A DNA stretch of 64,000 bases from Fistulifera solaris (taxonomy: Eukaryota), in the NCBI GenBank assembly GCA_030295235.1, contig AP026127.1, positions 992,001 through 1,056,000 of the forward strand, given 5' to 3'. Position numbers and translations under genes: made by a program. Positions within the stretch are counted from its first letter, which is position 1; each line of letters begins with the position of its first letter. The notes under the pieces were generated by a model. That model was given only the letters and a program-made list of their open reading frames with translations. It was not told the origin of the DNA and searched no databases. Below, piece by piece: positions 1 through 64,000 of the stretch.

Positions 1-515
1 GAGGAGACGCTGCTAGTCATTTTGTGGCACGAAAAATGGCAATGAGTGAGCCAGCGACGGCCGGTGGGGACAAGTGGATGGCTCTGACTGGTACGGGGAC
101 ACTGTTGCAATATCTCACGCAAAGGTCGATGAAGATCTGCTTACTTCCAAGTCCTAAATCATTTAAAATAGTAAATACGGAAGAAGGAGATAGGATGGAA
201 CAGATGAAGGCTCAGCTGAATGATGTAAATTTTCACTCATTAATCAAGACGGGTGGCGATGCTGAACAAGTTTTGCAAACTGCTTTGCGTGACCTTGCCT
301 TGGACAGTCCTTTACGGATTCTCGTGGTTTCAGATCGGGATGAATACATTCGAGTCGCCAAAGAAAGTGGGCTGGTTACTTGTCGTATCATTCCGCCAAA
401 TGCTCGTCGGGGTAACGTTTCGGCTCATTATTCTGTCTCCTCTGTCCCAGATGTGAAAGACGTAGTCGATGAAATCAATGGCATCTCATTCAACGCTGTA
501 TTGCAAGGAAGATGA
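1..515 (+). CDS. 3' part of a probable HAD-like hydrolase-fold protein (5' end outside window)
   Basis: Open frame from the window edge. The C-terminus ILVVSDRDEYIRVAKESGLVTCRI resembles HAD motif IV and its downstream helix. Confidence 0.45.
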   Translation, partial: GDAASHFVARKMAMSEPATAGGDKWMALTGTGTLLQYLTQRSMKICLLPSPKSFKIVNTEEGDRMEQMKAQLNDVNFHSLIKTGGDAEQVLQTALRDLALDSPLRILVVSDRDEYIRVAKESGLVTCRIIPPNARRGNVSAHYSVSSVPDVKDVVDEINGISFNAVLQGR

Positions 516-552
516 AAGCCTATTAACTAGTCCCTCGTTTTTATTAGCCGAA

Positions 553-2172
553 CTAAAATTTTTGTAAAACACGATCCCACCATTTCTTTGAAGTCATTTC
601 TGTCAAGCGACTGATTGCTCTCCTGTAAGCATGAGGCTTGTCTCTACGCACACGCTCTACGTCTCCGATCAAAGCATCTGAGTCCATAGTCCATTCCTCG
701 TTCAAATTTTGTGAAATGTTTCCAGTTGAGGGCACGGAAGCAAAAATATCGTTGGGTTTGACGACACTGGAGCAAAGCAGTGCTCCGCGCGCTTCGTATA
801 ATTCGTCCATGAGTATGACAAAGCGTCTGGCCGGATCGATGTCACGCGTATCTGCAAGATCGAGTATCGGTATATCCTTGAGAACTAGAATCGGAAAGTG
901 GCGAGCAATCGCGCGAAATTCCAAGGTACCATAATCGTTGTCGCGACATAATTCATCAAATGTAAATTGTCCTACCCCGGTTCCCTTGACAGTAATCAGT
1001 CGCTGGAAACCAACGTTGAGATCGACAGGCGTGGAAGGATCGGAGCTAAACTCTAAAAGTAGATTTTCCGTTATCAATTCCATTCGCTCCGCTTGACATT
1101 GAAGATTGTCATCGTCAGGAAGCAGATACATGCTCTCTTCGTTCAGCAGACTTGGCAAGGTCCGATAGTCCACATTCGAGTCCAAGTAATCAATGATACA
1201 ATGCCGTTGTAAAAGAGCCACGAATCGGGAAAAGAACATGTCGGTGCTACCTTGGTATGACGAAGACAAGTTATCCGGAGGCTGATTGGATGTAGCCACC
1301 ACGACCGTCCCCAAAGTGAGCAAGACTTCCAATAATTGCGTTAATATGTAGGCATTGCCAACATCGGTCACTTGTAGTTCATCCAGGCATAATACGGTTG
1401 TTTCATTTGCCATTTGTAACGCTACATGCTGTACAGGATTGCTGATGTACTCCTCGGGCCGAACAATGTCATGTTCATCCGGTGCGTCGTGATCGCTGAT
1501 TGTTCCATGCACCCGCGGTTGCTTCCGTACTTCGTGAATCCTTTGGTGTAGTTCGTTCATGAAGGAATGAAAATGGACGCGACGGCCTTTCTTTTCCCGC
1601 TGGTTATACAAATCAAAAAACGTATCCATTAACATGCTTTTTCCGGTCCCCACCGCTCCATGAAGATACAATCCGCGTGGTATTCGAGGGAGCATGGGTC
1701 TTGCTGTGTCGCTAGTAGATTGTTTTTGCACCTCCGGATCCATTTCTTCCTGTTTCTGCTGCTCGTTCCGTCGCTGCTCTATAATACGTTCAATTTGTGT
1801 CTGATGCCATGTTTCAATAATCGGCAAATTAGAGTACCCAGTCAATGCTTCCAGAAGTCGATCAAGCCGTTTCGCAGCTCTCAATTGAATTCGATCAGTG
1901 GATAGCTCCCCCAGCGCAACTCTTTCTTGTAGCTGATCAACTACGGAACCAAGAGGACGAAAACAGAATATTGAGGCATTGGACGGCGGAAGAGTTCGTT
2001 TCTTCCTCGCAAACTGCCGGCTACCGACGAATGACCTGTACCGCATGTGACCCAGCCATGTTGTGTTGAGTATCGTCTTCATTTTATTGAATTTTATGGA
2101 CAAGAGACCATTCTGTTGGTCATCAACAACGAAATGTATCTCATTTCGATGCAATAAAGAGTTCCGCCGCAC
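553..2172 (-). CDS. AFG1/ZapE/LACE1-family ATPase
   Basis: GLYLHGAVGTGKSMLMDTF (Walker A), RVHFHSFM, LCLDELQVTD (Walker B), VVATSN, ARRFVILMDELYE, RAISRLTEM. True start uncertain (ATGs further in). Confidence 0.93.
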   Translation of the reverse strand: MRRNSLLHRNEIHFVVDDQQNGLLSIKFNKMKTILNTTWLGHMRYRSFVGSRQFARKKRTLPPSNASIFCFRPLGSVVDQLQERVALGELSTDRIQLRAAKRLDRLLEALTGYSNLPIIETWHQTQIERIIEQRRNEQQKQEEMDPEVQKQSTSDTARPMLPRIPRGLYLHGAVGTGKSMLMDTFFDLYNQREKKGRRVHFHSFMNELHQRIHEVRKQPRVHGTISDHDAPDEHDIVRPEEYISNPVQHVALQMANETTVLCLDELQVTDVGNAYILTQLLEVLLTLGTVVVATSNQPPDNLSSSYQGSTDMFFSRFVALLQRHCIIDYLDSNVDYRTLPSLLNEESMYLLPDDDNLQCQAERMELITENLLLEFSSDPSTPVDLNVGFQRLITVKGTGVGQFTFDELCRDNDYGTLEFRAIARHFPILVLKDIPILDLADTRDIDPARRFVILMDELYEARGALLCSSVVKPNDIFASVPSTGNISQNLNEEWTMDSDALIGDVERVRRDKPHAYRRAISRLTEMTSKKWWDRVLQKF

Positions 2173-2400
2173 GACTACATAAAATATTACAGTGTTCGCG
2201 AACTCCCCTTCACGGTACTCAGCAGCACATTTAACGCTACAGTGAAATCCGCCGCCTTTTTTCCTCTCGATATCGTCGTTTCACATTTTTCACACTTCCC
2301 TCCATGCGCGTCGTGCTTTCATTCTTTTCCCGTAGCTCTTTGACCGCTGACATTACATTCGTTTCAACAGCAATCTATTATACAGAGCAAATCTTTTACT

Positions 2401-3822
2401 ATGACATCTGATTACACAATCAAGCGCGTCGGAAACAAAGGCAACTATCGTCTCATCGGTTTGGAAAAGGTGGAAAATCTGGATGTATTCCTCAACGAAG
2501 TCGACGAGGCTACGCGACTGTGGATTGAAGATCTCAAAGTGTTTGCGACCAGTCAACCCAAGCAATCTCCCGGGGACTACATTCGCTTCAAGTGCGAAAT
2601 CGATGTAGATCATCAAATGCGTCCGACGCAGGTTCTTCTGTTTTACGGCAAGAAAGTCAAGTCGCTGGCTTTAGCAGTCGAACGCGTCTTGTCCCTCCCG
2701 GATGTTTGTCAAGATCGCAGTGTCGAGTTCTTGGGTTTGGCCGGTGGTACGAGCAAGAACCTGATTTTCTTGCCAGCGCAGCTTGAAAAGCTACTCACGT
2801 TACATGCTACCCGCTCGTACATGTTCACTTGCTTTGATCTTTCCCCCCAGCAAGCCATTTTGCTCGCGCGACACAATCTGGAGGGTGTACGATTTTGTTC
2901 GATCAGCGACAAAGGGGAAGCGTTGGTGAAGTATCTGGAACACAACAATGACAAACGCACTTTCGGAGCTTATATGCATCAGTTCAACAACGCGTGGAAC
3001 AACATTGTCACGTTTCTGACTCGCGCTCCCTGTCCGATATTCGAGGAACTATTATTCGATCCATGTCACAATACAAATGCTGGTTGCAACGCTTTCATCG
3101 TCCAGGCAAATGTCAAGTCGATTGCGATAACTCTCAGTCCCATTATTACTCGAACTCGAAAGGCGTCGTTCGAGCCGCTTCTTCATGCTCTGTACGACGG
3201 CACGCTCGTGGCTCCCAAACTTCGAGTATGCTTTGACACACACGACCGCAACCAAGGTATATTCCTGGACTTTTACACGATTGCTGTGCAAGCGTTGTTC
3301 GTTGCAATGTCTTCGAGAAAGTGTCAGCTGAAAGAGCTCCATTTGCAGCTGTCCGATGTGGCTGACGAACATACGTTGGATTTCATCGTCGAGAAATGCC
3401 TAATGCCAATGCTTCAGCAAAACAAAAGCCTCGAAACGTTGGGTATCGATGTCCTTGATCAGCTCCTACTGAATACTATTGCCAATCATCCCCGTCTTCG
3501 AAACATTGTTCACGCTCCCTTTGAGGAGCCGACACTCCGCGAGTACGGATTCCTTCGAGAATGGTATCCACAGAATCCGTCCCATCACATTTGGTTCGAG
3601 CACATGACAACCATCTTACCCCATGAAGGACGCCGCGTCGTCACGGAATGTCCGGTGAAAGAATGGCGGAAGTTTGTGTTCTTTTGTCAATTCAAGCGTC
3701 TTCGACACGTCAACAACGAACGGGCCCGCTCCCATTTGCTGGTCACGGCTTTGGCAAATCATTCTGATGCTCCGCAACAGATCTATTTCCTGTTGCGTGG
3801 TAATCAAGACCTCTTGGCGTGA
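2401..3822 (+). CDS. Lineage-expanded hypothetical protein with LRR/RNI-like C-terminus, tandem copy 1
   Basis: 473 aa. Shares RLWIEDLKVF, HNxxRTLG, CQLKELHLQ, NKSLETLGID, HPRLR and RSHLLV..L motifs with the three downstream ORFs. Confidence 0.8.
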   Translation: MTSDYTIKRVGNKGNYRLIGLEKVENLDVFLNEVDEATRLWIEDLKVFATSQPKQSPGDYIRFKCEIDVDHQMRPTQVLLFYGKKVKSLALAVERVLSLPDVCQDRSVEFLGLAGGTSKNLIFLPAQLEKLLTLHATRSYMFTCFDLSPQQAILLARHNLEGVRFCSISDKGEALVKYLEHNNDKRTFGAYMHQFNNAWNNIVTFLTRAPCPIFEELLFDPCHNTNAGCNAFIVQANVKSIAITLSPIITRTRKASFEPLLHALYDGTLVAPKLRVCFDTHDRNQGIFLDFYTIAVQALFVAMSSRKCQLKELHLQLSDVADEHTLDFIVEKCLMPMLQQNKSLETLGIDVLDQLLLNTIANHPRLRNIVHAPFEEPTLREYGFLREWYPQNPSHHIWFEHMTTILPHEGRRVVTECPVKEWRKFVFFCQFKRLRHVNNERARSHLLVTALANHSDAPQQIYFLLRGNQDLLA

Positions 3823-5585
3823 TCCTGGAATATTCTGCGTGTGACTTGTTCGCCTGTAACTTCGACCTAGCAACTCATTCATAGTACACTCTCCCGACAT
3901 TCCGAAATCCCGAAATAATACTTTAGATGTAGCTGATGCTGGGCTTCGAAAAATCACGCGAGTTGCCTACATGTCGCCACATTCCCACTTGTCAAACGTC
4001 ATATGCCCAAAGAGCATGGCATGGGTCCTGTTTAATGTTATGTCGAGAAAATGCTAGACACACGCCACGCAGATGCAGTCAATAGAGTCTTCATTTCCGA
4101 CTTCAAACTCGTATGAGTTGACTATCGACACTCTTCTTGCACCGGACTAATGCATGCCGATCTACCGCGTGTCGAACCAATAGGCAGTCGAATAAAGTAG
4201 ATTGTGAGCGGACTTGGTGTCTCCGGTGTTTTCGCTGTGAAATGACAGGCTCCACTTAGATTTGCTGTGTTGCCGGCCATTGAGCTTGGCTGTTGTCGCG
4301 AACAATTGTTTGTCATCCGCATTTGCTCCTTTCTTCACTTGCTGACAAGAGTCATAATCATTCAGTCAGTCCACCGCGAAAATGTCGCAATTTTCTGTTT
4401 TAACCGGCAAGGTTTATTTGTATAAGATCCACATTTTCGTCGCATGTCGTTCCTATTTCGTCGGTTGATTTTTGCAGATGCACCAATCGGGCACCTTTCT
4501 GCTTCGACTTTAAAGATTGCTTTTTCAGTAAAACTGTGTTTCGAAGTCACCTATACTAGTTCAGTTAGCATTCTGTCTTTCATCGATTGTTGTACTTGAC
4601 TGGTGACAAGTATATTCCGATCGGAGCCGAATGACAAAATAACCGACAAGCGACATCAGCACATCAGTGAAATGCTGCAACTCGTCTATACAGTCAACTA
4701 GTTTAAAGCGATTACAATGGTTTCCGTCGTTTCGAAACAAAAACACTTCCTTTTGTCACTATCACCGACAATTAGGAGGTAAAAACGACAGAAACTGCGC
4801 AATACACTCGTAATCCTTCGCACGGCCTATGATTTCTTAAACAGAACCGGGAGGATTTCAATATTAATTGTCGAGCCATTGTAGCTCGAGCAGCTCGATC
4901 AAGACGATTAACTTTAGAGGAAATGGCTTATATTATGCAAAACTCATGATCTCCGTTGTTATTTTTTTTGTCGTCGGCATCGGCATCGGCACCGCATCGC
5001 TCATCGCTCATCGCATTTTTTTCTTTCTCGCTCGGTGACGACCTGATGCCTCGTGACAGAGGACCGAAAAGTAGTCTTGGTGACGTCCTACTTTCACTGT
5101 AAATGATAGTTCGATTGCCGCGAACGATAGACTATATCATAAAGTGTAGATGACCTTTTCTCGGACTAAACTCTACTGCAGTTAGTCACGAGACATGTTT
5201 GCTGCATTAACTACTGACTAATCGTTCGCCTAGTCTAGGTCTATGCTTTAAAAAACCATTTTCAAAAAATAATTTTAACTTTATTTCTACCTTTGGAAGG
5301 ATTCTCAGAACCCGATTTTTGGTTCTAATGAGTTTGAGAGCCTTACTAGGTCGAGCTAGAGACTAAACTCAATCCTTGCCGTTCAAGCATTTAATCCATA
5401 TCGCTATTGCGCTTTCGCCCACCAAAAACAAGGTCATTCGTTTTGCGACAAAACCCTTTGCGGTCATCACGATGCGGTTGCATGCATCGACGCATCGGTG
5501 ATCGTTCTCTTCCCGTGAAGCAATAATACGCAAGGTGCTTCCTCGATACACTCATAATCGCGTTTCGCGGAGCACAATACAAAGA

Positions 5586-7049
5586 ATGCCCTATTCAATC
5601 AAGCGCCTTCGCATCAAAGGTGATTTCTGTCTGTTTAATCTGCAGAATGTCGATAGTTTCGATGTCTTTGTGAGCGAAGTCAACAAGGCTTCGCGACTGT
5701 GGATCGATGACCTAAAAGTTTTTGTGAGAAGTGAGGATATACCCGCTCCTGATGGCTACATTAGAGTGAAATGCGAAATAGATCCTTACTATAGATTTGA
5801 TGAATCATCGCAGCTTGTGACATTCTACGGAAAAGATTTGGCTGCTTTGAGAACCACGATCATGACTGTTTTTAGTCTTCCGGATTCGCGAGAAGATCGA
5901 GTCATTAGGTTGCTGGGAATAACAGAAGAAGGCAGTTGTACGGACCTCATTCTTTCCCCGGAACAGCTGCAGACCCTTCTTTGCTCGCACGAGTCCCGCT
6001 CGTATAAGTTTCAACAATTCAACCTCTCAGCAGAGCAATCTGTTGTGCTAGCGAAGGAGACTGACCTGAATGGCCTCTGGTATTGCCCATTGCAGGATGA
6101 AGGTCTGGCGCTATTGAATTATGTGCAGCATCACAATGAAAGAAGAACCCTGGGTGAGTTTTGTAGTCAATTTGGTTCTGAAAAAACTTGGGAGAACATT
6201 ATCACATTCTTGGGCCAATCTCCATACCCAGTTTTCGAGGAACTTGTAATTGATCAGCACAATATTTATCACCGTGATTCGCATGTGAACGCTCGTCATG
6301 TTCGGGCGAACGTCAAGTCGTTGACGATTATGGTTGATCCTTATCTATTTCGTCATAGTGACGAATGTGAGCCGATTGTCGAGGCCCTGCGCGATGGAAG
6401 TTTTGTACCGCCCAAACTATGTTTGTGTTTTGATACACACGATCCTGTTCTGGATGAAGTTATCGAAGTGTATGAGACTGTACTAGAGGAACTGTTTGGT
6501 GCCATGTCGTCGAGTGGATGCCAATTGAAAGAGCTGCACATGCAGATAGAATTGGCCAAGCTTACTAGTACCGTTAGCGTCTTTGAACAGCACTTAATCG
6601 ATATGCTGGAAGAGAATACGAGCCTAGAGACGCTTACCATCGATAGCACCGCTGGTCCTTTACAATTTTCAGCAATGAGGGTCTTGGAAAGTGCGGAAAA
6701 GCATCCGCGTCTTCGAAAAATAGTTTTCTTGCCTCCTTATGGTCGTGAACCGCCGCCGATTGGTCAGTCCGGACAATTTCAGATGTGGCATCGCACGAAT
6801 CTTTCGCATTCTATTCAATTTGCTGATTCGTGCAAGATAAGACGCCAAGAAGGTTGCCGTGTCGTCACCAAGTTTGAGGTTGAGAAATGGCAGGATTTCG
6901 TCTTTTGTGATCGATTTGAGCTTTTACGCCAAGTGGAGGACGAAAATGTTCGCTGCCATTTGCTTGTAGAAGCTTTGGCGGATCATTCTAGTAACCCCCA
7001 GCGTGTCTATTCTCTATTGTCAAGAAATCAGGACACATTTGTAAAGTGA
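5586..7049 (+). CDS. Lineage-expanded hypothetical protein with LRR/RNI-like C-terminus, tandem copy 2
   Basis: ATG at 5586 (MPYSIKR) aligns with the copy 1 start; same motif series. Confidence 0.8.
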   Translation: MPYSIKRLRIKGDFCLFNLQNVDSFDVFVSEVNKASRLWIDDLKVFVRSEDIPAPDGYIRVKCEIDPYYRFDESSQLVTFYGKDLAALRTTIMTVFSLPDSREDRVIRLLGITEEGSCTDLILSPEQLQTLLCSHESRSYKFQQFNLSAEQSVVLAKETDLNGLWYCPLQDEGLALLNYVQHHNERRTLGEFCSQFGSEKTWENIITFLGQSPYPVFEELVIDQHNIYHRDSHVNARHVRANVKSLTIMVDPYLFRHSDECEPIVEALRDGSFVPPKLCLCFDTHDPVLDEVIEVYETVLEELFGAMSSSGCQLKELHMQIELAKLTSTVSVFEQHLIDMLEENTSLETLTIDSTAGPLQFSAMRVLESAEKHPRLRKIVFLPPYGREPPPIGQSGQFQMWHRTNLSHSIQFADSCKIRRQEGCRVVTKFEVEKWQDFVFCDRFELLRQVEDENVRCHLLVEALADHSSNPQRVYSLLSRNQDTFVK

Positions 7050-7394
7050 ATAAATAAAGCAGGACCCGCAATGAATTCATGCAACTTATTCAACCTGGCA
7101 AAATGGGACGATTGAACTAGAGAACTATCCGCGGCTTTTACTCGCAAGGTTGATTTCTTCAACGACTCAAGTCGGAACCATCACGACAGGTTTTCTTCTG
7201 CACTCCGGATATGTTTCGAGAACTCCAATTCTGTACGTTTTCGATTACGGTCAATAAACCTGATATTCTTAATTATCGGTTCTCATGACGCGTTCATCTT
7301 CGTAGTCTTCGTAATTGAAAAGCAATGTAGCCGCTTGATAAAATCATAAGCATTTTGCTGATTCGAAACGGAAGCGAACTAACGTTACAATACC

Positions 7395-8809
7395 ATGTCC
7401 CATTCAAGTAAGCGTCGCAAAACGAAAGACAGCTCTTCGTTGATCGATCTGGAGCGTGTCGAGAGTCTCGATATGCTTCTGGGCGAGATAAAGCAAGACG
7501 AACAGATCTGGATTGAAAATTTTGATGTTTTCGTAACGACCGACAACACAGCATCACATGAGGATTACATCCACTTGAACTGCGATGTTGATTCCAACAC
7601 AGACTCATCAGTACTGCTAACGTTTTACAGCAAAACTCTATTGTCGTTGACGTCGACGGTAGAGGAGGTCTTATCTCTCCCTGATTTACGCCAGCAGCGA
7701 AACATCGGATTTTTGGGATCAATGGGCGAAACGTATGAGGACTTGATTTTCACGCCAGAACAACTAGAAAAAATCTTTTCGGCTCGAGAGACACGCACAT
7801 ACTCGTTCTGGTACCTCAATCTGTCTCCTGAGCAATCTGTCGTGCTTGCCGCAAAAACCAAGCTGGAGGCCATCTGGTTTTGTTCTATAAGAGACAAGGG
7901 TCTAGCACTGATAGATTGGTTAGAACACCATAATGAAGGAAGAACGCTAGGATCGTTCTCATGTCAATTTTACAATGCATGGGAGAACATCCTCGAGTTC
8001 TTGTGCCGTTCGATGTACCCTGTCTTTGATCAGATTGTCTTGGACCAGTTTCACCGGTATAGCAATATGTCTTTGACGTATGAACTCCTTGTCAGCGCAA
8101 ATGTCGGGTCGATTCTTGAGCTAATAAACCCCTATAGTTTTGTGGGCGACGACTGCAAAATATTGATTCAAAGCCTTGAAAATGGTACGCTTCGCTGTCC
8201 CAAGCTCGAATTGTGTTTCGATGCGGAAAGCTCTGAATTAGATCAGAAGCTCGACTTTTTGAAGTTGGGTTTAAGCGGTACGCTCATGCCATGTCTTCGC
8301 CCAAATGCACGTTGAAGGAACTTCATTTACAGATGGAAACGGTACGGCTCAGTGATTCGGCGGTTGTGTTCGAAAGTTACTTAGTAGCGATGCTACATGA
8401 AAACCAGAGTCTTAGCACTTTGGGAATCGACAGCCTCGTAGAACCATTGGGCTTCCCTGCAATGGGGATACTGAATGCAGCAACAGAGCATCCCAAACTC
8501 CGAACGCTGAAATTCATCTCCCCTGCCACCCTCGACCCACCAAACCCTGAAAGTTCAGAACCGTTTCAAGTGTGGGTTCGAGAAAATCTTTACCATTCTG
8601 TTCGCTTCCACAACTCGCACTTCGACACAAAGTACAACAAAGACCAATGGCAGGACTGCATCTTTTTCAGTCGATGTAGTCTTCTTCACAACGTACCGGA
8701 CGAACGGATACGTTCATACCTGCTTGTCGCTTTACTTGCAAATCAGCAACACTCTGTGCATCGAGTTCGTTTCCTTCTGTCATGGAATCGCGACGTGTTT
8801 ACGAAGTAA
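7395..8809 (+). CDS. Tandem copy 3 of the same family, split by one frameshift near 8280
   Basis: ORFs 7395-8315 and 8291-8809 are consecutive halves of the family protein; closest to copy 4 (YSFWYLNLSPEQSVVLAAKT identical). Confidence 0.75.
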
Positions 8810-9200
8810 ATGCAAAGGATGAAAACTTAACGAAGTGTTACGCGTCGTCCCGTACTCCAGGTACATCATAGAAATTGACCGTGCAGTGCACTCTTTAAAT
8901 GTTGCAACGTTGTATGGTGAAAACCATGAGGTTACATTCCAATCGCCTAGTGTGGAAAACGCATGCCATTCCGAGCGTATGTTGCACTTCAAGATTCTTC
9001 CGTTCGGAAGGATGATTTTCAAGTGTTCGCAAAAGGCGTTGAATCTTTCTGAAGGAATCATTCCGGAAACAAAGAACTCTGTTGTGGTGACGGTTCTCAT
9101 CTTTGTTTACTTTCCAAAAACATGGTTGAGGCTTTGAAAATGTTCTTTTGAGCCATCCTTCAACGCTAATTATTCTAAAAGAGAAAAGAACACAATTTTC

Positions 9201-10625
9201 ATGATGCTGCAATTCGGGACGAGTTTTATGTTGCCGTGCGATGATTGTTTAGTTGACTTGGAATCAGTTCAAACTTTTGACGCGTTCATTAGTGCGGTCA
9301 ACAAAACAAATCGATTGTGGATCAGAGACGTCAACGTGTTTATCACAACTCACAATTGCTCATCTTATGATGGATACATCCAATTTAAATGCAATATAGA
9401 TTCTGACAAGCATTTGACACCATCGCATACCATAAGGTTTTGCGGCAAGGACGTGACATCGCTAACTTCCATCATCGAAAGTATCTTGTGTCTTCCTGAC
9501 ATGAAGTTAGAACGTTCCATTGCATTTTCAGGTGCCAGTGAGGACTACGAGGACTTGATCCTTACACCGGAGCAGTTGCACCGCATTTTCGATGCACATG
9601 AATCCCGTTCATACTCATTCTGGTATCTCAATCTTTCTCCTGAGCAATCAGTCGTCCTTGCAGCCAAAACGAATATGGAGGGTATTTGGTTTTGTTCACT
9701 AAGCGACAAGGGTCAGGCTTTGGTGCACTGGCTTGAAAATCATAATGAACAAAGAACGCTAGGGTCGTTCTCGTGTCAGTATTATGGTGCCTGGGAGAAT
9801 ATTCTCGAATTTACATGCCGCTCGTCGTACCCAGTCTTCAACCAGATCGTGTACGACCAGTTCTATGTAATCAACAGCGATCCGTACCGATATTCACTTC
9901 TTGTCAACGCAAATGTCAATTCGATATCGGTCTTAGTGAACCCCTATAGTTTTGCGAACGGAGAATGCGACGTACTTCTTCATGCTCTTGGCAACGGAAC
10001 TATGGTATCCCCCAAAATAGAGTTTGACTTTGATGCGGACAGCTCCGAACTCGACGAGAGACTCGAGCTGTTCGAGATTGGCCTTCACGCCCTGTTTGCA
10101 GCAATTTCTTTGCCTGGATGCACCTTGAAAGAACTCGATTTGAAAATGGAAACGGTTCGGCTCAGCAGGTCTGCAATTGTTTTTGAAGAGCACATTATCG
10201 ACATGTTGCAACAGAACAAACACCTGGAGACGTTGGGTCTCAACTGCACCGTAGCACCGTTGCAATTTCCCGCAATGGGAATCATGAATGCCGCGGCGCA
10301 GCATCCGTGTCTTAGGAAACTGATATTCATTCCTCCACCCCATTTGGAGCCGCCCGCAGTGGAATCCTTTTCACCCTTTCCAGTGTGGATTCAGAGCCAC
10401 CTGGACCATTGTATTCAATTCCATGATTGGGGACGCAACAGCGTCAAACAGCAAACGGAAAAGTGGCAGAATTATGTCTTTCTCAGTCGCTTCGCGCTCT
10501 TGCAACAGGTCAACGACGAACGGATCAGGTCTCATTTACTGGTCATGGCCTTGTCAAATCATTCATCTGCGCCGCAGAATGTCTATTTTCTCTTGTCTTG
10601 GAATGTAGATGCTTTTGCAAAGTAA
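9201..10625 (+). CDS. Tandem copy 4 of the same family
   Basis: 474 aa intact ORF with the same motifs. Confidence 0.8.
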   Translation: MMLQFGTSFMLPCDDCLVDLESVQTFDAFISAVNKTNRLWIRDVNVFITTHNCSSYDGYIQFKCNIDSDKHLTPSHTIRFCGKDVTSLTSIIESILCLPDMKLERSIAFSGASEDYEDLILTPEQLHRIFDAHESRSYSFWYLNLSPEQSVVLAAKTNMEGIWFCSLSDKGQALVHWLENHNEQRTLGSFSCQYYGAWENILEFTCRSSYPVFNQIVYDQFYVINSDPYRYSLLVNANVNSISVLVNPYSFANGECDVLLHALGNGTMVSPKIEFDFDADSSELDERLELFEIGLHALFAAISLPGCTLKELDLKMETVRLSRSAIVFEEHIIDMLQQNKHLETLGLNCTVAPLQFPAMGIMNAAAQHPCLRKLIFIPPPHLEPPAVESFSPFPVWIQSHLDHCIQFHDWGRNSVKQQTEKWQNYVFLSRFALLQQVNDERIRSHLLVMALSNHSSAPQNVYFLLSWNVDAFAK

Positions 10626-10648
10626 ACTAAAACACTGCCGTGTCTCAA

Positions 10649-11242
10649 CTACTGCTTTCGTGATATCGACGTTGTTGATGTCGAAGAGCTCATATAAAGT
10701 AAATGCTGTCGAGCGCCCGATAATAGCAATCGTTTTGAATACCACATGTGAGCCGGATAAAGGAACCGAATGATGGCATCGGGCTCTTTCGTCAAAGTCC
10801 CGAACTGATAGGTGATATCTTGATCGTTCGGTGAAATTGCCAACCAAGTCAAAAACGGACCGCTGTCCAGAATAAGTTCGTTTCTAGTGACAAGCGAGTC
10901 TTCGCTTTGCTTTTCTTCCACGACGCGGAAAAATCCCGAGCCGAATGACGCTGGCTTGGCATCGGGAGGAGGAGCACCGGACCGCTGATCTTTGAAATTC
11001 ATGCACCAACGAATTGAACGTAACAGCAATGACTCCAATCGGAAAGCTTTGCTCTGAAAGAAACACGTAGCCCAGCGTTGTGCCGAGAAAATGTCGTTGG
11101 AACTCATCTGCTGCGTTGTAGAAGAAGGGGCAGTGACACGCAACGCCAGGCAATCATGGATTGATCGAGGGTGACGCTGCGAATGAAGCGCCAAAAGTGA
11201 ATCCTTCGGCGCTGTGCATGCTACTATCTTGGATAATTTCAT
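10649..11242 (-). CDS. Hypothetical protein (~197 aa)
   Basis: ATG at 11242 (MKLSKIV); uninterrupted protein-like ORF convergent with copy 4. Confidence 0.6.
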   Translation of the reverse strand: MKLSKIVACTAPKDSLLALHSQRHPRSIHDCLALRVTAPSSTTQQMSSNDIFSAQRWATCFFQSKAFRLESLLLRSIRWCMNFKDQRSGAPPPDAKPASFGSGFFRVVEEKQSEDSLVTRNELILDSGPFLTWLAISPNDQDITYQFGTLTKEPDAIIRFLYPAHMWYSKRLLLSGARQHLLYMSSSTSTTSISRKQ

Positions 11243-11400
11243 TTTAATAGATGAATGATGTGTAGTATGAATGAGGAGGTGAGTGGAAGAGGGGAAAGAA
11301 TGTACTCGGTAACAAATATCAGTCGATGCAACCGTTCGAATGAAAACACGAGACGCATTCGATCTTTTTTGTCGAGAGGACGGCGAAAGTTGGGCGTGTG

Positions 11401-11612
11401 GTATTTTCACGTATCCAGAAAATGTGGGGGTTTGGTATTTTCACGTGTCCAGAAAATGTGGGGACGTTGTATTTTCACTCATCCAGAAAATGTGGGGGAG
11501 CGGTATTTTCAAGTGTCCAGAAAATGTGGGCGTGTGAGGTTTTCACGTACCCAGAAAATGCGAAGGGGTGGTATTTCCAAGTGTCCAGAAAATGTGGGGA
11601 CGTGGTGTTTTC
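11401..11612. repeat. Tandem array of six 34-bp units plus a partial seventh
   Basis: Consensus gtattttcacgtgtccagaaaatgtggggNNNNN, units starting at 11401, 11435, 11469, 11503, 11537 and 11571. Confidence 0.92.
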
Positions 11613-12365
11613 GGGGAGGTGGGGTTTACACGAACAATTATTCTTCTTCCGCCTCTCACAACAGGCGCCTGCCACAATCAGGCATCGTAAATCGCAAACG
11701 TACTTAATCGCTCGAATGAAAACATGCGGAATAGCATAGTCGATTTTTTGTTTACTTCGTCTCGTGTTATTTCCTCGCTTCGAATACGGAGTACTCCACG
11801 CCGTATTTTTTCTAGGTTAAGTTATAACGGAGTATGTTGGATCTCATCTGTTGTCTTCCGTAGTTTTCTACTATATTTTTCGAATGTAGACGGCCTTTTT
11901 CCTAACCCTTACACGACTGCAAAAATTTTGTGTCATGAGTACCATGTATTTTTGTAAAACTTTATCGGCTGCTAGTTTCCCAAGATGAAATTCAAGCACG
12001 TTGAGCTACAGCTGCTTCATCAATACAAGTGTTTCTTCATTGGCACTCTCATTTCCCACTGGTTTGTCTGCAACGACAAGCGGTGCGGATTTGTAGATCC
12101 ACAGTTACCATAGCTCCAATTTGCTGTCCGTTTTTCGCCACGACTGCATTTCGGTCATGAATGATGATGATGATGCATCTTGCATCTCGTATCTCGTCAT
12201 TTTTTCGCATTTTTTTGCATATCTTCGACCTTCGATAAATACCATAAAAGCTTTATCTTCCTTGCGGAAACCCTCACGAGACAAACTTAAAAAGGACGAA
12301 CCTGTATTAGCCGCCACTGCATGGTTGTACGCTGCCAGGCAAAACGAATAAATCATCGAAAGCTG

Positions 12366-13262
12366 ATGAAACATCTTTCATGGACGACAATACTGTCTTG
12401 TGCTCTCATTGAGGCACGATCCTTGCACACAATCCAATCTCTGTCATCGAGATCTGCTCGGCTCAAATTGATCGATAAACAAAATAGTCTACTCGCAAAA
12501 ACGACATCACTCAGTGATCGACCGGCATTGTCACAACTCCGTGGTGGTGATAGTACAACAGGCTACAGTCAAAACACACAACTTGTGCTCAATGCACTGG
12601 AAGTATTCGGAACGAGTGTCTTTGCTTTCTCCGGTGCCGTGACGGCGGGGAAAGCGGGAATGGACTTGTTGGGGATGATGATTGTGTCGATGCTGACCGC
12701 GACCGGAGGTGGTACCGTCCGTGACTTGTTGTTGGGGGCGACACCCGTGTTTTGGATGCAACAACCAATCTTTTCTTTCCCTTTGTTTGTTCACTACGCT
12801 ACTCACCTATGTTGTATGGCCGAGACTGGAACAAAACTGGGGATGGAAGGATTGCGACAAGGCGATATGTGTAGCGGATGCGATTGGCTTAGCCGCCTTT
12901 GTCGTCATTACAACGGAAAAGGGAAACGTCTATAATCTACCACCCTTTACTGGATCGTGATTGGTTTTATTTCATGTACGTTCGGTGGTATCCTTCGGGA
13001 TATTTTGTGTGCTCGACCCGCACGTGTCTTGTACCCGAATCGAACACTTTATGCGACGCCGGTCTTGCTGGGGAGCGCTGTTTATACCCTTTGCAAAACT
13101 AGTAGGCTCGCTCATCTCTTAAGTAATGATCAGACAGCAGCTCTGACGTTCTGTACAACCTTAGTGTCACGACTGTGGGCATTTGACAACCCAATCCGAT
13201 TGCCTCATTGGAAGTCCTACAAAAGGAAATGGAAACGCAACATGCAAAAGAACACTAGTTGA
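12366..13262 (+). CDS. UPF0126/TRIC-like (glycine transporter family) membrane protein with N-terminal presequence; two frameshifts (~12780, ~12945)
   Basis: FGTSVFAFSGAVTA..MDLLG..TATGGGTVRDLLLG..PVFW; second repeat DAIGLAAF..G..CTFGGILRDIL..LYA. Confidence 0.85.
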
Positions 13263-13317
13263 TCGTTGCATCATAAACGACTTTGACAATCTTTTATAAG
13301 TTGAGTAATTTAGCATT

Positions 13318-15335
13318 TTACGCGAACTTTTCTTTGACGTCTTTCGCAACATCCCACATGTTCACCACCGAATCCGCACCGACCGAAACAAATTTATAGC
13401 CGTCATTCACGAACGACAGTCCGGTCAGGCCACCACGGTGGGCAAATGGGTAATGGATGCGCTTCATCTTCTTTCCATACTCCACAAATAAATGGAATCA
13501 TCAGCGCCGCCACTCGCAATGACTTGATCGTCCGGCGACCAAGATAGGCATGTCACTCGTTGCACGTGGAAGCACCAGCGCCCTTTGGCGACCAACGCGG
13601 TGTAATTCGACAAATCCCAAACGCACACGTCCCGCTGATCACCGGCGGCCAGCTTGGTACCGTCATTGGACAAGGCCAGGGCCGTTAGAGGTTTCAAATG
13701 ACCGTTTTCGATGACATGATTCTCTACCGGTTGATCTCCGGAAATGTCGTAGATGTGGATTTTGCAGTCATTGCCACCTACATACAGAGTCTTGTCGTCT
13801 TTCGAAACACAAATGGCGGTAGCTTCGTAGTTGGTCGCCATGATGGTTTGCAAGGCACCACCGGGCCCACAGAGCGCCGAAAGCCCGCAACGGTCGCAAC
13901 CGCTCCCTTATTGGTGCCAACTGCGATGGCCGAGGGTTGTGCGCCAATGATCTCCGGTTCCATGTTGACCTGAAGACTACCGCTAGGTGTGACAAAGAGT
14001 TTGTCATCCCATCCGACACTCAACAAAGCACCGTTCATCACGGCCAAACCGGAGACAGCCCCGTGTGCACGACGTACATGAGATCCGCATTTCCTTCTGA
14101 TGGCAACAATCGTCCCTTGGCAGTACAAGTTTTCAAATCCCACTGACACAACACGCCATCCGAATCACCCGTGTAAAAGACTCCGCTTGCTACATCCAAC
14201 GCCATCGCACCGACTGCCGCCGAGTGACCTGTAATCACTTGAATCGGATCACTGCTACCGAGTGGCGGTAGCAACGAAATTTGCCCATTCAAACTCACCG
14301 AGACGGGTCGCTTTCCACCCGAAAAGGCACACGCGACTTGATTGCCACCGACGGGTACTTTCTCGTACGCTCCACCGTTCTGGTGCTCGGCCGGCTTCCA
14401 GGTATGTTGTTCCGACAAGGTTCCGTTGTCATCGACCGCAAACAATTTGCAGGTACCATCCCCCGACGCGGTCATGACGTATTTATCATCTCCGGACCAA
14501 TCCACACAGTAAATCGTAGCCGAGTGGACTTGTTCCAGTTTGTGTTTCAATTCCAGTGTTTTACCATCATAGGTACAAATCGCTCGATCTGACGACACGG
14601 AGACCACCAGCGTTCCAGCTTGATTGTATCGAACACACGTGACCGCTCCTTTCGAATGTCCCGAATCTTGTGGGATACCATCCACGGGAGGAATTTTCGC
14701 AAAGGGTGGACCTTGATGAAAGTACGTTTTCGTATCATCTTTCCCGGCCGTGACAATCCGGAAGGGTCGATTCGGTTTGTACGCGACGGACGCCACCCGC
14801 CCTTTGAAATGCATCGCCAAAGCTCCGACAGTGACACCGGTATCGTACTGCAAGACGCGGGCACAATCACTCCGCGCATCCAATCGTTCTCCTCCCATGG
14901 CGACTTTTTTGGATTCCCCATCCCACGCCAGATCGCGAATGACACTGGTCAAACCCGGATTCTCGTATTTGCACAAATGATCTTCGTGATCAAAGGCCCA
15001 AATACGGAGCATCCCGCGTTCATCTCCCGATGCCATGTACGCCCCGGACGGACTCAATTTGAGGGCCGTGGCCGTGTAATGATGTCCCCGATAACACAAG
15101 ACGGGGAGAGGACTGATGCTCGGTAAGAGTGCACTGTCGTCGAGTGTGCGCGTGACAATGAGTTTTCCGGAACAATAACTCAACATGGGCTTGTCAGTGC
15201 CGTGCAAACGACCGGAAGTTCCATCCAACGAGCAGCGTTCGCCGCGTTCGGTGTGAGGGATCGGCGGTGTGCTGATAATGACGGGCGATGTGGGGGCAAG
15301 CAACTGTTGGAAGCGTCGGGTCCTTTCGGTGCCAT
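13318..15335 (-). CDS. AIP1: Actin-interacting protein 1 / WDR1 (WD40 repeat), several frameshifts
   Basis: SPSGAYMASGDERGMLRIW, IRDLAWDGESKK, YKPNRPFRIVTAG, FHQGPPF, SVSLNGQI, W.FH..RVTCLSWSPD..ASGGADDSIYLW. C-terminus ...MWDVAKDVKEKFA* ends at 13318. Confidence 0.9.
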
Positions 15336-15745
15336 GTTAATTGTTACGAGTGAAAAGTTTCGCTGTTAAAAAGATATTAAGTTGATGTTACTTCGCTTTG
15401 AAAGCTAACAAAGAGGGCGGCTTCGCTTGAGGTGCAAGATGTGCAATAACGAAAAATGACCGTTTGGAAATGAAGAATGACCGTTGCGATTATTTTCTTA
15501 CCGCACGTGACTCGATTGTTCGTGATTCAAAAGATGACACCCACAGGTTCGCTTTTTGCGTCCGATCCATCACACAAGGGGAGCATCGTCGTCGGCGATC
15601 TCTTTAGTTATCGTTCTTCATTGTGAAAGCATTCTCGTTCTATACCTGGTAAACTCCCTGTCAAGCGGCTTTTCATAAACACGATTCATCACTTTGCTTT
15701 TACATCTCGATTCATTCCAACCCGTGCTCGCTTCTTTAACTCACG

Positions 15746-16295
15746 ATGAAGATTGTTCTTTCGGTTGTCGCTCTCTCCTTCGTCATGCATGCCGTCCAGG
15801 CTTTCACGGCACGTTTGACGCATCGTCCAGCAGACACATCCCTCGCCATGGAACGACGTGAGTTTCATGAGGCCCTTCTCACCATCGTGGGAGGTGTTTG
15901 GGCGGTTCCGACCGTCGCGTCCGCCAAACCGGCATCCACCTTTTTCTTTGACGATGAATCGGTCCAAGAACCGGCTCAGCAAAGTACTGGAGGAAAAGTG
16001 GATGTCAATGCGGCCTTTGTGGTAAGTACAAACAAGGATCTTGTTACTTTTCCTTGTCATCCTCTAACTCACATTTTGTATACAGGGCGACTATATGCAA
16101 TTCCCGGGCATGTTCCCTCACGCCGCTGGAAAGATTGCCAGCAACGGACCCTACAAAACTGTAAAAGACATTTACAAGATTGAAGGACTCACCGATCATG
16201 ACATTGCCATGTTCAAGAAGTATCAGTCCGAGTTGACGGCCAATCCACCCGGCCGTGTGTTTAATGAACGCATCAATGCGCGTGTTTCGACTTAG
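15746..16295 (+). CDS. psbU: PsbU-like photosystem II extrinsic protein, two exons (intron 16022-16085)
   Basis: Signal peptide ending VQA-F, lumen-targeting RR..hydrophobic..ASA. Spliced KVDVNAAFV|GDYMQFPGMFPHAAGKIASNGPYKTVKDIYKIEGL; intron gtaagt...tacag. Confidence 0.8.
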
Positions 16296-16438
16296 AAGCA
16301 TCAAGAGGACGAACGAAGCCAGCGTTCCTGCATGCTACATTTATACTTTAATTTCAATGATTAAGACCACTTATACTAGAGTTGCATTTACATTTATCTA
16401 AGTCATCACCGTTTCGTTCGGTAGCCACACATTCTCCA

Positions 16439-17211
16439 TTACATTGTTTGCGTCGCAATCGAATACATTTTCAACGAGAATTGTGCCAAGATACTAATCA
16501 TGAGCATGACGCACAAGACGGTGGGACCCACCGTGTCTTCGTAAGGACCCGGGTGTCGATTGCGAATCATGTTGGCGCGTCGCTGGTATTGATACATGCT
16601 GTAGACGATAAAGGCAATTGCGACGGGTAACAACACAATACCATACAACTGACCAATTTGACCTTCCGAATCGTCCGCGACGGCCAAAATGGCAATCGAG
16701 GCACCCGCCAAGATGACGGAAAGGTGCATCCACGCCAGGAATGTACGCTCGTTGGCAAAAAAGACTTTGGGTTCGATTTTGATCGGTGCCTTGCGCAATT
16801 TCATCAAAGTACCAATCTGGCCGTACGCGGGTTCTTTCGCCTTTCCTCCACTAAACAGCCCTCCCAAAAAGACTCCGACAGAATTACTGCTGCTACCGTT
16901 CGCAGGGGTAGCGGCAGTAAGCCTAGGGGCTGTTTTGCGTCCCTTGATATACGGCGATGGACTAGCCTTTATGACGCAAATCAATCATAAGAGAACGGCA
17001 CAAGTATAGACTGCGAACACTCACAAAAGAAACTTACTTGCGGTGGAAGCACACGCGGCGCAAATTCATCCTCGGAAGTGCCCGCAGGAACGGACTCGAT
17101 TTCCGAAAACTGGCGCTCATTGCCGCCTTCGGTGGTTGATTTTTGAACAAAGTAAAAATTGCTAGACTTGTCGCCGCTGGCGTTCGAAGGCGATTTTCCG
17201 AGACCGAACAT
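16439..17211 (-). CDS. VTC1-like / DUF202 vacuolar transporter chaperone subunit, two exons (intron 16967-17037)
   Basis: IKIEPKVFFANERTFLAW, three TM helices, GPYEDTVGP; in-frame GT-AG intron. Confidence 0.88.
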
Positions 17212-17579
17212 GGGTAAATAAAAGGTATGGATAAGAACAAGAAAGATTGAAAGAGAAGTAGAGCAATGATAAAGGATATTCTCTGTTGTATAGTGCGCTG
17301 CGTGTTATGCGACGCGAGCTTGCAATTGCGTCCGAGCTGCGCGTTTTGCGTTTTGCGTTTCGCATTCCGAATTCCGTGTGTCAAGTGCGCAAATTACTCT
17401 ACCGTAGATAGTAGTCTTGTTATGAAGTCTTCCTATGAAATTTAAAGCGTTGCGACAGTGAATCTTGCAAGAATCTTAACATGACTCGTGACCGGACGAA
17501 TTGCAGTCATGAGTTGTTCACCTAATCAATCGTCCATTTCTGCGACGTTTCTACGTATTACGGAGTACTCAGTATAACG

Positions 17580-18700
17580 TTTCCCGTTTTTCATTCCTCT
17601 CTGATAGGCCAATGCCAGTGGTGGAAGACTCAATGCTTCAGTAGATGCCATCTCACTTCGAAGTGAAACACCCATCAGGGACGCAATTTCTTTGTGATCC
17701 CGGTCACCGCGACAGAACAGATACTCTATCTTACACGTAATGCTTGCACTGACCGCCCCCAGCAGAATCTAGTGCTTTACCGACGGCATAGTGTCTAAGA
17801 TGTACGGATCCCGTATAGCACTTTGTCGAAGGCATGTCGAGTACCCCTTGATCTGATGCATCCGCGAGCAACTGAATCAGTGATTGTTTGACACTTGGTA
17901 TATTACCAGTTCCGTAAAGCTGTAGGATCAGAGCACGTAGTTTCCTCTCTTCTTCGCTGCCTTCAATAAGCTGCCGGCGTCATTGAATCCAGGCACCAAG
18001 CGAACGGTTAAGATGCGAGTGGCCATCCTTGTATGCAGTCGCAACGCCCTTTTGGCTGGCGATAAAACTAAATACTCATTCTCGTCAATGGATATTCCAA
18101 TGGTAACGAAAAGATCAATATTTGGTGAATCGAATGCCATAAGTCGATGTGTATTGTATTGAATTTGGTGGCTCGATTCGCTCGCAACAATCGATCGTGA
18201 AAAAATATTGTTACTTCGTTGATTGTATCGCGACTAGCAAAGATAAGTACCATGATCAAATTGCGTTTGGCTCGCAGAGAGAAATTTGACTTCCCCTGAA
18301 AACAACGGGATTCCGAGATTCTCTAACATGAAAGATAAAGCAGTAGCGGCGTACGCCATGGTATCCGTCCCCATGACAATCACGAAGCAATGATTAATAA
18401 ACAAAGCCATCAAAATGTAGGTAGTTCACGCGAATGTCTTGTGCTATTCCTGCCCACTCCGCTAGAGTCACGAATCAGATGAATCAAGAAAAGGAGAGTT
18501 CTCATTGAAACGACTTCGGGCATTTGAGGCGCCTGCAACTCATGCATTTCCTTCATGTATATGGACAACGCACCTCCACTGGTCCCAATGCTCCATCTTC
18601 GTCCCGATCCATTGTGAGAGTACCTCCAGTGCACAACACAACATTAGAAGTTGTTTTCGGGATCGACCATCACCCTTTCTCAGAAATATGCTGATGATAT
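17580..18700 (-). pseudogene. Degenerate type I L-asparaginase (asparaginase/glutaminase family)
   Basis: Hand translation across frames gives VLCTGGTLTM (~18625), VMGTDTMAYAATALSFMLENLG (~18365), EVTIFFHDRLLRANRATK, AFDSPN, LVPGF, ILQLYGTGNIP and CYTGSV..YAVGKAL..AG, in the expected order. Many frameshifts; ends approximate. Confidence 0.85.
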
Positions 18701-19270
18701 TCCGACAAGGCGTCGACCGTATTGACTTTGAAATCATCATGACGGCACAAGGCGCCTGCTGGTGGCTGTAGCGAAACACCTTGAAGATTGAGTATGATCT
18801 CATCGTCTGGATTCGTAACATTTGGCTGTTCCGAAGTTATCTTTCTGCCGGACTAATGTCGGAACAACGATGGTAGCAGAGGGGACGAGCAACATCCCGC
18901 CTCAGCAACTGAATGACAAGAGTAGCATTGTTCCCAGAAAAAGCAATCAGAAAAGTCTCTCGATTGATGAGGTTCTATGCGATCGATTGGTCAAAGCAGA
19001 ACAACCGGAAAACAGTGCCGTGCACTCGTCACATCCGTAGAAGACTACAGATCCTTAAAATTAATCAACAGATTCCTATTATTGTAAAAGATTCGGTTAA
19101 CTTTGAGAGAATAAATTATTAAAACAAAGTACTGGTAAAGTTTGAAAGGTGAAAGCGACATTTTCATCGTCAACAGCGAGCAAAATGACACGGAAAACTT
19201 TCCAGGACTGCGAAAATCATTCGAGTCGGACACGCGGCCCAGATTTTCTGGAAACGTGAAAACATCGATC

Positions 19271-19334
19271 GAGGAGGAGTCCGAAGCACACTGGGGAGTC
19301 CGGAGTAGACCGGGGAGTCCGGAGTAGACCGAGG
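19271..19334. repeat. 19-bp minisatellite (g[ga]ggagtccggagtagacc), left part; target of the outer retrotransposon
   Basis: About three units here; the array continues at 34394-34480. Confidence 0.8.
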
Positions 19335-19423
19335 CGAAATAAGGCAGTGGTGTAAAAATTATGACTACAAGTGTTACATCTACCACGGAGGCTTCCCCGT
19401 CTGTACTACACTCGGTTATTTCG
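19335..19423 (-). repeat. 3' LTR of outer element (89 bp)
   Basis: cgaaataa...ttatttcg. Preceded on the minus strand by purine tract gtgaggggac. TSD gagg at 19331-19334. Confidence 0.92.
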
Positions 19424-19726
19424 GTCCCCTCACGATGAGACCCGAGCTAGGGCTTCAACGTGTCCTTCATAACCGATAAACCCTTATTTCATGGAAAAAC
19501 AACATAAAAAAACCATGACGATTCATTCATCGAATCCATCCTTGATCATGTGGAAAATACATCAAAACCACACATCGACTTGTCCGTGGAAAATACGTCA
19601 AAACCACGTATCAAACTTGAAACTTCAATCACTGTACCTGGACGAAAAACTTATCCCCAGGAGGCTCATCCCATCGGAATAGTAAACATAACTACCCAAC
19701 CAGTGCATCGGGACCTATCGCCTGCA

Positions 19727-21121
19727 TCACTGATGTAAAATACGCTTCACCAGTGGATCTCGTACATTCCCAGCTTGAATCTTCGTCAGAATATCTGCCA
19801 AATTCGTCTTCAGAGGCTCGTAGGATACATCAACAATACCCATCGCAACTCGCTCACGCATAGTGATATGCCACCGAATTGGACTTCTTCTTCAGAACTG
19901 ATTCAGGAATACTCGAGTTCTTGATCACCGACATATTGTCACCTTCGACAACGCCGAGATCATCCGCCGTTTTCATAGCACTAAACTCAGCACCAAATGT
20001 CGACGTCTCAATCGAAGTTTGCTTCTTGCTGTACCATACTGTCAATGACCTGTTCAAATAGACCAAGACACCTGTACGGGAACGACGAGTAACATGGTCA
20101 CCCGCCAAGTCAGCATCAACGAAACACGTTATTTGCACAGGCTTACCCAATGGCTTTGGACAATCCGTTGGAATCATAGGCTTAGCATCTCGGTAAAAGT
20201 CATTCCAATCAGGTCTAGGTTGTCTGGCGTGCTCGACATACCGAAGGATCGAACACAATCTTAGACCTTTCATGTGACCTCAAATATGCAAAGACATGCA
20301 CAACCGCAGCTAGATGGCCTTTCCTTGGCATCGCACTGTGAGACGCAAGCATCGAAACTTCACCACAAATATCAACTCTTCCAAGCTCGACCATCCAGCG
20401 TAAAACCCCTATCTGCGAGTGATAAAACTGGATTTCGTCGTCATCGCACTCCGGCGATATGTCAAGCTCCGGACGGTACTTCGGTGGTAAAACACTTGAC
20501 GCCTTCTTCGGGTAAAGCCTCATCTCGCTTTTCCAACCAAAGACAAACGTTTCGTATTGCTTCCTTCACATATTCATTCGAACTCATCGACCAACAAGGC
20601 TTTTCATCACCCGGGAATTGATGCTGACCAATCGTTGAACCCAAGTAGCGAGTTGGCTTGCCTATCGAACCTTCTTTCAGAAGAAAGTGTTGATCAAGCT
20701 TGTATAGAATAGCTTCCGGCGCCACAGAAACACACAGGATGTCATCCGTATAGACCAATACCAACTCGTAGTAACTAGTCCCATCCGCTTTCTGTGCCGG
20801 CCGTATCCATACATCGTTATCCGCTTCGACAAGGTGTAAAACTCAACGACTCATGCAAACACTCACTCAGATATGACCTCCACGCAGCTCCAGAACTCTT
20901 CAGTCCGTAAAGAGCTTTCACGATTTTCGCCTTTCGACCTTTGAACTGTGGACCAAATTCGGCACCGCAAATAATAAAGATTCGTTCTCGAACTGGTGCA
21001 TTCAAGTACGCATTTCCAATATCTGCCGCCATAATGTCCAAATCGTTCAATGCCGCAAGTAGGAAGGCAATCCGCACGCTTTCTCTCGATACAACACTAG
21101 CATAGGTAATCGAGCTCGGCG
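19727..21121 (-). pseudogene. RT (C-terminal part) and RNase H of outer element, frameshifted, with an internal deletion
   Basis: ORF fragments 20817-21077, 20462-20764, 20215-20523 and 19854-20273. Confidence 0.85.
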
Positions 21122-21864
21122 TGACAATTTTCTTAGCAAGTTTGAGTCATGTTAGTGACTGATTTTCCATAGTATTTGTGTAGTCTACTACTTATACTAC
21201 ACAGAGACGGCGCATCGGTATTGCTATTTAGACTTCGACTGTCTATTTGAAGATAGAGTCACTTGGATACCATTGGGAGTTATTTGAAGTTGCAGTTACA
21301 AGGTTTGGATACCGTTGAGAGTGCAACGTCGACAATTTTGCAGACGTGGACATGTTTCTTCTCTTGCCACGACTGACTGTCACGTAGACCTTCAGTACAT
21401 TTCTTACGTGTCGTAGCCAACCTACGGAAGCCTACGGAGCTATGTTCATTTTCTACAGGAATCCAGTACTTGTTTTCTTTGCCACCTCAGCACAAGTTCC
21501 TGAAGATTGGAGAAAGGTGTGCAATCATTTTCCATTAGAATAGGTCTCATAAAATAAGAAATCAATCAATCTATACCGAGTTTACTGAGTCTTCTTTTTG
21601 TGGTGAAATTCTCAAGGTCACAAACCTTGCAGTCGATCTACATCCTTTGAGTCCAGGCAGGCAGACAGTGAGTAAGTAACAACAAGCGCACTGTGTGGTT
21701 GTCTTTGCTGATCATTGCAATCAAAGAGTGTTTGCGATATCAGTGCTTTCGTTTGACAGTTGATCATCTCATCAAAGAGTGTTGAGTTGGTTGATTGTTG
21801 TTTTGCGTGAGATCATTCCGCATTCGAATTCCGTGAGCTATCTGTGCGCTCGGAATTTCTGTCA
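21122..21864 (+). repeat. 5' LTR of inner element
   Basis: Matches 28669-29411 apart from two 1-bp indels seen near the 3' end. Confidence 0.96.
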
Positions 21865-21884
21865 GATTAACAGTCGCAAGCCTC
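21865..21884 (+). other. Primer-binding site of inner element, complementary to the anticodon arm of tRNA-Asn(GUU)
   Basis: gattaacagtcgca directly abuts the LTR; its reverse complement TGCGACTGTTAATC has the form of a tRNA-Asn anticodon stem-loop. Confidence 0.7.
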
Positions 21885-22857
21885 TGGATTGTGTTTGGCT
21901 CGTTGGCTGTTTCACGTGGGCTGTTGTGAAGCTCTCGTGAGGTTGTTTGACTTGTGAGTCTTGTTTCACTCGCGAGTCGCCAGTGTCTGCTTGACGTCCG
22001 TCGTTGTTCGACTTGTGAGTCTTGTCTCGCTCGTGAGTCGCTCGCTGTCTGTCTGCCGTCTGCCTACCGACCTGTCTGTCAGCCTACCGTCTGCCCGGCT
22101 GTCCGCTCGTCTGTTTGTCTGTCTGTCAGCCGACTACCTGTCCGTTCAGCTAGGAATCCTTGAGGTTCCAGTCCAAGCAGTGACCCGCTTTACAGGAGTG
22201 GTGCGTCCGACAAGTCCTATCAATCTTCTGTTGTTCACCAAAGCACTGTACCCGCTCAACGAGTAGCCAAGCTACTGCTCGGGGAGTACCTGTATACCGG
22301 CTCAGCGAAGCGCTTGCGCGATCGTTCCAATTGGCCCGCTGTGTAGGGCGTCTATGGGCGGCTTGGGGCTTAGTAATTCGGATTTTCCGTTCTGTGAGGT
22401 CGCAGTACTGGGTACACATAGTGCTAAGAATTAACAGTGGGCTTGAAGACAGGGAGTAAGGTTCCTATTGCAGGTTCTCTTATCTTTCTGTTGTTCGGAT
22501 TCTGGTTGGGCGGTATCTAATCTACTGGGGCCTTTGTTCCTTGGTACATCCGCATTCCAACACTCTGCTGTAAGGCGTATCGGGACACGTGCTTGGCAGG
22601 CGATCACCTACCTTGCCTGAACCAACCCGCGAAGGTATAAGGGGGCTGTTGAGGAGTACACCGAGTGCAAAGGGAAGGGTACTTGGTCCTCACTGTCGCT
22701 GATTACGGCTCAAGTTCGGGAGGTCTTCCTCGACGCCAGGGTCGCTACTCCTGGATAGGAGATTGGATTTTCCGGTGTCATACAGTTCACCGCCATCTCT
22801 GAGCCCTTTTAAGTAGTAGTACACTCAAGGTTCAAGGTCAAGCTTTCAAGTTCCAAG

Positions 22858-24453
22858 ATGGTTCTCCTACGATCCCAAGGACGTATTGCCTTCGATCACG
22901 TCCTCGATGTACTTTTGGACTGTGCCAATTCTCCGGGCCTTAAACTGTCCCTTGTTTCTCGTGGCTACACTACGCTTCCCAAACTGCTCTGTATCGACTA
23001 TGCTGTTATCGACTCCCTTACCTACGACGAAAAACCCGACGGTGCCGATGATAGTACTCCAGTCACGGTTCCAGTACCGCAAGCTGATAGGGACATGCTC
23101 AAGATGTTTTTCAAGTACATTGCCGACCGTTATCATCAGGGTAACCCTATCAATGATGATTGGACGTCGATTACTGCTGAAGAGTTCGATTCCTTCTGTG
23201 TACGGGGAGACATTATTGGTTCACGCAGCGGATACTCTCCTGCCCATACACCACGTCCTCCTGTGTATACCGGCAGTACGAAAACCCCTATGTCCCCTGC
23301 AGATGCCTTCCGCCGTGGCATCAAGCGCGATCCTTCACTCTTTCCTACACTCAAGAATGAAAGTTACAATGACTCTTGGCATCGGTCATTCGTGACTCAA
23401 GCTCGCGCCCAAAGTGTCAGTGACGTACTTGATGATCAGTACGTGCCTACTACTGACGATGAGAAGGAACTCTTCGACGAAAAGCAGAAGTACATGTACG
23501 CAGTCCTTGAAGCTACTGTCCTTACTGACCAAGGCAAGGCCATTGTTCGCAAGTACGAGTCTACCTACGATGCACAACGCGTTTATGCTGAGTTGAAGCG
23601 CCATCACCTACAATCTACTAACGCGCAAATGGAATCTTCCAGCATACTCTCGTACATCACTTCGGCCAAACTTGGTGACGGTACATGGAACGGTACTACC
23701 AATGCGTTCATCCTGAACTGGCAAGATCAAGTACGACGCTATGAACAGATTTCCGGCGAAGTCATTTCCGATAAACAGAAACGTGCATTACTTGAAAACG
23801 CGGTTAACGGCATTTCTGATCTACGACAAGTCAAGAGTACCATTGACATTGACACTGCGAAAACGGGAAAAGACGCTACCTTCGAGCAGTACTGTACTCT
23901 TCTCCTCGCCCAAAGTTCCCGTTACGATGCACAGTTTTCTGCGAGACCACGCCGTAAGGTTCTGTACCATGACGTTGTTCAGGATGACCCGTATGACGAT
24001 GACGACGCTGGTTACGAGTACGACATCGATTCTTCTGTGTCTGAGCTGTACATCAACGCTGCTGCCCGTCGTCCTGCACGCAATCGTCCACCCGGTATTT
24101 CTTCGACTCCACGCACTACTGGACCGCGTATGGCTCGTGAACGCTGGATGCAACTGAGCGACAACGCACGTACGATTTGGGACACTATCTCAGATAAGGA
24201 TAAAGCCATTATTTTGGGCCTGTCGTCTAACCCCAACTATACTGGTTCTGGCAGTCATCATGGTCCCCATTCGTCGAGTCGCAGTGTGCACTTCCATGAG
24301 TCTCTTCCTCCCGAGCCCGATCCTGATCCTGACCCTACGGTCCCTAGTGATGAGTTCCACGATGCACCACAAGACATTGATCCTTCCCAAGAAGCCGATT
24401 CGACACTTTTGGTCAATGCTGCACGTTCTGATTCGGCGACTCGATCCCCGTGA
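22858..24453 (+). CDS. gag: Gag of inner copia element
   Basis: FRRGIKRDPSLFPTLK..W..F..QARAQ, LFDEKQKYMYAVL, DAQRVY..L..H: CoDi-type gag motifs. Confidence 0.9.
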   Translation: MVLLRSQGRIAFDHVLDVLLDCANSPGLKLSLVSRGYTTLPKLLCIDYAVIDSLTYDEKPDGADDSTPVTVPVPQADRDMLKMFFKYIADRYHQGNPINDDWTSITAEEFDSFCVRGDIIGSRSGYSPAHTPRPPVYTGSTKTPMSPADAFRRGIKRDPSLFPTLKNESYNDSWHRSFVTQARAQSVSDVLDDQYVPTTDDEKELFDEKQKYMYAVLEATVLTDQGKAIVRKYESTYDAQRVYAELKRHHLQSTNAQMESSSILSYITSAKLGDGTWNGTTNAFILNWQDQVRRYEQISGEVISDKQKRALLENAVNGISDLRQVKSTIDIDTAKTGKDATFEQYCTLLLAQSSRYDAQFSARPRRKVLYHDVVQDDPYDDDDAGYEYDIDSSVSELYINAAARRPARNRPPGISSTPRTTGPRMARERWMQLSDNARTIWDTISDKDKAIILGLSSNPNYTGSGSHHGPHSSSRSVHFHESLPPEPDPDPDPTVPSDEFHDAPQDIDPSQEADSTLLVNAARSDSATRSP

Positions 24454-27400
24454 CATTCGCCGTATCTTGTCACAACCTTCTTCGAATCGTGCCAATCGTA
24501 CACGTAGTGCAAATGTGCACATCATGTACCGTGTCTCGAATGGACATACGGCATCGTCTCTTGCTTCTTTGGTCGACCGTGGTGCTAACGGTGGGGTTGC
24601 TGGTTGTGACGTCAGGGTCATTGACAAGGCTTTTCCGCATCGTCGCGTAGATATCCAAGGCATTGATAACCACCAAATGACTGACCTCGAAATTGGTACT
24701 GTCGGTGGTGTCGTTCATACCCACAAAGGACCGGTCATTGCCATCTTCCATCAGTACGCTCTCTATGGAAAAGGCCCTACGATACACGCTGCTGGACAAA
24801 TCGAACACTACAAGAATTTTGTGGACGATAAGTCTTCAGTCGTGGGTGGTACTCAATGCATTACTACGCTTGATGGTTATGTTATTCCGCTCAACATTCA
24901 GCAAGGTCTGGCACGTCTTCCTATTCGTCCATTTACCGATACTGAATGGGACAGTTTGCCGCATGTCTTTATGACTTGTGACGTTGAGTGGGACCCGACA
25001 GTACTAGATCAAACCATTGACGAGGATGATACAGCCTGGTATGATGCAGTCAGTACAGAAGCCGAGCTCTCGCCGCAACCATCTTTCGATGCCTTTGGTG
25101 ACTATCGTTTCCGCGTCAATGTCCAACATGCGTTTGTCCATGTCCCTTTTGACGATGACATCGACAACGTGATTGACACGTGCATTTACACTGTCCATGA
25201 AGTCGATAGTACTACGGCACGTGCAGGTGACCTAGTTCCTCCTGAGTTACCTCCTGGCGAGCCTCCCCCCATTCTTCCGGTCACTCCACGTACCTTGTCC
25301 AAACGTTCTCCCGACTTCGCGCGTCTACGTCCTTATTTTGGCTGGATTTCCGCCGACTTGGTCCAGTTGACCCTCGAACACACCACGCAATACGCACGTC
25401 TTCCTACGGGTACTCTTTTGAAACGTGCTTTCAAGTCTGCCAATCCGGCACTCAACGTTCGTCGCCGTTCTGAGGCAGTTGCGTGTGACATTGTGTACTC
25501 CGACACTCCTGCTATTGATAATGGTGCAACTTCCGCTGTACTCTTTTGCGGTCGTGATACTTACGTCACCGATATCTACGGTATCAAAACCGATAAGCAA
25601 TTTATCAATACACTCGAGGACAATATACGCGAACGGGGAGCCCCTACACGTTTGATCAGTGACCGCGCCCAAGTCGAAATCAGCAAAGCCGTTGTCAACC
25701 TTCTTCGTACCTTTTGTATTGATTCTTGGCAGCGTGAACCCAAGAACCAGCAACAGAACTTTGCTGAGCGACGTTTCCAGACTGTCAAGACCACTACGAA
25801 CCGCATTCTTGATCGTACTGGCGCTCCGGCTTCGACTTGGCTCCTTTGTCTACAATACGTATGCTTCCTACTCAACCATACGTATAACGAGACACTCAAG
25901 ACCGTTCCGATTCAGGCGCTTACAGGGTCTACTCCTGATGTCAGTGTCCTTCTCCGCTTCTACTTCTGGCAGAAGGTACTCTATATGCGTGACGATTATG
26001 ACTTCCCTTCTGAGTCTCCTGAGGCGATGGGCCATATTGTCGGCATCTCCGAGCACGTTGGACCTGCCCTCTGCTGGAAAATACTTACTTCGGATACTCA
26101 GAAAGTTATTTTCCGTTCTCAGGTCCGTCCGTACACTGACGACGATCCTAATTTGCGCGCCGCTCCGACTGACGGGGAGAGTTCGCATCCGCCCACACCA
26201 GTTGTACAATCGCGTACACCTGTTTTCGAAGTGGATCCTGATGCTACAGACGATATCAGTCCTCCCGACGCTGCAGTCCGTCCGAATGTACCCATTATTG
26301 ACGTTGAAGATCTTATCGGACGTACATTCTTAATGGATGAGGAATCGGATGGTCAGAGGTTCCGCGCACGCATCTCCCATCTTGTTGAAGATCACGAAGC
26401 CGCTGTACGCAATGATCCTACACGAGTCAAATTTGTCTGTGACATTACTGAGAAGGATACGGAAGCCATTTTCACATACAACGAGATCATGGAATATTTG
26501 AACCGTGACTCAGAAGCTCCACTGTGGAAATTCAAACGTATTATTTCTCACCAAGGTCCACTAGGCACTACTGACCGTGAGTACAAAGGATGCAGCTACA
26601 ATGTGCTGGTAGAGTGGGAGAACGGGGAGATTACCGCAGAACCGTTGAATGTTATTGCGGCGGATGACCCAGTAACGTGCGCCATTTATGCCAAGGACAA
26701 CAATTTGTTAGATATGCCTGGATGGAAACGCTTCAAGTCAATTGCAAAGAGGCATAAGAAGTTCGTCCGTATGATCAACCAGTCAAAGCTGCGCTCCTAC
26801 AATTCAGCGCCACGCTATAAGTACGGATTCGAAATTCCTCGCAATTATGCCCATGCAATGCGTCTCGATGAACAGAACAAGAACACTAAGTGGAATGACG
26901 CAGTGGCACTCGAGTTACTTCAGATCGAAGAGTACCACACTTTTAAGGACTTGGGGCATAAGTCGACAGTTAAGCCTCCCCCAGGATACAAGCGAATTCG
27001 CGTTCACTTGGTATTCGATGTCAAGCACGATGGACGGCACAAGGCAAGATTGGTTGCGGATGGTCACCTTACTGAAGTGCCTACCGAGTCCGTATACTCC
27101 GGTGTAGTGAGTCTTCGTGGATTCCGATTGGTCACCTTCCTGGCAGAACTTAACGATTTGAAGTTCTGGGCTACTGATATAGGTAATGCCTACTTAGAAG
27201 CCTATACTTCAGAGCGTGTTTACATTGAAGCCGGGCCGGAATTCGGTAAGCTCGAAGGCCATATACTGTTGATCAGTAAGGCACTTTACGGGCTACGCAC
27301 CAGTAGCTGCAGATGGCATGATAGGATCTCCGATGTACTACGAGAATTGGGTTTCCAGTCCTGCAAGGCTGAACCGGACATATGGTTACGCCCGAGTGGT

Positions 27401-28516
27401 GATGTGTACGAGTATGTCGCTGTGTACGTCGACGATCTTGCACTAGCGATGAAGGACCCTGACGCTTTCGTCAAAATTTTGACGGATAAGTACAATTTCA
27501 AGCTTAAGGGTACTGGTCCTATCACCTTCCATCTGGGAATGGATTTCTCCAGAGATCCTGATGGTACTTTGTGCATGTCCCCAAGAAAGTACATCGAGAA
27601 GATCATAGCCAACTACGAACGGCTATTCGGAGAGTCACCCAAGCAAGTAGTATCTTCTCCGCTTGAGAAGGGTGATCACCCGGAAATGGACACTTCTCCT
27701 TTCCTCGACGAAAAGGGCATAAGAGATTATCAGTCGCTGATTGGAGCTTTACAATGGCTCATCAGTATCGGTCGATTCGACATTATGACCGCTGTCATGT
27801 CTCTCTCTTCTTTTCGCGCAGCACCGAGAAAGGGGCATATGGATCGTGTTAAACGGATCTATGGGTATGTGTCTAAAATGCGTCATGCCTCCATACGCTT
27901 TCGAGTTGAAGAACCAGACTTCTCCGATCTCCCGAATTTTGAGTACGAATGGTCGCGCTCTGTGTACGGTGATGTCAAGGAAGCGGAACCCAAAGATGCG
28001 CCCAAACCTCTTGGGAACTTCGTCACATCAGTACACTTTGTAGATGCGAATCTTATGCACTGCATGGCTACGGGGAGATCTGTGACTGGAATTCTTCACC
28101 TTCTTAACAAGACCCCTATCGAGTGGTACTCCAAGAAGCAGGCAACTGTTGAGACTGCTACTTATGGTTCCGAATTTATTGCAGCGAGAACGTGCGTTGA
28201 GCAGATCATCGATCTCCGCAATACACTGCGATATTTAGGGGTACCGATTCGCGAGAAGGCCTACATGTTTGGGGATAATGAGTCTGTCGTCAACAGTGCT
28301 ACCATGGTACACGCAAAGCTACACAAGAGACATACTATGCTCTCTTTTCACCGTGTACGCGAGGCTATTCGCGTCAGGAATGGTTGCATTCTTGCATATT
28401 CCCGGGAGATGAACCCAGCTGATATTCTCAGCAAACATTGGGGTTATTCGCAGATATGGGATCGTTTGAAGGCGATACTTTTCTGGACTGAAGACACCGC
28501 AGAACTGAAGAACTGA
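24430..28516 (+). CDS. pol: Pol of inner copia element (protease-integrase-RT-RNase H)
   Basis: LVDRGANGG (PR); CDIVY / LISDRA / QNFAERR (IN D,D,E); KARLVADGH, TDIGNAYLEA, VYVDD (RT); FVDAN..GRSVTG, GSEF, FGDN, NPADILSK (RH). Frame differs from gag near 24440. Confidence 0.93.
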
Positions 28517-28668
28517 AGAGTACCAAGTACTACTTTGGGTTAGAGAGATATTTGTTTAGAGAGAAATGCATGTGTTAGTGATTAGGATTTAGGAAGAAAA
28601 TGGAAGACCTTGAGGCGAGAATGCGAGTCAGTTATTGCAGCCGCCCGTGCCTTCGAGAAGACGGGGAG

Positions 28669-29411
28669 TGACAATTTTCTTAGCAAGTTTGAGTCATGTT
28701 AGTGACTGATTTTCCATAGTATTTGTGTAGTCTACTACTTATACTACACAGAGACGGCGCATCGGTATTGCTATTTAGACTTCGACTGTCTATTTGAAGA
28801 TAGAGTCACTTGGATACCATTGGGAGTTATTTGAAGTTGCAGTTACAAGGTTTGGATACCGTTGAGAGTGCAACGTCGACAATTTTGCAGACGTGGACAT
28901 GTTTCTTCTCTTGCCACGACTGACTGTCACGTAGACCTTCAGTACATTTCTTACGTGTCGTAGCCAACCTACGGAAGCCTACGGAGCTATGTTCATTTTC
29001 TACAGGAATCCAGTACTTGTTTTCTTTGCCACCTCAGCACAAGTTCCTGAAGATTGGAGAAAGGTGTGCAATCATTTTCCATTAGAATAGGTCTCATAAA
29101 ATAAGAAATCAATCAATCTATACCGAGTTTACTGAGTCTTCTTTTTGTGGTGAAATTCTCAAGGTCACAAACCTTGCAGTCGATCTACATCCTTTGAGTC
29201 CAGGCAGGCAGACAGTGAGTAAGTAACAACAAGCGCACTGTGTGGTTGTCTTTGCTGATCATTGCAATCAAAGAGTGTTTGCGATATCAGTGCTTTCGTT
29301 TGACAGTTGATCATCTCATCAAAGAGTGTTGAGTTGGTTGATTGTTGTTTTTGCGTGAGATCATTCCGCATTCAATTCCGTGAGCTATCTGTGCGCTCGG
29401 AATTTCTGTCA
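28669..29411 (+). repeat. 3' LTR of inner element
   Basis: TGACA start after the PPT; ends ...ctgtca followed by TSD cggcg. Confidence 0.96.
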
Positions 29412-32400
29412 CGGCGGATCCGTCATGTGCCCCCCCTGCTACGAGGGCGGGCCTTCCGTGTGAAATCTGGTTTTATATCAAAAACCATGTGAACCCCAAT
29501 CTTGGTAAAACCAGCAGGATCGGAGCGTCTTCGTCAAGGATCTGAAACGCCTTAGCTACCGCACGCATCTCTTCGCAATCGCCTTCAAAAGTCAGTTCCC
29601 GTAGCGATCAATCGCCAATGCTTCTTCGACTGTCTTTGGCAATGCGATCCCATATTTCTGAGTAACACGAAAGTAGCGCTTAGCCATCGCTTTGATGATC
29701 CTGGTCCTTCTCTTGAGCTTGTAGGGAACCCACCATGAGAAAGCAGGCTCCTCAGCAATCTGTCTCGCAACAGCAAATTCCGCTAACTGTAAAGGGTGAG
29801 ACTGCTTTAGGTCTTTCAGTTTCTCCCAAGTAGTAGTGCCATCATTCCATAGACAACACAGTTTCCATCCCTTGGTAGTCCGCTTAGGATACTTTCGGTT
29901 GTTGTGGATCACGAATGCCTCTTCATGCGGAACCGCGTCGACTCTTTCTTGTAGTCCACTATTTCCTTTAGGACATAACTCGCACGCCCATGGTCATCGA
30001 CTTCGGCATAGATGGCTTCAGCGATCTGATTCGCATGATAAGCCTCCACTTCACCCGTATCAAATTCAATCTCATACAGAGCGGTATCGAGCAAAGGGTT
30101 AGGATGGTACCGGCCAATAGGATTCCCGTCTTGATCGTGCTTCCGACCTTTAACCGTACCGTCACGACATCGAGTCCCCTTGCGGAAGCATTACCCTTGC
30201 TGAGATATATTGATTGTATGAATCGTAATCAAACTCATCAGCTTCCTTAATCTCGGGAACTTCGGGATCTTGCGACTCGGTCGGAACATAGTATTCCAAC
30301 TCTGGGGTGCTCGTCTTCCGGTATCTCGGTTGGATCCAAGGGCATGGCTCGGTCCTTCAGCTTTTGCTCCAACGTCTGCGTGAACTTTGCCTTCAACTCA
30401 GCAACGGCTTGGCTATTCTGTTCCTCAACTGACAAAGGGAAAACACTTGTACGGGAAATCGGTCGACCAGAAGCGGGTAGGATCCTAGTACATAGGACAT
30501 CACCGACATCGAAACTGGGACCAAGGTATCTTCCAAGATGCTTCCTTTCCATATTTTCGTCTTGAGGCGAGATAAACCAAACCCAATCATACCAACCGAA
30601 CTCACAAATGTGTGAAATATCAGCGGTGTCCCCTGTCAAAAGCGTCTGCGGCACTTCACCATCTAACTGTCTTATGGAAAGACAAGAGTGGCTCCGAACA
30701 TACAGCGTGGTAGACCAAACATAGGTCCCATAGACAACGTGGGGAATTCGTGCGAATCATAGCACGCCTATACATCCTTTTCAATTCACGAATGCCGTCT
30801 TCAGCGAGGTTGGCGTTGGGCGTGTGCTTCGATCGGCCTAATGGTCGCTTGCACTTTCGTTAAGCCTTTCGCTTAAACTCTCCTGCTGTCAACTCTCCGG
30901 CATTGTCTGGAATTAAAGTGTGAGGGACTCCGACGCGACGAAACAAGTTGTCAAGCGTGTAATGGGCATCGCTTTTCTTTTCAATCGGGTCCACACATAT
31001 CCAGTGAAAGGGGGTGCAATACACAGCCGCATATTTGTTACCCAGCAGTGAGACACATGTACCGACCAGAATGTCGCAGTACATCTCCGTATTAAGCCGA
31101 GGATAACGCAGCTGGTACGCCAAATGGTTTGAGACGGCGTTCCAGAGACTGTCGAGAAGTCCCGAATTGCCCGTTGCGTCGTTCGCTGGAGGCGTTCGCC
31201 TAGCCGTCGATCCCTATACTCCATCGTTTTGCCAAATCTTCGGGTGTGACATATGCTTTCCGGTTCTTCGTTGAGATTGCGGCACTTGTAAGCAGCATAC
31301 GAATCGATGTCAAAAGCTGCCGAACCGCGCTCAGCTGAAATCACAGCAATCGAACGAGCTGGCGGGACAAACGTGCGCTCACTCGTAACCGAACCAAGCA
31401 TCCTCTGCCCCCCTAAAGCGAAGCTCAGAGTCAAGGGAAACACGCAATGAGTCCTCATCATGCGCGTGGTTAGAATCCATAGGATCCCAGAACGACTCGG
31501 AGGTGACGTTTACATGGATGCAGTCAACGTCCGAGCTCAGTTCTTTGTCGGTCGGTCGGCGAGTGGGGAAATATGAAATAGTCCCCATCAGTTTCAAAGG
31601 AATCTGGAGAGCTGGCTCAGAAAACAAAATAGAATGGCTCTCCGGGCGACGTTGTTCCGGGAGGTAGGTGTAGGAGAGGAGTTTCATTCACAACGACTTG
31701 GTTGTGCCGGTTGAGCGGGGCTGATCAAGTGTCGATGCATGTTTGAAAAGTAGAGTGACTGGTGAAAGAACAAAACGTGGGTTTGCAGCGTCGTGGGGCA
31801 ATCGTATGCAACCGCAACTGTACCAATGGGAACTTTGGTCACTTTCCCAAGAGAACTAATGAATGGTTCCACCGAAACTGTTTCGGCCGGGTATCATACA
31901 CGAGAACCGCGTCTTTACCGAACGAGCAAGTATCACAGTGCGAGTCCAATTCAGCTCTACCAGGAGTCTGTTGTCGCATTGCCGCCGCGAACTCGCTGCA
32001 CCGCCAGTCAAGGTCGTCGACTCATGCGGTTACCTGTCGACTCAACCACATCGTCACTATCGGAGTCAGCCGTCTCAACAGCTGAAGCATTTCAGCGTCT
32101 CGGACTTAGCCCTTTCACGAGCATTGCGAACTTCTTCCTGTTTCTCTTTCGGTAACTTGATCCACTCCTTCCATTTGTAGTACGGGACACCATCTTTGCC
32201 TCTCTTTGCTGTTCCGCCCTTTCCTTTACCAGATTTGCCGCTACCTTTCTTGTTGTTACCGCCGCCAGAATTTCTGGTAACCGAAGAAATGTTGCGAGTG
32301 GAACCACGGGTCTTTGCTGCATCTTGCTTCTTTCTATCAACCTGCTCAGCCAAGTAGTTCATCGCGTTTTCGAAGGTACTTTCCAACACAGCATCAGCCC

Positions 32401-33416
32401 GGACGCTCGGCGCTCATCTTTAGTTCATCTGCCCAGATGTTGTCTAGAAAGATTCGCACCTTCCTATCTTCAGTCATCACCTCACCCGCCTCTTCCAAGT
32501 CCAAGAAAGCCAAGTTAAGCTTCTGACAGTAGTCTTCAAAGGTAAAGTTACGCGCCTTTCCATCATAGAAGACTGTCGAAGGACTCGGTCAGCATGAGCA
32601 ATGTTGCGCTTCTGATAAGAACGCCCCATATAGTGAGTCTTCAAGGCAAAATAAGCGGCGCGTCCATCTTTGCTGTAAGCAAAGGCTTAACCCAATTCCA
32701 AGCTGGTCCACCGTGTGAAACCTGACGAATAACGGCTCCACAGCATCATATTGTCTTCTTCATACTGGTCTCCATCATGGCGAATGCGACGAACAAGTTC
32801 CGACATAGCATCAGGGACACCGAAACCTGGATCATCAACCCCTTCGATTCCATCGGGATCGACATGCTCCCGCACAAGGTGCGACAAAGGCGCACCATAA
32901 GCTCCAAGGTGATTGCTAAGTACCTCGTCAATGTCTTCAATCGTCTTCCGAGCGTTTTCCACCTTCAACAACACATCGATCTTAGGAAGATCTTTGTTGG
33001 TCTCAGCATGCGATGAATGCGCTCGCAAAGTCCAAGCGCGTTCCAATCGAGCAAGGGTTGCAAAGCCAGGAACAAACTTCGCGCTGCAAGCGGTGCAAGT
33101 GGAAAAGGAAGTAGCGAAGCTGACGAACACGGAGCTCAAGATTGACTCCGATCGCAATACCACGGTTCGGAATCATCGCAGGTACCATCGGTGCAGCCTC
33201 CGCTCCAACCGCAGGAGGGACAAAGGCTGGGTTTGGAATCAAACCCCCAGGGTTTCGAATCTTCGTAAAGATCTCCTGAACGTACTTATCACTCCGGTGC
33301 GTCCAAGTCGTCAAAGCGGTAATGCCTTGGCCATTGATGGCCTGACGAGCTGCCGCATCCTCAATAAAGAGGACATCACGGAGGTAGTTGTTGAATGCAG
33401 CAAGATTGGCTGCCAT
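29412..33416 (-). pseudogene. gag, protease, integrase and N-terminal RT of outer element, heavily frameshifted
   Basis: Many short minus-strand ORFs with CoDi pol motifs (TTKGWKLCCLWNDGTTTWEKL, EPAFSWWVPY, EFGWYDWVWF, LGRYLGPS). Confidence 0.85.
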
Positions 33417-34304
33417 CGTAAACAAGGAGAAAGGAGAGAAAGTTCACAAATCGGAATGCGAGGGAGATAAAAGCGAAGCGGCGTTTCTTTTCTTTTTTTT
33501 TTTGTGTGCGAAACTGCATCGTTGCTAAAACGTTTGCACGAAATTCCGACCCCTTTACTCTCCCTTCGAGAGTGTTGTTTACTGTAGGGAACTCCAGTGT
33601 AAAGCGCCAAAAGTGCCCTTATGTACGTAAGGCCATTGTACACACTAGGCCCTACAGAACAATCGTCCACACCCTCATTTAGCTCTGAATCCGTTCATAG
33701 TCAAAAAGACAGATCGGCCTAAACAGTATAGAACACGACCTCGGACAGGCCAAAATACACGCACAACACGATTTCACTTGCGCAACTTCTCGCGAAATCC
33801 GACGATGTTGTGCTTTGACCGCCTCTGGAGGAAAAAACATCCCTCCACCATGAGGACTTCGCAACAATCGGGTGAATAATTCACTCATTTATGTATTCTA
33901 GCATTAAAGGTGTATTAGCATGTATACGAGGCGTCCCCCATATTTTACCGACAAGTGACATAATCACTGTGGTCCGATGCATCCATCGACAGCGCCAGAA
34001 CTGTCAATAAAGGAAAGCAACGGTGCTTCATAAGCGCTAATTACCTCACAAACCCAGCCATCTAATCAAGACATATGATTAACATGATGACTCCATGGGG
34101 TCGACCTATACATAAGGTCATGATCTCACATTTTCATGTGGACAATTGTCGACTTCCGACAACGCCGAGATCATCTCCTTGACCACTCAAGCCCAACAGT
34201 TAGTAACACATACATAAGGAACATTACTCTTACGATATTACCATTGTTTTCCTGTGTATTTCATCGTTTCAGAGGGATTCATCGCGAAACCCCGGTTTTT
34301 AACC

Positions 34305-34393
34305 CGAAATAAGGCAGTGGTGTAAAAATTATGACTACAAGTGTTACATCTACCACGGAGGCTTCCCCGTCTGTACTACACTCGGTTATTTCG
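34305..34393 (-). repeat. 5' LTR of outer element (89 bp)
   Basis: Identical to 19335-19423; followed by TSD gagg at 34394-34397. Confidence 0.92.
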
Positions 34394-34480
34394 GAGGAGT
34401 CCGGAGTAGATCGAGGAGTCCAGAGCAGACTGGGGAGGAGTCGTCATCCGGAATAGACTGGAGCGTAGTCCGGAGAGTAC
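34394..34480. repeat. 19-bp minisatellite, right part
   Basis: gaggagtccggagtagatc gaggagtccagagcagact... continues the array at 19271-19334. Confidence 0.75.
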
Positions 34481-34923
34481 CGGTTTCCAGATGCATGATA
34501 GGTTCCTGAGGTTTACCTACAACATTCTGCAGTTTCGCATTCATGTATTTGGTCACTTTTCCGCCTTAGCTTTCGTAAACCAAAAGCATAAGCATTTCAA
34601 TGATGGTCATATTATTTCAGCAAAGCGCAAAGATTGCGGAAACTTTCATGAATCCTTTTTCTAACCTTTTCTCACAAGTAGTCCCCCTTCGTTTTTGATT
34701 TTGTTGCAGGATGCGCATCAACACTTCCATTCAAGAGAGAATGCTGCTTGCTAGTTGAGCTATATAGTGTGACCTTATTTAAAATAAATTATTGTGGGGC
34801 ACATGCGTTTAAGTAGCAAACTGACATCATCCCCTTATATTTGTTCAGCGCAAATCGCTAGCAATATACTCTTTTGAATCCATTCGATAATGTATCCTTT
34901 CCGAAAATATTCCGGAGCGTAGA

Positions 34924-35250
34924 TTATTCTTTGGGTGTCCCAAGCATCAGTTGCGCTTTTGTCTTAGCACACTTTTGCTTGCACTCCGGTAAACATTCCT
35001 GTCGCGATTTTTGTTCCGATCCTTTGGGTTTCGTGCAATCGTACATACAAACACTGAGGCATTTTTCGTAATTGGGATCCTTTTTCGTTCCCTTAACGGA
35101 AGGATCGACTTCTTTGGCGTACGCGGGGAGTGCGACCGTAGCGGTGGCCGCGGCAATGTGTTGCAAGAATTGGGCGCGTGTCGATGACGACGACCAGGCT
35201 TGCACGGACAAAGATAGGGCAGCGATGATAAATAATCGAAGAACGAGCAT
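34924..35250 (-). CDS. Small Cys-rich protein with predicted plastid/thylakoid-lumen presequence
   Basis: Signal peptide ending VQA-W, R..FL..AAATA..PAYA lumen signal, two CxxxCxxxC blocks. Confidence 0.75.
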   Translation of the reverse strand: MLVLRLFIIAALSLSVQAWSSSSTRAQFLQHIAAATATVALPAYAKEVDPSVKGTKKDPNYEKCLSVCMYDCTKPKGSEQKSRQECLPECKQKCAKTKAQLMLGTPKE

Positions 35251-36637
35251 GCTGGTTGGAAAGAAGAGGTAGTAGATGAAGATAAAGGAGGACAAGAAAC
35301 TTTTAACGGCACTGTTGACGCATGTTGAAATAAAATAAACAAAGTTCATGGTCGAATAGTTTCGCGCGTCAGCTCGCCACCGTGTCGCATCGCATCATCG
35401 CGCATCGGCTGGTGACGAAGCGTCTGGCGGACAGACCAACAGTCGAAAAACGCAACGCGCAAACGCAATGAAAACTGCAAACGCAAACGCAACATCAATA
35501 CCTACTTGTAAGTGGTCAAAAGACGATGATGGCTTTTGAAGTTCCTTCGCGAAAGAGGATCCCCCAAGGGCATCTCTAGATCGTTAACCCTCCCTCACCT
35601 TCAAATGAAGTTAATGCGGTGAAGTGGCACAATGCCTTCGAGAAAAGTGGTCTTTTCAAGAGACCCATGTCGATGAAAACATGTTTTCCCCGTCGGCGTA
35701 AGCCTCTCATGCTTTCTTGCCGTGCGACAGTCACTTGATGCCTAGAAAATAGTTCTGTAGTGTAAACAAGACGAAAGAAGAAAGCCTGCGACACCGGCGG
35801 CGGCGGCTCCAACAATAAACTGGTCGAGTAGTAAAAGAAGAGATAGAACAGTCGGATGACCCTGTCAATTTAGCTAATATAATGCTGCAGCTGCTTCATC
35901 AAAAAAGCTCTTCAACTGTGGATCCGCCTTTACAAGGAGTTTCGGAGCGATTAGATGTGATGGAACAGGGCGGCGATTATGGTTCAACAATACAGCAACA
36001 CAACTTAAGCGTTGGAAGGGATAATTTATTCGATGGGGAAGGGTCGGCAATGCCTTTAGTTGACGATGTCAGAATTGTCATCGCGTGTTGTAATCTGCAA
36101 CACAGAAGTCAAACGACGCGCTTATTGCAACACTGCCTTCTTTTGGACCCAACATACAGTACTGCGATATATTCTCGGATTTGGAGTCTCGGTTCCCCGA
36201 CGGCGTCAACGTCGCTAAAATGGTATTTTTCTTGCATTTCAAATCGATTTCGGCGCAGCTACTCCATGCGGACACAAACGGATGTCTGTGGAAAAAAGTC
36301 AAACCTTATTACTTGGCGTTCTTCATTCGTAAAATATCTGCAGTCCCATTACACACGGGATGAGAACTCTATTTTTTTATTAAATCTTACGAACAGTCGC
36401 GACTCGCGAGAGATGCGAAACGTTGTGCGTACGACTTTTCACTGGGGGTCGTATTTGATGCACTGTATCGATACGAGAAGCAAAGCATTAACAGAACTGG
36501 AAAATCTAGAAAGCGAACGGTCTTTCGTCGCAAAATAGGAACCGGATGATCGATTTTTAACGAAACGAATACACCTTCCAAATTTTCTTGCTTGCTCATA
36601 ATATTTCCAGCGATTGAAACCAAAAGCTTCATCAAAC

Positions 36638-36835
36638 ATGTGTACCTTATGCAAATGCCCTTCGTGCGGGAAGGCAACATGGTGCGGTTGCGGAATGCAC
36701 ATTGAGAGTGTGCTCCGTAATGTCAAAGAACAAGACCGGTGCCCGAATTGGAAAGGTGGATACCACAAACCCTGTGGAGAAGTTCACTATGAGGAAGTTC
36801 ACGAGCATGAAGGTCATCAACATCATCAATACTGA
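36638..36835 (+). CDS. Small Cys-rich protein (CxxCGKxTWxGCGxH family) with His-rich tail, copy 1
   Basis: 65 aa; paralog at 37581 conserves all motif residues. Confidence 0.75.
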   Translation: MCTLCKCPSCGKATWCGCGMHIESVLRNVKEQDRCPNWKGGYHKPCGEVHYEEVHEHEGHQHHQY

Positions 36836-37580
36836 TACTGTCGCGGGAGAGAAAGTGACCTTTCACAACTAGGTATAACGAAGAGCTGTTGCCGTGGCAG
36901 CATAATCATGAGGTCTAGGGTAATGCCTCAAAACGTATTCATAACTCGTAACTCGTATCGCTATAAAACCACATGACACGACTTGTCATTTCGAACAGTG
37001 CGTCGCTTTTCCAAGTTAGTCTTGGCAAAACAGATAGCTAATTAGTGAAGCACGTAGAACCCGAACGTCGACATTGCGACGCCGTGCTGTCTTACTTTCA
37101 TGCAAGCCACTGAAAGCTCATGAATCTAGTTTGTTTAATGGTGTCGAATGCAATCCACGAGTACTGAGCTATACAGACGTATGCGAAGTCGCACAATTAG
37201 GCACGAGACTGATATTCGATCTCTAGCCATCTTTGGCTCCCATCGTCTACAACTACCAGCTACCAGGTACTAGCATTTTAAATGTCGTTCATCGACTGAT
37301 GATAAAACAGCTTAATACCAGTAGAAACGACTGTCTTTTGCCTTTGCGTTCCAGCTCAATTTTTGACGCCCTAAAATGGGACCCAAGTTTCGGGATTGCG
37401 TCGCACGGCCTTATCCATTCACAGAGCGACGGACCGTAATTTCGCCGACTGTGAATTTTCAAGTAGACTTGAAGCACAATGGCCTATTCGCTATTTGACC
37501 AACTCATTTTTTTTCTCTTGCCATCATTCGATGCTCATAAATCACAACATCAACAATTAATTACCAGCTGTTATCATCAG

Positions 37581-37766
37581 ATGTGTTCAAAGTGCAAGTG
37601 CCGTTCCTGTGGGAAAGCAACATGGTCGGGTTGCGGAATGCATATTGAGAGTGCTCTCAGAGGCGTCAAAGAAGAAGATCGTTGCCCGAATTGGAAAGAA
37701 GGATATTACAAGCCTTGTGGAGAGGTTAAATCAGGAGGAGGATTCATGAGCCTTTTTGGAATGTAG
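37581..37766 (+). CDS. Small Cys-rich protein (CxxCGKxTWxGCGxH family), copy 2
   Basis: 61 aa, MCSKCKCRSCGKATWSGCGMHIESAL...DRCPNW. Confidence 0.75.
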   Translation: MCSKCKCRSCGKATWSGCGMHIESALRGVKEEDRCPNWKEGYYKPCGEVKSGGGFMSLFGM

Positions 37767-37942
37767 TCAAAGAAGTGACATCGGAACTGCTTCTCAACGT
37801 TGACTGATCATTCTCACATGCTTCGCGATGCTCGGGGTAACCTTTTACATTATATAAAATATTTCTATTCTCCGAAGTCTTCCATTTTTTTGTGCAACGA
37901 GACTTTCTTGGATTGGCTGCGATATCATTGCCGAGGAGGTTG

Positions 37943-39169
37943 CTATTCAATTTTGTGGCTTTCGAAAAGATTCGCATCGTCGGGCACTTTGGCCCACCAT
38001 GGTATTCCTTCCTCGACATGTTCTTCTGCAGAATCATCCACTTCCTCTTCTGTTGATATCAAATCGCTTTTCTTTACCTTGGTGCGATTGCGTTTATCTT
38101 CGATAAGGACAGACCCTCGTCCGAAACGATGAACCATTGCCGTCCCTCGTAATTTTTCGGGACGAATGGCATGTCCATTAACTTTACTCATAGCTGCTTC
38201 CACTCGAAATTCCATGGCTTTCTTTACTGCTTTCAGTTCCGTCACAAAGCGCTCCGATCTCATGACGTAAGCGCCCGCGCTCTGAGCTGCCACTCGGATC
38301 ATGGCATCATCACTGGCAACAATCAAGCTGCTAGTCAACTGCCCTTTGGTTATGTTCTTGGCATCCGCACACCGCTTTTCAATGTAAGAATCCGCTTCAA
38401 CGCCTACTCCAGTGTATACCACACGCACCCCGTATTTCGTCACATCTTTGCGAGTCGCTTGATCCATGGGCGTCGCTTTCGAGCCTCCGGCATTACTCCC
38501 CAAAGGCCCCGTGATACTGCGACCCGTTCCGTCAAAGACCACTTCCAGTCTCCAACCCTTCAAACTACGCAAATTTTCTAAATCATCGACCAACAGATCA
38601 CGTGCACGCTTTGTATCCCCCCTTGACCATGTGTTTTTTCAATCTCGACCATTGATGAATGATATTGTATCCATCGACGAGCACTAACGGAGCACTTGCT
38701 GTGCGATTCAAAATGACGTCCCAATCCGGATCCTGTCCTTTGCGACGGCGCTCTTCCGCTTTCTCTTCGATTTCTTCTTCATCCCACTGGCGCCGATAGC
38801 TCGTCCGTCTTACTTGTCGAAAAGACGTTTGACCACTGTTCCGCTGTGCTTGTTTATTGAGTTGCGCGTACATAATTTGTCGTCGAACTGGAACATTGAT
38901 TTGGTTGGTGACACGGAGTGGTGCGGTCGGAGGCGGGGTATAAGAACTGCTACTGGAAGTACTCGTGTTGGAGCTGCTCTTTTGCGCTTCTTTTTTCCGT
39001 CGCCCTTTCCCATAAATAGTAGAGTCAGAGGAAGGTGGGAAGTGTTGAGGTATGAAAATTCGCTTGAAAGTGCTGCACCATGTCGTCTCATGTGATTCAT
39101 AACAAAAGCATGCGCAGAAAAGAAGCCAATGAGGAGAATTCCGATACCATTCCATTGCTTCCTTTTCAT
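37943..39169 (-). CDS. NYN-domain YacP/Rae1-like ribonuclease with plastid presequence; two frameshifts (~38990, ~38620)
   Basis: LVLVDGYNII, EVVFDG, VVYT...EADSYIE, IVASDD..IR..A...GA..M.S..F; N-terminal signal ending AHA-F. Confidence 0.85.
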
Positions 39170-39956
39170 GATCAAAGTAGAGCTCTCTCTATATCGCACT
39201 GGCAGACATAAATATAATATTCTGCTCCTTTTCAAGATTCTCTTTCGCTTATTCTCTTGAGAATAAAAATAGAATGAGGACGCAATGAGACCATGGTCAA
39301 TGGACGCGTTGCGGCTTAGCAAGGTCATCGCGGAAATAATTATGAGAAGCGGGTGACGGTGACGAGCGACGGGTGACGTGTTCGCTTCTCACTCAAACTC
39401 CTACCGGTATCCAACAGACAAGCGATGTTGAACGACTTTCGATGACACTACTTTTGGAAAGAGAGTCTGCCTGACTTGTTTCTGTCAAACAATGGATTAT
39501 ACACGCCCGATAGAAAAGCTCTTTTGAATCTCTACATTCGACTAGCAGAGAAAGGAAAAACATCATACTTATTGGGAAAACTAAAGTCTTATATAGTGCG
39601 GAGTAAATTTTCATTTGCTACCCTACAATTTTCTATGAGAAAGGCATTTTTTGTATCTCGTTGGGCATCTTTTGCTTTTTCATATATATAAGAATAAGTA
39701 CAGAATCCTCCTCAGGGCCTTCCAACCTAACCGTGAACCGTGAACCGTGACCCGTGACATCTCTAATCTCTATCTCTTTTCTCTTTTGTCATAGTACTTT
39801 ACACTGTAGAGAGTACAAAGTACACATTTCATTTTTCATGTCATAGGAGGAGAAAGCCTCAATTGCATTCGACTATTTTTCGACATCATTATTTATTCGA
39901 TTGATTAAAATTTGCGATCGAAAATCATCAAAACAATCTCCATTTCATTTATAACA

Positions 39957-40473
39957 ATGAGACTTCGAAAGTTCGTTCTTCACGGGCGTAGTTCTTCCTT
40001 CAGCAAGGATAGTGCCGACTCGGAATCTCCAAAAGCATCGTCACCCTCCTTCTTTAAGAGCCGCCCTTTTCCCTTTCAAAGGAGGTGCAGCCAAAAACAC
40101 TTGCCTCCACAATTGCAACCAAAAAGTCCGTTTCCTTTGCTCCTCTCGTCAGCGTTATCCATGTCCAAAGCTACGCAGAGACCATAAAGGATGAGTTGTG
40201 GTACAGCAAAGAAGACATTCAAACTATCAAAAGAAGAACCTTATTCTTGTCAATCAATACAAGGGCGGCTATTTCCATGAAAGCAACGTGAACACATTCC
40301 TTGGACTGGAACAATATTTGATATTCGAGGAAGCGCGGTTCCGACGAGACTGTGTGTATGATGCTGTGCTCGGACTGCAGGATCGATGGAAAGAAAAATG
40401 CTTTCCATCCGATGCAGAGCGACTTGCGAAAGTTTACCGTAGAGTGCTTCAACGCACTATTGTCTCAGAATAG
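39957..40473 (+). CDS. Diatom-type hypothetical protein (KxVSF...LWYS...GLE...AVL..Q), frameshifted
   Basis: Motifs spread over three overlapping frames (39912, 40085 and 40198 ORFs). Confidence 0.55.
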
Positions 40474-42094
40474 GTACTGAAAAACACTATTGCTATGACG
40501 GATGAAAAATTGGTTCAGTCACATCGGCTTGGTTCCCATCCCGACGTTGTCGGAAGAGGACGCCGATACTGAACGCCGCCGCTCCCAGCTTTGTGCGGGG
40601 CGCGCCACTCTTGTCATCCTTTTTGCCAAGAAGACGTTTAAAAGCAACCTCGAAACCGCTTGTTCACAAGGACGTACGACTTTGTTTATTCAGGTATGGT
40701 TTGGACCAGCTTTTCTTTATTGGTCGACTTTCTAGCGCTTGTAACATCTTAAAACGCTAAGGCACAAACGCATATCGCATATTCAAATTTTGTTCTACAG
40801 TAGGACCTAGCCTTTGTTCACCATTTAAGGTGCGTGACGGCGTTCGTAATTCGTCAGATCATACTACAACTGTTATAGTTCTATCTGATTTCAGGTCCAG
40901 ATAGGGGTTCACATACCGATGTATATGAGAGCAGATTGCAGGTTTAAGAGTTGTCGCGTAAGACAAACTCTTTACTAGAGACCAGAGAGAGGTTAGAGGG
41001 CAAGCGAGAGTGGGTGCAACGAGCGGTACCGTAGTTGGTTCACGGTTTTACCATTCACGGATCAGGTAACAGGGACGACGCGACAAGACGCAGGCAAAAA
41101 AGAAGGTTTTTCAGGCTTCGAAGGTTCGTGTTTCGTGTCCCATCCGTCAAGGGGGAAATCACTGGGGGACTCGCTTTTGCAGTCACGAGAAAAAGGTACA
41201 CTTTTCGATATAGTCCATCCTTGAAGCAAATCGACCGCTTATTGCCCCCAAACGCCTGAGTGCCGCCAAAATCGAACTGTGATTTGTTTGTGTACCACGC
41301 TCGCTGCCACGAGCTCCGATGAAATTTTGAAAAAATTCATTACGACGCATCACGGCATGAATGACAACCTTTGCCATTGAATTTCATTGTATTTCAGGTT
41401 CGTTCATGGGTGACGGAAAACGGATTTCGACTAAAGTTATTATCAAGAGTCATATTCCGAATCGCGTCTACCATGAACGACCCCGCAATAAATTCCTTAT
41501 TGTGAGTGAAAATAACAGGAGTTTTCATGGGATGGGGGCAATAAGCGGTACACGTGACTGGATGAAGCGAGTCCCCCAGTGATTTCCCCTTGCATCCGTG
41601 ATCCCTCATTCAATTCATTACTTACAGTACTCAGTAAGATTTATCAGTTAAGCCCACAAATTACTAGATACTGCCATTCTGCAAAAATCTTAATGTGCAT
41701 TGAAGTATTCGCTTTACGCTTTACCTTTACCCTTTTTTCCTTCCTTTATCGGCTACTGTAATCTGTGATCTGTGCAGTTTCGAACTGTGAACAAAGTACA
41801 GTTCACATTACTCTAATCTCAATCCTTTCTCAGAAACGAGTTAGTTAGTGTACGGAGAAATTAAAGGCCTAACCCGACCCCCCTAAACAACAGTAGACGT
41901 TCTACGTGATGCTGCCTATGTCTTGTACCTTGAACATCCACTGGTATCTTTTTCTCGCTTCAGAGCAATGAGGTTGATCATAAAGATAGCGCCTTTTTCA
42001 TCATTATTTCATTGCCTTTCTCGGGGATACCTTTTACATTCTTTTTGTTTATTTAATTTTATCATTGAAAAGGAAAAAGTCAACTTCTTTGATC

Positions 42095-44950
42095 ATGACA
42101 GCCGGAGACCTTGAGAGCGGCGCAAAAGGCAAGATATTCGATCCAACGGACGCTGACACCGTCCTTGGTAGCCATGGCGTCGTGTACATCGAAACGGAAG
42201 ATACGGCGAATGTTGAGAGTCAGGTCGATGCCTGGATTGAAAACAATACAGTTGTTGTTTTTGGCAAGTCGTGGTGCCCGTTCTGCAAGGACGTCATTGA
42301 GTTTTTGTCGCAGCGTCTCAATGTTGTCACGCACGTCGTCAACATGGATTCGATGGACGGCGGTGCGAAGATTGCTACGTACGTTCAAGAGAAGACGCAG
42401 CACAAGACCGTCCCTGTCGTTTTTATTAATGGAAAATTCAGAGGTGGCTGTGAAGATGTCAAGTCGAAGCAAGAACAGCTCGAAAAGGAATTGCTGATGC
42501 ATCGCAACATGACGCATGAAGAAATCAAGAATTTGGATGCTGCCAAGTTGCCCCTCGAGTACCGATCGACGGCTCGTAATCCTCTCTTTTGGTTTCCCAA
42601 TACGGTCAACAATCGCGTTGTTCGACTCACGGGCTTTCAAGTCTTTGTTTGTGCGGTCCTTTCGGCAGTCTTTCACACGGAGCTGTGGGGTCGCTATCTC
42701 GCCGTCTTTTTGTTGGTGGATTTCGGTCTCCGTATGACCGTCGGAAGCTTTCTTTCACCGCTCGGAATGATTGCTACGGTCGTAGCGAGTCCGTTTGCTC
42801 CCACCTTCCGACCGGGTGCCCCCAAGCAGTTCGCTTCCTTCTGTGGTCTCTTCTTTTCGCTCTTGGCCACCATCTTTTACTTTGCGGAATTCGAGTATCA
42901 CGAAGTCGTCGGTGCTATTTGGATTGCCATGCTCGCGGGTGCGTCCGGTTTGGAAGCCTTCTGTGACTTTTGTCTCGGTTGTGTCTTTTTCGGACTTGGT
43001 ATTCAGTTCAGGCTCCTTCCCGACGACTGTTACCGCATTCATACGCAAACGATTCGGGAAACGCAAGAGTCGTATGACTACAAGATGACCAATCAAGATG
43101 TTCCTGCTCCGGTTGCGATCGATACCAATCCCTCTGATCCGACTGCGCTCAAGTACAAGGTCAAGACCGACGAGTGGACGAAGAACGACTTTGATCCGAT
43201 CAAGCACATGCAAGTCGGCTACTTCGCCATGCCTCTGTCGCTCTCGGGTCTCGCCGTGGCATTCAAGATGGCCTCGATGAAAGGAATGCAAGATTTGGTT
43301 GTACAAGAAGAATACTACTACGTTATCAGCTCGCTCGCCGCTGGTACTATTGCAGTTTTCGTTGGCTTGTACGGTCTGCGCTTGGCCATGTATCCACACA
43401 AGTGTTGGACGGAATGGGTGAGTCCTCTGCATTCCAACAGCTTTGGAGCTATCACGATCACATTGCTGCTCTTTGCTTTCTTGGTACATGATGACTTGGA
43501 TGCAGAAAATAATACAACCGGTCGCGTCTTGTTCTGGTGTGGTGCTATCGGACATACTTTCATCACAGTCGCCAAGACGGGAGAGTGGATTGGTCGACGC
43601 CTAGAGACCGAACACATTCATGCGCATTGGATGATTGTTCCAGTTGGTTTGGCTGTGGCTTCGTTGGTGGCTTCCACTATCGAACCGTTTGCGACGGAGG
43701 AAAATTCCAACTCGAAAGGGAACCTGATGCTGGCTCGGTTTTTCCAGTCGTTTGCCTCGCTCATGTGGATTGCTCTGTTCGCCGTCACCTTCTTCAAAAC
43801 GGTAATTGATCACAATAGCGACAACCGTGTTCGCCATGGCGTTTGGATCTGGTTGGCTGCCCCGTGTATGCTCGGCCTCTCGCAGTACAACATTTGCATT
43901 CAAGAGAATATCGTGAACTCGACATGCGAGGGTGACTTTGCGACGTATTACTTTATCGGCTTATTCTTTCTCATGGGACTTTGCTATGCTGGTCTCTCCG
44001 AGTACGCTTTCTTTGGTCAGGACACCTTTAACTTTGGCTACTGGATCGAGTGCTTTGCCTTGGATGCTTTGGCTGCTTGTGCTTGTTTGTTCTACGCACA
44101 AAATGGCTGGCGTATTAGTCAAAATTTGCAGTGGCTTGCTCTGTGTGCGGCTGCAATCTGTAACTTTTGTGCCCTCTGCCACACCATTGTTGGAATCATC
44201 AACCAGCGCGGTGTATTCACTCCAGAGGTGAAATGGGGACCTCTTTCGTTTATGAAATTGACACATGAAGCTTTTCGGGGAAATATCGAAACGCTGAAGG
44301 ACTATCTCAGGTCTTCCAACCTGGTAACAGAAGAAGGTCGCCACTGCGTCGATATGTTTGCTGTTCATTTCCAGCGATTCCGAATCTTGCATGAAGAACA
44401 CGCCAAGCACGAAGACGAGATTATTTTCAAAACTTTTAATGATTTCTTCCCCGAGCACGCCAAAAAGTGGAACGACGATCACAGCGAAGACCACGCCCAT
44501 TTGGATCGCTGGGTGAACCTAGCTAATAAGCTGCTCGACACCTCGCTCACACTTGCCGAACGTGAAAGTGCGCTTACTCAGTTGCAGCAGCAGATCACTC
44601 CATGGTTTGCTCACTTCGAAGGGCATTTGCGCGGCGAGGAAGATCATTTGAACCCAGTCGGACGCAAATATCTTCCCTTGGCTGTTATGAAAGAAATGTC
44701 GCGCAAGACATGGGAAATCACCCCGGCCGATCGCTGGGAGGTCATCATTCCTTTCATCGTGAACAATTTGCCCCGCCACGAGCAACGCGTTCGCTATTTG
44801 AAGGTTCTGACCTGGAGCTTGCAAGAGCGCGCGCAGCAAATTGGTGCCATTGTGTACCGTCACACTGATGCTGTGATGTGGGAACGTTTGACCCGTGAAG
44901 TCCCGGAGATTATCCCCCGGGGTGTAGCAGGATGGCGCCGTTATTACTAA
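42095..44950 (+). CDS. Glutaredoxin - DUF4395 - SLAC1/TDT anion channel - hemerythrin multidomain membrane protein (951 aa)
   Basis: SWCPFC..TVPVVFING..GGC; VNNRVVR..DFGLR..SP..PKQFA..G..LEAF.DFCLGC; ~10 TM with YFAMPLSLSGL and WIECFAL; THEAFR, HAKHED, DDH, HLRGEE. Confidence 0.9.
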   Translation: MTAGDLESGAKGKIFDPTDADTVLGSHGVVYIETEDTANVESQVDAWIENNTVVVFGKSWCPFCKDVIEFLSQRLNVVTHVVNMDSMDGGAKIATYVQEKTQHKTVPVVFINGKFRGGCEDVKSKQEQLEKELLMHRNMTHEEIKNLDAAKLPLEYRSTARNPLFWFPNTVNNRVVRLTGFQVFVCAVLSAVFHTELWGRYLAVFLLVDFGLRMTVGSFLSPLGMIATVVASPFAPTFRPGAPKQFASFCGLFFSLLATIFYFAEFEYHEVVGAIWIAMLAGASGLEAFCDFCLGCVFFGLGIQFRLLPDDCYRIHTQTIRETQESYDYKMTNQDVPAPVAIDTNPSDPTALKYKVKTDEWTKNDFDPIKHMQVGYFAMPLSLSGLAVAFKMASMKGMQDLVVQEEYYYVISSLAAGTIAVFVGLYGLRLAMYPHKCWTEWVSPLHSNSFGAITITLLLFAFLVHDDLDAENNTTGRVLFWCGAIGHTFITVAKTGEWIGRRLETEHIHAHWMIVPVGLAVASLVASTIEPFATEENSNSKGNLMLARFFQSFASLMWIALFAVTFFKTVIDHNSDNRVRHGVWIWLAAPCMLGLSQYNICIQENIVNSTCEGDFATYYFIGLFFLMGLCYAGLSEYAFFGQDTFNFGYWIECFALDALAACACLFYAQNGWRISQNLQWLALCAAAICNFCALCHTIVGIINQRGVFTPEVKWGPLSFMKLTHEAFRGNIETLKDYLRSSNLVTEEGRHCVDMFAVHFQRFRILHEEHAKHEDEIIFKTFNDFFPEHAKKWNDDHSEDHAHLDRWVNLANKLLDTSLTLAERESALTQLQQQITPWFAHFEGHLRGEEDHLNPVGRKYLPLAVMKEMSRKTWEITPADRWEVIIPFIVNNLPRHEQRVRYLKVLTWSLQERAQQIGAIVYRHTDAVMWERLTREVPEIIPRGVAGWRRYY

Positions 44951-45585
44951 GGCGACATACTTCTAAGTTTTCTTACATAATTGCACATTCAATCTTCCAG
45001 CTGGCGACATCGTACATCATAATTAAATTCTTGTTTGTTTGCTCGCCGACAGCCTTGATTATTTCAAAACGGAAAAACTCGTGTTTGATAGCGACGCCAC
45101 TTAACCACCGCTCATCAACAAGGCCGCATCGACCGCACTCTATGTTTCGTCCATCATCGCCTTGCCCAACATCCATTCTCCATTCGCCAATCCGCCCATC
45201 GTGCCTCGCTTCGTTCCTTCTCCTTCTCCTTCTCCTTCGTCCCTCTCCATTCTCCACCGTTCCAGATTTCTGATTTCTGATGTAAAAAAGTCACTGGGTT
45301 GGATCTGGCACTGAGTTTGTTAAGACCTGCTGGATCGAGACATTTCCAGTGCCTACTAAATGTATGGGAAAAGACACGTAGCGTCTAAAATCCCGGCACG
45401 TCTGCGGAGTAATAATTTTATTGCTCTAGTAAGAATTACTCCGTTAGCCAAGGAAGCCACAACCCAAACGCCGCAGCGGTGAGGCTGGTTAGCATCTCCC
45501 CTCTCATTATTTATTTCCAAAGCTTCGTCCTGAAACAGCGTCGTATGTTCACATCATATTTGCCGGAATAACTTCGTTGCAAGCC

Positions 45586-46266
45586 ATGAAACCTCGAACA
45601 TCAAGTGACTTCAATAATCTTGCTATTGTGCTTTTGCAGAGCAACTGCTTTCGCCCTGCCTTAACAGCTTTCCAAGATGGAGTATTGTTGCAGCAAACGA
45701 AATGTTTGCCTTCGCAACGACGTTATTCTGCGGAAGCCGTGCCTCCACCGATGGCGCGGGCAGTATCCTCTGAAGCCATTGACCTGAATGATATTTGTAG
45801 AATGCCTTGTGCACGATCGTTGCTTGAATTTCTGAAAGTCAAGACGTCCCGGAAAATATTACTTCTTGTTCGACTACCAAAGAAGTCACCATTTGCTAAA
45901 GCAGTCCTATATTACAATCAGGCAATGGCACATCTTGCCGCATCGTGGGCGAATAACAAGGATGATGTTGAACAGTGCAACGCCGAAGCAAAACATTTCC
46001 TTGAACTTTCATCCGTTACTTTACAAAAATGGCACGCAAATCTCACTAAGGTGAATGGTGGGCATTCGAGTCTGATGAGGGCAACTTTGATGCTACTTAT
46101 GTTAGTGACATACACACTTTACCGATCGACGGGCGTCCCGTCACTCAATCGCCGAATTCATGCCATACAAGCTCTTATATCCTCCAACGATTCACAGACC
46201 AGCACTCTGGGTGCTGGAGTAGCGCCGCTCAGTGCCAGTCAATCAAACACAGCCGTAACCGTCTAA
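45586..46266 (+). CDS. TPR-like hypothetical protein, paralog 1
   Basis: SDFNNLAIVLLQSNC...RLP..PF..AVLYYN.AM shared with 46888 and 55245. Confidence 0.7.
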   Translation: MKPRTSSDFNNLAIVLLQSNCFRPALTAFQDGVLLQQTKCLPSQRRYSAEAVPPPMARAVSSEAIDLNDICRMPCARSLLEFLKVKTSRKILLLVRLPKKSPFAKAVLYYNQAMAHLAASWANNKDDVEQCNAEAKHFLELSSVTLQKWHANLTKVNGGHSSLMRATLMLLMLVTYTLYRSTGVPSLNRRIHAIQALISSNDSQTSTLGAGVAPLSASQSNTAVTV

Positions 46267-46887
46267 TTGCTCACTGGTTTCAATGGAGCCATCACAGACG
46301 AACAAAAACTCGACAATTAAATAAATATTCATACAGTTTACTGCATAAAGACTTGAATTAATTCTACATGAGGTCTTTGTCATGCGTAGCGACTCTTTTT
46401 CCTTTCATTTTTCTATCGAAGGGTAACATTTCATCACTTTTCCAGCTTTCGCGAGCGCGGAAACGGAAAAAGTGAAGCGGGGTGGGTCACAACTGACGTC
46501 AGTAAGAAGTCTCGGGAGAGCAAATTCTCACTGGATTACGAGATAATACTTTTTAGTCTATAGTGGAACGTTCGTGGTACTGAAGAGTTTTCTCGTCCTA
46601 TGTTCTCTACCTATTTCTCCGCCCCCTCCGCCGACTACGACAAAAAGACCGCGCTTTGACGCTTGGCCATTGGCTATCATAGTATATGCGATGAAAGCCA
46701 TTCGAAAAGGAAGAAACTATAAAACAAAAATACTCCCACTTAATAACAATAAACATACTACGCCTTGCTTGTCAGAGCAATAGGAAAGACGGCTTCTATT
46801 TCAGAGTCGTGTTGATTTTCGACAAGAACGTACACGGCCAACGACATCTCGGACCTTGTTCGCTTGTATATTCTGACACAAAGAACC

Positions 46888-47598
46888 ATGAAATCGCGAA
46901 GCGATATGAACAACCGAGGAATCGTGTTGTTACAAAGCAATTGCATTGTCGGCGCCTGTCAAGCTTTCGAGGAAGCGGCTAGGAAAACGACAGACGTTCC
47001 TCGCTCTCGAAGGACAACAACCGAGGCATTACCACACCGTTCTGTGAATTCTTCGTCTCATGTTATAGATTTCGATACCTTGGAAAATTGTGCCGACGCG
47101 AAAGCTTTGTTACTGCTGATGCACCAGGCTTCGATTGTTTTAATTCGATTGCCTCGCGAATGTCCGTTTACGGCTGCTGTCGTTCCGTATAACGCAGCCA
47201 TGTCACAATTATCTTTGGCTGCAACTTGTGTTTTGAATACGATCAAGGCGGAAGAATGCCGGGAAGAAGCGAAACGATGGCTTGATCAGTCGCAACAAAA
47301 ACTACAAAAGTGGTGTACTATATTGGCCCGTAAATGCTCCATTCCGCAATCTACTCGTGAGAAGAATATGGAATTATCTGCATTGCTGCGCACAGCCGTT
47401 CTCTTGCAATTGTGGGTTACTGTCACACTCTGTCGTCTGTGCCCGAGTAAGGAGCGACACGAAGAAATTCAACAAATACAACTATTTTTACTGAATCATG
47501 ATCAGAGGCAGCGACTTCAACAAGGCGTGCGGATAGAAGCTTCTCCCATTTCGCCTTCGTCTACAAAGGCGCAAGCGCCCAGCAAAACTACGGCGTGA
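46888..47598 (+). CDS. TPR-like hypothetical protein, paralog 2
   Basis: SDMNNRGIVLLQSNC...IRLPRECPFTAAVVPYNAAM. Confidence 0.7.
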   Translation: MKSRSDMNNRGIVLLQSNCIVGACQAFEEAARKTTDVPRSRRTTTEALPHRSVNSSSHVIDFDTLENCADAKALLLLMHQASIVLIRLPRECPFTAAVVPYNAAMSQLSLAATCVLNTIKAEECREEAKRWLDQSQQKLQKWCTILARKCSIPQSTREKNMELSALLRTAVLLQLWVTVTLCRLCPSKERHEEIQQIQLFLLNHDQRQRLQQGVRIEASPISPSSTKAQAPSKTTA

Positions 47599-47737
47599 CA
47601 CAAGTAACACGGCTACAAGAACTTAGATAATGTAATATTAGTTGTTTCAAAAGTCAGTTACACTACTCTCAGAGAGTCATTGCATCGTTTGCAAACCGCT
47701 AAATCAACCAGACTATGTTTACTCCATAATGGACGAC

Positions 47738-49641
47738 TCATGCCGACGGCGTCAAAGAAGACGTACTCGTCGCATTTTGATTCTCTACAGATGTCTTTAC
47801 GTAGATTTGCTCAAATAGCTTCTCATCTTCTGCATCATTGAATACAACCGAAGGTTGCGCCTCTTCTATTTGTTCATTCAACAGGGCTTGATTTCGATCC
47901 AATTGCTCCAAGACACTGTCGACCGTTTCTACTTTGATCTCTGTTGGGGTTTGCGTTTCGTGGAACGAGCCTTGCTTGGCGGTTTCGGGGATCTCGCCCA
48001 AAACACGCTTGCCAAGCAGTTTCGCCACACGGCCTACCGTATTTTTCAAGGCAAAAGTCACCACACGATCTACACCCAATACAAGCTTACGTCGCAAACT
48101 CTTTTTCTTCTTCTCTTCTTTGGCTTGCGAATGCTTGACGCGTTTCAGTTCTTCACGTCGAACCATGCCCTTGGTGACCGCTCCCACAACGTTGAGTGTC
48201 GGACAGGGGCTAGTGACTGCCTTCAACTCGGGCCATTCCGCACCAGTGATTTTAGTCGCATAGTGAAAAAGTAAGGTGGCTCGATCTACGTCCAAAACTT
48301 TAGCACTTTGATCGTTTTCAAAAATGGAGTCCCAACCGCCACCGGCGCCTCCTCCACCGCTAATTTGCCCATTTTGCTCGAGCGCCCGCTTTCCACGACC
48401 TTCACGGGGACCACCATTCCAGCCCCAGTAAACACCTGATTTCGCGCAGCGCGGATCATGCGCTGTTTGAAACAGTCGTTGACCGGCTTCGTGTTCTCCC
48501 ACGAATCCGCCTACAAAAGTGAGAGAAATCAAAGCGTGAGCGCTGCATGCACGTTGAGCAAAAATGAAGAACGATTCACACGTACCAGTGATAAATTTCA
48601 TAAAGACCGGAAAGTATTGTCGAAACCAAGCTCGTTTTTCGCGAAACAAGGGCGATTCGGCAATGCATCCCGGATACATGCTACTGAACGAAATACCCGT
48701 TAGTTTGTGATACTTGGTGTGCAAGTAGTTGGCCATCATCATCAAGCACAATTTCGAGTCTTTGTACGCCTTGGCTCCGATAAAATCGTACCCATCAATC
48801 ATGCTAATTGGATTGGTGAAACCTTGGGCAAATCCTTCCAATTCGTGCAGATCCGCAATGGGATACACGCCACCACCGCCAACGGTATTGTCATTTCCGG
48901 TGACACTCCCCACCATGATGACTCTGGCATTGGGTGCATCCCGCAAAGCAGGCAACAGTCGGGAAATCATAAGAAAGTGACTCAAAAGTTGATTTGCATG
49001 GTCTGTTCGTGATTGTCGACCGACCACTTGGGGTAAGGAAGACTCGGTTGGTAGACACCGGCGTTGCACAAGAGTCGATCAATGGGCTTTCCTAAACGAA
49101 ATTCATCCAGTTGATCACAAAACTTGCGAACACTGTCAAACGAGTTCATTTCGCAGTACATGGGAGTAAAGTTGTCGGTGTCAAAACCATCAACTTCCAT
49201 GACGGCTTCCATCTTGTCCATGCTATGAGTGTATTAAGAATGACAGAGTGAGTACAAAGTAGTTTCACCGGGATCGCAGGCGCAAGAACGATGCACAGGT
49301 AGACATATCCTCACTAACTTACTCTCGCACGGCTCCGACGACGTGATATTCTCCCGATAGCAACAAGGCTTGTGCTGCTTTGCGACCCAAACCCGACGAG
49401 GCACCGGTCAAGACGACCAATTCTGATGCGATTCAAAAGAGCAAGAGATAAGAGAGTGTGCACAAGCGTATTCAAAAAGGTTTGCACTATTCGTGTAAAA
49501 CTTACTCTTATCACCGAACCGCTCTTCGGCGGCTTTTGCGTTCGGATCGTACGTTGGCAACTTCCAACCTTGCATGAACTGAAAGGCGTTCGTTGTGCCG
49601 AGGATAGTGATCCATAACGACAGACCGGAAAGAGCACGCAT
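47738..49641 (-). CDS. POR: Light-dependent protochlorophyllide oxidoreductase; introns 49423-49505, 49223-49322, 48511-48585; one frameshift ~48985
   Basis: LVVLTGASSGLG, RLLCNAGVYQP, GAKAYKDSKLC, MYPGCIAESPLFREK, SGVYW.WN; TNA-F presequence; all introns GT-AG and frame-restoring. Confidence 0.93.
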
Positions 49642-50162
49642 CGTTCACTACTTATATTACAAGATATAGACGTCAATAGGTGAAAGATCGTGAAAAGATA
49701 TCGTGTTGTTCTCTTTCGATGATGCTGTCCTGTTTGTGATGGCCGCTTGGAAACGTACGTTTTCCATTTGCCCCTTTTTGAATGGTTGAAGTTTTTCACG
49801 AAGATACCAAAACGAACCCGGTTATAGTACAGACTAGATGATAGTCGAGCTTGTGTGTCTGTTCTACGCACATTCGACGGAATGCTTCTGTCACACCGAA
49901 TCCAAGATACTTAGGGGTGTTTCTGAGAAATCGAAAGTAAAGAACGGAAAAACCGGCTGGTTGGATGGACGGTCGAAGAAAAGATCGCGCGCGAAAGAGG
50001 ATGCTATGATGGACTGGTTGAAGAAGGCAGACAACGGCGCCATCTACATCCATCCTTTTACCTTTCGTGGTCAGTTACTTGGTGTTTACTCCATCTCTTG
50101 TCCAGATTCGTCTAAAGAAGCCGCTCGCACGTCGAAATCCGCCTTCACTATTCATCAGCAAA

Positions 50163-50890
50163 ATGCGTTCGCTTTCGGCATCTGAAATGCTGTGGCTTTT
50201 CTGCGTCCTCCATCCAGTCTCAAGTTTCGCTTCGCACCAATTATCCGTACCCTTCACTTCGTCGTCGACGACTCGTCTCTTGCTACCAAAGAAGCTCGAC
50301 CGGGCTATCAGCCGAAATGGAAGAAGAAGGCGACACTCGCCGAACAAATGGGCGGCACGCCCTCGGATCTCTCACAAATTGGACTCAAAGGGGACATTCC
50401 GGTCGTCTTTCAACAAGGCAACGTCACGAAAACAACCGTTGCATTTGCCGGACAGCCCCTACGGGATGTTGCTACACAAGCGGGTCAATTCATTCGGTAC
50501 GGATGTGGAAAGGGTGAATGCGGTACGTGTGAGTGCATGGTCGATGGGCAGTGGATTCGTCCGTGTGTCGTCACCGTCCCTCCACGGGCCAGCCAAGATG
50601 CTCCACCCTACACGGTGCGTCTCAAGGAACAAACCACAAAAACCGTCAGTTCCGGAAAGTTCTATACCGCCCGCAGCTTCGTATTGGGATTTTGGAACAA
50701 TCTCTTGGGCATGGTGGGTTTCGTCAAGGCGCGTCGAGACGCAAAACGGAGCTGGGAGGAACGATTGGAATATGAAGAGCTGATTCGTGTGAAAACATTG
50801 GAAAAACGACAGGCTCGGTTGGAGCGAGAACTTGCGGCCAAGTTGAAGGAAGAACAGGCGAGTGGAAGCTCTTCGAATTTGTTGCCCTAA
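50163..50890 (+). CDS. 2Fe-2S ferredoxin-domain protein, probably plastid-targeted; frameshift near the 5' end
   Basis: YGCGKGECGTC...RPCV cluster motif; signal-like N-terminus in a different frame. Confidence 0.8.
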
Positions 50891-50951
50891 AAGCAAGTGT
50901 CAGCAAATCCAACTCAAATGTAATTCACTAAAAACGATTTCAAATCTATTT

Positions 50952-52480
50952 TTACACATTATGGTGATAAATCATGTTTTCCGTGCTGAATGGAGGCACA
51001 ACCTTGGTCACATGCGCTCCTTCACTAGCCGCCTTCGTTACCAATATCGTGCCTTTGATACCGAACTCTTCGGCCGTTTTCATCATGGCACGAGCGACAG
51101 ACGAATCACTGCGCTCTTTTTCTCGCTGTGCAAAAATATCTCCCGAAGCACCCGACGTAATGGCCATCACGGTAGGACCAGCGCCGCTCAAATAGGCACA
51201 ATGAGCTCCAGCGGCTTCGGCGGCTTCAATCATGGGATATAAGTATTTGTATAGCTTGCCACCTCGTTGCGGCTGATGCAATTTGTCCTGAACGCCCCAT
51301 TTCAGGTTATCCAAGTTGTTGGTACTCAACGCCAAGACCAAAAATGCCGTGCGACTAATGTTGAAGGCCGCATCGCTACGAGTAATGCCGCCCTGCAAGA
51401 CCGCACGCGCGTCACTCGTTTTGCCAATAAAGTCGGGGATGAACATGACCAACTGCAAACCGGGAGGTGCCGGAACGCGTTCTGTGGCCCATCGCGTGCC
51501 GTTATGAATGCCTACCTGGATTCCACCGTAAATCGCAGGTGCGACATTGTCGGGATGGCCCTGTGCAAAAGACGAGAAAGTAGAAGTCGAACGTTTGTGA
51601 GTGCGGGTTGCCCCAAAGTGTCTATCTTCTCCGCAGCACTTCATATCTATACTTACTTCAATACCTGCAGCAATTTGCAACAACGCTTCGGATCCCCAGC
51701 AAGGCAGCCGGTGTCCCGCCAAAATCAATCCGGCAATAATTCCCGCCACAATAGCCGCACTACTCGAACCCAGTCCGCGTGCAAAGGGAATACGACTGAC
51801 AACATGGTAAGATAAGACGGGCATTGGTTTTCGGGCGGCTTCAAATGCTGCTTTGCAGCCCAAAACCAAGTAATTTGATTCGTCCTTGGGCATTTCATTC
51901 GCTCCATCACCCTCTCCGGTAATCTGAAATTTGTCCGAACGACTCACGGTAACCTCCGACCACAAATCTACCGCCATGCCGATAGTATCGTCTGTAAAAA
52001 TAGAATAAGAAAATGAGAAGGAGGCGAAAGCAACGAGCGAAGGGTCATCCCAGCAGAACAAGGATTTGCGAATCTCGATGCGAACCAGTCAACAACCCAG
52101 CGCACACATCAATGAAGCAACTTACATCCCGGTCCCATGTTAGCAGAAGTCGCGGGAACTCGTACTGTAACGCTATCACGGGCCATGGCGTTTTCTTCTT
52201 CGACAACTTGTCGTGCGGCAATTTGACGTCGCATCCGTTCTTCGTGATTGTGCGGGAAAATGAAGGAATTTCGCGATGCGACGGGAGCCTCCTCGTTGTA
52301 AATCACCGTCGGGTGTTCCGTCCGATCCATGGAGACTCGTGGCTGGTATTCTGGCTGAGAGGCCTTCGATCGGGCAGCGTACAGCTGCGATGCGACGACA
52401 CCGGCAACGGCACCCGCGACGGCAGCACTTGCCGCAATGAGAGCGGATTGATTACTACTGTTACTGTTCGGAGGCGACAT
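50952..52480 (-). CDS. thrB: Homoserine kinase (GHMP family); introns 51992-52125 and 51561-51656
   Basis: VRVPATSANMGPG|YD, IPFARGLGSSSAA, E|GHPDNVAPA, DKLHQPQR, LSGAGPT. Confidence 0.95.
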
Positions 52481-54573
52481 TGTGGAGTTTACAGGTTGCG
52501 GTGAACGTTCAGAGTTGTTGTATATCTCACTTTCAAGATGAAGCTTCGAGAAAGAATGCTCGTTAACAGTTTTAATAATGATGTTTGAAGAGAGATCGGT
52601 CACACTCGTCTTTATTCTCACTTTTCATTGCATGTCATTTTGGTGGATGCACTACTAGGTAGAGGACAGGAGAGGTGAAGGACAGACACTGACGCACATC
52701 ACAACAAACTTTTAATGTAGGTTCAATGTGTAGGCGACATTCGTCACGACTGCATTTCAGTCATGAATCAAAATTTGTCCGAGCCCGAACTGCTATTCTA
52801 TACCATCGATCTGTAAACCTGGTAGACTGCATTTAAATTGATCATGGTAAATGATCCTTCGGCATACACTCTGTCGAGAAATCACAGTCGCACAGCTATA
52901 ACTTGTAGGGGAACCCAAAGATTGTTCTGAAATAAAGCCAAACGAATCGTTTTCGTTGACATCCTTGTCCTCCTTCTTCTTCTGCTTTTCATTTTTAATT
53001 ATCGATTCAATGACCAATTCAGCGTAAAGTCCCGCAAAAGCTCAGGTCAGTGTCAACAAAAGTAGAACTCTATTATATATGAGTCCCGCTCCTGAAATTC
53101 ATCGTCTTTTAGTCACGAGTCTTTTAAGTGGGTCCAGTCTGTCAGTCGACCCTGAGCAAAAAAAAATCAAACACAGTGCGACGTCTGAAGACATTTGGGT
53201 ACCGCTCCAAAACAACCTCGACTATTCGATGATATACTGGAATGTTGCCTACTCTTTAGATCTACTGTAGACGGCCCTGAGTTTTTTGCTCCCAAAACGC
53301 AAGGGGATTGATCAGGATTTTTTCCATTATTTGCAGTTTCAAATGCAAATGAACGACCTTTTCAAGGCTTTCTTACCCGACCTTTGGACTTTTTGAACTA
53401 TCATCATTCACGGCATAAGAAATACTATGAAGACGGAAGATGACGTCGAGGTCGATCAATCTCCTTGTTTATACCACTATATTTGACGCTTTCTATCGAC
53501 AGTATTCGCTAATGATTCATGCCCATGACGCGCATTTCGGTCGTTACTAAGCTTTGTTGCTCCTCCCTAGCCACGTGAGGGCTACGATGCAACCGATTGC
53601 TTTCAGCAAGTATTTCTTCGAACAAAATAGCAAAGTCGCGTGTGTTCTGATGATCAACTCCATCTCCGAACAGGACAACTTTCTCCATCGGCAAGCGCTG
53701 ATTCCATGGGAGAAATAATGAGTCTCATATTAGATCGCATGTGGTCAAATACCGATGGTCTTTGGGGATTTCGCAGCCTTAAGAAAGAGGGAACAGTTAC
53801 ATGGCAGATCATGCTCGAGTCGATTTGTCAACCAAGCGCAAAGTTTTGCCAAGGCAAGATTCTTAATCAAAACGACAAAGGAAGCGCTTAGGCAACAGTT
53901 GGTGCCATGAAAACGAATAATCGGTTGCTCTCCGGTTATGTGAAAATCCCCCGCCTGGCCTCGAATGCCCTGTTGACAGTTCGCGATTTGATGGCGTTTA
54001 TGAGTTGCTACAAGAGAGTAGACGAGACCGTCACCTGAAGGATTTGTTTCGGGAGATTGCATTTCAAGCGACAAGCAGATCTGATCACTTTCAACTTTTT
54101 TCTTAAAACATCAAAGAAAGATAGACTTTATGTTTAAATCGCCAGTCTAATTAGTCGTTCTTCGTGCGGTATTCTGTGTACTCCAGTGGATGAAACATAG
54201 CAGATATAGTCATAGTCCGCGTACGATGCAATTGAATTTATCCACTTGATAATCCGAATCAATTCAAGCCTCGCTTCTCTCGTTCTTTTGAACTTTTAAA
54301 CGAAAACAGAGACGCTGAGCCGCGTCAATGAGAGGAAGGCTCTTGGATGCTTCAAGGGTATGGGCATGGTACACAGTGCTGCGCATGAGGCAACAGTCTT
54401 CATTATAGGTTGTTGCATCTCTGACTCGAAGCCGAATCATTCTCGGGCCCCTGACATTCGGCCGTGAACACTCTCTTCGGTGTATCGTGTCAGATGAACT
54501 CCTGCTCGCAAAATTTGCGTAGATGAGTCGCAAGAAAGTGCCCCGCTCATTTGCATCTGCATCCGTAGATTGT

Positions 54574-55245
54574 TCATATTTCCACTCGCTCCAACGCGTG
54601 AGTACCTGAGGACTCCAAGGATTGCAGACTATTGCTTAAGTCGTGATTCGCCAGGTAATGGTGAATGCCTAGTATTTCATTTTGAACCGGCGCGTCGAAA
54701 AACACCCGACGTTTCGAAAGAACGAGCAGTCGTAGCATTAAACAGGCTCGCAATATTTCCGGCTTCTCTTTCATTTTCGGAACCAGAGCGACGGTCCATT
54801 GCTTCAAAAGCAAATCAACTTCCTCCAGCGTCGATTTCGCGTGTTCGGCTTTGTCAACAATTATTTGTAAATTGCTGCCAGTTCTCGATTCGGCAAAATA
54901 CACCATCGCCAAATTATACAAGATGACCGCGGGCGTGAAGGGACATTTGGGCATCAACCGAATCACCACCAGCGTGCGAGGGAAGCTGAGAACACGAACG
55001 CGCTCCATAAATGTCCGCGAGCTGGTGGCCGTGGTTATTTCTGAAAACTCCATCACCGCCCACGAAAGTGCGGCTCCGTTCCGACGAGGTGGGGCTTCGG
55101 TCGAATATACTCGGCTTTTCGGCAGTTGTTTCGTTTTTACCATCGTTTCCGCGTCTTCGAGTGCTTTTCTCGCAGGGATCAGACAGTGACTCTCCAAAAG
55201 CATCAATCCGAGGTTATTAAAGTCACTGGCACGCTGCGGACCCAT
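54574..55245 (-). CDS. TPR-like hypothetical protein, paralog 3
   Basis: MGPQRASDFNNLGLMLLESHC...IRLMPKCPFTPAVILYNLAM. Confidence 0.7.
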   Translation of the reverse strand: MGPQRASDFNNLGLMLLESHCLIPARKALEDAETMVKTKQLPKSRVYSTEAPPRRNGAALSWAVMEFSEITTATSSRTFMERVRVLSFPRTLVVIRLMPKCPFTPAVILYNLAMVYFAESRTGSNLQIIVDKAEHAKSTLEEVDLLLKQWTVALVPKMKEKPEILRACLMLRLLVLSKRRVFFDAPVQNEILGIHHYLANHDLSNSLQSLESSGTHALERVEI

Positions 55246-56516
55246 GTTTCTGGTGAAGCCTTCTGCTGCGAACGACGGAAATAATTCGTCAGCACTGCCT
55301 CGACAGAAATGAATCAGCTTGTTGAATCGCACAAAGGCACTTGGGAGATGTAGCGTGCACCATTCAGTCATGTGGTTCAGAGAGATACAACGGCATGCTG
55401 TTGCGTTTCGCCTTTCAACACAAACAAGCAGATTGCCTTGACCACTTGTCACTTGTCACCCTCCGTTTTCGTTTTGCTCCTTGTTCGCGTTGCGCGTTTG
55501 ACGATTGAGGGGCGTAGATGTTGAGATCGAAACGGAGGGAAAGACGGGATTGTGGGATTGGATCAAATTGCAAGTGTGAGTACAGATATGCTTTACTGGA
55601 ATGTTCTTCGTGCCACAGCTTCTAATTGCAATGTTCAACCGGTTTTGACGTTGATTTACGCATAGGTAAGTTAGCAGATGACACGGGACACCGCGACACT
55701 ATGCGTTATAATGATGACTTTGAGGCATATCAAGATCCCCATAATAATTTTTCATTGGAGACATAAGCAAGAGCACAGGGCTAAAAGACCACATCCAATA
55801 TCTAAACACCTAAAAACACTAGAAAGTTCTTGCTATTAAAAACCGTTCCAAGTTCCAAGACATGAGTATTAAGCACTTCCGTTCTGGGCTTGAGGGCTTA
55901 ATAGTCTGACTATATCCCGTATTCCGTACAACGTGATTTGCAGAATGCCGCTTCCTACTTTCTGCCGTTCAGTGGTTTCAAGAGTGAACAAGATACATTT
56001 CACGACATTTCCAGTCTTGAGTCTTCATTATTTCCCGTTTGCCTAAAATGCCTCGTTATAATGAGCTAATGCGATTAATGATGGCTAAAGTGAAAGCTAC
56101 CTGGTACAGTAAAAGTGAACAAGTTACCAAGTTACAAGAAGTTGTTAGTTCGATAGTTCGATGGTTGCTGATTGCTGATGCTTCTTGAATGGCTAAAAAG
56201 TGGCCAATGGTAAAAGCAATCAATCATGGATTGGACTTTATTCCATTAACCATCACGGACTACGGAAAAATTGTTTGCATGTTCCTGCGAACTCTTGCAT
56301 GTTCACCTTTCGTTCCTAACATTCGGCAAATTCTGGAGAATTCGCTGCGTATCGATTGTGCACCGACCGTCACAACTTGCGACCGTCATGAAACAGGTAA
56401 CATACAATATTGTATCTGCAATGATTGGATGAAGCACTTTGATAATATGTATGAATAGTTTACAATTAGCTAATAAGTTTTCTATTGAAACAAACAAGGG
56501 AATCGCTGCATGTTCT

Positions 56517-57119
56517 TCATCCATTTACACGGTCTGCTTCCATCTTGTTTTCCGTCGCTTCGTCCACTTTTCCGCCATCGACATTGACCGAAGTACTTGT
56601 ATTGTCATTTTGCATGTATGTAACGGGAATCTTGCGAACACTGGCTTCCAGCTTCTTCACGTCTTTCGGCGCCATAACAATCAATACCCCGTCCTTCAAA
56701 TTCGCAGTCAAAGCATCTACGTCGACGCTGGGGTCAAGCAAGAAACGTTGTGTAAACTTCGATGACATACTGTGTCCATCTTCTTTCTCTTCGTGACTAC
56801 CTTTGATCGACAAGACTTTTCCATCATCTTCCAAGCTGACTTGAACGTCGTCTTGAGTCATGCCTGGCACTTCGACCGTAATCTTGAAGGTGTCCGTCTC
56901 ATCGGTGATCTCATATCGAGGATATGCCTGGCTGAAAAATTCACGATTCATTAGATTTTGGAGCTGCTGGTGTCGCTGATGGATCAGCGCACGAGTCGAG
57001 GTCGGGTAAAAGAAAGCACTGGTAGTCGGATCGCGCAGAACCAAATCGGATCCGAACAACCACGCACTCGTCATGATGGGCGATAGAGTGAGGAGTCCAA
57101 AGGCTGAGTTGAGCTTCAT
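56517..57119 (-). CDS. Small heat-shock protein (HSP20/alpha-crystallin) with signal peptide
   Basis: YEITDE..F.ITVEVPG...DVQV..E..VLSIKG...FTQRF.L...VD....ANLKDGVLIV.APK. Confidence 0.92.
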   Translation of the reverse strand: MKLNSAFGLLTLSPIMTSAWLFGSDLVLRDPTTSAFFYPTSTRALIHQRHQQLQNLMNREFFSQAYPRYEITDETDTFKITVEVPGMTQDDVQVSLEDDGKVLSIKGSHEEKEDGHSMSSKFTQRFLLDPSVDVDALTANLKDGVLIVMAPKDVKKLEASVRKIPVTYMQNDNTSTSVNVDGGKVDEATENKMEADRVNG

Positions 57120-58563
57120 TTGTCAGATCTCGTGGAGAGAACAATGTATTATCGTCGTTCAATGGTGAAATGAATTTTATGAGGACAGTGGGAAAGTTCG
57201 GTTTTGATTGCCATAGACCAAAAGTCGAAAGAAACTCAAGTATAGAATTCGAAAGAACAATTCAATCGTACTGGGACTCCAATGCCACCCGTCAAAATTT
57301 GATTGGCTCGCAGTGGGATTAAAATACAAAGCACCCTAGTTTGGCAATCATTGCTAGCCTGTTGATAGCCCCCCTAGTTCATTTTAACCAAACAACGTCG
57401 AGACGTGGAAGAAAGTCGATTGTAAGTAGCTCTGGATCATAGAGAAAGCAGCTGGAAATCACGCTCGTCATGAGCACTCCCTTTGCAAAGTTTCTCGCTG
57501 AGTTTGCCGGTTCAGTTGGCAGTCTGTCCCAAGCTCATGTTTCTTCAAATTCAAACTGTTGTACATAAGCATCGATCCCGCCTGTATTGAACGCGGTTTG
57601 ACCTTTCTTCGTAAAAAATCATAAGGACAGTTAAAAGGAAAGAGCGTCCGCCGAATGGGGAGGATAACCTTCAAAGCGACTTTCCCGGCAAACCTGACAG
57701 AAATATAGATGGTAAGGTTTCCTCGACGCAAAAACAAAGCTTTGAAGGATTGTTGAATCGTAGCATGCATTTGAAAAGATATAGAGAGATGACATCAGCT
57801 ACTAGAACAGCTGTCGCATTTCCAGAGAGGTACAAGGAGCACGGAGAGCTCCTGAAAATCAACGGAAGCCGCCTTACTTGGGTGATCAGGCTTTGAAACA
57901 TATAGCGAGGGACATCACTCGGGGTTTTGAAAACGCGTCACTTGGTGCATCCAATGAAGAAAAGATTGACAGGTCAAGTGGCCTCGCCGGTTTTGTGCTT
58001 TCGCCGAAAGATGGCAGTGGAGGGTAATGCCGTTGTTTTGCTTACAAAGGGTACTTCCATCTGCGGTTGACTAAGGTTTGCGATTCTACATCCGTCGAGA
58101 ACATACTTTGGCTTTTTGTTGAGTCAGGACGGGCTGTTTCATTCGAGAGCAGTGTCTCAGCCGACGATGTGCTCGGTGAAGCGGAAGGTTTCCTTTTACC
58201 TCTTCGTATACTACATTGACCCATGTTACTAGTGAGGGGTATGATTGGTTTTGAGGAAAGTTCCCCAACAGCATGGTTCGATGTTGGGTTATGTGTCGGA
58301 ACGTCCGCTGATACCGTAAAATCTTCCCCGAAGAGGTGATGTCGTTTCTGATTCTTGAACTATTATCTTCAGCTGCTTCCTTTGATCCTATATTGTAAGT
58401 TCATCAGACATCAGGGGTCGTTGAGTCGGTCAATCGCTTCTAAGGCTGGTTGGATTGGCTGTTTTTGTCGACTTTTTGTATGTTTTTGAAGTTCAACGGT
58501 CTATTTTATTTGGCTACACGGTGGAAGACGAAAAGAGAGTAAGTAAATGTATATTAGAATGCT

Positions 58564-59097
58564 TCAGCACTGCATAATCTGTTGATCTACGAACCTGTCT
58601 TCCGATGAAATCTGTATCGGCTTGTCGATTTGTTCGGTATCTTTCTGGACTACTTGCGATGAAGAGCATTCAACGACTGCAAAATCAGTGATGACATAGT
58701 TCCGAGCGCCGTCGGGGGTAAATTTACTCATATCAATTTCAATCCGGGTCGGAAATCCTTGATCGGAATATGTGTTGAAACATCGAGCGGCTCCGGATGA
58801 GGGACAGTTTCGGACGCATAATGAGTCGATCATATCCAAGAAATCATCAATGGTTTTGTCACCTTCTCCGCTCAAAACGCCATTACGAACTTGTACACGT
58901 TTTGACAAAGACGTTCCTTTCTGGAAGCCAGTGAAAGTGTACGAAAAGTCGTAACATGGCGGAGCTGCCCAAATAGCCTTCGCAGCCGACAAGGCTTCTG
59001 CTGATTGCTCGTAATTTTGGCACGGTTTGTCTTCCAGTTTCATGACTTGTCCTTCAGCGGCGATCGGGAGAAGCATGATCCAAGCGACCGACTTCAT
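58564..59097 (-). CDS. Secreted protein resembling DUF6174
   Basis: Signal peptide; A...W....YDFSY, VQVRNG, TIDDFL..I, Y...GFPT.I.ID....D...Y.ITDF. Confidence 0.6.
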   Translation of the reverse strand: MKSVAWIMLLPIAAEGQVMKLEDKPCQNYEQSAEALSAAKAIWAAPPCYDFSYTFTGFQKGTSLSKRVQVRNGVLSGEGDKTIDDFLDMIDSLCVRNCPSSGAARCFNTYSDQGFPTRIEIDMSKFTPDGARNYVITDFAVVECSSSQVVQKDTEQIDKPIQISSEDRFVDQQIMQC

Positions 59098-60345
59098 CGT
59101 TCTCGAACACAATGAATAGGGACATCCATTGTTTGCATAATGTATACGGAGTATTGTGGTCGTTCTCTTGCGTTGCGATGAACGCACACATTTTCCGCGA
59201 CGACTTATTGTCATTCTTCATTTTTTGCGCGCCGACGACAAAAAATAGAGACGCACGGAAACTGTTCACCCAATTGGCGCAGCCCGGCTAACAGAATTTG
59301 GATTTTGCGGACGACAAATTCGCTCCGGGTGCCGCGCGCTTGTTTCTATGATCTATTGAGTAGGCGTGTTGGCTGTGGATGAGGTGAGCGGTGCACTTGC
59401 AACTTGAAATCGAAAAGAACCGCCAAGGCGGACGGTGGAACAAACGACGGGCCAATGACGTACAATGGGGAGTGTAGAATAAAATAGTACGAGATTTCCG
59501 TTGACAGCCAAGTCCTTCTGCCGCCAAAGTGCCCGCAACAATGAGAAAGTTACGGCCTACGTAAGAACTACGTACAAAATGTACTACAAAACCAGTGGGA
59601 ATCCATGATGTTGCTCGGATTTCATCACCTCGACGACTTTTCTTCATAAAAATTTCTCGAGGTGAGTGAGCTCCAATTCCATCGTCTTATGTCGGCTCAG
59701 AGGAGTCCGACGACCCTTCATATCTTCGTTGTTGGTGATAATGCCATGTGGCTTGTATCCGAAGAGTAACTGAAGCTGAAAAGTCGGTGGGGTGGAGGAT
59801 TACAAATCGAGAATCGTCGCCTTATGAAGTGTTGCGGGTTTTGCGAGATCTGTGGCCTCGTTTTCTGCACCCCAAGTCATCCGAGACTGTAGAGTGATGC
59901 CAATGAGCAAAGACTCTAAGGCAATGACAGCCAGCCGCTTATTAATCTGCATCAAAAGTCGATGATATGGTCAGGGTACCGGTAGTCGTCGATCCTAAAA
60001 AGTTCTTCCCGGCTTTTTTCACTTGGGCGAGCGTGCTGCCGATGTTGCCTATTGCCCCTCAATACTCCAGCGTGCCGGCTGTCGTGCGACTCTCTCGTTA
60101 CGTTTGTGATCGTATCAGTGCAGGTGTGGCAAACAGATAGTTTCCCAACGTTTGTACAAAGCGCGCCCCATGGCCCGTGGTCATCGGAAGTTTCTTTTCC
60201 TCTCTTTGGCTACCAGAGTCACTCGTTTTGTGTACTCGTACTTCATATCTGATACTATGACGTCACATTACACCTATCTCAATCTCGCGTCTCCTCATTT
60301 TTTCCTCAGAACGAAAGCCAAACAGGTTCGTCAGAGTCATACAGC

Positions 60346-61572
60346 ATGAAATTTGGAAAGAATCTCCGGGAGAAAACGTTGAAAGAATGGCGCTTCTATG
60401 CTGTCGATTACAAAGCGCTCAAGAAGACGATCAAGAAAGATGACAGCGAGCAATTCTTTCGTCTCCTCCATGAATCCGAAGTCAAGTTATCCAGATTCTA
60501 TCATGATAGAGAATCATGGGCATTTGATTACATGCAGACTCTCCTTGAGCGCGTACAAGCACTTCGCGAGGCTATGGATTCCCAGCAAGACGCGCCCACA
60601 GAGTCCGAGTCTTCTTCCTCCGAGTCGTCCGTGGCGTCTTCGGAAGAAGACAATGCTTCGGTGGCATCCTCCGTCGAAATGGATCGCGGCTTCACCAAGC
60701 TTTGCGTAAAAGCTCAATCGTTTGGTACGAAACAGGCCTGGTTGAAAGAGGAATACCGACGGATGGGAAGCAGCAAACAATTCAAATCATTCATTTACGC
60801 AAAGAAGTCGCTTGCTACTTTTGATCGCGAACTCGGCCTGCTGATTGAATTCCTCGAACTCAACAAAACAGCCTTCAGCAAGATTTTGAAGAAGTTTGAC
60901 AAGTGCACTGGATCAGCAATGCGCGAAGAAAAGATGAAAGGCATTTTGGAAGCAAACGCATTCTTGTCCGGAAAGACTCTATCCGAGTTGAAAGACCGCG
61001 TCGGTCTTTTGATTGACGAAGTGAATAGTTTGAAGCCTCAGCTTCCGGAAGGATGGGAGAATCGAAAAGTATACACCATTGGCTGCTTCGACTTGTTTCA
61101 TCGAGGTCACGAAAATGTATTGCTCTCGCTCCGTGAGTTCGGGTATTATGTGGTCGCTGGAATCCACGACGACGACTCCTACTTCAAACTGAAAAACAAG
61201 GACGCGATTGAGGATCTTGAAACTCGTATCAATAATGTCAAACCATTTGTTGATCAAATTTTTGTTATACCGTCCACGGATCCGCTGATTTATATCAAAG
61301 CCATGGTTAGCGAGCAAGATATTGCCACTGGCTCTTGCTGCTACGCTCGTGGAGACGATATGTTGGACTTCCCTGGTCGCGAATGGGTAGAAACCGTCAT
61401 GCCGGTCCATTTCGTTCCTCGGACGGAAGCCTGCAGCAGCACTTTGATTCGTACTATTTACCACGCCGGAGACGAGGAGTTGCGCAAGAAAGCAGCTTTT
61501 GCAAAAACGCGATACGACGGGAAGCCTATCGATGAAGACGGAAATGTCCTCAACTTGAAAGTTGCGGCGTAG
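60346..61572 (+). CDS. SPX domain - cytidylyltransferase (HxGH nucleotidyltransferase) fusion
   Basis: MKFGKNL...EW..Y..DYKALKK and LNKTAFSKILKKFDK (SPX); GCFDLFHRGH, GIHDD, RGDD, RTEACSSTLIR (CTP_transf_like). Confidence 0.92.
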   Translation: MKFGKNLREKTLKEWRFYAVDYKALKKTIKKDDSEQFFRLLHESEVKLSRFYHDRESWAFDYMQTLLERVQALREAMDSQQDAPTESESSSSESSVASSEEDNASVASSVEMDRGFTKLCVKAQSFGTKQAWLKEEYRRMGSSKQFKSFIYAKKSLATFDRELGLLIEFLELNKTAFSKILKKFDKCTGSAMREEKMKGILEANAFLSGKTLSELKDRVGLLIDEVNSLKPQLPEGWENRKVYTIGCFDLFHRGHENVLLSLREFGYYVVAGIHDDDSYFKLKNKDAIEDLETRINNVKPFVDQIFVIPSTDPLIYIKAMVSEQDIATGSCCYARGDDMLDFPGREWVETVMPVHFVPRTEACSSTLIRTIYHAGDEELRKKAAFAKTRYDGKPIDEDGNVLNLKVAA

Positions 61573-61686
61573 CGAGTGATTAGATCCATCGTTGTTACAT
61601 TCACGAGCTCCTAGATTGCTATTAGAGGCGACTGGATGAAATGAGCTGGCTTGTATTTGTAGCGTGGTAATTCATATTAACAAACA

Positions 61687-62739
61687 TCATCTTAATTCTA
61701 TATCCACAATTTGTTTAGTTGTGCACTTAATATCATCTTGGGTCTCCTTTTCAACACATCCGTGCCCAGGATGACGTCTGGTGATTTGACTTGCTTGTCT
61801 AAAGCAGCCAGTCCAGGAACTTGACCCACATACAGAACCGACTCTCCAAACATAGATACTTCGACTGCGCTTTTTGTCGGGTAAAGCTTGGTCGGTTTGC
61901 CGTCCCCCTCCCATAATTGTCAATACTTGAGAGTCGTTCTGTGAAAACAGTGACGTGAAAGGATTTCTCGACTTGTTAGCCTTGTCGTTTCGGACATCAA
62001 TATTGGCTCTCTTGGCTGCATCTGGATGAATAATCGTAATGGGGGATCCTGTATCGAGCAAGGCTGTGAGCTCGACATTGTTGATAGTGATTTGTATCAA
62101 GGGAAGTTGTGTGATCGGTTGACGTTGTAGGGGAATCATTTGTAGCCCCTCCTTATCTGAAGCGTTTGTTTCACTGAGAAATCGGAATTGTCGATTCTCC
62201 CAATCAAATTCGACGCCACCAGGAAAGCATTGCAAAAAGGCCAAACTGAGTACACCGGCGGCGGCTGGATTTGAAACTGGCAATACCGAAGCCGTCAGAT
62301 CTATCATGAACAAATCAGGCCCCATACCATCAAGCTGTGTATCTCCCAAAAGGAAGGTTTCTCCACCGGGTATGGACCCTGTGGCCGATACACCTGGCAA
62401 GGCAAATTGTCCTGTCGATTTCAATTGCAATTCGGTGACGACTGGTCCTTGAATTGTGTTCGTATTGGCGGCAGTATCTACCACAAAATCCAAACTAACA
62501 CCGGTCTCATTTCGTGAGCGCTGTGATGTTGTACTCAAATTAGGAAACCTTAGAGCAAGGCAAGGATAAGGGCCAATGAATTTCAGAGGAGCGGAAACGG
62601 CCATAATATCATGCTCCATTGAAGGAGGGCCCGAGAAGATTGCCAAGCCTGCCCTATTCAAACGTGTGACGAAAGCAGGTCCGAAAGCGAGAACGGGCGC
62701 TATAAGATATACAATGTTTACGACGTAGAGGATACGCAT
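61687..62739 (-). CDS. Two-lobed retropepsin-like aspartyl protease with plastid-type presequence; frameshift near the 3' end
   Basis: FVVDTAA..GVLSLAFL and ALLDTGS..ILGTDVL (last motif in the shifted frame); signal peptide ending VLA-F. Confidence 0.8.
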   Translation of the reverse strand: MRILYVVNIVYLIAPVLAFGPAFVTRLNRAGLAIFSGPPSMEHDIMAVSAPLKFIGPYPCLALRFPNLSTTSQRSRNETGVSLDFVVDTAANTNTIQGPVVTELQLKSTGQFALPGVSATGSIPGGETFLLGDTQLDGMGPDLFMIDLTASVLPVSNPAAAGVLSLAFLQCFPGGVEFDWENRQFRFLSETNASDKEGLQMIPLQRQPITQLPLIQITINNVELTALLDTGSPITIIHPDAAKRANIDVRNDKANKSRNPFTSLFSQNDSQVLTIMGGGRQTDQALPDKKRSRSIYVWRVGSVCGSSSWTGCFRQASQITRRHPGHGCVEKETQDDIKCTTKQIVDIELR

Positions 62740-63369
62740 CTTGTGTTGTCTTGCTGGTGGTGTAAGTTTCAAACAGAATGGCTTTGTTAATTGTGAGATC
62801 AATGTTATTGATGCGGCTTTTTTTATTGTGAGAAAAAATGCGAAACGCGTGTGTGACTCAGTCGTGTTGACTGGTGACTGTCGAGGGTGAGTCAAAATCC
62901 TGACCGTTAATGACGATGTGGAAGGTCCATGATTGACCCTAGACTGAGAAAATCAAGAACCTAATTATTTTTCTAAGGATTCCTATCGACTTGATGTAAG
63001 TTAGCTATAACGCGGCTGGCGGAACTGGGATGGAAGCGCGTCAACGTACTTGCTAACTCGTCAAATCGAAGTTGGAAGCTAAAAGGCGGCCTTCACGAGA
63101 GCAATGTCCCACGCGACGAAACAGCAAAATCGGCATGGTAGCGGCAGCTTAATCAAATCTATCCCTTTAAGCTTTCCTTGCGATTTTAAAAAGAGCGATT
63201 GAAAGTTGTGAGGACTGATACGAATATTGGACTTCGATATTTGTGCATGCCCCAACTCATCATCAAAGTTGCTACGTTCGTGGTCAAATTCATACGATAC
63301 GCAATAGAATCCACAGGATCTAAGCAACAGAAGCGTTTGGGTAATTCAGCCAGCGATAAGATGTCAGCA

Positions 63370-64000
63370 TCAGATTGTTGTCAATTGATTCAAAACAGAA
63401 ATTTTTTGTCGCTCGTAGTGCACACGTCCTCAACATACAAACTCCGTCGGATCATTTCCGATCGCGTCTTCCTCTCGTAACCTCTCCAGTTCTTCGCGAC
63501 ATGCTGGCCACAATCGTCCTGCAGCTCGCTCTTCCAGTTGCTTTACAAGAACTTCCACAGCACCGCCATTTGGTGGAACACCATGATGCAGAACATTAAA
63601 TGGCAACTCATCAGATGGTTCCCAGTAGCGGAACATGCGAGCAGCGCGTTCCATTCCACGGCGAAGTGATGAAATCTGTTCGGCTGTTACTTCCTGCAGT
63701 CGTTCCTCCAATCCGTATCCATGACACGTTGCGTTGTAGTGCTCGTGTTCGTATTCAGATGCATTCCAACGTAACGAAAACTCGCTCGGATCCAACCTCC
63801 ATTCATTCTCTTTGGGCAGATTTCGGCCGAAAACGGCCAAACAAAGTCGTGGGATAAAATCACCGGAATGCATCCAGAAAAGATAGCATCAAACATGCGC
63901 TTGGCGGAAGCGGTGTCGCCACCAGGGCAAGGACAAAATGTTGCCAATCTCATGGTGATCCAATAGGGTTGCTGCAATTGTTGACGCAAAGGTAGAAACG
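63370..64000 (-). CDS. Exostosin/GT47 glycosyltransferase, 3' part (frameshifted; continues beyond window)
   Basis: ATFCPCPGGDTASAKRMFDAIFSGCIPVILS. The 3' end coordinate is approximate. Confidence 0.85.

Follow-up and report, generated by a model that had tools for sequence, protein, structure and literature searches.

A single gene of the diatom Fistulifera solaris, located in the 64,000-nucleotide stretch of DNA analysed here (the window), encodes one protein in which a glutaredoxin (Grx), a DUF4395 membrane module, a SLAC1/TDT channel domain, a hemerythrin-like domain and a conserved C-terminal tail follow each other. The reading that we favour, at a probability of a little under 60%, is that this protein is a SLAC1-type anion channel regulated on its cytosolic side by two of its own domains, a thiol switch coupled to glutathione and a di-iron sensor resembling that of FBXL5. 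A preliminary description of this DNA had proposed the first four modules, with their order and motifs, and all its coordinates check; the tail, which it had missed, is a fifth conserved module. It had also known of no characterised protein with this architecture, and we likewise found no published characterisation in the literature searched.

Gene, transcript and spread of the architecture

The complete ORF (P0001) occupies 42095..44950 of the forward strand, stop codon included, and runs from ATG to stop over 951 codons with no internal stop, giving a protein of 951 amino acids from a single unspliced gene. Since the probability of so long an open frame is about 1e-20, calculated as (61/64)^951, the frame is not a product of chance, and the earlier claim of one uninterrupted ORF is confirmed in the raw DNA. 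That the gene lacks introns is supported by four sequencing runs of one study, presumed to be RNA (X1-X4), which show no joint in any of the four. Contigs from X1-X3 tile the ORF, and contigs from these presumed-RNA runs span the Grx/DUF4395 and the SLAC1/hemerythrin boundaries. The 3' UTR (44951..44999, forward strand) ends at a poly(A) addition site 49 nt past the stop, with 23-24 unmatched A beyond 44999 in X1 and X2, so the check for a single transcript gave jointless, RNA-like cover with a poly(A) end.

The flanks of the gene (40500-41976 and 45142-46618) were covered in X4 and had no cover in X1-X3; missing cover was not counted as evidence. One X2 contig carries 30 unmatched letters upstream of 42130, where a splice acceptor is unlikely because the window reads GG, and not AG, directly before that position.

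Some database relatives exist as separate Grx+DUF4395 and SLAC1+hemerythrin proteins, which speaks for a chance ORF or a wrongly joined gene model. We give this explanation next to no credence, however: the frame is unbroken in the raw DNA, the contigs cross both boundaries without joints, and the identical module order occurs in 57 of the 203 proteins collected, some of them from transcripts flagged complete. Moreover the apparently split relatives form six pairs on contigs of equal size (27676, 1617356, 15531, 6350, 3367 and 3272), and these equal sizes make each pair look like two gene calls at one locus. For the same reason the Grx+DUF4395 proteins were not taken as evidence for an independent unit, six of them matching the contig sizes of SLAC1+hemerythrin proteins and so pointing to split gene calls.

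The architecture search proposed earlier, which returned these 57 proteins with all modules in order, places the full architecture in diatoms, a red alga, an amoebozoan and probably an opisthokont protist; green algae are probably carriers too. The non-algal carriers include Mayorella and an entry with the EukProt prefix 'Clim', and the fusion family is restricted neither to diatoms nor to algae. Judged by their sequences, the modules are conserved together well beyond diatoms. Among the 85 long relatives 25 have no Grx, most of these appearing to be N-terminally truncated, and a third search for homologues, using a profile built from distant members, gave only 2 proteins.

The modules and their conservation

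Pfam places Glutaredoxin, DUF4395 and SLAC1 above its curated cut-offs and Hemerythrin below, which answers the family-assignment check for three of the four named modules. The glutaredoxin domain (PF00462, 47.9 bits, cut-off 22.9) covers residues 53-115 (42251..42439, forward strand), within a fold extending over about 38-138, and has its active site, C61-P-F-C64, at 42275..42286 of the same strand. The motifs reported previously, namely CPFC at 42275, TVP (T105-P107) and GGC (G117-C119), are all present, and the domain combines the features of the class-I (CPYC-type) glutaredoxins: a score above the Pfam cut-off, the thioredoxin fold, CPxC, the cis-Pro TVP and the GG motif. Its closest PDB match by phmmer is PfGrx1 (5.9e-12), its AF2 model superposes on AtGrxC5 (3rhb) with Z 17.9 and rmsd 1.5 over 97 residues at 33% identity, and the Grx domains of thioredoxin-glutathione reductase (TGR), a natural Grx fusion, are among the best matches; the NCBIfam model GRX_euk scores below its cut-off (72.6 vs 87.25). 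The GSH-site motifs are nearly invariant in the long relatives (P107 in 58/60, G117 in 60/60) and the Pro of CPxC is kept in 42/60. A glutathione-dependent oxidoreductase function is predicted for the module.

The preliminary description had called this a dithiol glutaredoxin. The CPFC stands, and C61 is invariant in the 26 close relatives that bear a Grx, but C64 is present in 21 of them and replaced by Ser in three and Thr in two, so the mechanism need not be strictly dithiol. The diatom domain differs from class-I glutaredoxins in being joined to membrane modules and, among its relatives, in frequent replacement of the second Cys by Ser or Thr.

The DUF4395 module (PF14340, 72.7 bits, cut-off 24.5) spans residues 171-301 (42605..42997, forward strand) and contains about four hydrophobic helices, seen both in the AF2 model and in the hydropathy profile. 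All 15 aligned members match PF14340, and the nearest Atlas clusters are bacterial DUF4395. As described before, the module closes with FCLGC (F292-C293-L294-G295-C296); the CxxC (C293-L-G-C296, 42971..42982, forward strand) opens a short hydrophobic helix past the fourth helix, and model and hydropathy put it at the membrane interface. Both cysteines are present in 81 of the 85 long relatives and invariant in eight of eight bacterial DUF4395 proteins. These bacterial proteins (PF14340; 134-182 aa) are 31-36% identical to the diatom module and share its SPLG, PGxPK and C[LIV][GA]C motifs, but they are single-module proteins with a further, C-terminal CxxC (8/8), whereas the fusion has no second CxxC and has the CPxC of an N-terminal Grx instead. 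Fold searches with the joint Grx+DUF4395 model, which bear on a likeness of DUF4395 to, for instance, DsbB/VKOR or DoxX-type thiol membrane proteins, listed only thioredoxin-fold chains, with glutaredoxins filling the lists. Since that model reaches a pTM of 0.83 despite a low-confidence linker, the two modules may pack in a defined arrangement. An assignment of DUF4395 to YgaP-like_TM was discarded, its Pfam E-value of 1.1 in 2 of 15 members being at chance level. Between this module and the first channel helix lies a conserved linker, predicted to be cytosolic (residues 306-368; 43010..43198, forward strand; motif LKYKxKTDEWTKxDFD), in which L352, Y354, K355, K357, D359, D365 and F366 are nearly invariant in the alignment of close relatives.

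The proposed TehA/SLAC1-like pore is borne out by a full-length Pfam match (PF03595, 84.9 bits, cut-off 27.9, profile positions 1-322 of 331) over residues 371-692 (43205..44170, forward strand). In comparisons of the family profile with the PDB (structure matches from 2e-31 to 1e-22) the domain is closest to SLAH1/SLAH3 (2.1e-31), TehA (8.2e-30) and AtSLAC1 (5.3e-25); a crude hydropathy analysis resolves only 7 channel helices. HiTehA F262 and AtSLAC1 F450 are the pore-blocking gate Phe on the ninth helix, according to PMC10645844 and PMC11260165. The motif WIECF (W650-F654) had been assigned to this gate, and F654 (44054..44056, forward strand) does align with residue 262 of H. influenzae TehA in a HMMER alignment, the residue having been counted by hand. 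A Phe occupies the position in 83 of the 85 long relatives, so that the domain resembles SLAC1/SLAH and TehA both in its full length and in its conserved gate. By sequence family the protein is a member of the TDT superfamily and not a TehA orthologue, since the best NCBIfam match, the tdt subfamily (TIGR00816), lies far below its cut-off (75.1 vs 237.25), as does the TehA equivalog NF008032 (31.5 vs 342). For sulfite, suggested previously as the substrate, we found no supporting evidence.

The hemerythrin-like (HHE) four-helix bundle extends over residues ~717-854 (44243..44656, forward strand). The full ligand set claimed for it is present (H724, H769xxxE773, H796 and H844xxxE848), and this set, the family profile and the bundle model support the hemerythrin call; the family assignment is less firm in Pfam, where PF01814 gives no match to the whole protein at E<=1 and stays under its cut-off of 25.3 with the C-terminal 244 aa alone (22.6 bits, E 1.6e-4). 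A precomputed PF01814 match exists for 44 of 57 relatives (counted by hand). A single-sequence search of the PDB with residues 706-951 gave no match at E<=10, while the family profile finds the hemerythrin domain of FBXL5 at 1-2e-5, with HxxxE, H and HxxxE aligned, and more weakly the di-iron proteins ScdA/YtfE (0.003-0.05). In the AF2 model of 706-951 (pLDDT 95.4, pTM 0.91) the bundle helices are 13-35, 41-79, 85-109 and 115-146 in model numbering. Its top Foldseek matches are again FBXL5 Hr (TM by target 0.71-0.76, E 0.11-0.27, none at <=0.001), and in fold comparison hemerythrin-type chains score Z 14.2-11.6 and a de novo four-helix bundle 14.8.

FBXL5, a human iron/oxygen sensor (PDB 3v5x, 3u9j), is thus the closest solved relative by profile and by Foldseek, at 13-17% identity and with the first-helix His outside the aligned stretch. 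Unlike FBXL5, the diatom domain is fused to a channel, has no F-box or LRR and is followed by a conserved 90-residue helical tail (residues 861-951; 44675..44947, forward strand). The six short helices of this tail are modelled with the bundle as one confident unit; R898, W907, G917 and P941-R942-G943 are invariant in the close-relative alignment, and whole-protein and C-terminal 244-aa searches gave no Pfam family for it. The sensor-linked bacterial hemerythrin DcrH-Hr (PDB 2avk) is likewise a C-terminal cytosolic bundle of a membrane signalling protein, though its output is a chemoreceptor and not a channel; its similarity to our model (VIA Z 13.4, rmsd 2.7 over 122 residues) has a Z within the range of unrelated helical bundles.

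The predicted iron ligands are invariant in 31/31 close relatives, and di-iron binding is predicted for the domain. The putative iron site is not universal, since 14 of the 85 long relatives lack the full set (3 of them through alignment gaps); these retain the gate Phe, and 10 of the 14 retain the CxxC. In the conservation check proposed earlier, the CxxC (81/85) and C61 (26/26) are kept almost throughout, C64 (21/26) and the complete ligand set (71/85) less strictly. Conservation in the family is highest at the junction of the last channel helix with the first ligand helix, where P710, K713, P716, S718, L722 and H724 do not vary (31/31 close relatives).

A probable sensor-controlled anion channel

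In plants SLAC1 is controlled by kinases acting on disordered cytosolic regulatory tails. A topology of 4 + 10 helices would leave the Grx, the CxxC end of DUF4395, the linker and the hemerythrin part of the diatom protein all in the cytosol. According to PMC11260165, SLAC1 gating is determined by regulatory domains in the cytosol, at the N and C termini, that act on the transmembrane part. The predicted cytosolic extensions at the two ends of the diatom protein correspond in position to these domains. The two built-in sensors would then take the place of the kinase-targeted tails, the diatom protein differing from SLAC1 in having folded redox and metal domains, an additional four-helix membrane module and no kinase-target tails.

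Under this model the class-I Grx would draw on glutathione and reduce the DUF4395 cysteines at the membrane interface (C293xxC296), or deglutathionylate them, passing the cytosolic GSH/GSSG state to a thiol switch that adjoins the channel. At the other end the FBXL5-like di-iron domain, which begins about 20 residues past the last channel helix, could report the state of iron and/or of O2, NO or peroxide through a change in conformation or stability, and this change would reach the pore-lining helices that carry the gate Phe F654. The redox and iron/oxygen state of the cell would then probably control the anion flow.

Two observations bear on the links within this scheme. Among the 56 members with C61, all three without the CxxC also lack C64, compared with 8 of the 53 with an intact CxxC (Fisher p = 0.006, relatedness ignored; pairwise identity among the three is 22-38%), and this co-loss hints that the Grx and the CxxC are coupled. 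When the hemerythrin part was docked on the channel, the median ipSAE was 0.39 (runs 0.47, 0.39 and 0.00; best control 0.00), with at least 57% of contacts agreeing between runs and a partner pLDDT of at least 75. The mark used for docking is reached by 51/78 solved complexes and 2/108 mismatches; scores of up to 0.60 comprise only 5 of the 78 solved complexes and all 4 passing mismatches of 180, so that the modelled contact is a weak indication, in a score range more often wrong than right unless the contact was likely beforehand. The more specific proposal, in which the hemerythrin gates the channel so that the di-iron centre, together with a glutathione-poised thiol switch, makes the anion flux follow directly the cytosolic status of O2, NO, peroxide or Fe(II), is tentative, and we would sooner doubt it than rely on it.

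Alternative readings and significance

The neighbourhoods of bacterial DUF4395 genes offered a separate view of its function. From 576 confirmed loci we took the best 80, a phylogenetically narrow sample of mostly Actinomycetota, clustered the ORFs within 3 kb by BLAST and, for each of the 93 clusters that recur in three or more loci, scanned a single representative. Most of these clusters have no Pfam match, many probably being shadow frames in high-GC DNA, and none is a rhodanese, thioredoxin, SLAC1 or hemerythrin. The statement that bacterial DUF4395 genes often sit beside rhodanese or thioredoxin genes therefore did not hold in this sample, and recurrent sulfur, selenium or arsenic enzymes were equally missing from it. 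The commonest recurrent neighbour, in 21 of these best 80 loci, has the LMWPc fold.

The LMWPc fold includes thioredoxin-coupled arsenate reductases, and that neighbour could be taken to favour a different function, the second option of the preliminary description (processing of a sulfur oxyanion before export) in a wider form. With the help of glutathione, the Grx and the CxxC would reduce a reactive oxyanion (tellurite, selenite, sulfite or arsenate) or deal with its thiol adducts; transport of the substrate or product would fall to the TDT domain, and the hemerythrin would be an accessory. The membrane-interface position of the CxxC suits this idea, as do the tdt subfamily as best NCBIfam match and a family name that covers tellurite resistance; Ssu1, the sulfite pump of fungi, is likewise a TDT protein. 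We nevertheless regard it as unlikely: the LMWPc neighbour is convergent rather than co-oriented, is missing from 59/80 loci and in NCBIfam scores only weakly, as a phosphotyrosine phosphatase (31.8 bits vs a cut-off of 247), no enzymes of sulfur, selenium or arsenic recur nearby, and the tdt match is itself far under its cut-off (75 vs 237 bits). The near-universal gate Phe (83/85) fits a gated channel instead, and the hemerythrin would be left without a role.

Another use of the same modules follows FBXL5, which works through iron-dependent stability: the hemerythrin domain would fold only with iron bound (and oxidised), iron and oxygen would thereby set the amount of channel protein and not its open probability, and the Grx would do no more than maintain membrane-proximal cysteines in the reduced state. 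The closeness of FBXL5 Hr in profile and Foldseek searches supports this, but no F-box or degron machinery is attached, and the near-invariant junction between channel and ligand helix, together with the weak docking signal, fits direct mechanical coupling better. We think it quite unlikely, and note that a stability switch and gating are compatible, not mutually exclusive. Very unlikely, finally, is a transporter for iron homeostasis that moves a dicarboxylate or iron-chelating organic anion, with the Grx and hemerythrin serving iron sensing or iron-centre repair. TDT denotes tellurite-resistance/dicarboxylate transporters, and the weaker profile matches are the di-iron repair proteins ScdA/YtfE; yet Pro in CPxC, kept in 42/60 relatives, disfavours Fe-S cluster binding by Grx, and the channel profile is equally close to the nitrate/chloride channels SLAH1/3 and to TehA.

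The literature searched describes no SLAC1-type channel that carries a folded sensor of metal or redox state. The sensor-controlled channel is directly testable by electrophysiology and mutagenesis because the protein is compact, intron-free and expressed. If true, it would for the first time place DUF4395 in a functional context, with a glutaredoxin serving its CxxC at the membrane interface. Were the pore under the control of the di-iron and thiol modules, diatoms and numerous other protists would have a direct, protein-intrinsic link from iron, oxygen and redox state to anion fluxes, which bear on nitrate and chloride handling, on osmotic and membrane-potential control, and on the responses of ecologically dominant algae to iron limitation or hypoxia. 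Should the pore be gated by the hemerythrin, the family would provide a self-contained transducer from gas, iron and redox state to membrane potential across unicellular eukaryotes.

The gene, its transcription and its surroundings

The ORF at window 42095-44950 (+) runs from ATG to stop through 951 codons with no interruption, as the preliminary description had it, and by our own arithmetic the chance of a stop-free stretch of this length is about 1e-20. Its product, P0001, whose residue numbering is used throughout, carries the three modules previously proposed from glutaredoxin to channel, each scoring above its curated Pfam cut-off: glutaredoxin (Grx; residues 53-115, 47.9 bits against 22.9), DUF4395 (residues 171-301, 72.7 bits against 24.5) and SLAC1/TDT (Pfam SLAC1, residues 371-692, 84.9 bits against 27.9, covering 322 of 331 profile positions). 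The motifs reported along with them were also placed correctly, namely the Grx active site CPFC (C61-C64, nt 42275), TVP (105-107), GGC (117-119), FCLGC (292-296), WIECF (650-654) and the hemerythrin-like ligand set H724 / H769xxxE773 / H796 / H844xxxE848, all encoded on the + strand.

Contigs from four sequencing runs (X1-X4), all from one study and only by our guess RNA, were placed on window 40500-46800, and none of them contained a joint. Among the contigs listed for X1-X3, the gene is tiled by 42226-42395, 42367-42628 and 42601-43042, by 43148-43719 and 43690-43846, by 44070-44371 and 44342-44516, and by 44669-44999, so listed contigs span both the Grx/DUF4395 and the SLAC1/hemerythrin boundary. 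Depth is above zero in all bins from 41977 to 45141, including the DUF4395/SLAC1 linker (43043-43147), for which the contigs listed include no spanning piece. In X1 and X2, 23-24 A's follow 44999, marking a poly(A) site 49 nt past the stop, and relatives from transcriptome projects flagged 'type:complete' have the same full architecture. The lack of joints and the poly(A) end agree with the intron-free gene proposed earlier and point to one gene with one transcript, although the contigs by themselves are no proof of a single molecule.

In an X2 contig the 30 letters preceding 42130 differ from the window. A splice acceptor is improbable here, since the window has GG, not AG, directly before 42130, and the letters may come from a second gene copy or a chimeric contig. 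Over windows 43930-43981, 44017-44068 and 44517-44668, all four runs, or most of them, included a second contig set with clustered base differences, which made up roughly a third to a half of the depth and is consistent with a second expressed copy about 96% identical, like the closest named relative of P0001, a Fistulifera solaris hypothetical protein (96% identity over 100% of the length).

Just downstream of the channel gene, two adjacent ORFs of 226 and 236 aa (45586-46266 (+) and 46888-47598 (+)), in which no Pfam family was found, have similar N-termini with IVLLQSNC in both and look like tandem paralogues. Further along, a 408-aa ORF at 60346-61572 (+) carries an SPX domain (1.8e-20) and a cytidylyltransferase-like domain (6.6e-11), possibly forming a phosphate-sensing nucleotidyltransferase fusion. 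A copia-type reverse transcriptase (RVT_2, 5.9e-29) is encoded by the 1418-aa ORF at 24260-28516 (+) and a gag-type aspartyl protease by another ORF at 61687-62739 (-); both are retrotransposon remnants. An AFG1-like ATPase (553-2082 (-)), a WD40 protein (14038-15186 (-)) and a GHMP kinase (50952-51977 (-)) are ordinary eukaryotic neighbours whose functions show no evident connection with the channel.

Distribution of the family and conservation of its functional residues

Of 1.84 billion cluster representatives scanned exhaustively with HMMER, 2102 matched at E<=1e-3, with 408 of these reaching <=1e-10 and 189 reaching <=1e-30. When HMMs made from segments of the family alignment were run on 203 collected proteins, Grx, DUF4395, SLAC1, hemerythrin and C-tail were found in this order in 57 of them (45 with a detectable linker, 12 without), the remainder being mostly fragments; the proposed four-module fusion therefore recurs, and beyond diatoms. 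Members include several diatoms, the red alga Porphyridium purpureum (annotated 'S-type anion channel SLAH3'), the amoebozoan Mayorella and a EukProt entry with the prefix 'Clim', which we take to be the opisthokont Corallochytrium limacisporum. The nearest Atlas cluster (lead-level score 0.79) has 59 eukaryotic members, with SLAC1 in 100%, DUF4395 in 90% and hemerythrin in 59%, and Chlorophyta as its commonest phylum. Given this spread of members, the fusion is an old eukaryotic family, neither a diatom invention nor tied to photosynthesis. Full-text literature searches found no paper on the architecture or on DUF4395 function, and the members' database labels are only hypothetical, 'TehA-like permease/glutaredoxin' or 'SLAH3', in line with the initial remark that no such protein had been characterised.

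Conservation was read from 85 aligned relatives of at least 700 aa with DUF4395, SLAC1 and hemerythrin segments, other collected proteins being excluded as fragments. The gate Phe, F654, is kept in 83 and both Cys of the DUF4395 CxxC in 81, while the full iron-ligand set is present in 71, with 3 of the 14 exceptions due to gaps; the Cys and His conservation on which the original proposal depended holds for most of these relatives but not for all. A Grx segment was detected in 60 of the 85; of these, 54 have Cys at position 61 (the others being 5 gaps and 1 Arg) and 44 have both C61 and C64. Of the 25 'Grx-less' entries, most begin no more than 70 residues from DUF4395, and their gene models may be truncated. 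Among 26 close relatives, 5 have Ser or Thr in place of C64, so that a monothiol mechanism of the glutathionylation type would suffice, and the description as a dithiol glutaredoxin fits the CPFC of P0001 but not these relatives.

Of the 56 members that have C61, three (P0031, P0060 and P0196, 22-38% identical to one another) have lost the CxxC. All three also lack C64, against 8 of the 53 in which C61 and the CxxC are intact (Fisher p = 0.006, uncorrected for relatedness). The pattern offers no more than a hint that the Grx dithiol may act together with the CxxC of DUF4395. In P0060, P0196, P0098, P0120, P0138 and others the iron ligands are degenerate and the gate Phe is kept, some also lacking the CxxC; this minority may be 'sensor-dead' paralogues, which would serve as natural controls.

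The channel and its putative sensor modules

Against the PDB, the family profile matched SLAH1/SLAH3 (2.1e-31), H. influenzae TehA (8.2e-30) and AtSLAC1 (5.3e-25), so that by profile the channel domain appears about equally near to all three. It scored 75 on NCBIfam tdt, whose cut-off is 237, indicating a TDT-superfamily member and not a TehA orthologue. By our own count F654 lies opposite TehA residue 262 in the alignment, which together with its conservation upholds the placing of the WIECF Phe at the gate; two papers describe F262/F450 as the pore-blocking gate residue (PMC10645844, PMC11260165).

Bacterial DUF4395 homologues (134-182 aa, 31-36% identity) share the SPLG, PGxPK and C[LIV][GA]C motifs with the fusion. 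Their short C-terminal tail holds another CxxC, and all four Cys are invariant in 8 of 8, whereas the eukaryotic fusion lacks this second pair and has the N-terminal Grx CPxC instead, from which we infer that Grx takes its place as redox partner. In an AF2 model of residues 36-335 (pLDDT 90.7, pTM 0.83), the CxxC begins a short hydrophobic helix directly behind the fourth long helix and is predicted to lie at the membrane interface; the high pTM in spite of a low-confidence linker suggests that Grx and DUF4395 pack in a defined way. Structure searches with this Grx-DUF4395 model listed thioredoxin-fold chains only. Bacterial DUF4395 genes had been said to sit beside rhodanese or thioredoxin genes, and this was not borne out in the sample taken: in the best 80 of 576 confirmed loci, mostly from Actinomycetota MAGs, no rhodanese, thioredoxin, SLAC1 or hemerythrin neighbour recurs. 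An LMWPc-fold protein recurs most often (21 of the 80), its gene convergent and just downstream; TetR, ABC, MFS and others are rarer.

The hemerythrin module is the least straightforward of the four. PF01814 gave no match with the whole of P0001 and, on the C-terminal 244 residues alone, 22.6 bits (E 1.6e-4), below the cut-off of 25.3; precomputed matches exist for 44 of 57 relatives by our count. Family profiles found the human FBXL5 hemerythrin domain best in the PDB (E 1-2e-5), followed by the di-iron proteins ScdA/YtfE and NMB1532 (E 0.003-0.05), with the family HxxxE, H and HxxxE falling on the matching FBXL5 motifs, and all 31 close relatives compared keep the six ligand positions unchanged. 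The AlphaFold2 model of residues 706-951 (pLDDT 95.4, pTM 0.91) shows a four-helix bundle with six short helices behind it, for which Foldseek ranked FBXL5 hemerythrin chains best (TM by target 0.71-0.76), yet at E 0.11-0.27. Fold alone cannot tell hemerythrin-type chains (3cax Z 14.2, 2avk 13.4, 2p0n 13.4, 3v5x 12.3, 6q09 11.6) from unrelated or designed bundles, the designed 8tn1 scoring higher than any of them (14.8), and a single-sequence PDB search with residues 706-951 found nothing. With the four lines of support (relatives' PF01814 matches, profiles, model and ligand conservation) set against this ambiguity and the empty search, we label the module first described as hemerythrin-like (HHE), closest to FBXL5 as judged from profiles and model, with iron binding putative.

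A proposed sensor-regulated channel and its alternatives

The modules, their order and co-conservation, and expression (if our guess that the runs are RNA holds) are observed directly, and the fusion and its conservation are solid; how the channel is gated is what we infer. The protein would be a SLAC1-type anion channel with the sensors as its regulatory domains. If Grx is cytosolic and depends on glutathione, a layout of 4 + 10 membrane helices would place the CxxC and every soluble part on the cytosolic side, in agreement with the known cytosolic termini of SLAC1, whose N- and C-terminal cytosolic regulatory domains act on the transmembrane part according to PMC10645844 and PMC11260165. The glutathione redox state would be read by a Grx-served thiol switch on DUF4395, and iron and/or O2, NO or peroxide by the FBXL5-like di-iron domain.

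About 20 residues separate the last channel helix from the start of the di-iron domain, and since this junction is the most conserved stretch of the family (P710, K713, P716, S718, L722 and H724 invariant), the putative di-iron domain could plausibly be coupled to the pore helices. Predicted together as two chains, without use of our family alignments, the channel (365-705) and residues 706-951 gave a median ipSAE of 0.39 (runs 0.47, 0.39, 0.00) against 0.00 for the best control, with at least 57% of contacts agreeing between runs and partner pLDDT of at least 75. Of 78 solved complexes, 51 passed the mark, as did 2 of 108 mismatches; passes with 0.60 or less came from 5 of those 78 and from all 4 mismatches that passed, of 180. 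The prediction lends weak support to docking of the hemerythrin-tail part on the channel.

A coupled oxyanion reductase/exporter is an unlikely alternative, though the strongest of those weighed; nothing supports sulfite specifically, the substrate that the preliminary description had suggested. Slightly less probable is that the C-terminal domain acts as an FBXL5-style iron-dependent stability switch instead of in gating, a role compatible with the sensor-regulated channel, and an organic-anion transporter for iron homeostasis is more doubtful still. That the fusion is an artefact is barely credible, being contradicted by the DNA, the contigs and the conservation. The protein belongs to a known kind of channel, and within the literature searched its putative sensor modules are new for the SLAC1-type family.

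Follow-up and report, generated by a model that had tools for sequence, protein, structure and literature searches.

An SPX domain fused to a TagD-like cytidylyltransferase in the diatom Fistulifera solaris: a candidate phosphate gate on CDP-alcohol synthesis

A 64,000-nucleotide stretch of the Fistulifera solaris genome (GCA_030295235.1, AP026127.1:992001-1056000; hereafter the window) encodes a protein, P0001, in which an SPX domain is joined to a cytidylyltransferase-like (CT) domain. This SPX-CT protein is real, conserved and uncharacterised, and it provides a concrete, testable lead. Phytoplankton exchange phospholipids for phosphorus-free lipids, which shifts ocean N:P, and we know of no established direct switch on the lipid-synthesis side. 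The explanation that we consider somewhat better than an even bet (a probability of roughly 0.55) is that an SPX domain with bound inositol (pyro)phosphate (InsP) licenses a phosphate-spending CTP:phospho-alcohol cytidylyltransferase, that transcription reinforces this control, and that the CDP-alcohol is taken over by a PgsA-like transferase devoted to this step and separate from the Kennedy pathway. With SPX placed on a biosynthetic cytidylyltransferase, InsP gating of phosphate spending on lipids can be tested in a single protein, and knockouts are routine in the diatom Phaeodactylum.

The gene is read from ATG to TAG with no internal stops and needs no intron (translation of positions 60346-61572, plus strand; Table 1). 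The first-pass annotation of this locus had described an intact SPX domain joined in frame to a single HxGH/RTxxxSS domain and had proposed a Pfam search, which bears the description out: the SPX match (PF03105, E = 1.8e-20; 74.7 bits, cut-off 27.8) begins with the first residue, and the CTP_transf_like match (PF01467, E = 6.6e-11, also above its curated cut-off) spans residues 243-370 in one stretch. A homologue search retained 331 proteins from 6608 candidates. Both domains are found in each of the 120 homologues listed, and among these matches those with names come nearly all from diatoms. The 90% cluster to which P0001 belongs includes a named Fistulifera solaris protein. Furthermore, a second copy, 98% identical, is located on another contig of the same genome. 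Because of the 331 homologues, the two-domain architecture of all 120 listed and the second genome copy, the fusion is neither a chance event nor a local mis-assembly. The two copies differ by 51 synonymous and 9 non-synonymous codons; all nine of the latter fall in the SPX half, and the CT half has no amino-acid change. Contigs from sequencing runs, which extend over intergenic DNA as well, showed no indels or joints inside the open reading frame, each piece covering only part of it. A search for shorter forms returned 57 proteins of 52-95% identity, which are fragment-like, and longer forms were present in the search of representatives described below. In the 64-kb window, Pfam assignments of the neighbours (HSP20, DUF6174 and an aspartyl protease) revealed no link to the SPX-CT gene, and an ESM Atlas search with the protein returned generic CT clusters only.

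Table 1. Features of the SPX-CT gene, with positions counted from the first nucleotide of the window.
Feature	Position	Strand	Basis or remark
SPX-cytidylyltransferase gene (P0001)	60346..61572	+	Encodes 408 aa in one open frame
SPX N-terminal helices, aa 1-81	60346..60588	+	Pfam, model helices
Phosphate-binding-cluster residues Y22 and K26	60409-60411 (Y22), 60421-60423 (K26)	+	Each kept in 121/121
Ser/Glu-rich variable insertion within SPX, aa 82-125, probably disordered	60589..60720	+	Low pLDDT; unconserved in alignment
SPX C-terminal helices, aa 126-228	60721..61029	+	Alignment and model
Lysine cluster K179-x-x-K182-K183-x-x-K186	60880..60903	+	Spacing as in Vtc4 K129/K132/K133/K136
Rossmann-fold HxGH cytidylyltransferase-like domain, single, aa 240-373	61063..61464	+	PF01467; fold matches
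HxGH motif H252-R-G-H255	61099..61110	+	Both His in 121/121
K283-x-K285	61192..61200	+	Aligns with B. subtilis GCT K44/K46; kept in 121/121 and 120/121
Clade signature R335-G-D-D338	61348..61359	+	Arg replaces the ECT/CCT histidine
RTExxSST motif, aa 359-366	61420..61443	+	Variant (RTEACSST) of RTEG(I/V)ST(S/T)
Conserved C-terminal tail, AAFAKTRYDGKP core	61465..61569	+	Candidate regulatory element

An AlphaFold2 model of the protein was calculated from a 61-sequence alignment (mean pLDDT 76.6, pTM 0.69; pLDDT below 50 at residues 84-125, 338-344 and 353-364). We describe the protein as soluble, with a mass of 46 kDa. In the model, its N-terminal half is a three-helix-bundle SPX fold that superimposes on XPR1 (8TYV) with a Z-score of 17.4 and an rmsd of 1.5 over 150 aligned residues, and the fold is common to Vtc4, Gde1, XPR1 and plant SPX1 (Z 17.1-17.4, rmsd 1.5-2.2). 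The InsP site of Vtc4, as given in PMC9911596, is composed of Y22, K26 and K133 (the phosphate-binding cluster, PBC) and K129, K132 and K136 (KSC). The Y..LKK and KILKKFDK clusters that had been noticed at first pass are present in P0001 as Y22-KAL-K26-K and K179-IL-K182-K183-FD-K186. The equivalents of all six Vtc4 residues (PBC Y22/K26/K183 and KSC K179/K182/K186) are kept together in 120 of the 121 SPX-CT members, with K179, K182, K183 and K186 individually retained in 120, 121, 120 and 120 of them, respectively. Even among eight divergent cellular members that were checked the set is complete in seven, the eighth having one lysine replaced by arginine. A basic stretch specific to SPX-CT (K134, R138, Y151, K154 and R161) is invariant in 61 of 61 sequences. 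Judged by these residues, the ligand site appears intact and InsP binding is predicted; by analogy with VTC, binding would act allosterically and would activate. The six ligand residues are common to SPX-CT and to SPX-regulated enzymes and transporters, but the effector is an anabolic nucleotidyltransferase, unlike those of the polyphosphate polymerase Vtc4, the glycerophosphodiesterase Gde1, XPR1 and SPX1. Gde1 degrades glycerophosphodiesters, whereas the SPX-CT enzyme would commit phosphate to building a phosphodiester.

The CT half of the same model is matched about equally well by HldC (Z 12.1, rmsd 1.9, 109 aligned residues), B. subtilis GCT (Z 11.5, rmsd 2.7, 121 aligned) and the Fom1 CyTase (Z 11.3, rmsd 2.7, 113 aligned), with S. 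aureus GCT in the same tie (Z 11.3-12.1) and with CCT and ECT following at a Z of about 10. When a profile of the clade was compared with the PDB, B. subtilis GCT was the best single-domain match, covering the whole domain (72.6 bits), followed by ECT-N (45.2 bits) and CCT (about 30 bits). The motifs H252-R-G-H255 and R359-TEAC-S364-S365 are accompanied by strong conservation: H252, H255, K283, R359, T360, S364 and S365 are found in all 121 members, of which 120 keep every one of the 11 CT residues that were scored. RTEG(I/V)ST(S/T) is the signature of GCT, CCT and ECT, and a lysine has a catalytic role in CCT and GCT (PMC6060094); K283 would occupy the position of this lysine in CCT. R335 and D338 are invariant in the 19 wider-clade sequences compared and in all 121 SPX-CT members. 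Overall, the CT half is more conserved than the SPX half, and both halves look functional, with ligand binding and catalysis predicted from their residues. The C-terminal tail of P0001 recurs in a protein of the Monosiga cluster (P0483), and its motif is present in 4 of 14 SPX-clade proteins against none of the 13 checked proteins in which a CT is fused to a CDP-alcohol phosphotransferase (CAPT).

The resemblance to TagD, ECT and CCT that had been pointed out earlier holds for the motifs and for the GCT-type fold. However, P0001 scores only 28.6 bits with the TagD equivalog TIGR01518, far below its cut-off of 165.4, and ECT and CCT fall outside the clade. TagD/TarD (1COZ, 2B7L) shares with SPX-CT the single HxGH domain, the K-x-K pair, the GDD triplet (G336-D337-D338) and RTExxS, but identity is only about 23-30%, and SPX-CT forms a separate clade with an invariant R335 and a TDP motif, carries an N-terminal SPX domain and is eukaryotic. 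The RfaE/HldC model TIGR02199 (rfaE_dom_II) gives 33.5 bits against a cut-off of 181.5. SPX-CT probably works like a GCT-type enzyme, yet it is no TagD.

To collect relatives of the CT domain, we searched 1.84 billion representatives with a profile and obtained 100 proteins at E-values up to 1e-30. Pfam scanning of 79 of the 150 listed representatives identified 16 with SPX and CT, six with CT and CAPT and six with CT and LicD, and BLAST tied the N-terminal parts of nine further proteins to the CAPT group. Among the 30 clusters looked up, Cafeteria and the choanoflagellate Monosiga brevicollis are named carriers of SPX-CT beyond diatoms, so the fusion is not specific to diatoms; Lingula, Sycon, Adineta and Crassostrea are named carriers of CAPT-CT, Nutomonas has a degenerate form of it, and most others are nameless. 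A quick IQ-TREE phylogeny was built from 73 CT domains, with SH-aLRT as its only support measure and with long branches flagged. In this tree, the SPX-linked domains constitute one clade of 19 rows (SH-aLRT 98). They join the CAPT, LicD and decarboxylase fusions in a wider clade of 53 rows, the support for which is modest (SH-aLRT 83). Outside it lie four TagD-type rows (a clade of their own, 99), RfaE-like viral rows, and the ECT-N and CCT-like domains that this genome encodes (90). Because the SPX-linked domains form one clade, a single origin of the fusion is likely; an ancient origin and transfer both fit.

The nearest non-SPX relatives of the SPX-CT cytidylyltransferase are the CAPT-CT proteins of Crassostrea (LOC111099500), Lingula, Sycon, Adineta and Nutomonas, which, as far as record names show, are uncharacterised. 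They are 45% identical to it over about 130 residues (E = 1e-30) and have the clade signature in common, but a membrane transferase takes the place of SPX, the C-terminal tail is absent and, in 12 of 13 proteins checked, the Arg of the RTEG motif is replaced by Tyr. CAPT and LicD enzymes use CDP donors. Since relatives of its CT are fused to CAPT and LicD, the product of SPX-CT is most likely a CDP-headgroup, as the first-pass annotation had supposed; the motif and the same fusion partners also point to CTP as the nucleotide.

Could the diatom possess a counterpart of the transferase that invertebrates fuse to the CT? The genome contains 12 PF01066 matches plus the CEPT-like pair. A profile of the invertebrate CAPT gives 83.8 bits with one of them, L084, and 14 with the next of the genome's own CAPT genes, and the reverse search agrees. 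By this sequence comparison, L084 and its copy L083 (G000 C5/C6) are orthologs of the membrane half of CAPT-CT, and the Phaeodactylum ortholog is Phatr 43205. The CAPT motif of L084 is intact, and its predicted structure is nearest to PgsA (Z 14.2, rmsd 2.6, 158 aligned residues). At its C-terminus there is a CT fold that resembles ECT (Z 13.4, rmsd 2.4, 104 aligned, also from the predicted structure), but this CT is dead: HxGH is missing in all 121 sequences examined. A homologue search with this protein gave 206 matches. We considered whether the dead CT might be the lost half of an SPX-CT-clade fusion and rejected this, as it is ECT/CCT-derived, scoring 40 bits with the genome's own ECT-N against -1 with P0001. 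As the dead CT is of the ECT/CCT type and not of the SPX-CT clade, L084 need not dock to SPX-CT. A complex prediction for the CT (residues 230-408) and the dead CT, folded without alignments, scored 0.00 and is given no weight either way as to binding. The fact that animals fuse the two activities suggests a metabolic link, in which an L084-type transferase would consume the SPX-CT product, and we regard such a link as plausible but a little short of an even chance. Expression of 43205 is weakly regulated (log2 -0.6/-0.8 without phosphorus, 1.7-fold up without nitrogen).

SPX-CT is no bulk PC/PE enzyme of the Kennedy pathway, a role that the earlier likening to ECT and CCT would have allowed, because separate ECT and CCT-like genes exist, these fall outside the clade, and ECT is oppositely regulated. 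Out of 16 candidates scored, the genome has 13 PF01467 matches, among them the SPX-CT pair, a two-domain ECT pair and a pair in which a CEPT-like membrane domain is fused to a CCT-like CT; the others look like adenylyltransferases, all of these gene labels being our own reading. ECT and CCT are like SPX-CT in fold and in both nucleotide-binding motifs. However, ECT (PCYT2-type) has two tandem CT domains against one PF01467 stretch in SPX-CT, and the membrane-binding helix of CCT is not evident in the SPX-CT model. In CCT and ECT a histidine holds the substrate phosphate, and choline is bound in an aromatic box (PMC6060094). In a profile alignment with PfCCT (H709, W692, Y714), SPX-CT appears to have Arg335 for the histidine and T-D-P at the place of the tryptophan.

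All expression data come from published sets for another diatom, Phaeodactylum tricornutum, in which the ortholog, Phatr 54257, is placed in the SPX-CT family by its published architecture and a primer. The forward qPCR primer for 54257 encodes ESVMPV, which is present in 107 of the 121 SPX-CT members. Without phosphorus, its transcript is reduced about 6- to 14-fold on microarrays (log2 -2.56 at 48 h and -3.81 at 72 h; PMC5825098 supplements), which fits the phosphorus-sparing shut-off envisaged at first pass, whereas the change in Zhang et al. 2021 is not significant (log2 -0.56, adjusted p 0.055; PMC8233357). The largest change, which the earlier note had not foreseen, is an induction of about 6- to 100-fold by nitrogen starvation: log2 +2.50 and +2.63 on microarrays (PMC5825098 supplements), and 103-fold by qPCR with RPKM rising from 6.3 to 354 (PMC3662598). 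Under nitrogen starvation ECT (40163) and PtSPX fall (PMC3662598), and ECT rises without phosphorus. At 48 h, 18 genes including 54257 respond in opposite ways to the lack of phosphorus and of nitrogen; among them, glycerol-3-phosphate dehydrogenase (36821) changes in step with 54257 and the GDPD 44900 in the other direction (PMC5825098). At 72 h, among 59 such genes, 54257 runs in parallel with nitrate reductase, nitrite reductases and a nitrate transporter, and opposite to SQD2 and a betaine-lipid synthase candidate (42872) (PMC5825098). Because genes of nitrate assimilation share this pattern, 54257 may simply sit in the nitrogen regulon. Furthermore, the idea that nitrogen starvation amounts to a phosphate surplus is weakened, as free phosphate, glycerol-3-phosphate and glycerophosphoglycerol fall in nitrogen-starved cells (PMC4588885 supplement) just as they do without phosphorus. 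Glycerophosphoglycerol declines under phosphorus stress in diatoms as well (PMC3315573), and a soluble store of this compound is a weakened candidate for the product, since it falls in both kinds of starvation alike.

According to the preferred explanation, an SPX domain that binds inositol (pyro)phosphates would sit on a soluble CTP:phospho-alcohol cytidylyltransferase whose catalytic machinery is intact, and the bound sensor would permit CDP-alcohol synthesis only when the cell can afford the phosphate, with transcriptional control reinforcing this gate. The PgsA-like CAPT (L084/L083; Phatr 43205) would then convert the CDP-alcohol into a phospholipid or phosphodiester by a non-Kennedy route. 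Should the rest hold, our leading guess for the substrate, though one we would not quite back at even odds, is glycerol-3-phosphate, giving CDP-glycerol; the GCT-like residues, the co-regulated glycerol-3-phosphate dehydrogenase and the nitrogen-free headgroup favour it.

An additional amino-alcohol cytidylyltransferase (for phosphoethanolamine, phosphocholine or a phosphoserine-type substrate), which would make PE/PC-like lipids under SPX control and corresponds to the first-pass proposal, is an unlikely alternative to this nitrogen-free headgroup, even though human ECT is the best phmmer match in the PDB (E = 4e-12, summed over its two domains), a Seminavis record is auto-named ECT, a wider-clade CT at an Asgard locus is fused to phosphatidylserine decarboxylase with a PssA-like gene adjacent, and LicD partners often transfer phosphocholine (PMC6697681). 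The two-domain ECT and the CCT-like enzyme of the genome both lie outside the SPX-CT clade, the phosphate-holding histidine appears to have given way to the invariant Arg, the aromatic residue after strand 3 seems to be absent, and induction by nitrogen starvation would fit a nitrogen-containing headgroup poorly. The same induction, shared with genes of nitrate assimilation and scavenging, would suit the view that SPX-CT is mainly a node of nitrogen-phosphorus cross-talk, its SPX domain inhibiting the enzyme instead of activating it, or binding another protein such as a PHR-type factor, and its expression following the nitrogen-scavenging regulon and not a phosphate surplus. Such a role, to which we assign a slim chance, would accommodate the fall of free phosphate in nitrogen starvation (PMC4588885) and the phosphorus-starvation set with no significant change in 54257. 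SPX can indeed inhibit, as in Vtc2 (PMC10167327), and viral copies that keep the enzyme and lack the sensor fit an inhibitory sensor as easily as an activating one. However, conservation is higher in the CT than in the SPX domain, which argues that catalysis is the core function, and the repression of 54257 by phosphorus starvation was strong in the microarray study.

The remaining alternatives concern the chemistry. The tie of HldC for the best CT fold match, the rfaE_dom_II score of 33.5 bits and the position of viral and phage relatives beside LicD and glycosyltransferases would suit an HldC/RfaE-like adenylyl- or sugar-nucleotidyltransferase that serves glycan modification rather than lipids. 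We hold this to be very improbable, as that score is far below the RfaE cut-off, the RfaE-like viral rows lie outside the clade, CAPT and LicD take CDP donors, and RTExxSS is a cytidylyltransferase signature; a glycan could still be the acceptor if LicD used the CDP-alcohol as its donor. Activation of a phosphonate such as aminoethylphosphonate, as by the Fom1 CyTase, earns hardly any credence from us, although the Fom1 fold match is nearly tied and molluscs make phosphonolipids. Bacterial PF01467 domains frequently occur in fusion with PEP mutase, the motif of which is EDKxxxxxNS (PMC6697681), but SPX-CT has no such fusion. The genome search for PF13714, which scores the best candidates only and so gives a lower bound, found six matches, apparently two homeologous pairs, and the member translated from each pair (L067, L069) lacks EDKxxxxxNS and has KxCGH. 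Aminoethylphosphonate from the cell's own synthesis, one of the substrates put forward at first pass, is unlikely, given the isocitrate-lyase-family motif of the PEP-mutase-family genes inspected, and a scavenging role should make expression rise, not fall, in phosphorus starvation.

The architecture is not new: Phatr3_J54257, 'PtSPX2', appears as 'SPX-Cytidylyltransferase like' in Supplementary Table 1 of Zhang et al. 2021 (PMC8233357), and a text search of the main article does not find 'cytidyl'. The architecture is the same as that described here, and the literature search brought up no mutant or assay for PtSPX2, nor a substrate, a phylogeny or a partner. A later paper recognises four SPX subfamilies only in Phaeodactylum (PMC12388464); PMC7283521, PMC12168105 and PMC12396336 treat other SPX genes, and 54257 was not found in the further supplement tables examined. 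Neither the gene nor the fusion is the subject of any study found in the main texts of CC-licensed PMC articles and of bioRxiv. The architecture is thus in print as a table entry, and we found no functional study of it. New here are the single SPX-CT clade that includes diatoms, Cafeteria, Monosiga and sensor-less giant-virus copies, the assignment of the CT to an unstudied TagD-like clade fused to CAPT in oyster, Lingula, sponge and rotifer, the diatom's CAPT ortholog, a gene of its own that carries a dead CT, and the response of the Phaeodactylum ortholog, down without phosphorus in one of two studies and up without nitrogen. SPX-CT thereby exposes an enzyme pair common to diatoms and to oysters, brachiopods, sponges and rotifers.

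A broader and more doubtful idea is that of an old eukaryotic two-step pathway, in which the CT clade would make a CDP-alcohol such as CDP-glycerol and a PgsA-like transferase would turn it into a nitrogen-free phospholipid, with the two steps fused in invertebrates, split and InsP-gated in diatoms, and the enzyme captured by viruses that stripped off the sensor. Such a pathway would bypass the CDP-DAG and Kennedy routes, with a lipid or an alcohol as the acceptor, and bicosoecids and choanoflagellates, like diatoms, would place the phosphate-committing step under an inositol-pyrophosphate gate. If this is true, SPX-CT would be an InsP-gated lipid-building enzyme, a mirror image of the switch to phosphorus-free lipids, on at low N:P and off at high N:P. 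The viral form, which shows the consequence of sensor loss, is found on two giant-virus contigs, L039 and L041: the protein is the same one, and both copies retain 11 of 11 CT residues but just one (L039) and none (L041) of the six sensor residues. On L039, LicD lies directly upstream of the SPX-CT-type gene. More generally, viral and phage relatives of the CT neighbour LicD and glycosyltransferases. Among plasmid matches, 15 of 20 are within a gene annotated tagD. Bacterial neighbourhoods were of little help: among 80 genome loci only the top two, L092 and L093, have scores like those of clade members (about 137 bits), the best other one listed reaching 86.

The candidate partner transferase (L084 and its homeolog L083) joins a PgsA-like CDP-alcohol phosphotransferase (CAPT) to a C-terminal domain of the ECT/CCT cytidylyltransferase (CT) type, which, judged from its motifs, is catalytically dead. 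HxGH is absent from this domain in all 121 of 121 sequences and the lysine loop is deleted; the VDEVI dimer-type motif is retained. Homologs of the L084-type protein number 206, and those with names are almost all from diatoms. In the present assembly the L083 reading frame is broken across two frames.

The L007 type is the mirror image of L084. It comes in two copies (L007 and L006, the latter broken across two frames), and its CCT-like CT is intact, whereas L084 combines a live CAPT with a dead CT. The CEPT-like membrane domain of L007/L006 gave no match when scanned for PF01066, and its CAPT motif looks degenerate. Because live and dead domains are thus reversed, the two proteins could be complementary halves of a single complex. 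The protist CAPT-CT fusions of the Nutomonas type (P0233, P0240, P0243 and P0248, the last with two CAPT-like domains) have an intact CT and a CAPT motif that appears degenerate.

Both giant-virus copies of SPX-CT keep the enzyme half intact and have lost the InsP-binding residues. The L039 copy has LicD as its immediate upstream neighbour; also in the vicinity are a ceramidase and a gene resembling those for potassium channels. Among divergent family members, P0215, P0220, P0224 and P0192 have an eroded RGDD region or sensor, and P0192 additionally lacks HxGH; they are possibly pseudo-enzyme paralogs or poor gene models. The Asgard CT fusion is followed by a PssA/archaetidylserine-synthase-like gene.

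Features at the compared loci and around SPX-CT
Feature	Location	Strand	Source
PgsA-like CAPT + ECT/CCT-type domain	L084:613-1809	-	G000 C5, about 593530-594730
Homeolog of L084	L083		G000 C6
CEPT-like membrane domain + CCT-like CT	L007:388-1938; second copy L006	+ (L007)	G000 C1 and C2
SPX-CT copy	L039:4455-5426	+	giant-virus MAG
SPX-CT copy	L041:4455-5429	+	giant-virus MAG
CT-phosphatidylserine decarboxylase fusion	L092:4980-7163	+	Asgard (Helarchaeota)
Shorter related ORF, close to contig end	L093:4971-5762	+	alphaproteobacterial MAG
HSP20	56517-57122	-	window
DUF6174-like protein, apparent signal peptide	58564-59217	-	window
Aspartyl-protease-domain protein	61687-62952	-	window
Coding sequence in two overlapping frames, continuing past window end	63430-64000	-	window

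No link to SPX-CT was seen among its window neighbours HSP20, the DUF6174-like protein and the aspartyl-protease-domain protein. The gene for the last of these lies on the opposite strand, with its end 115 bases away from the stop of SPX-CT. The coding sequence at the window end resembles, we presume, an exostosin-type glycosyltransferase, and its two frames may reflect an intron or a frameshift.
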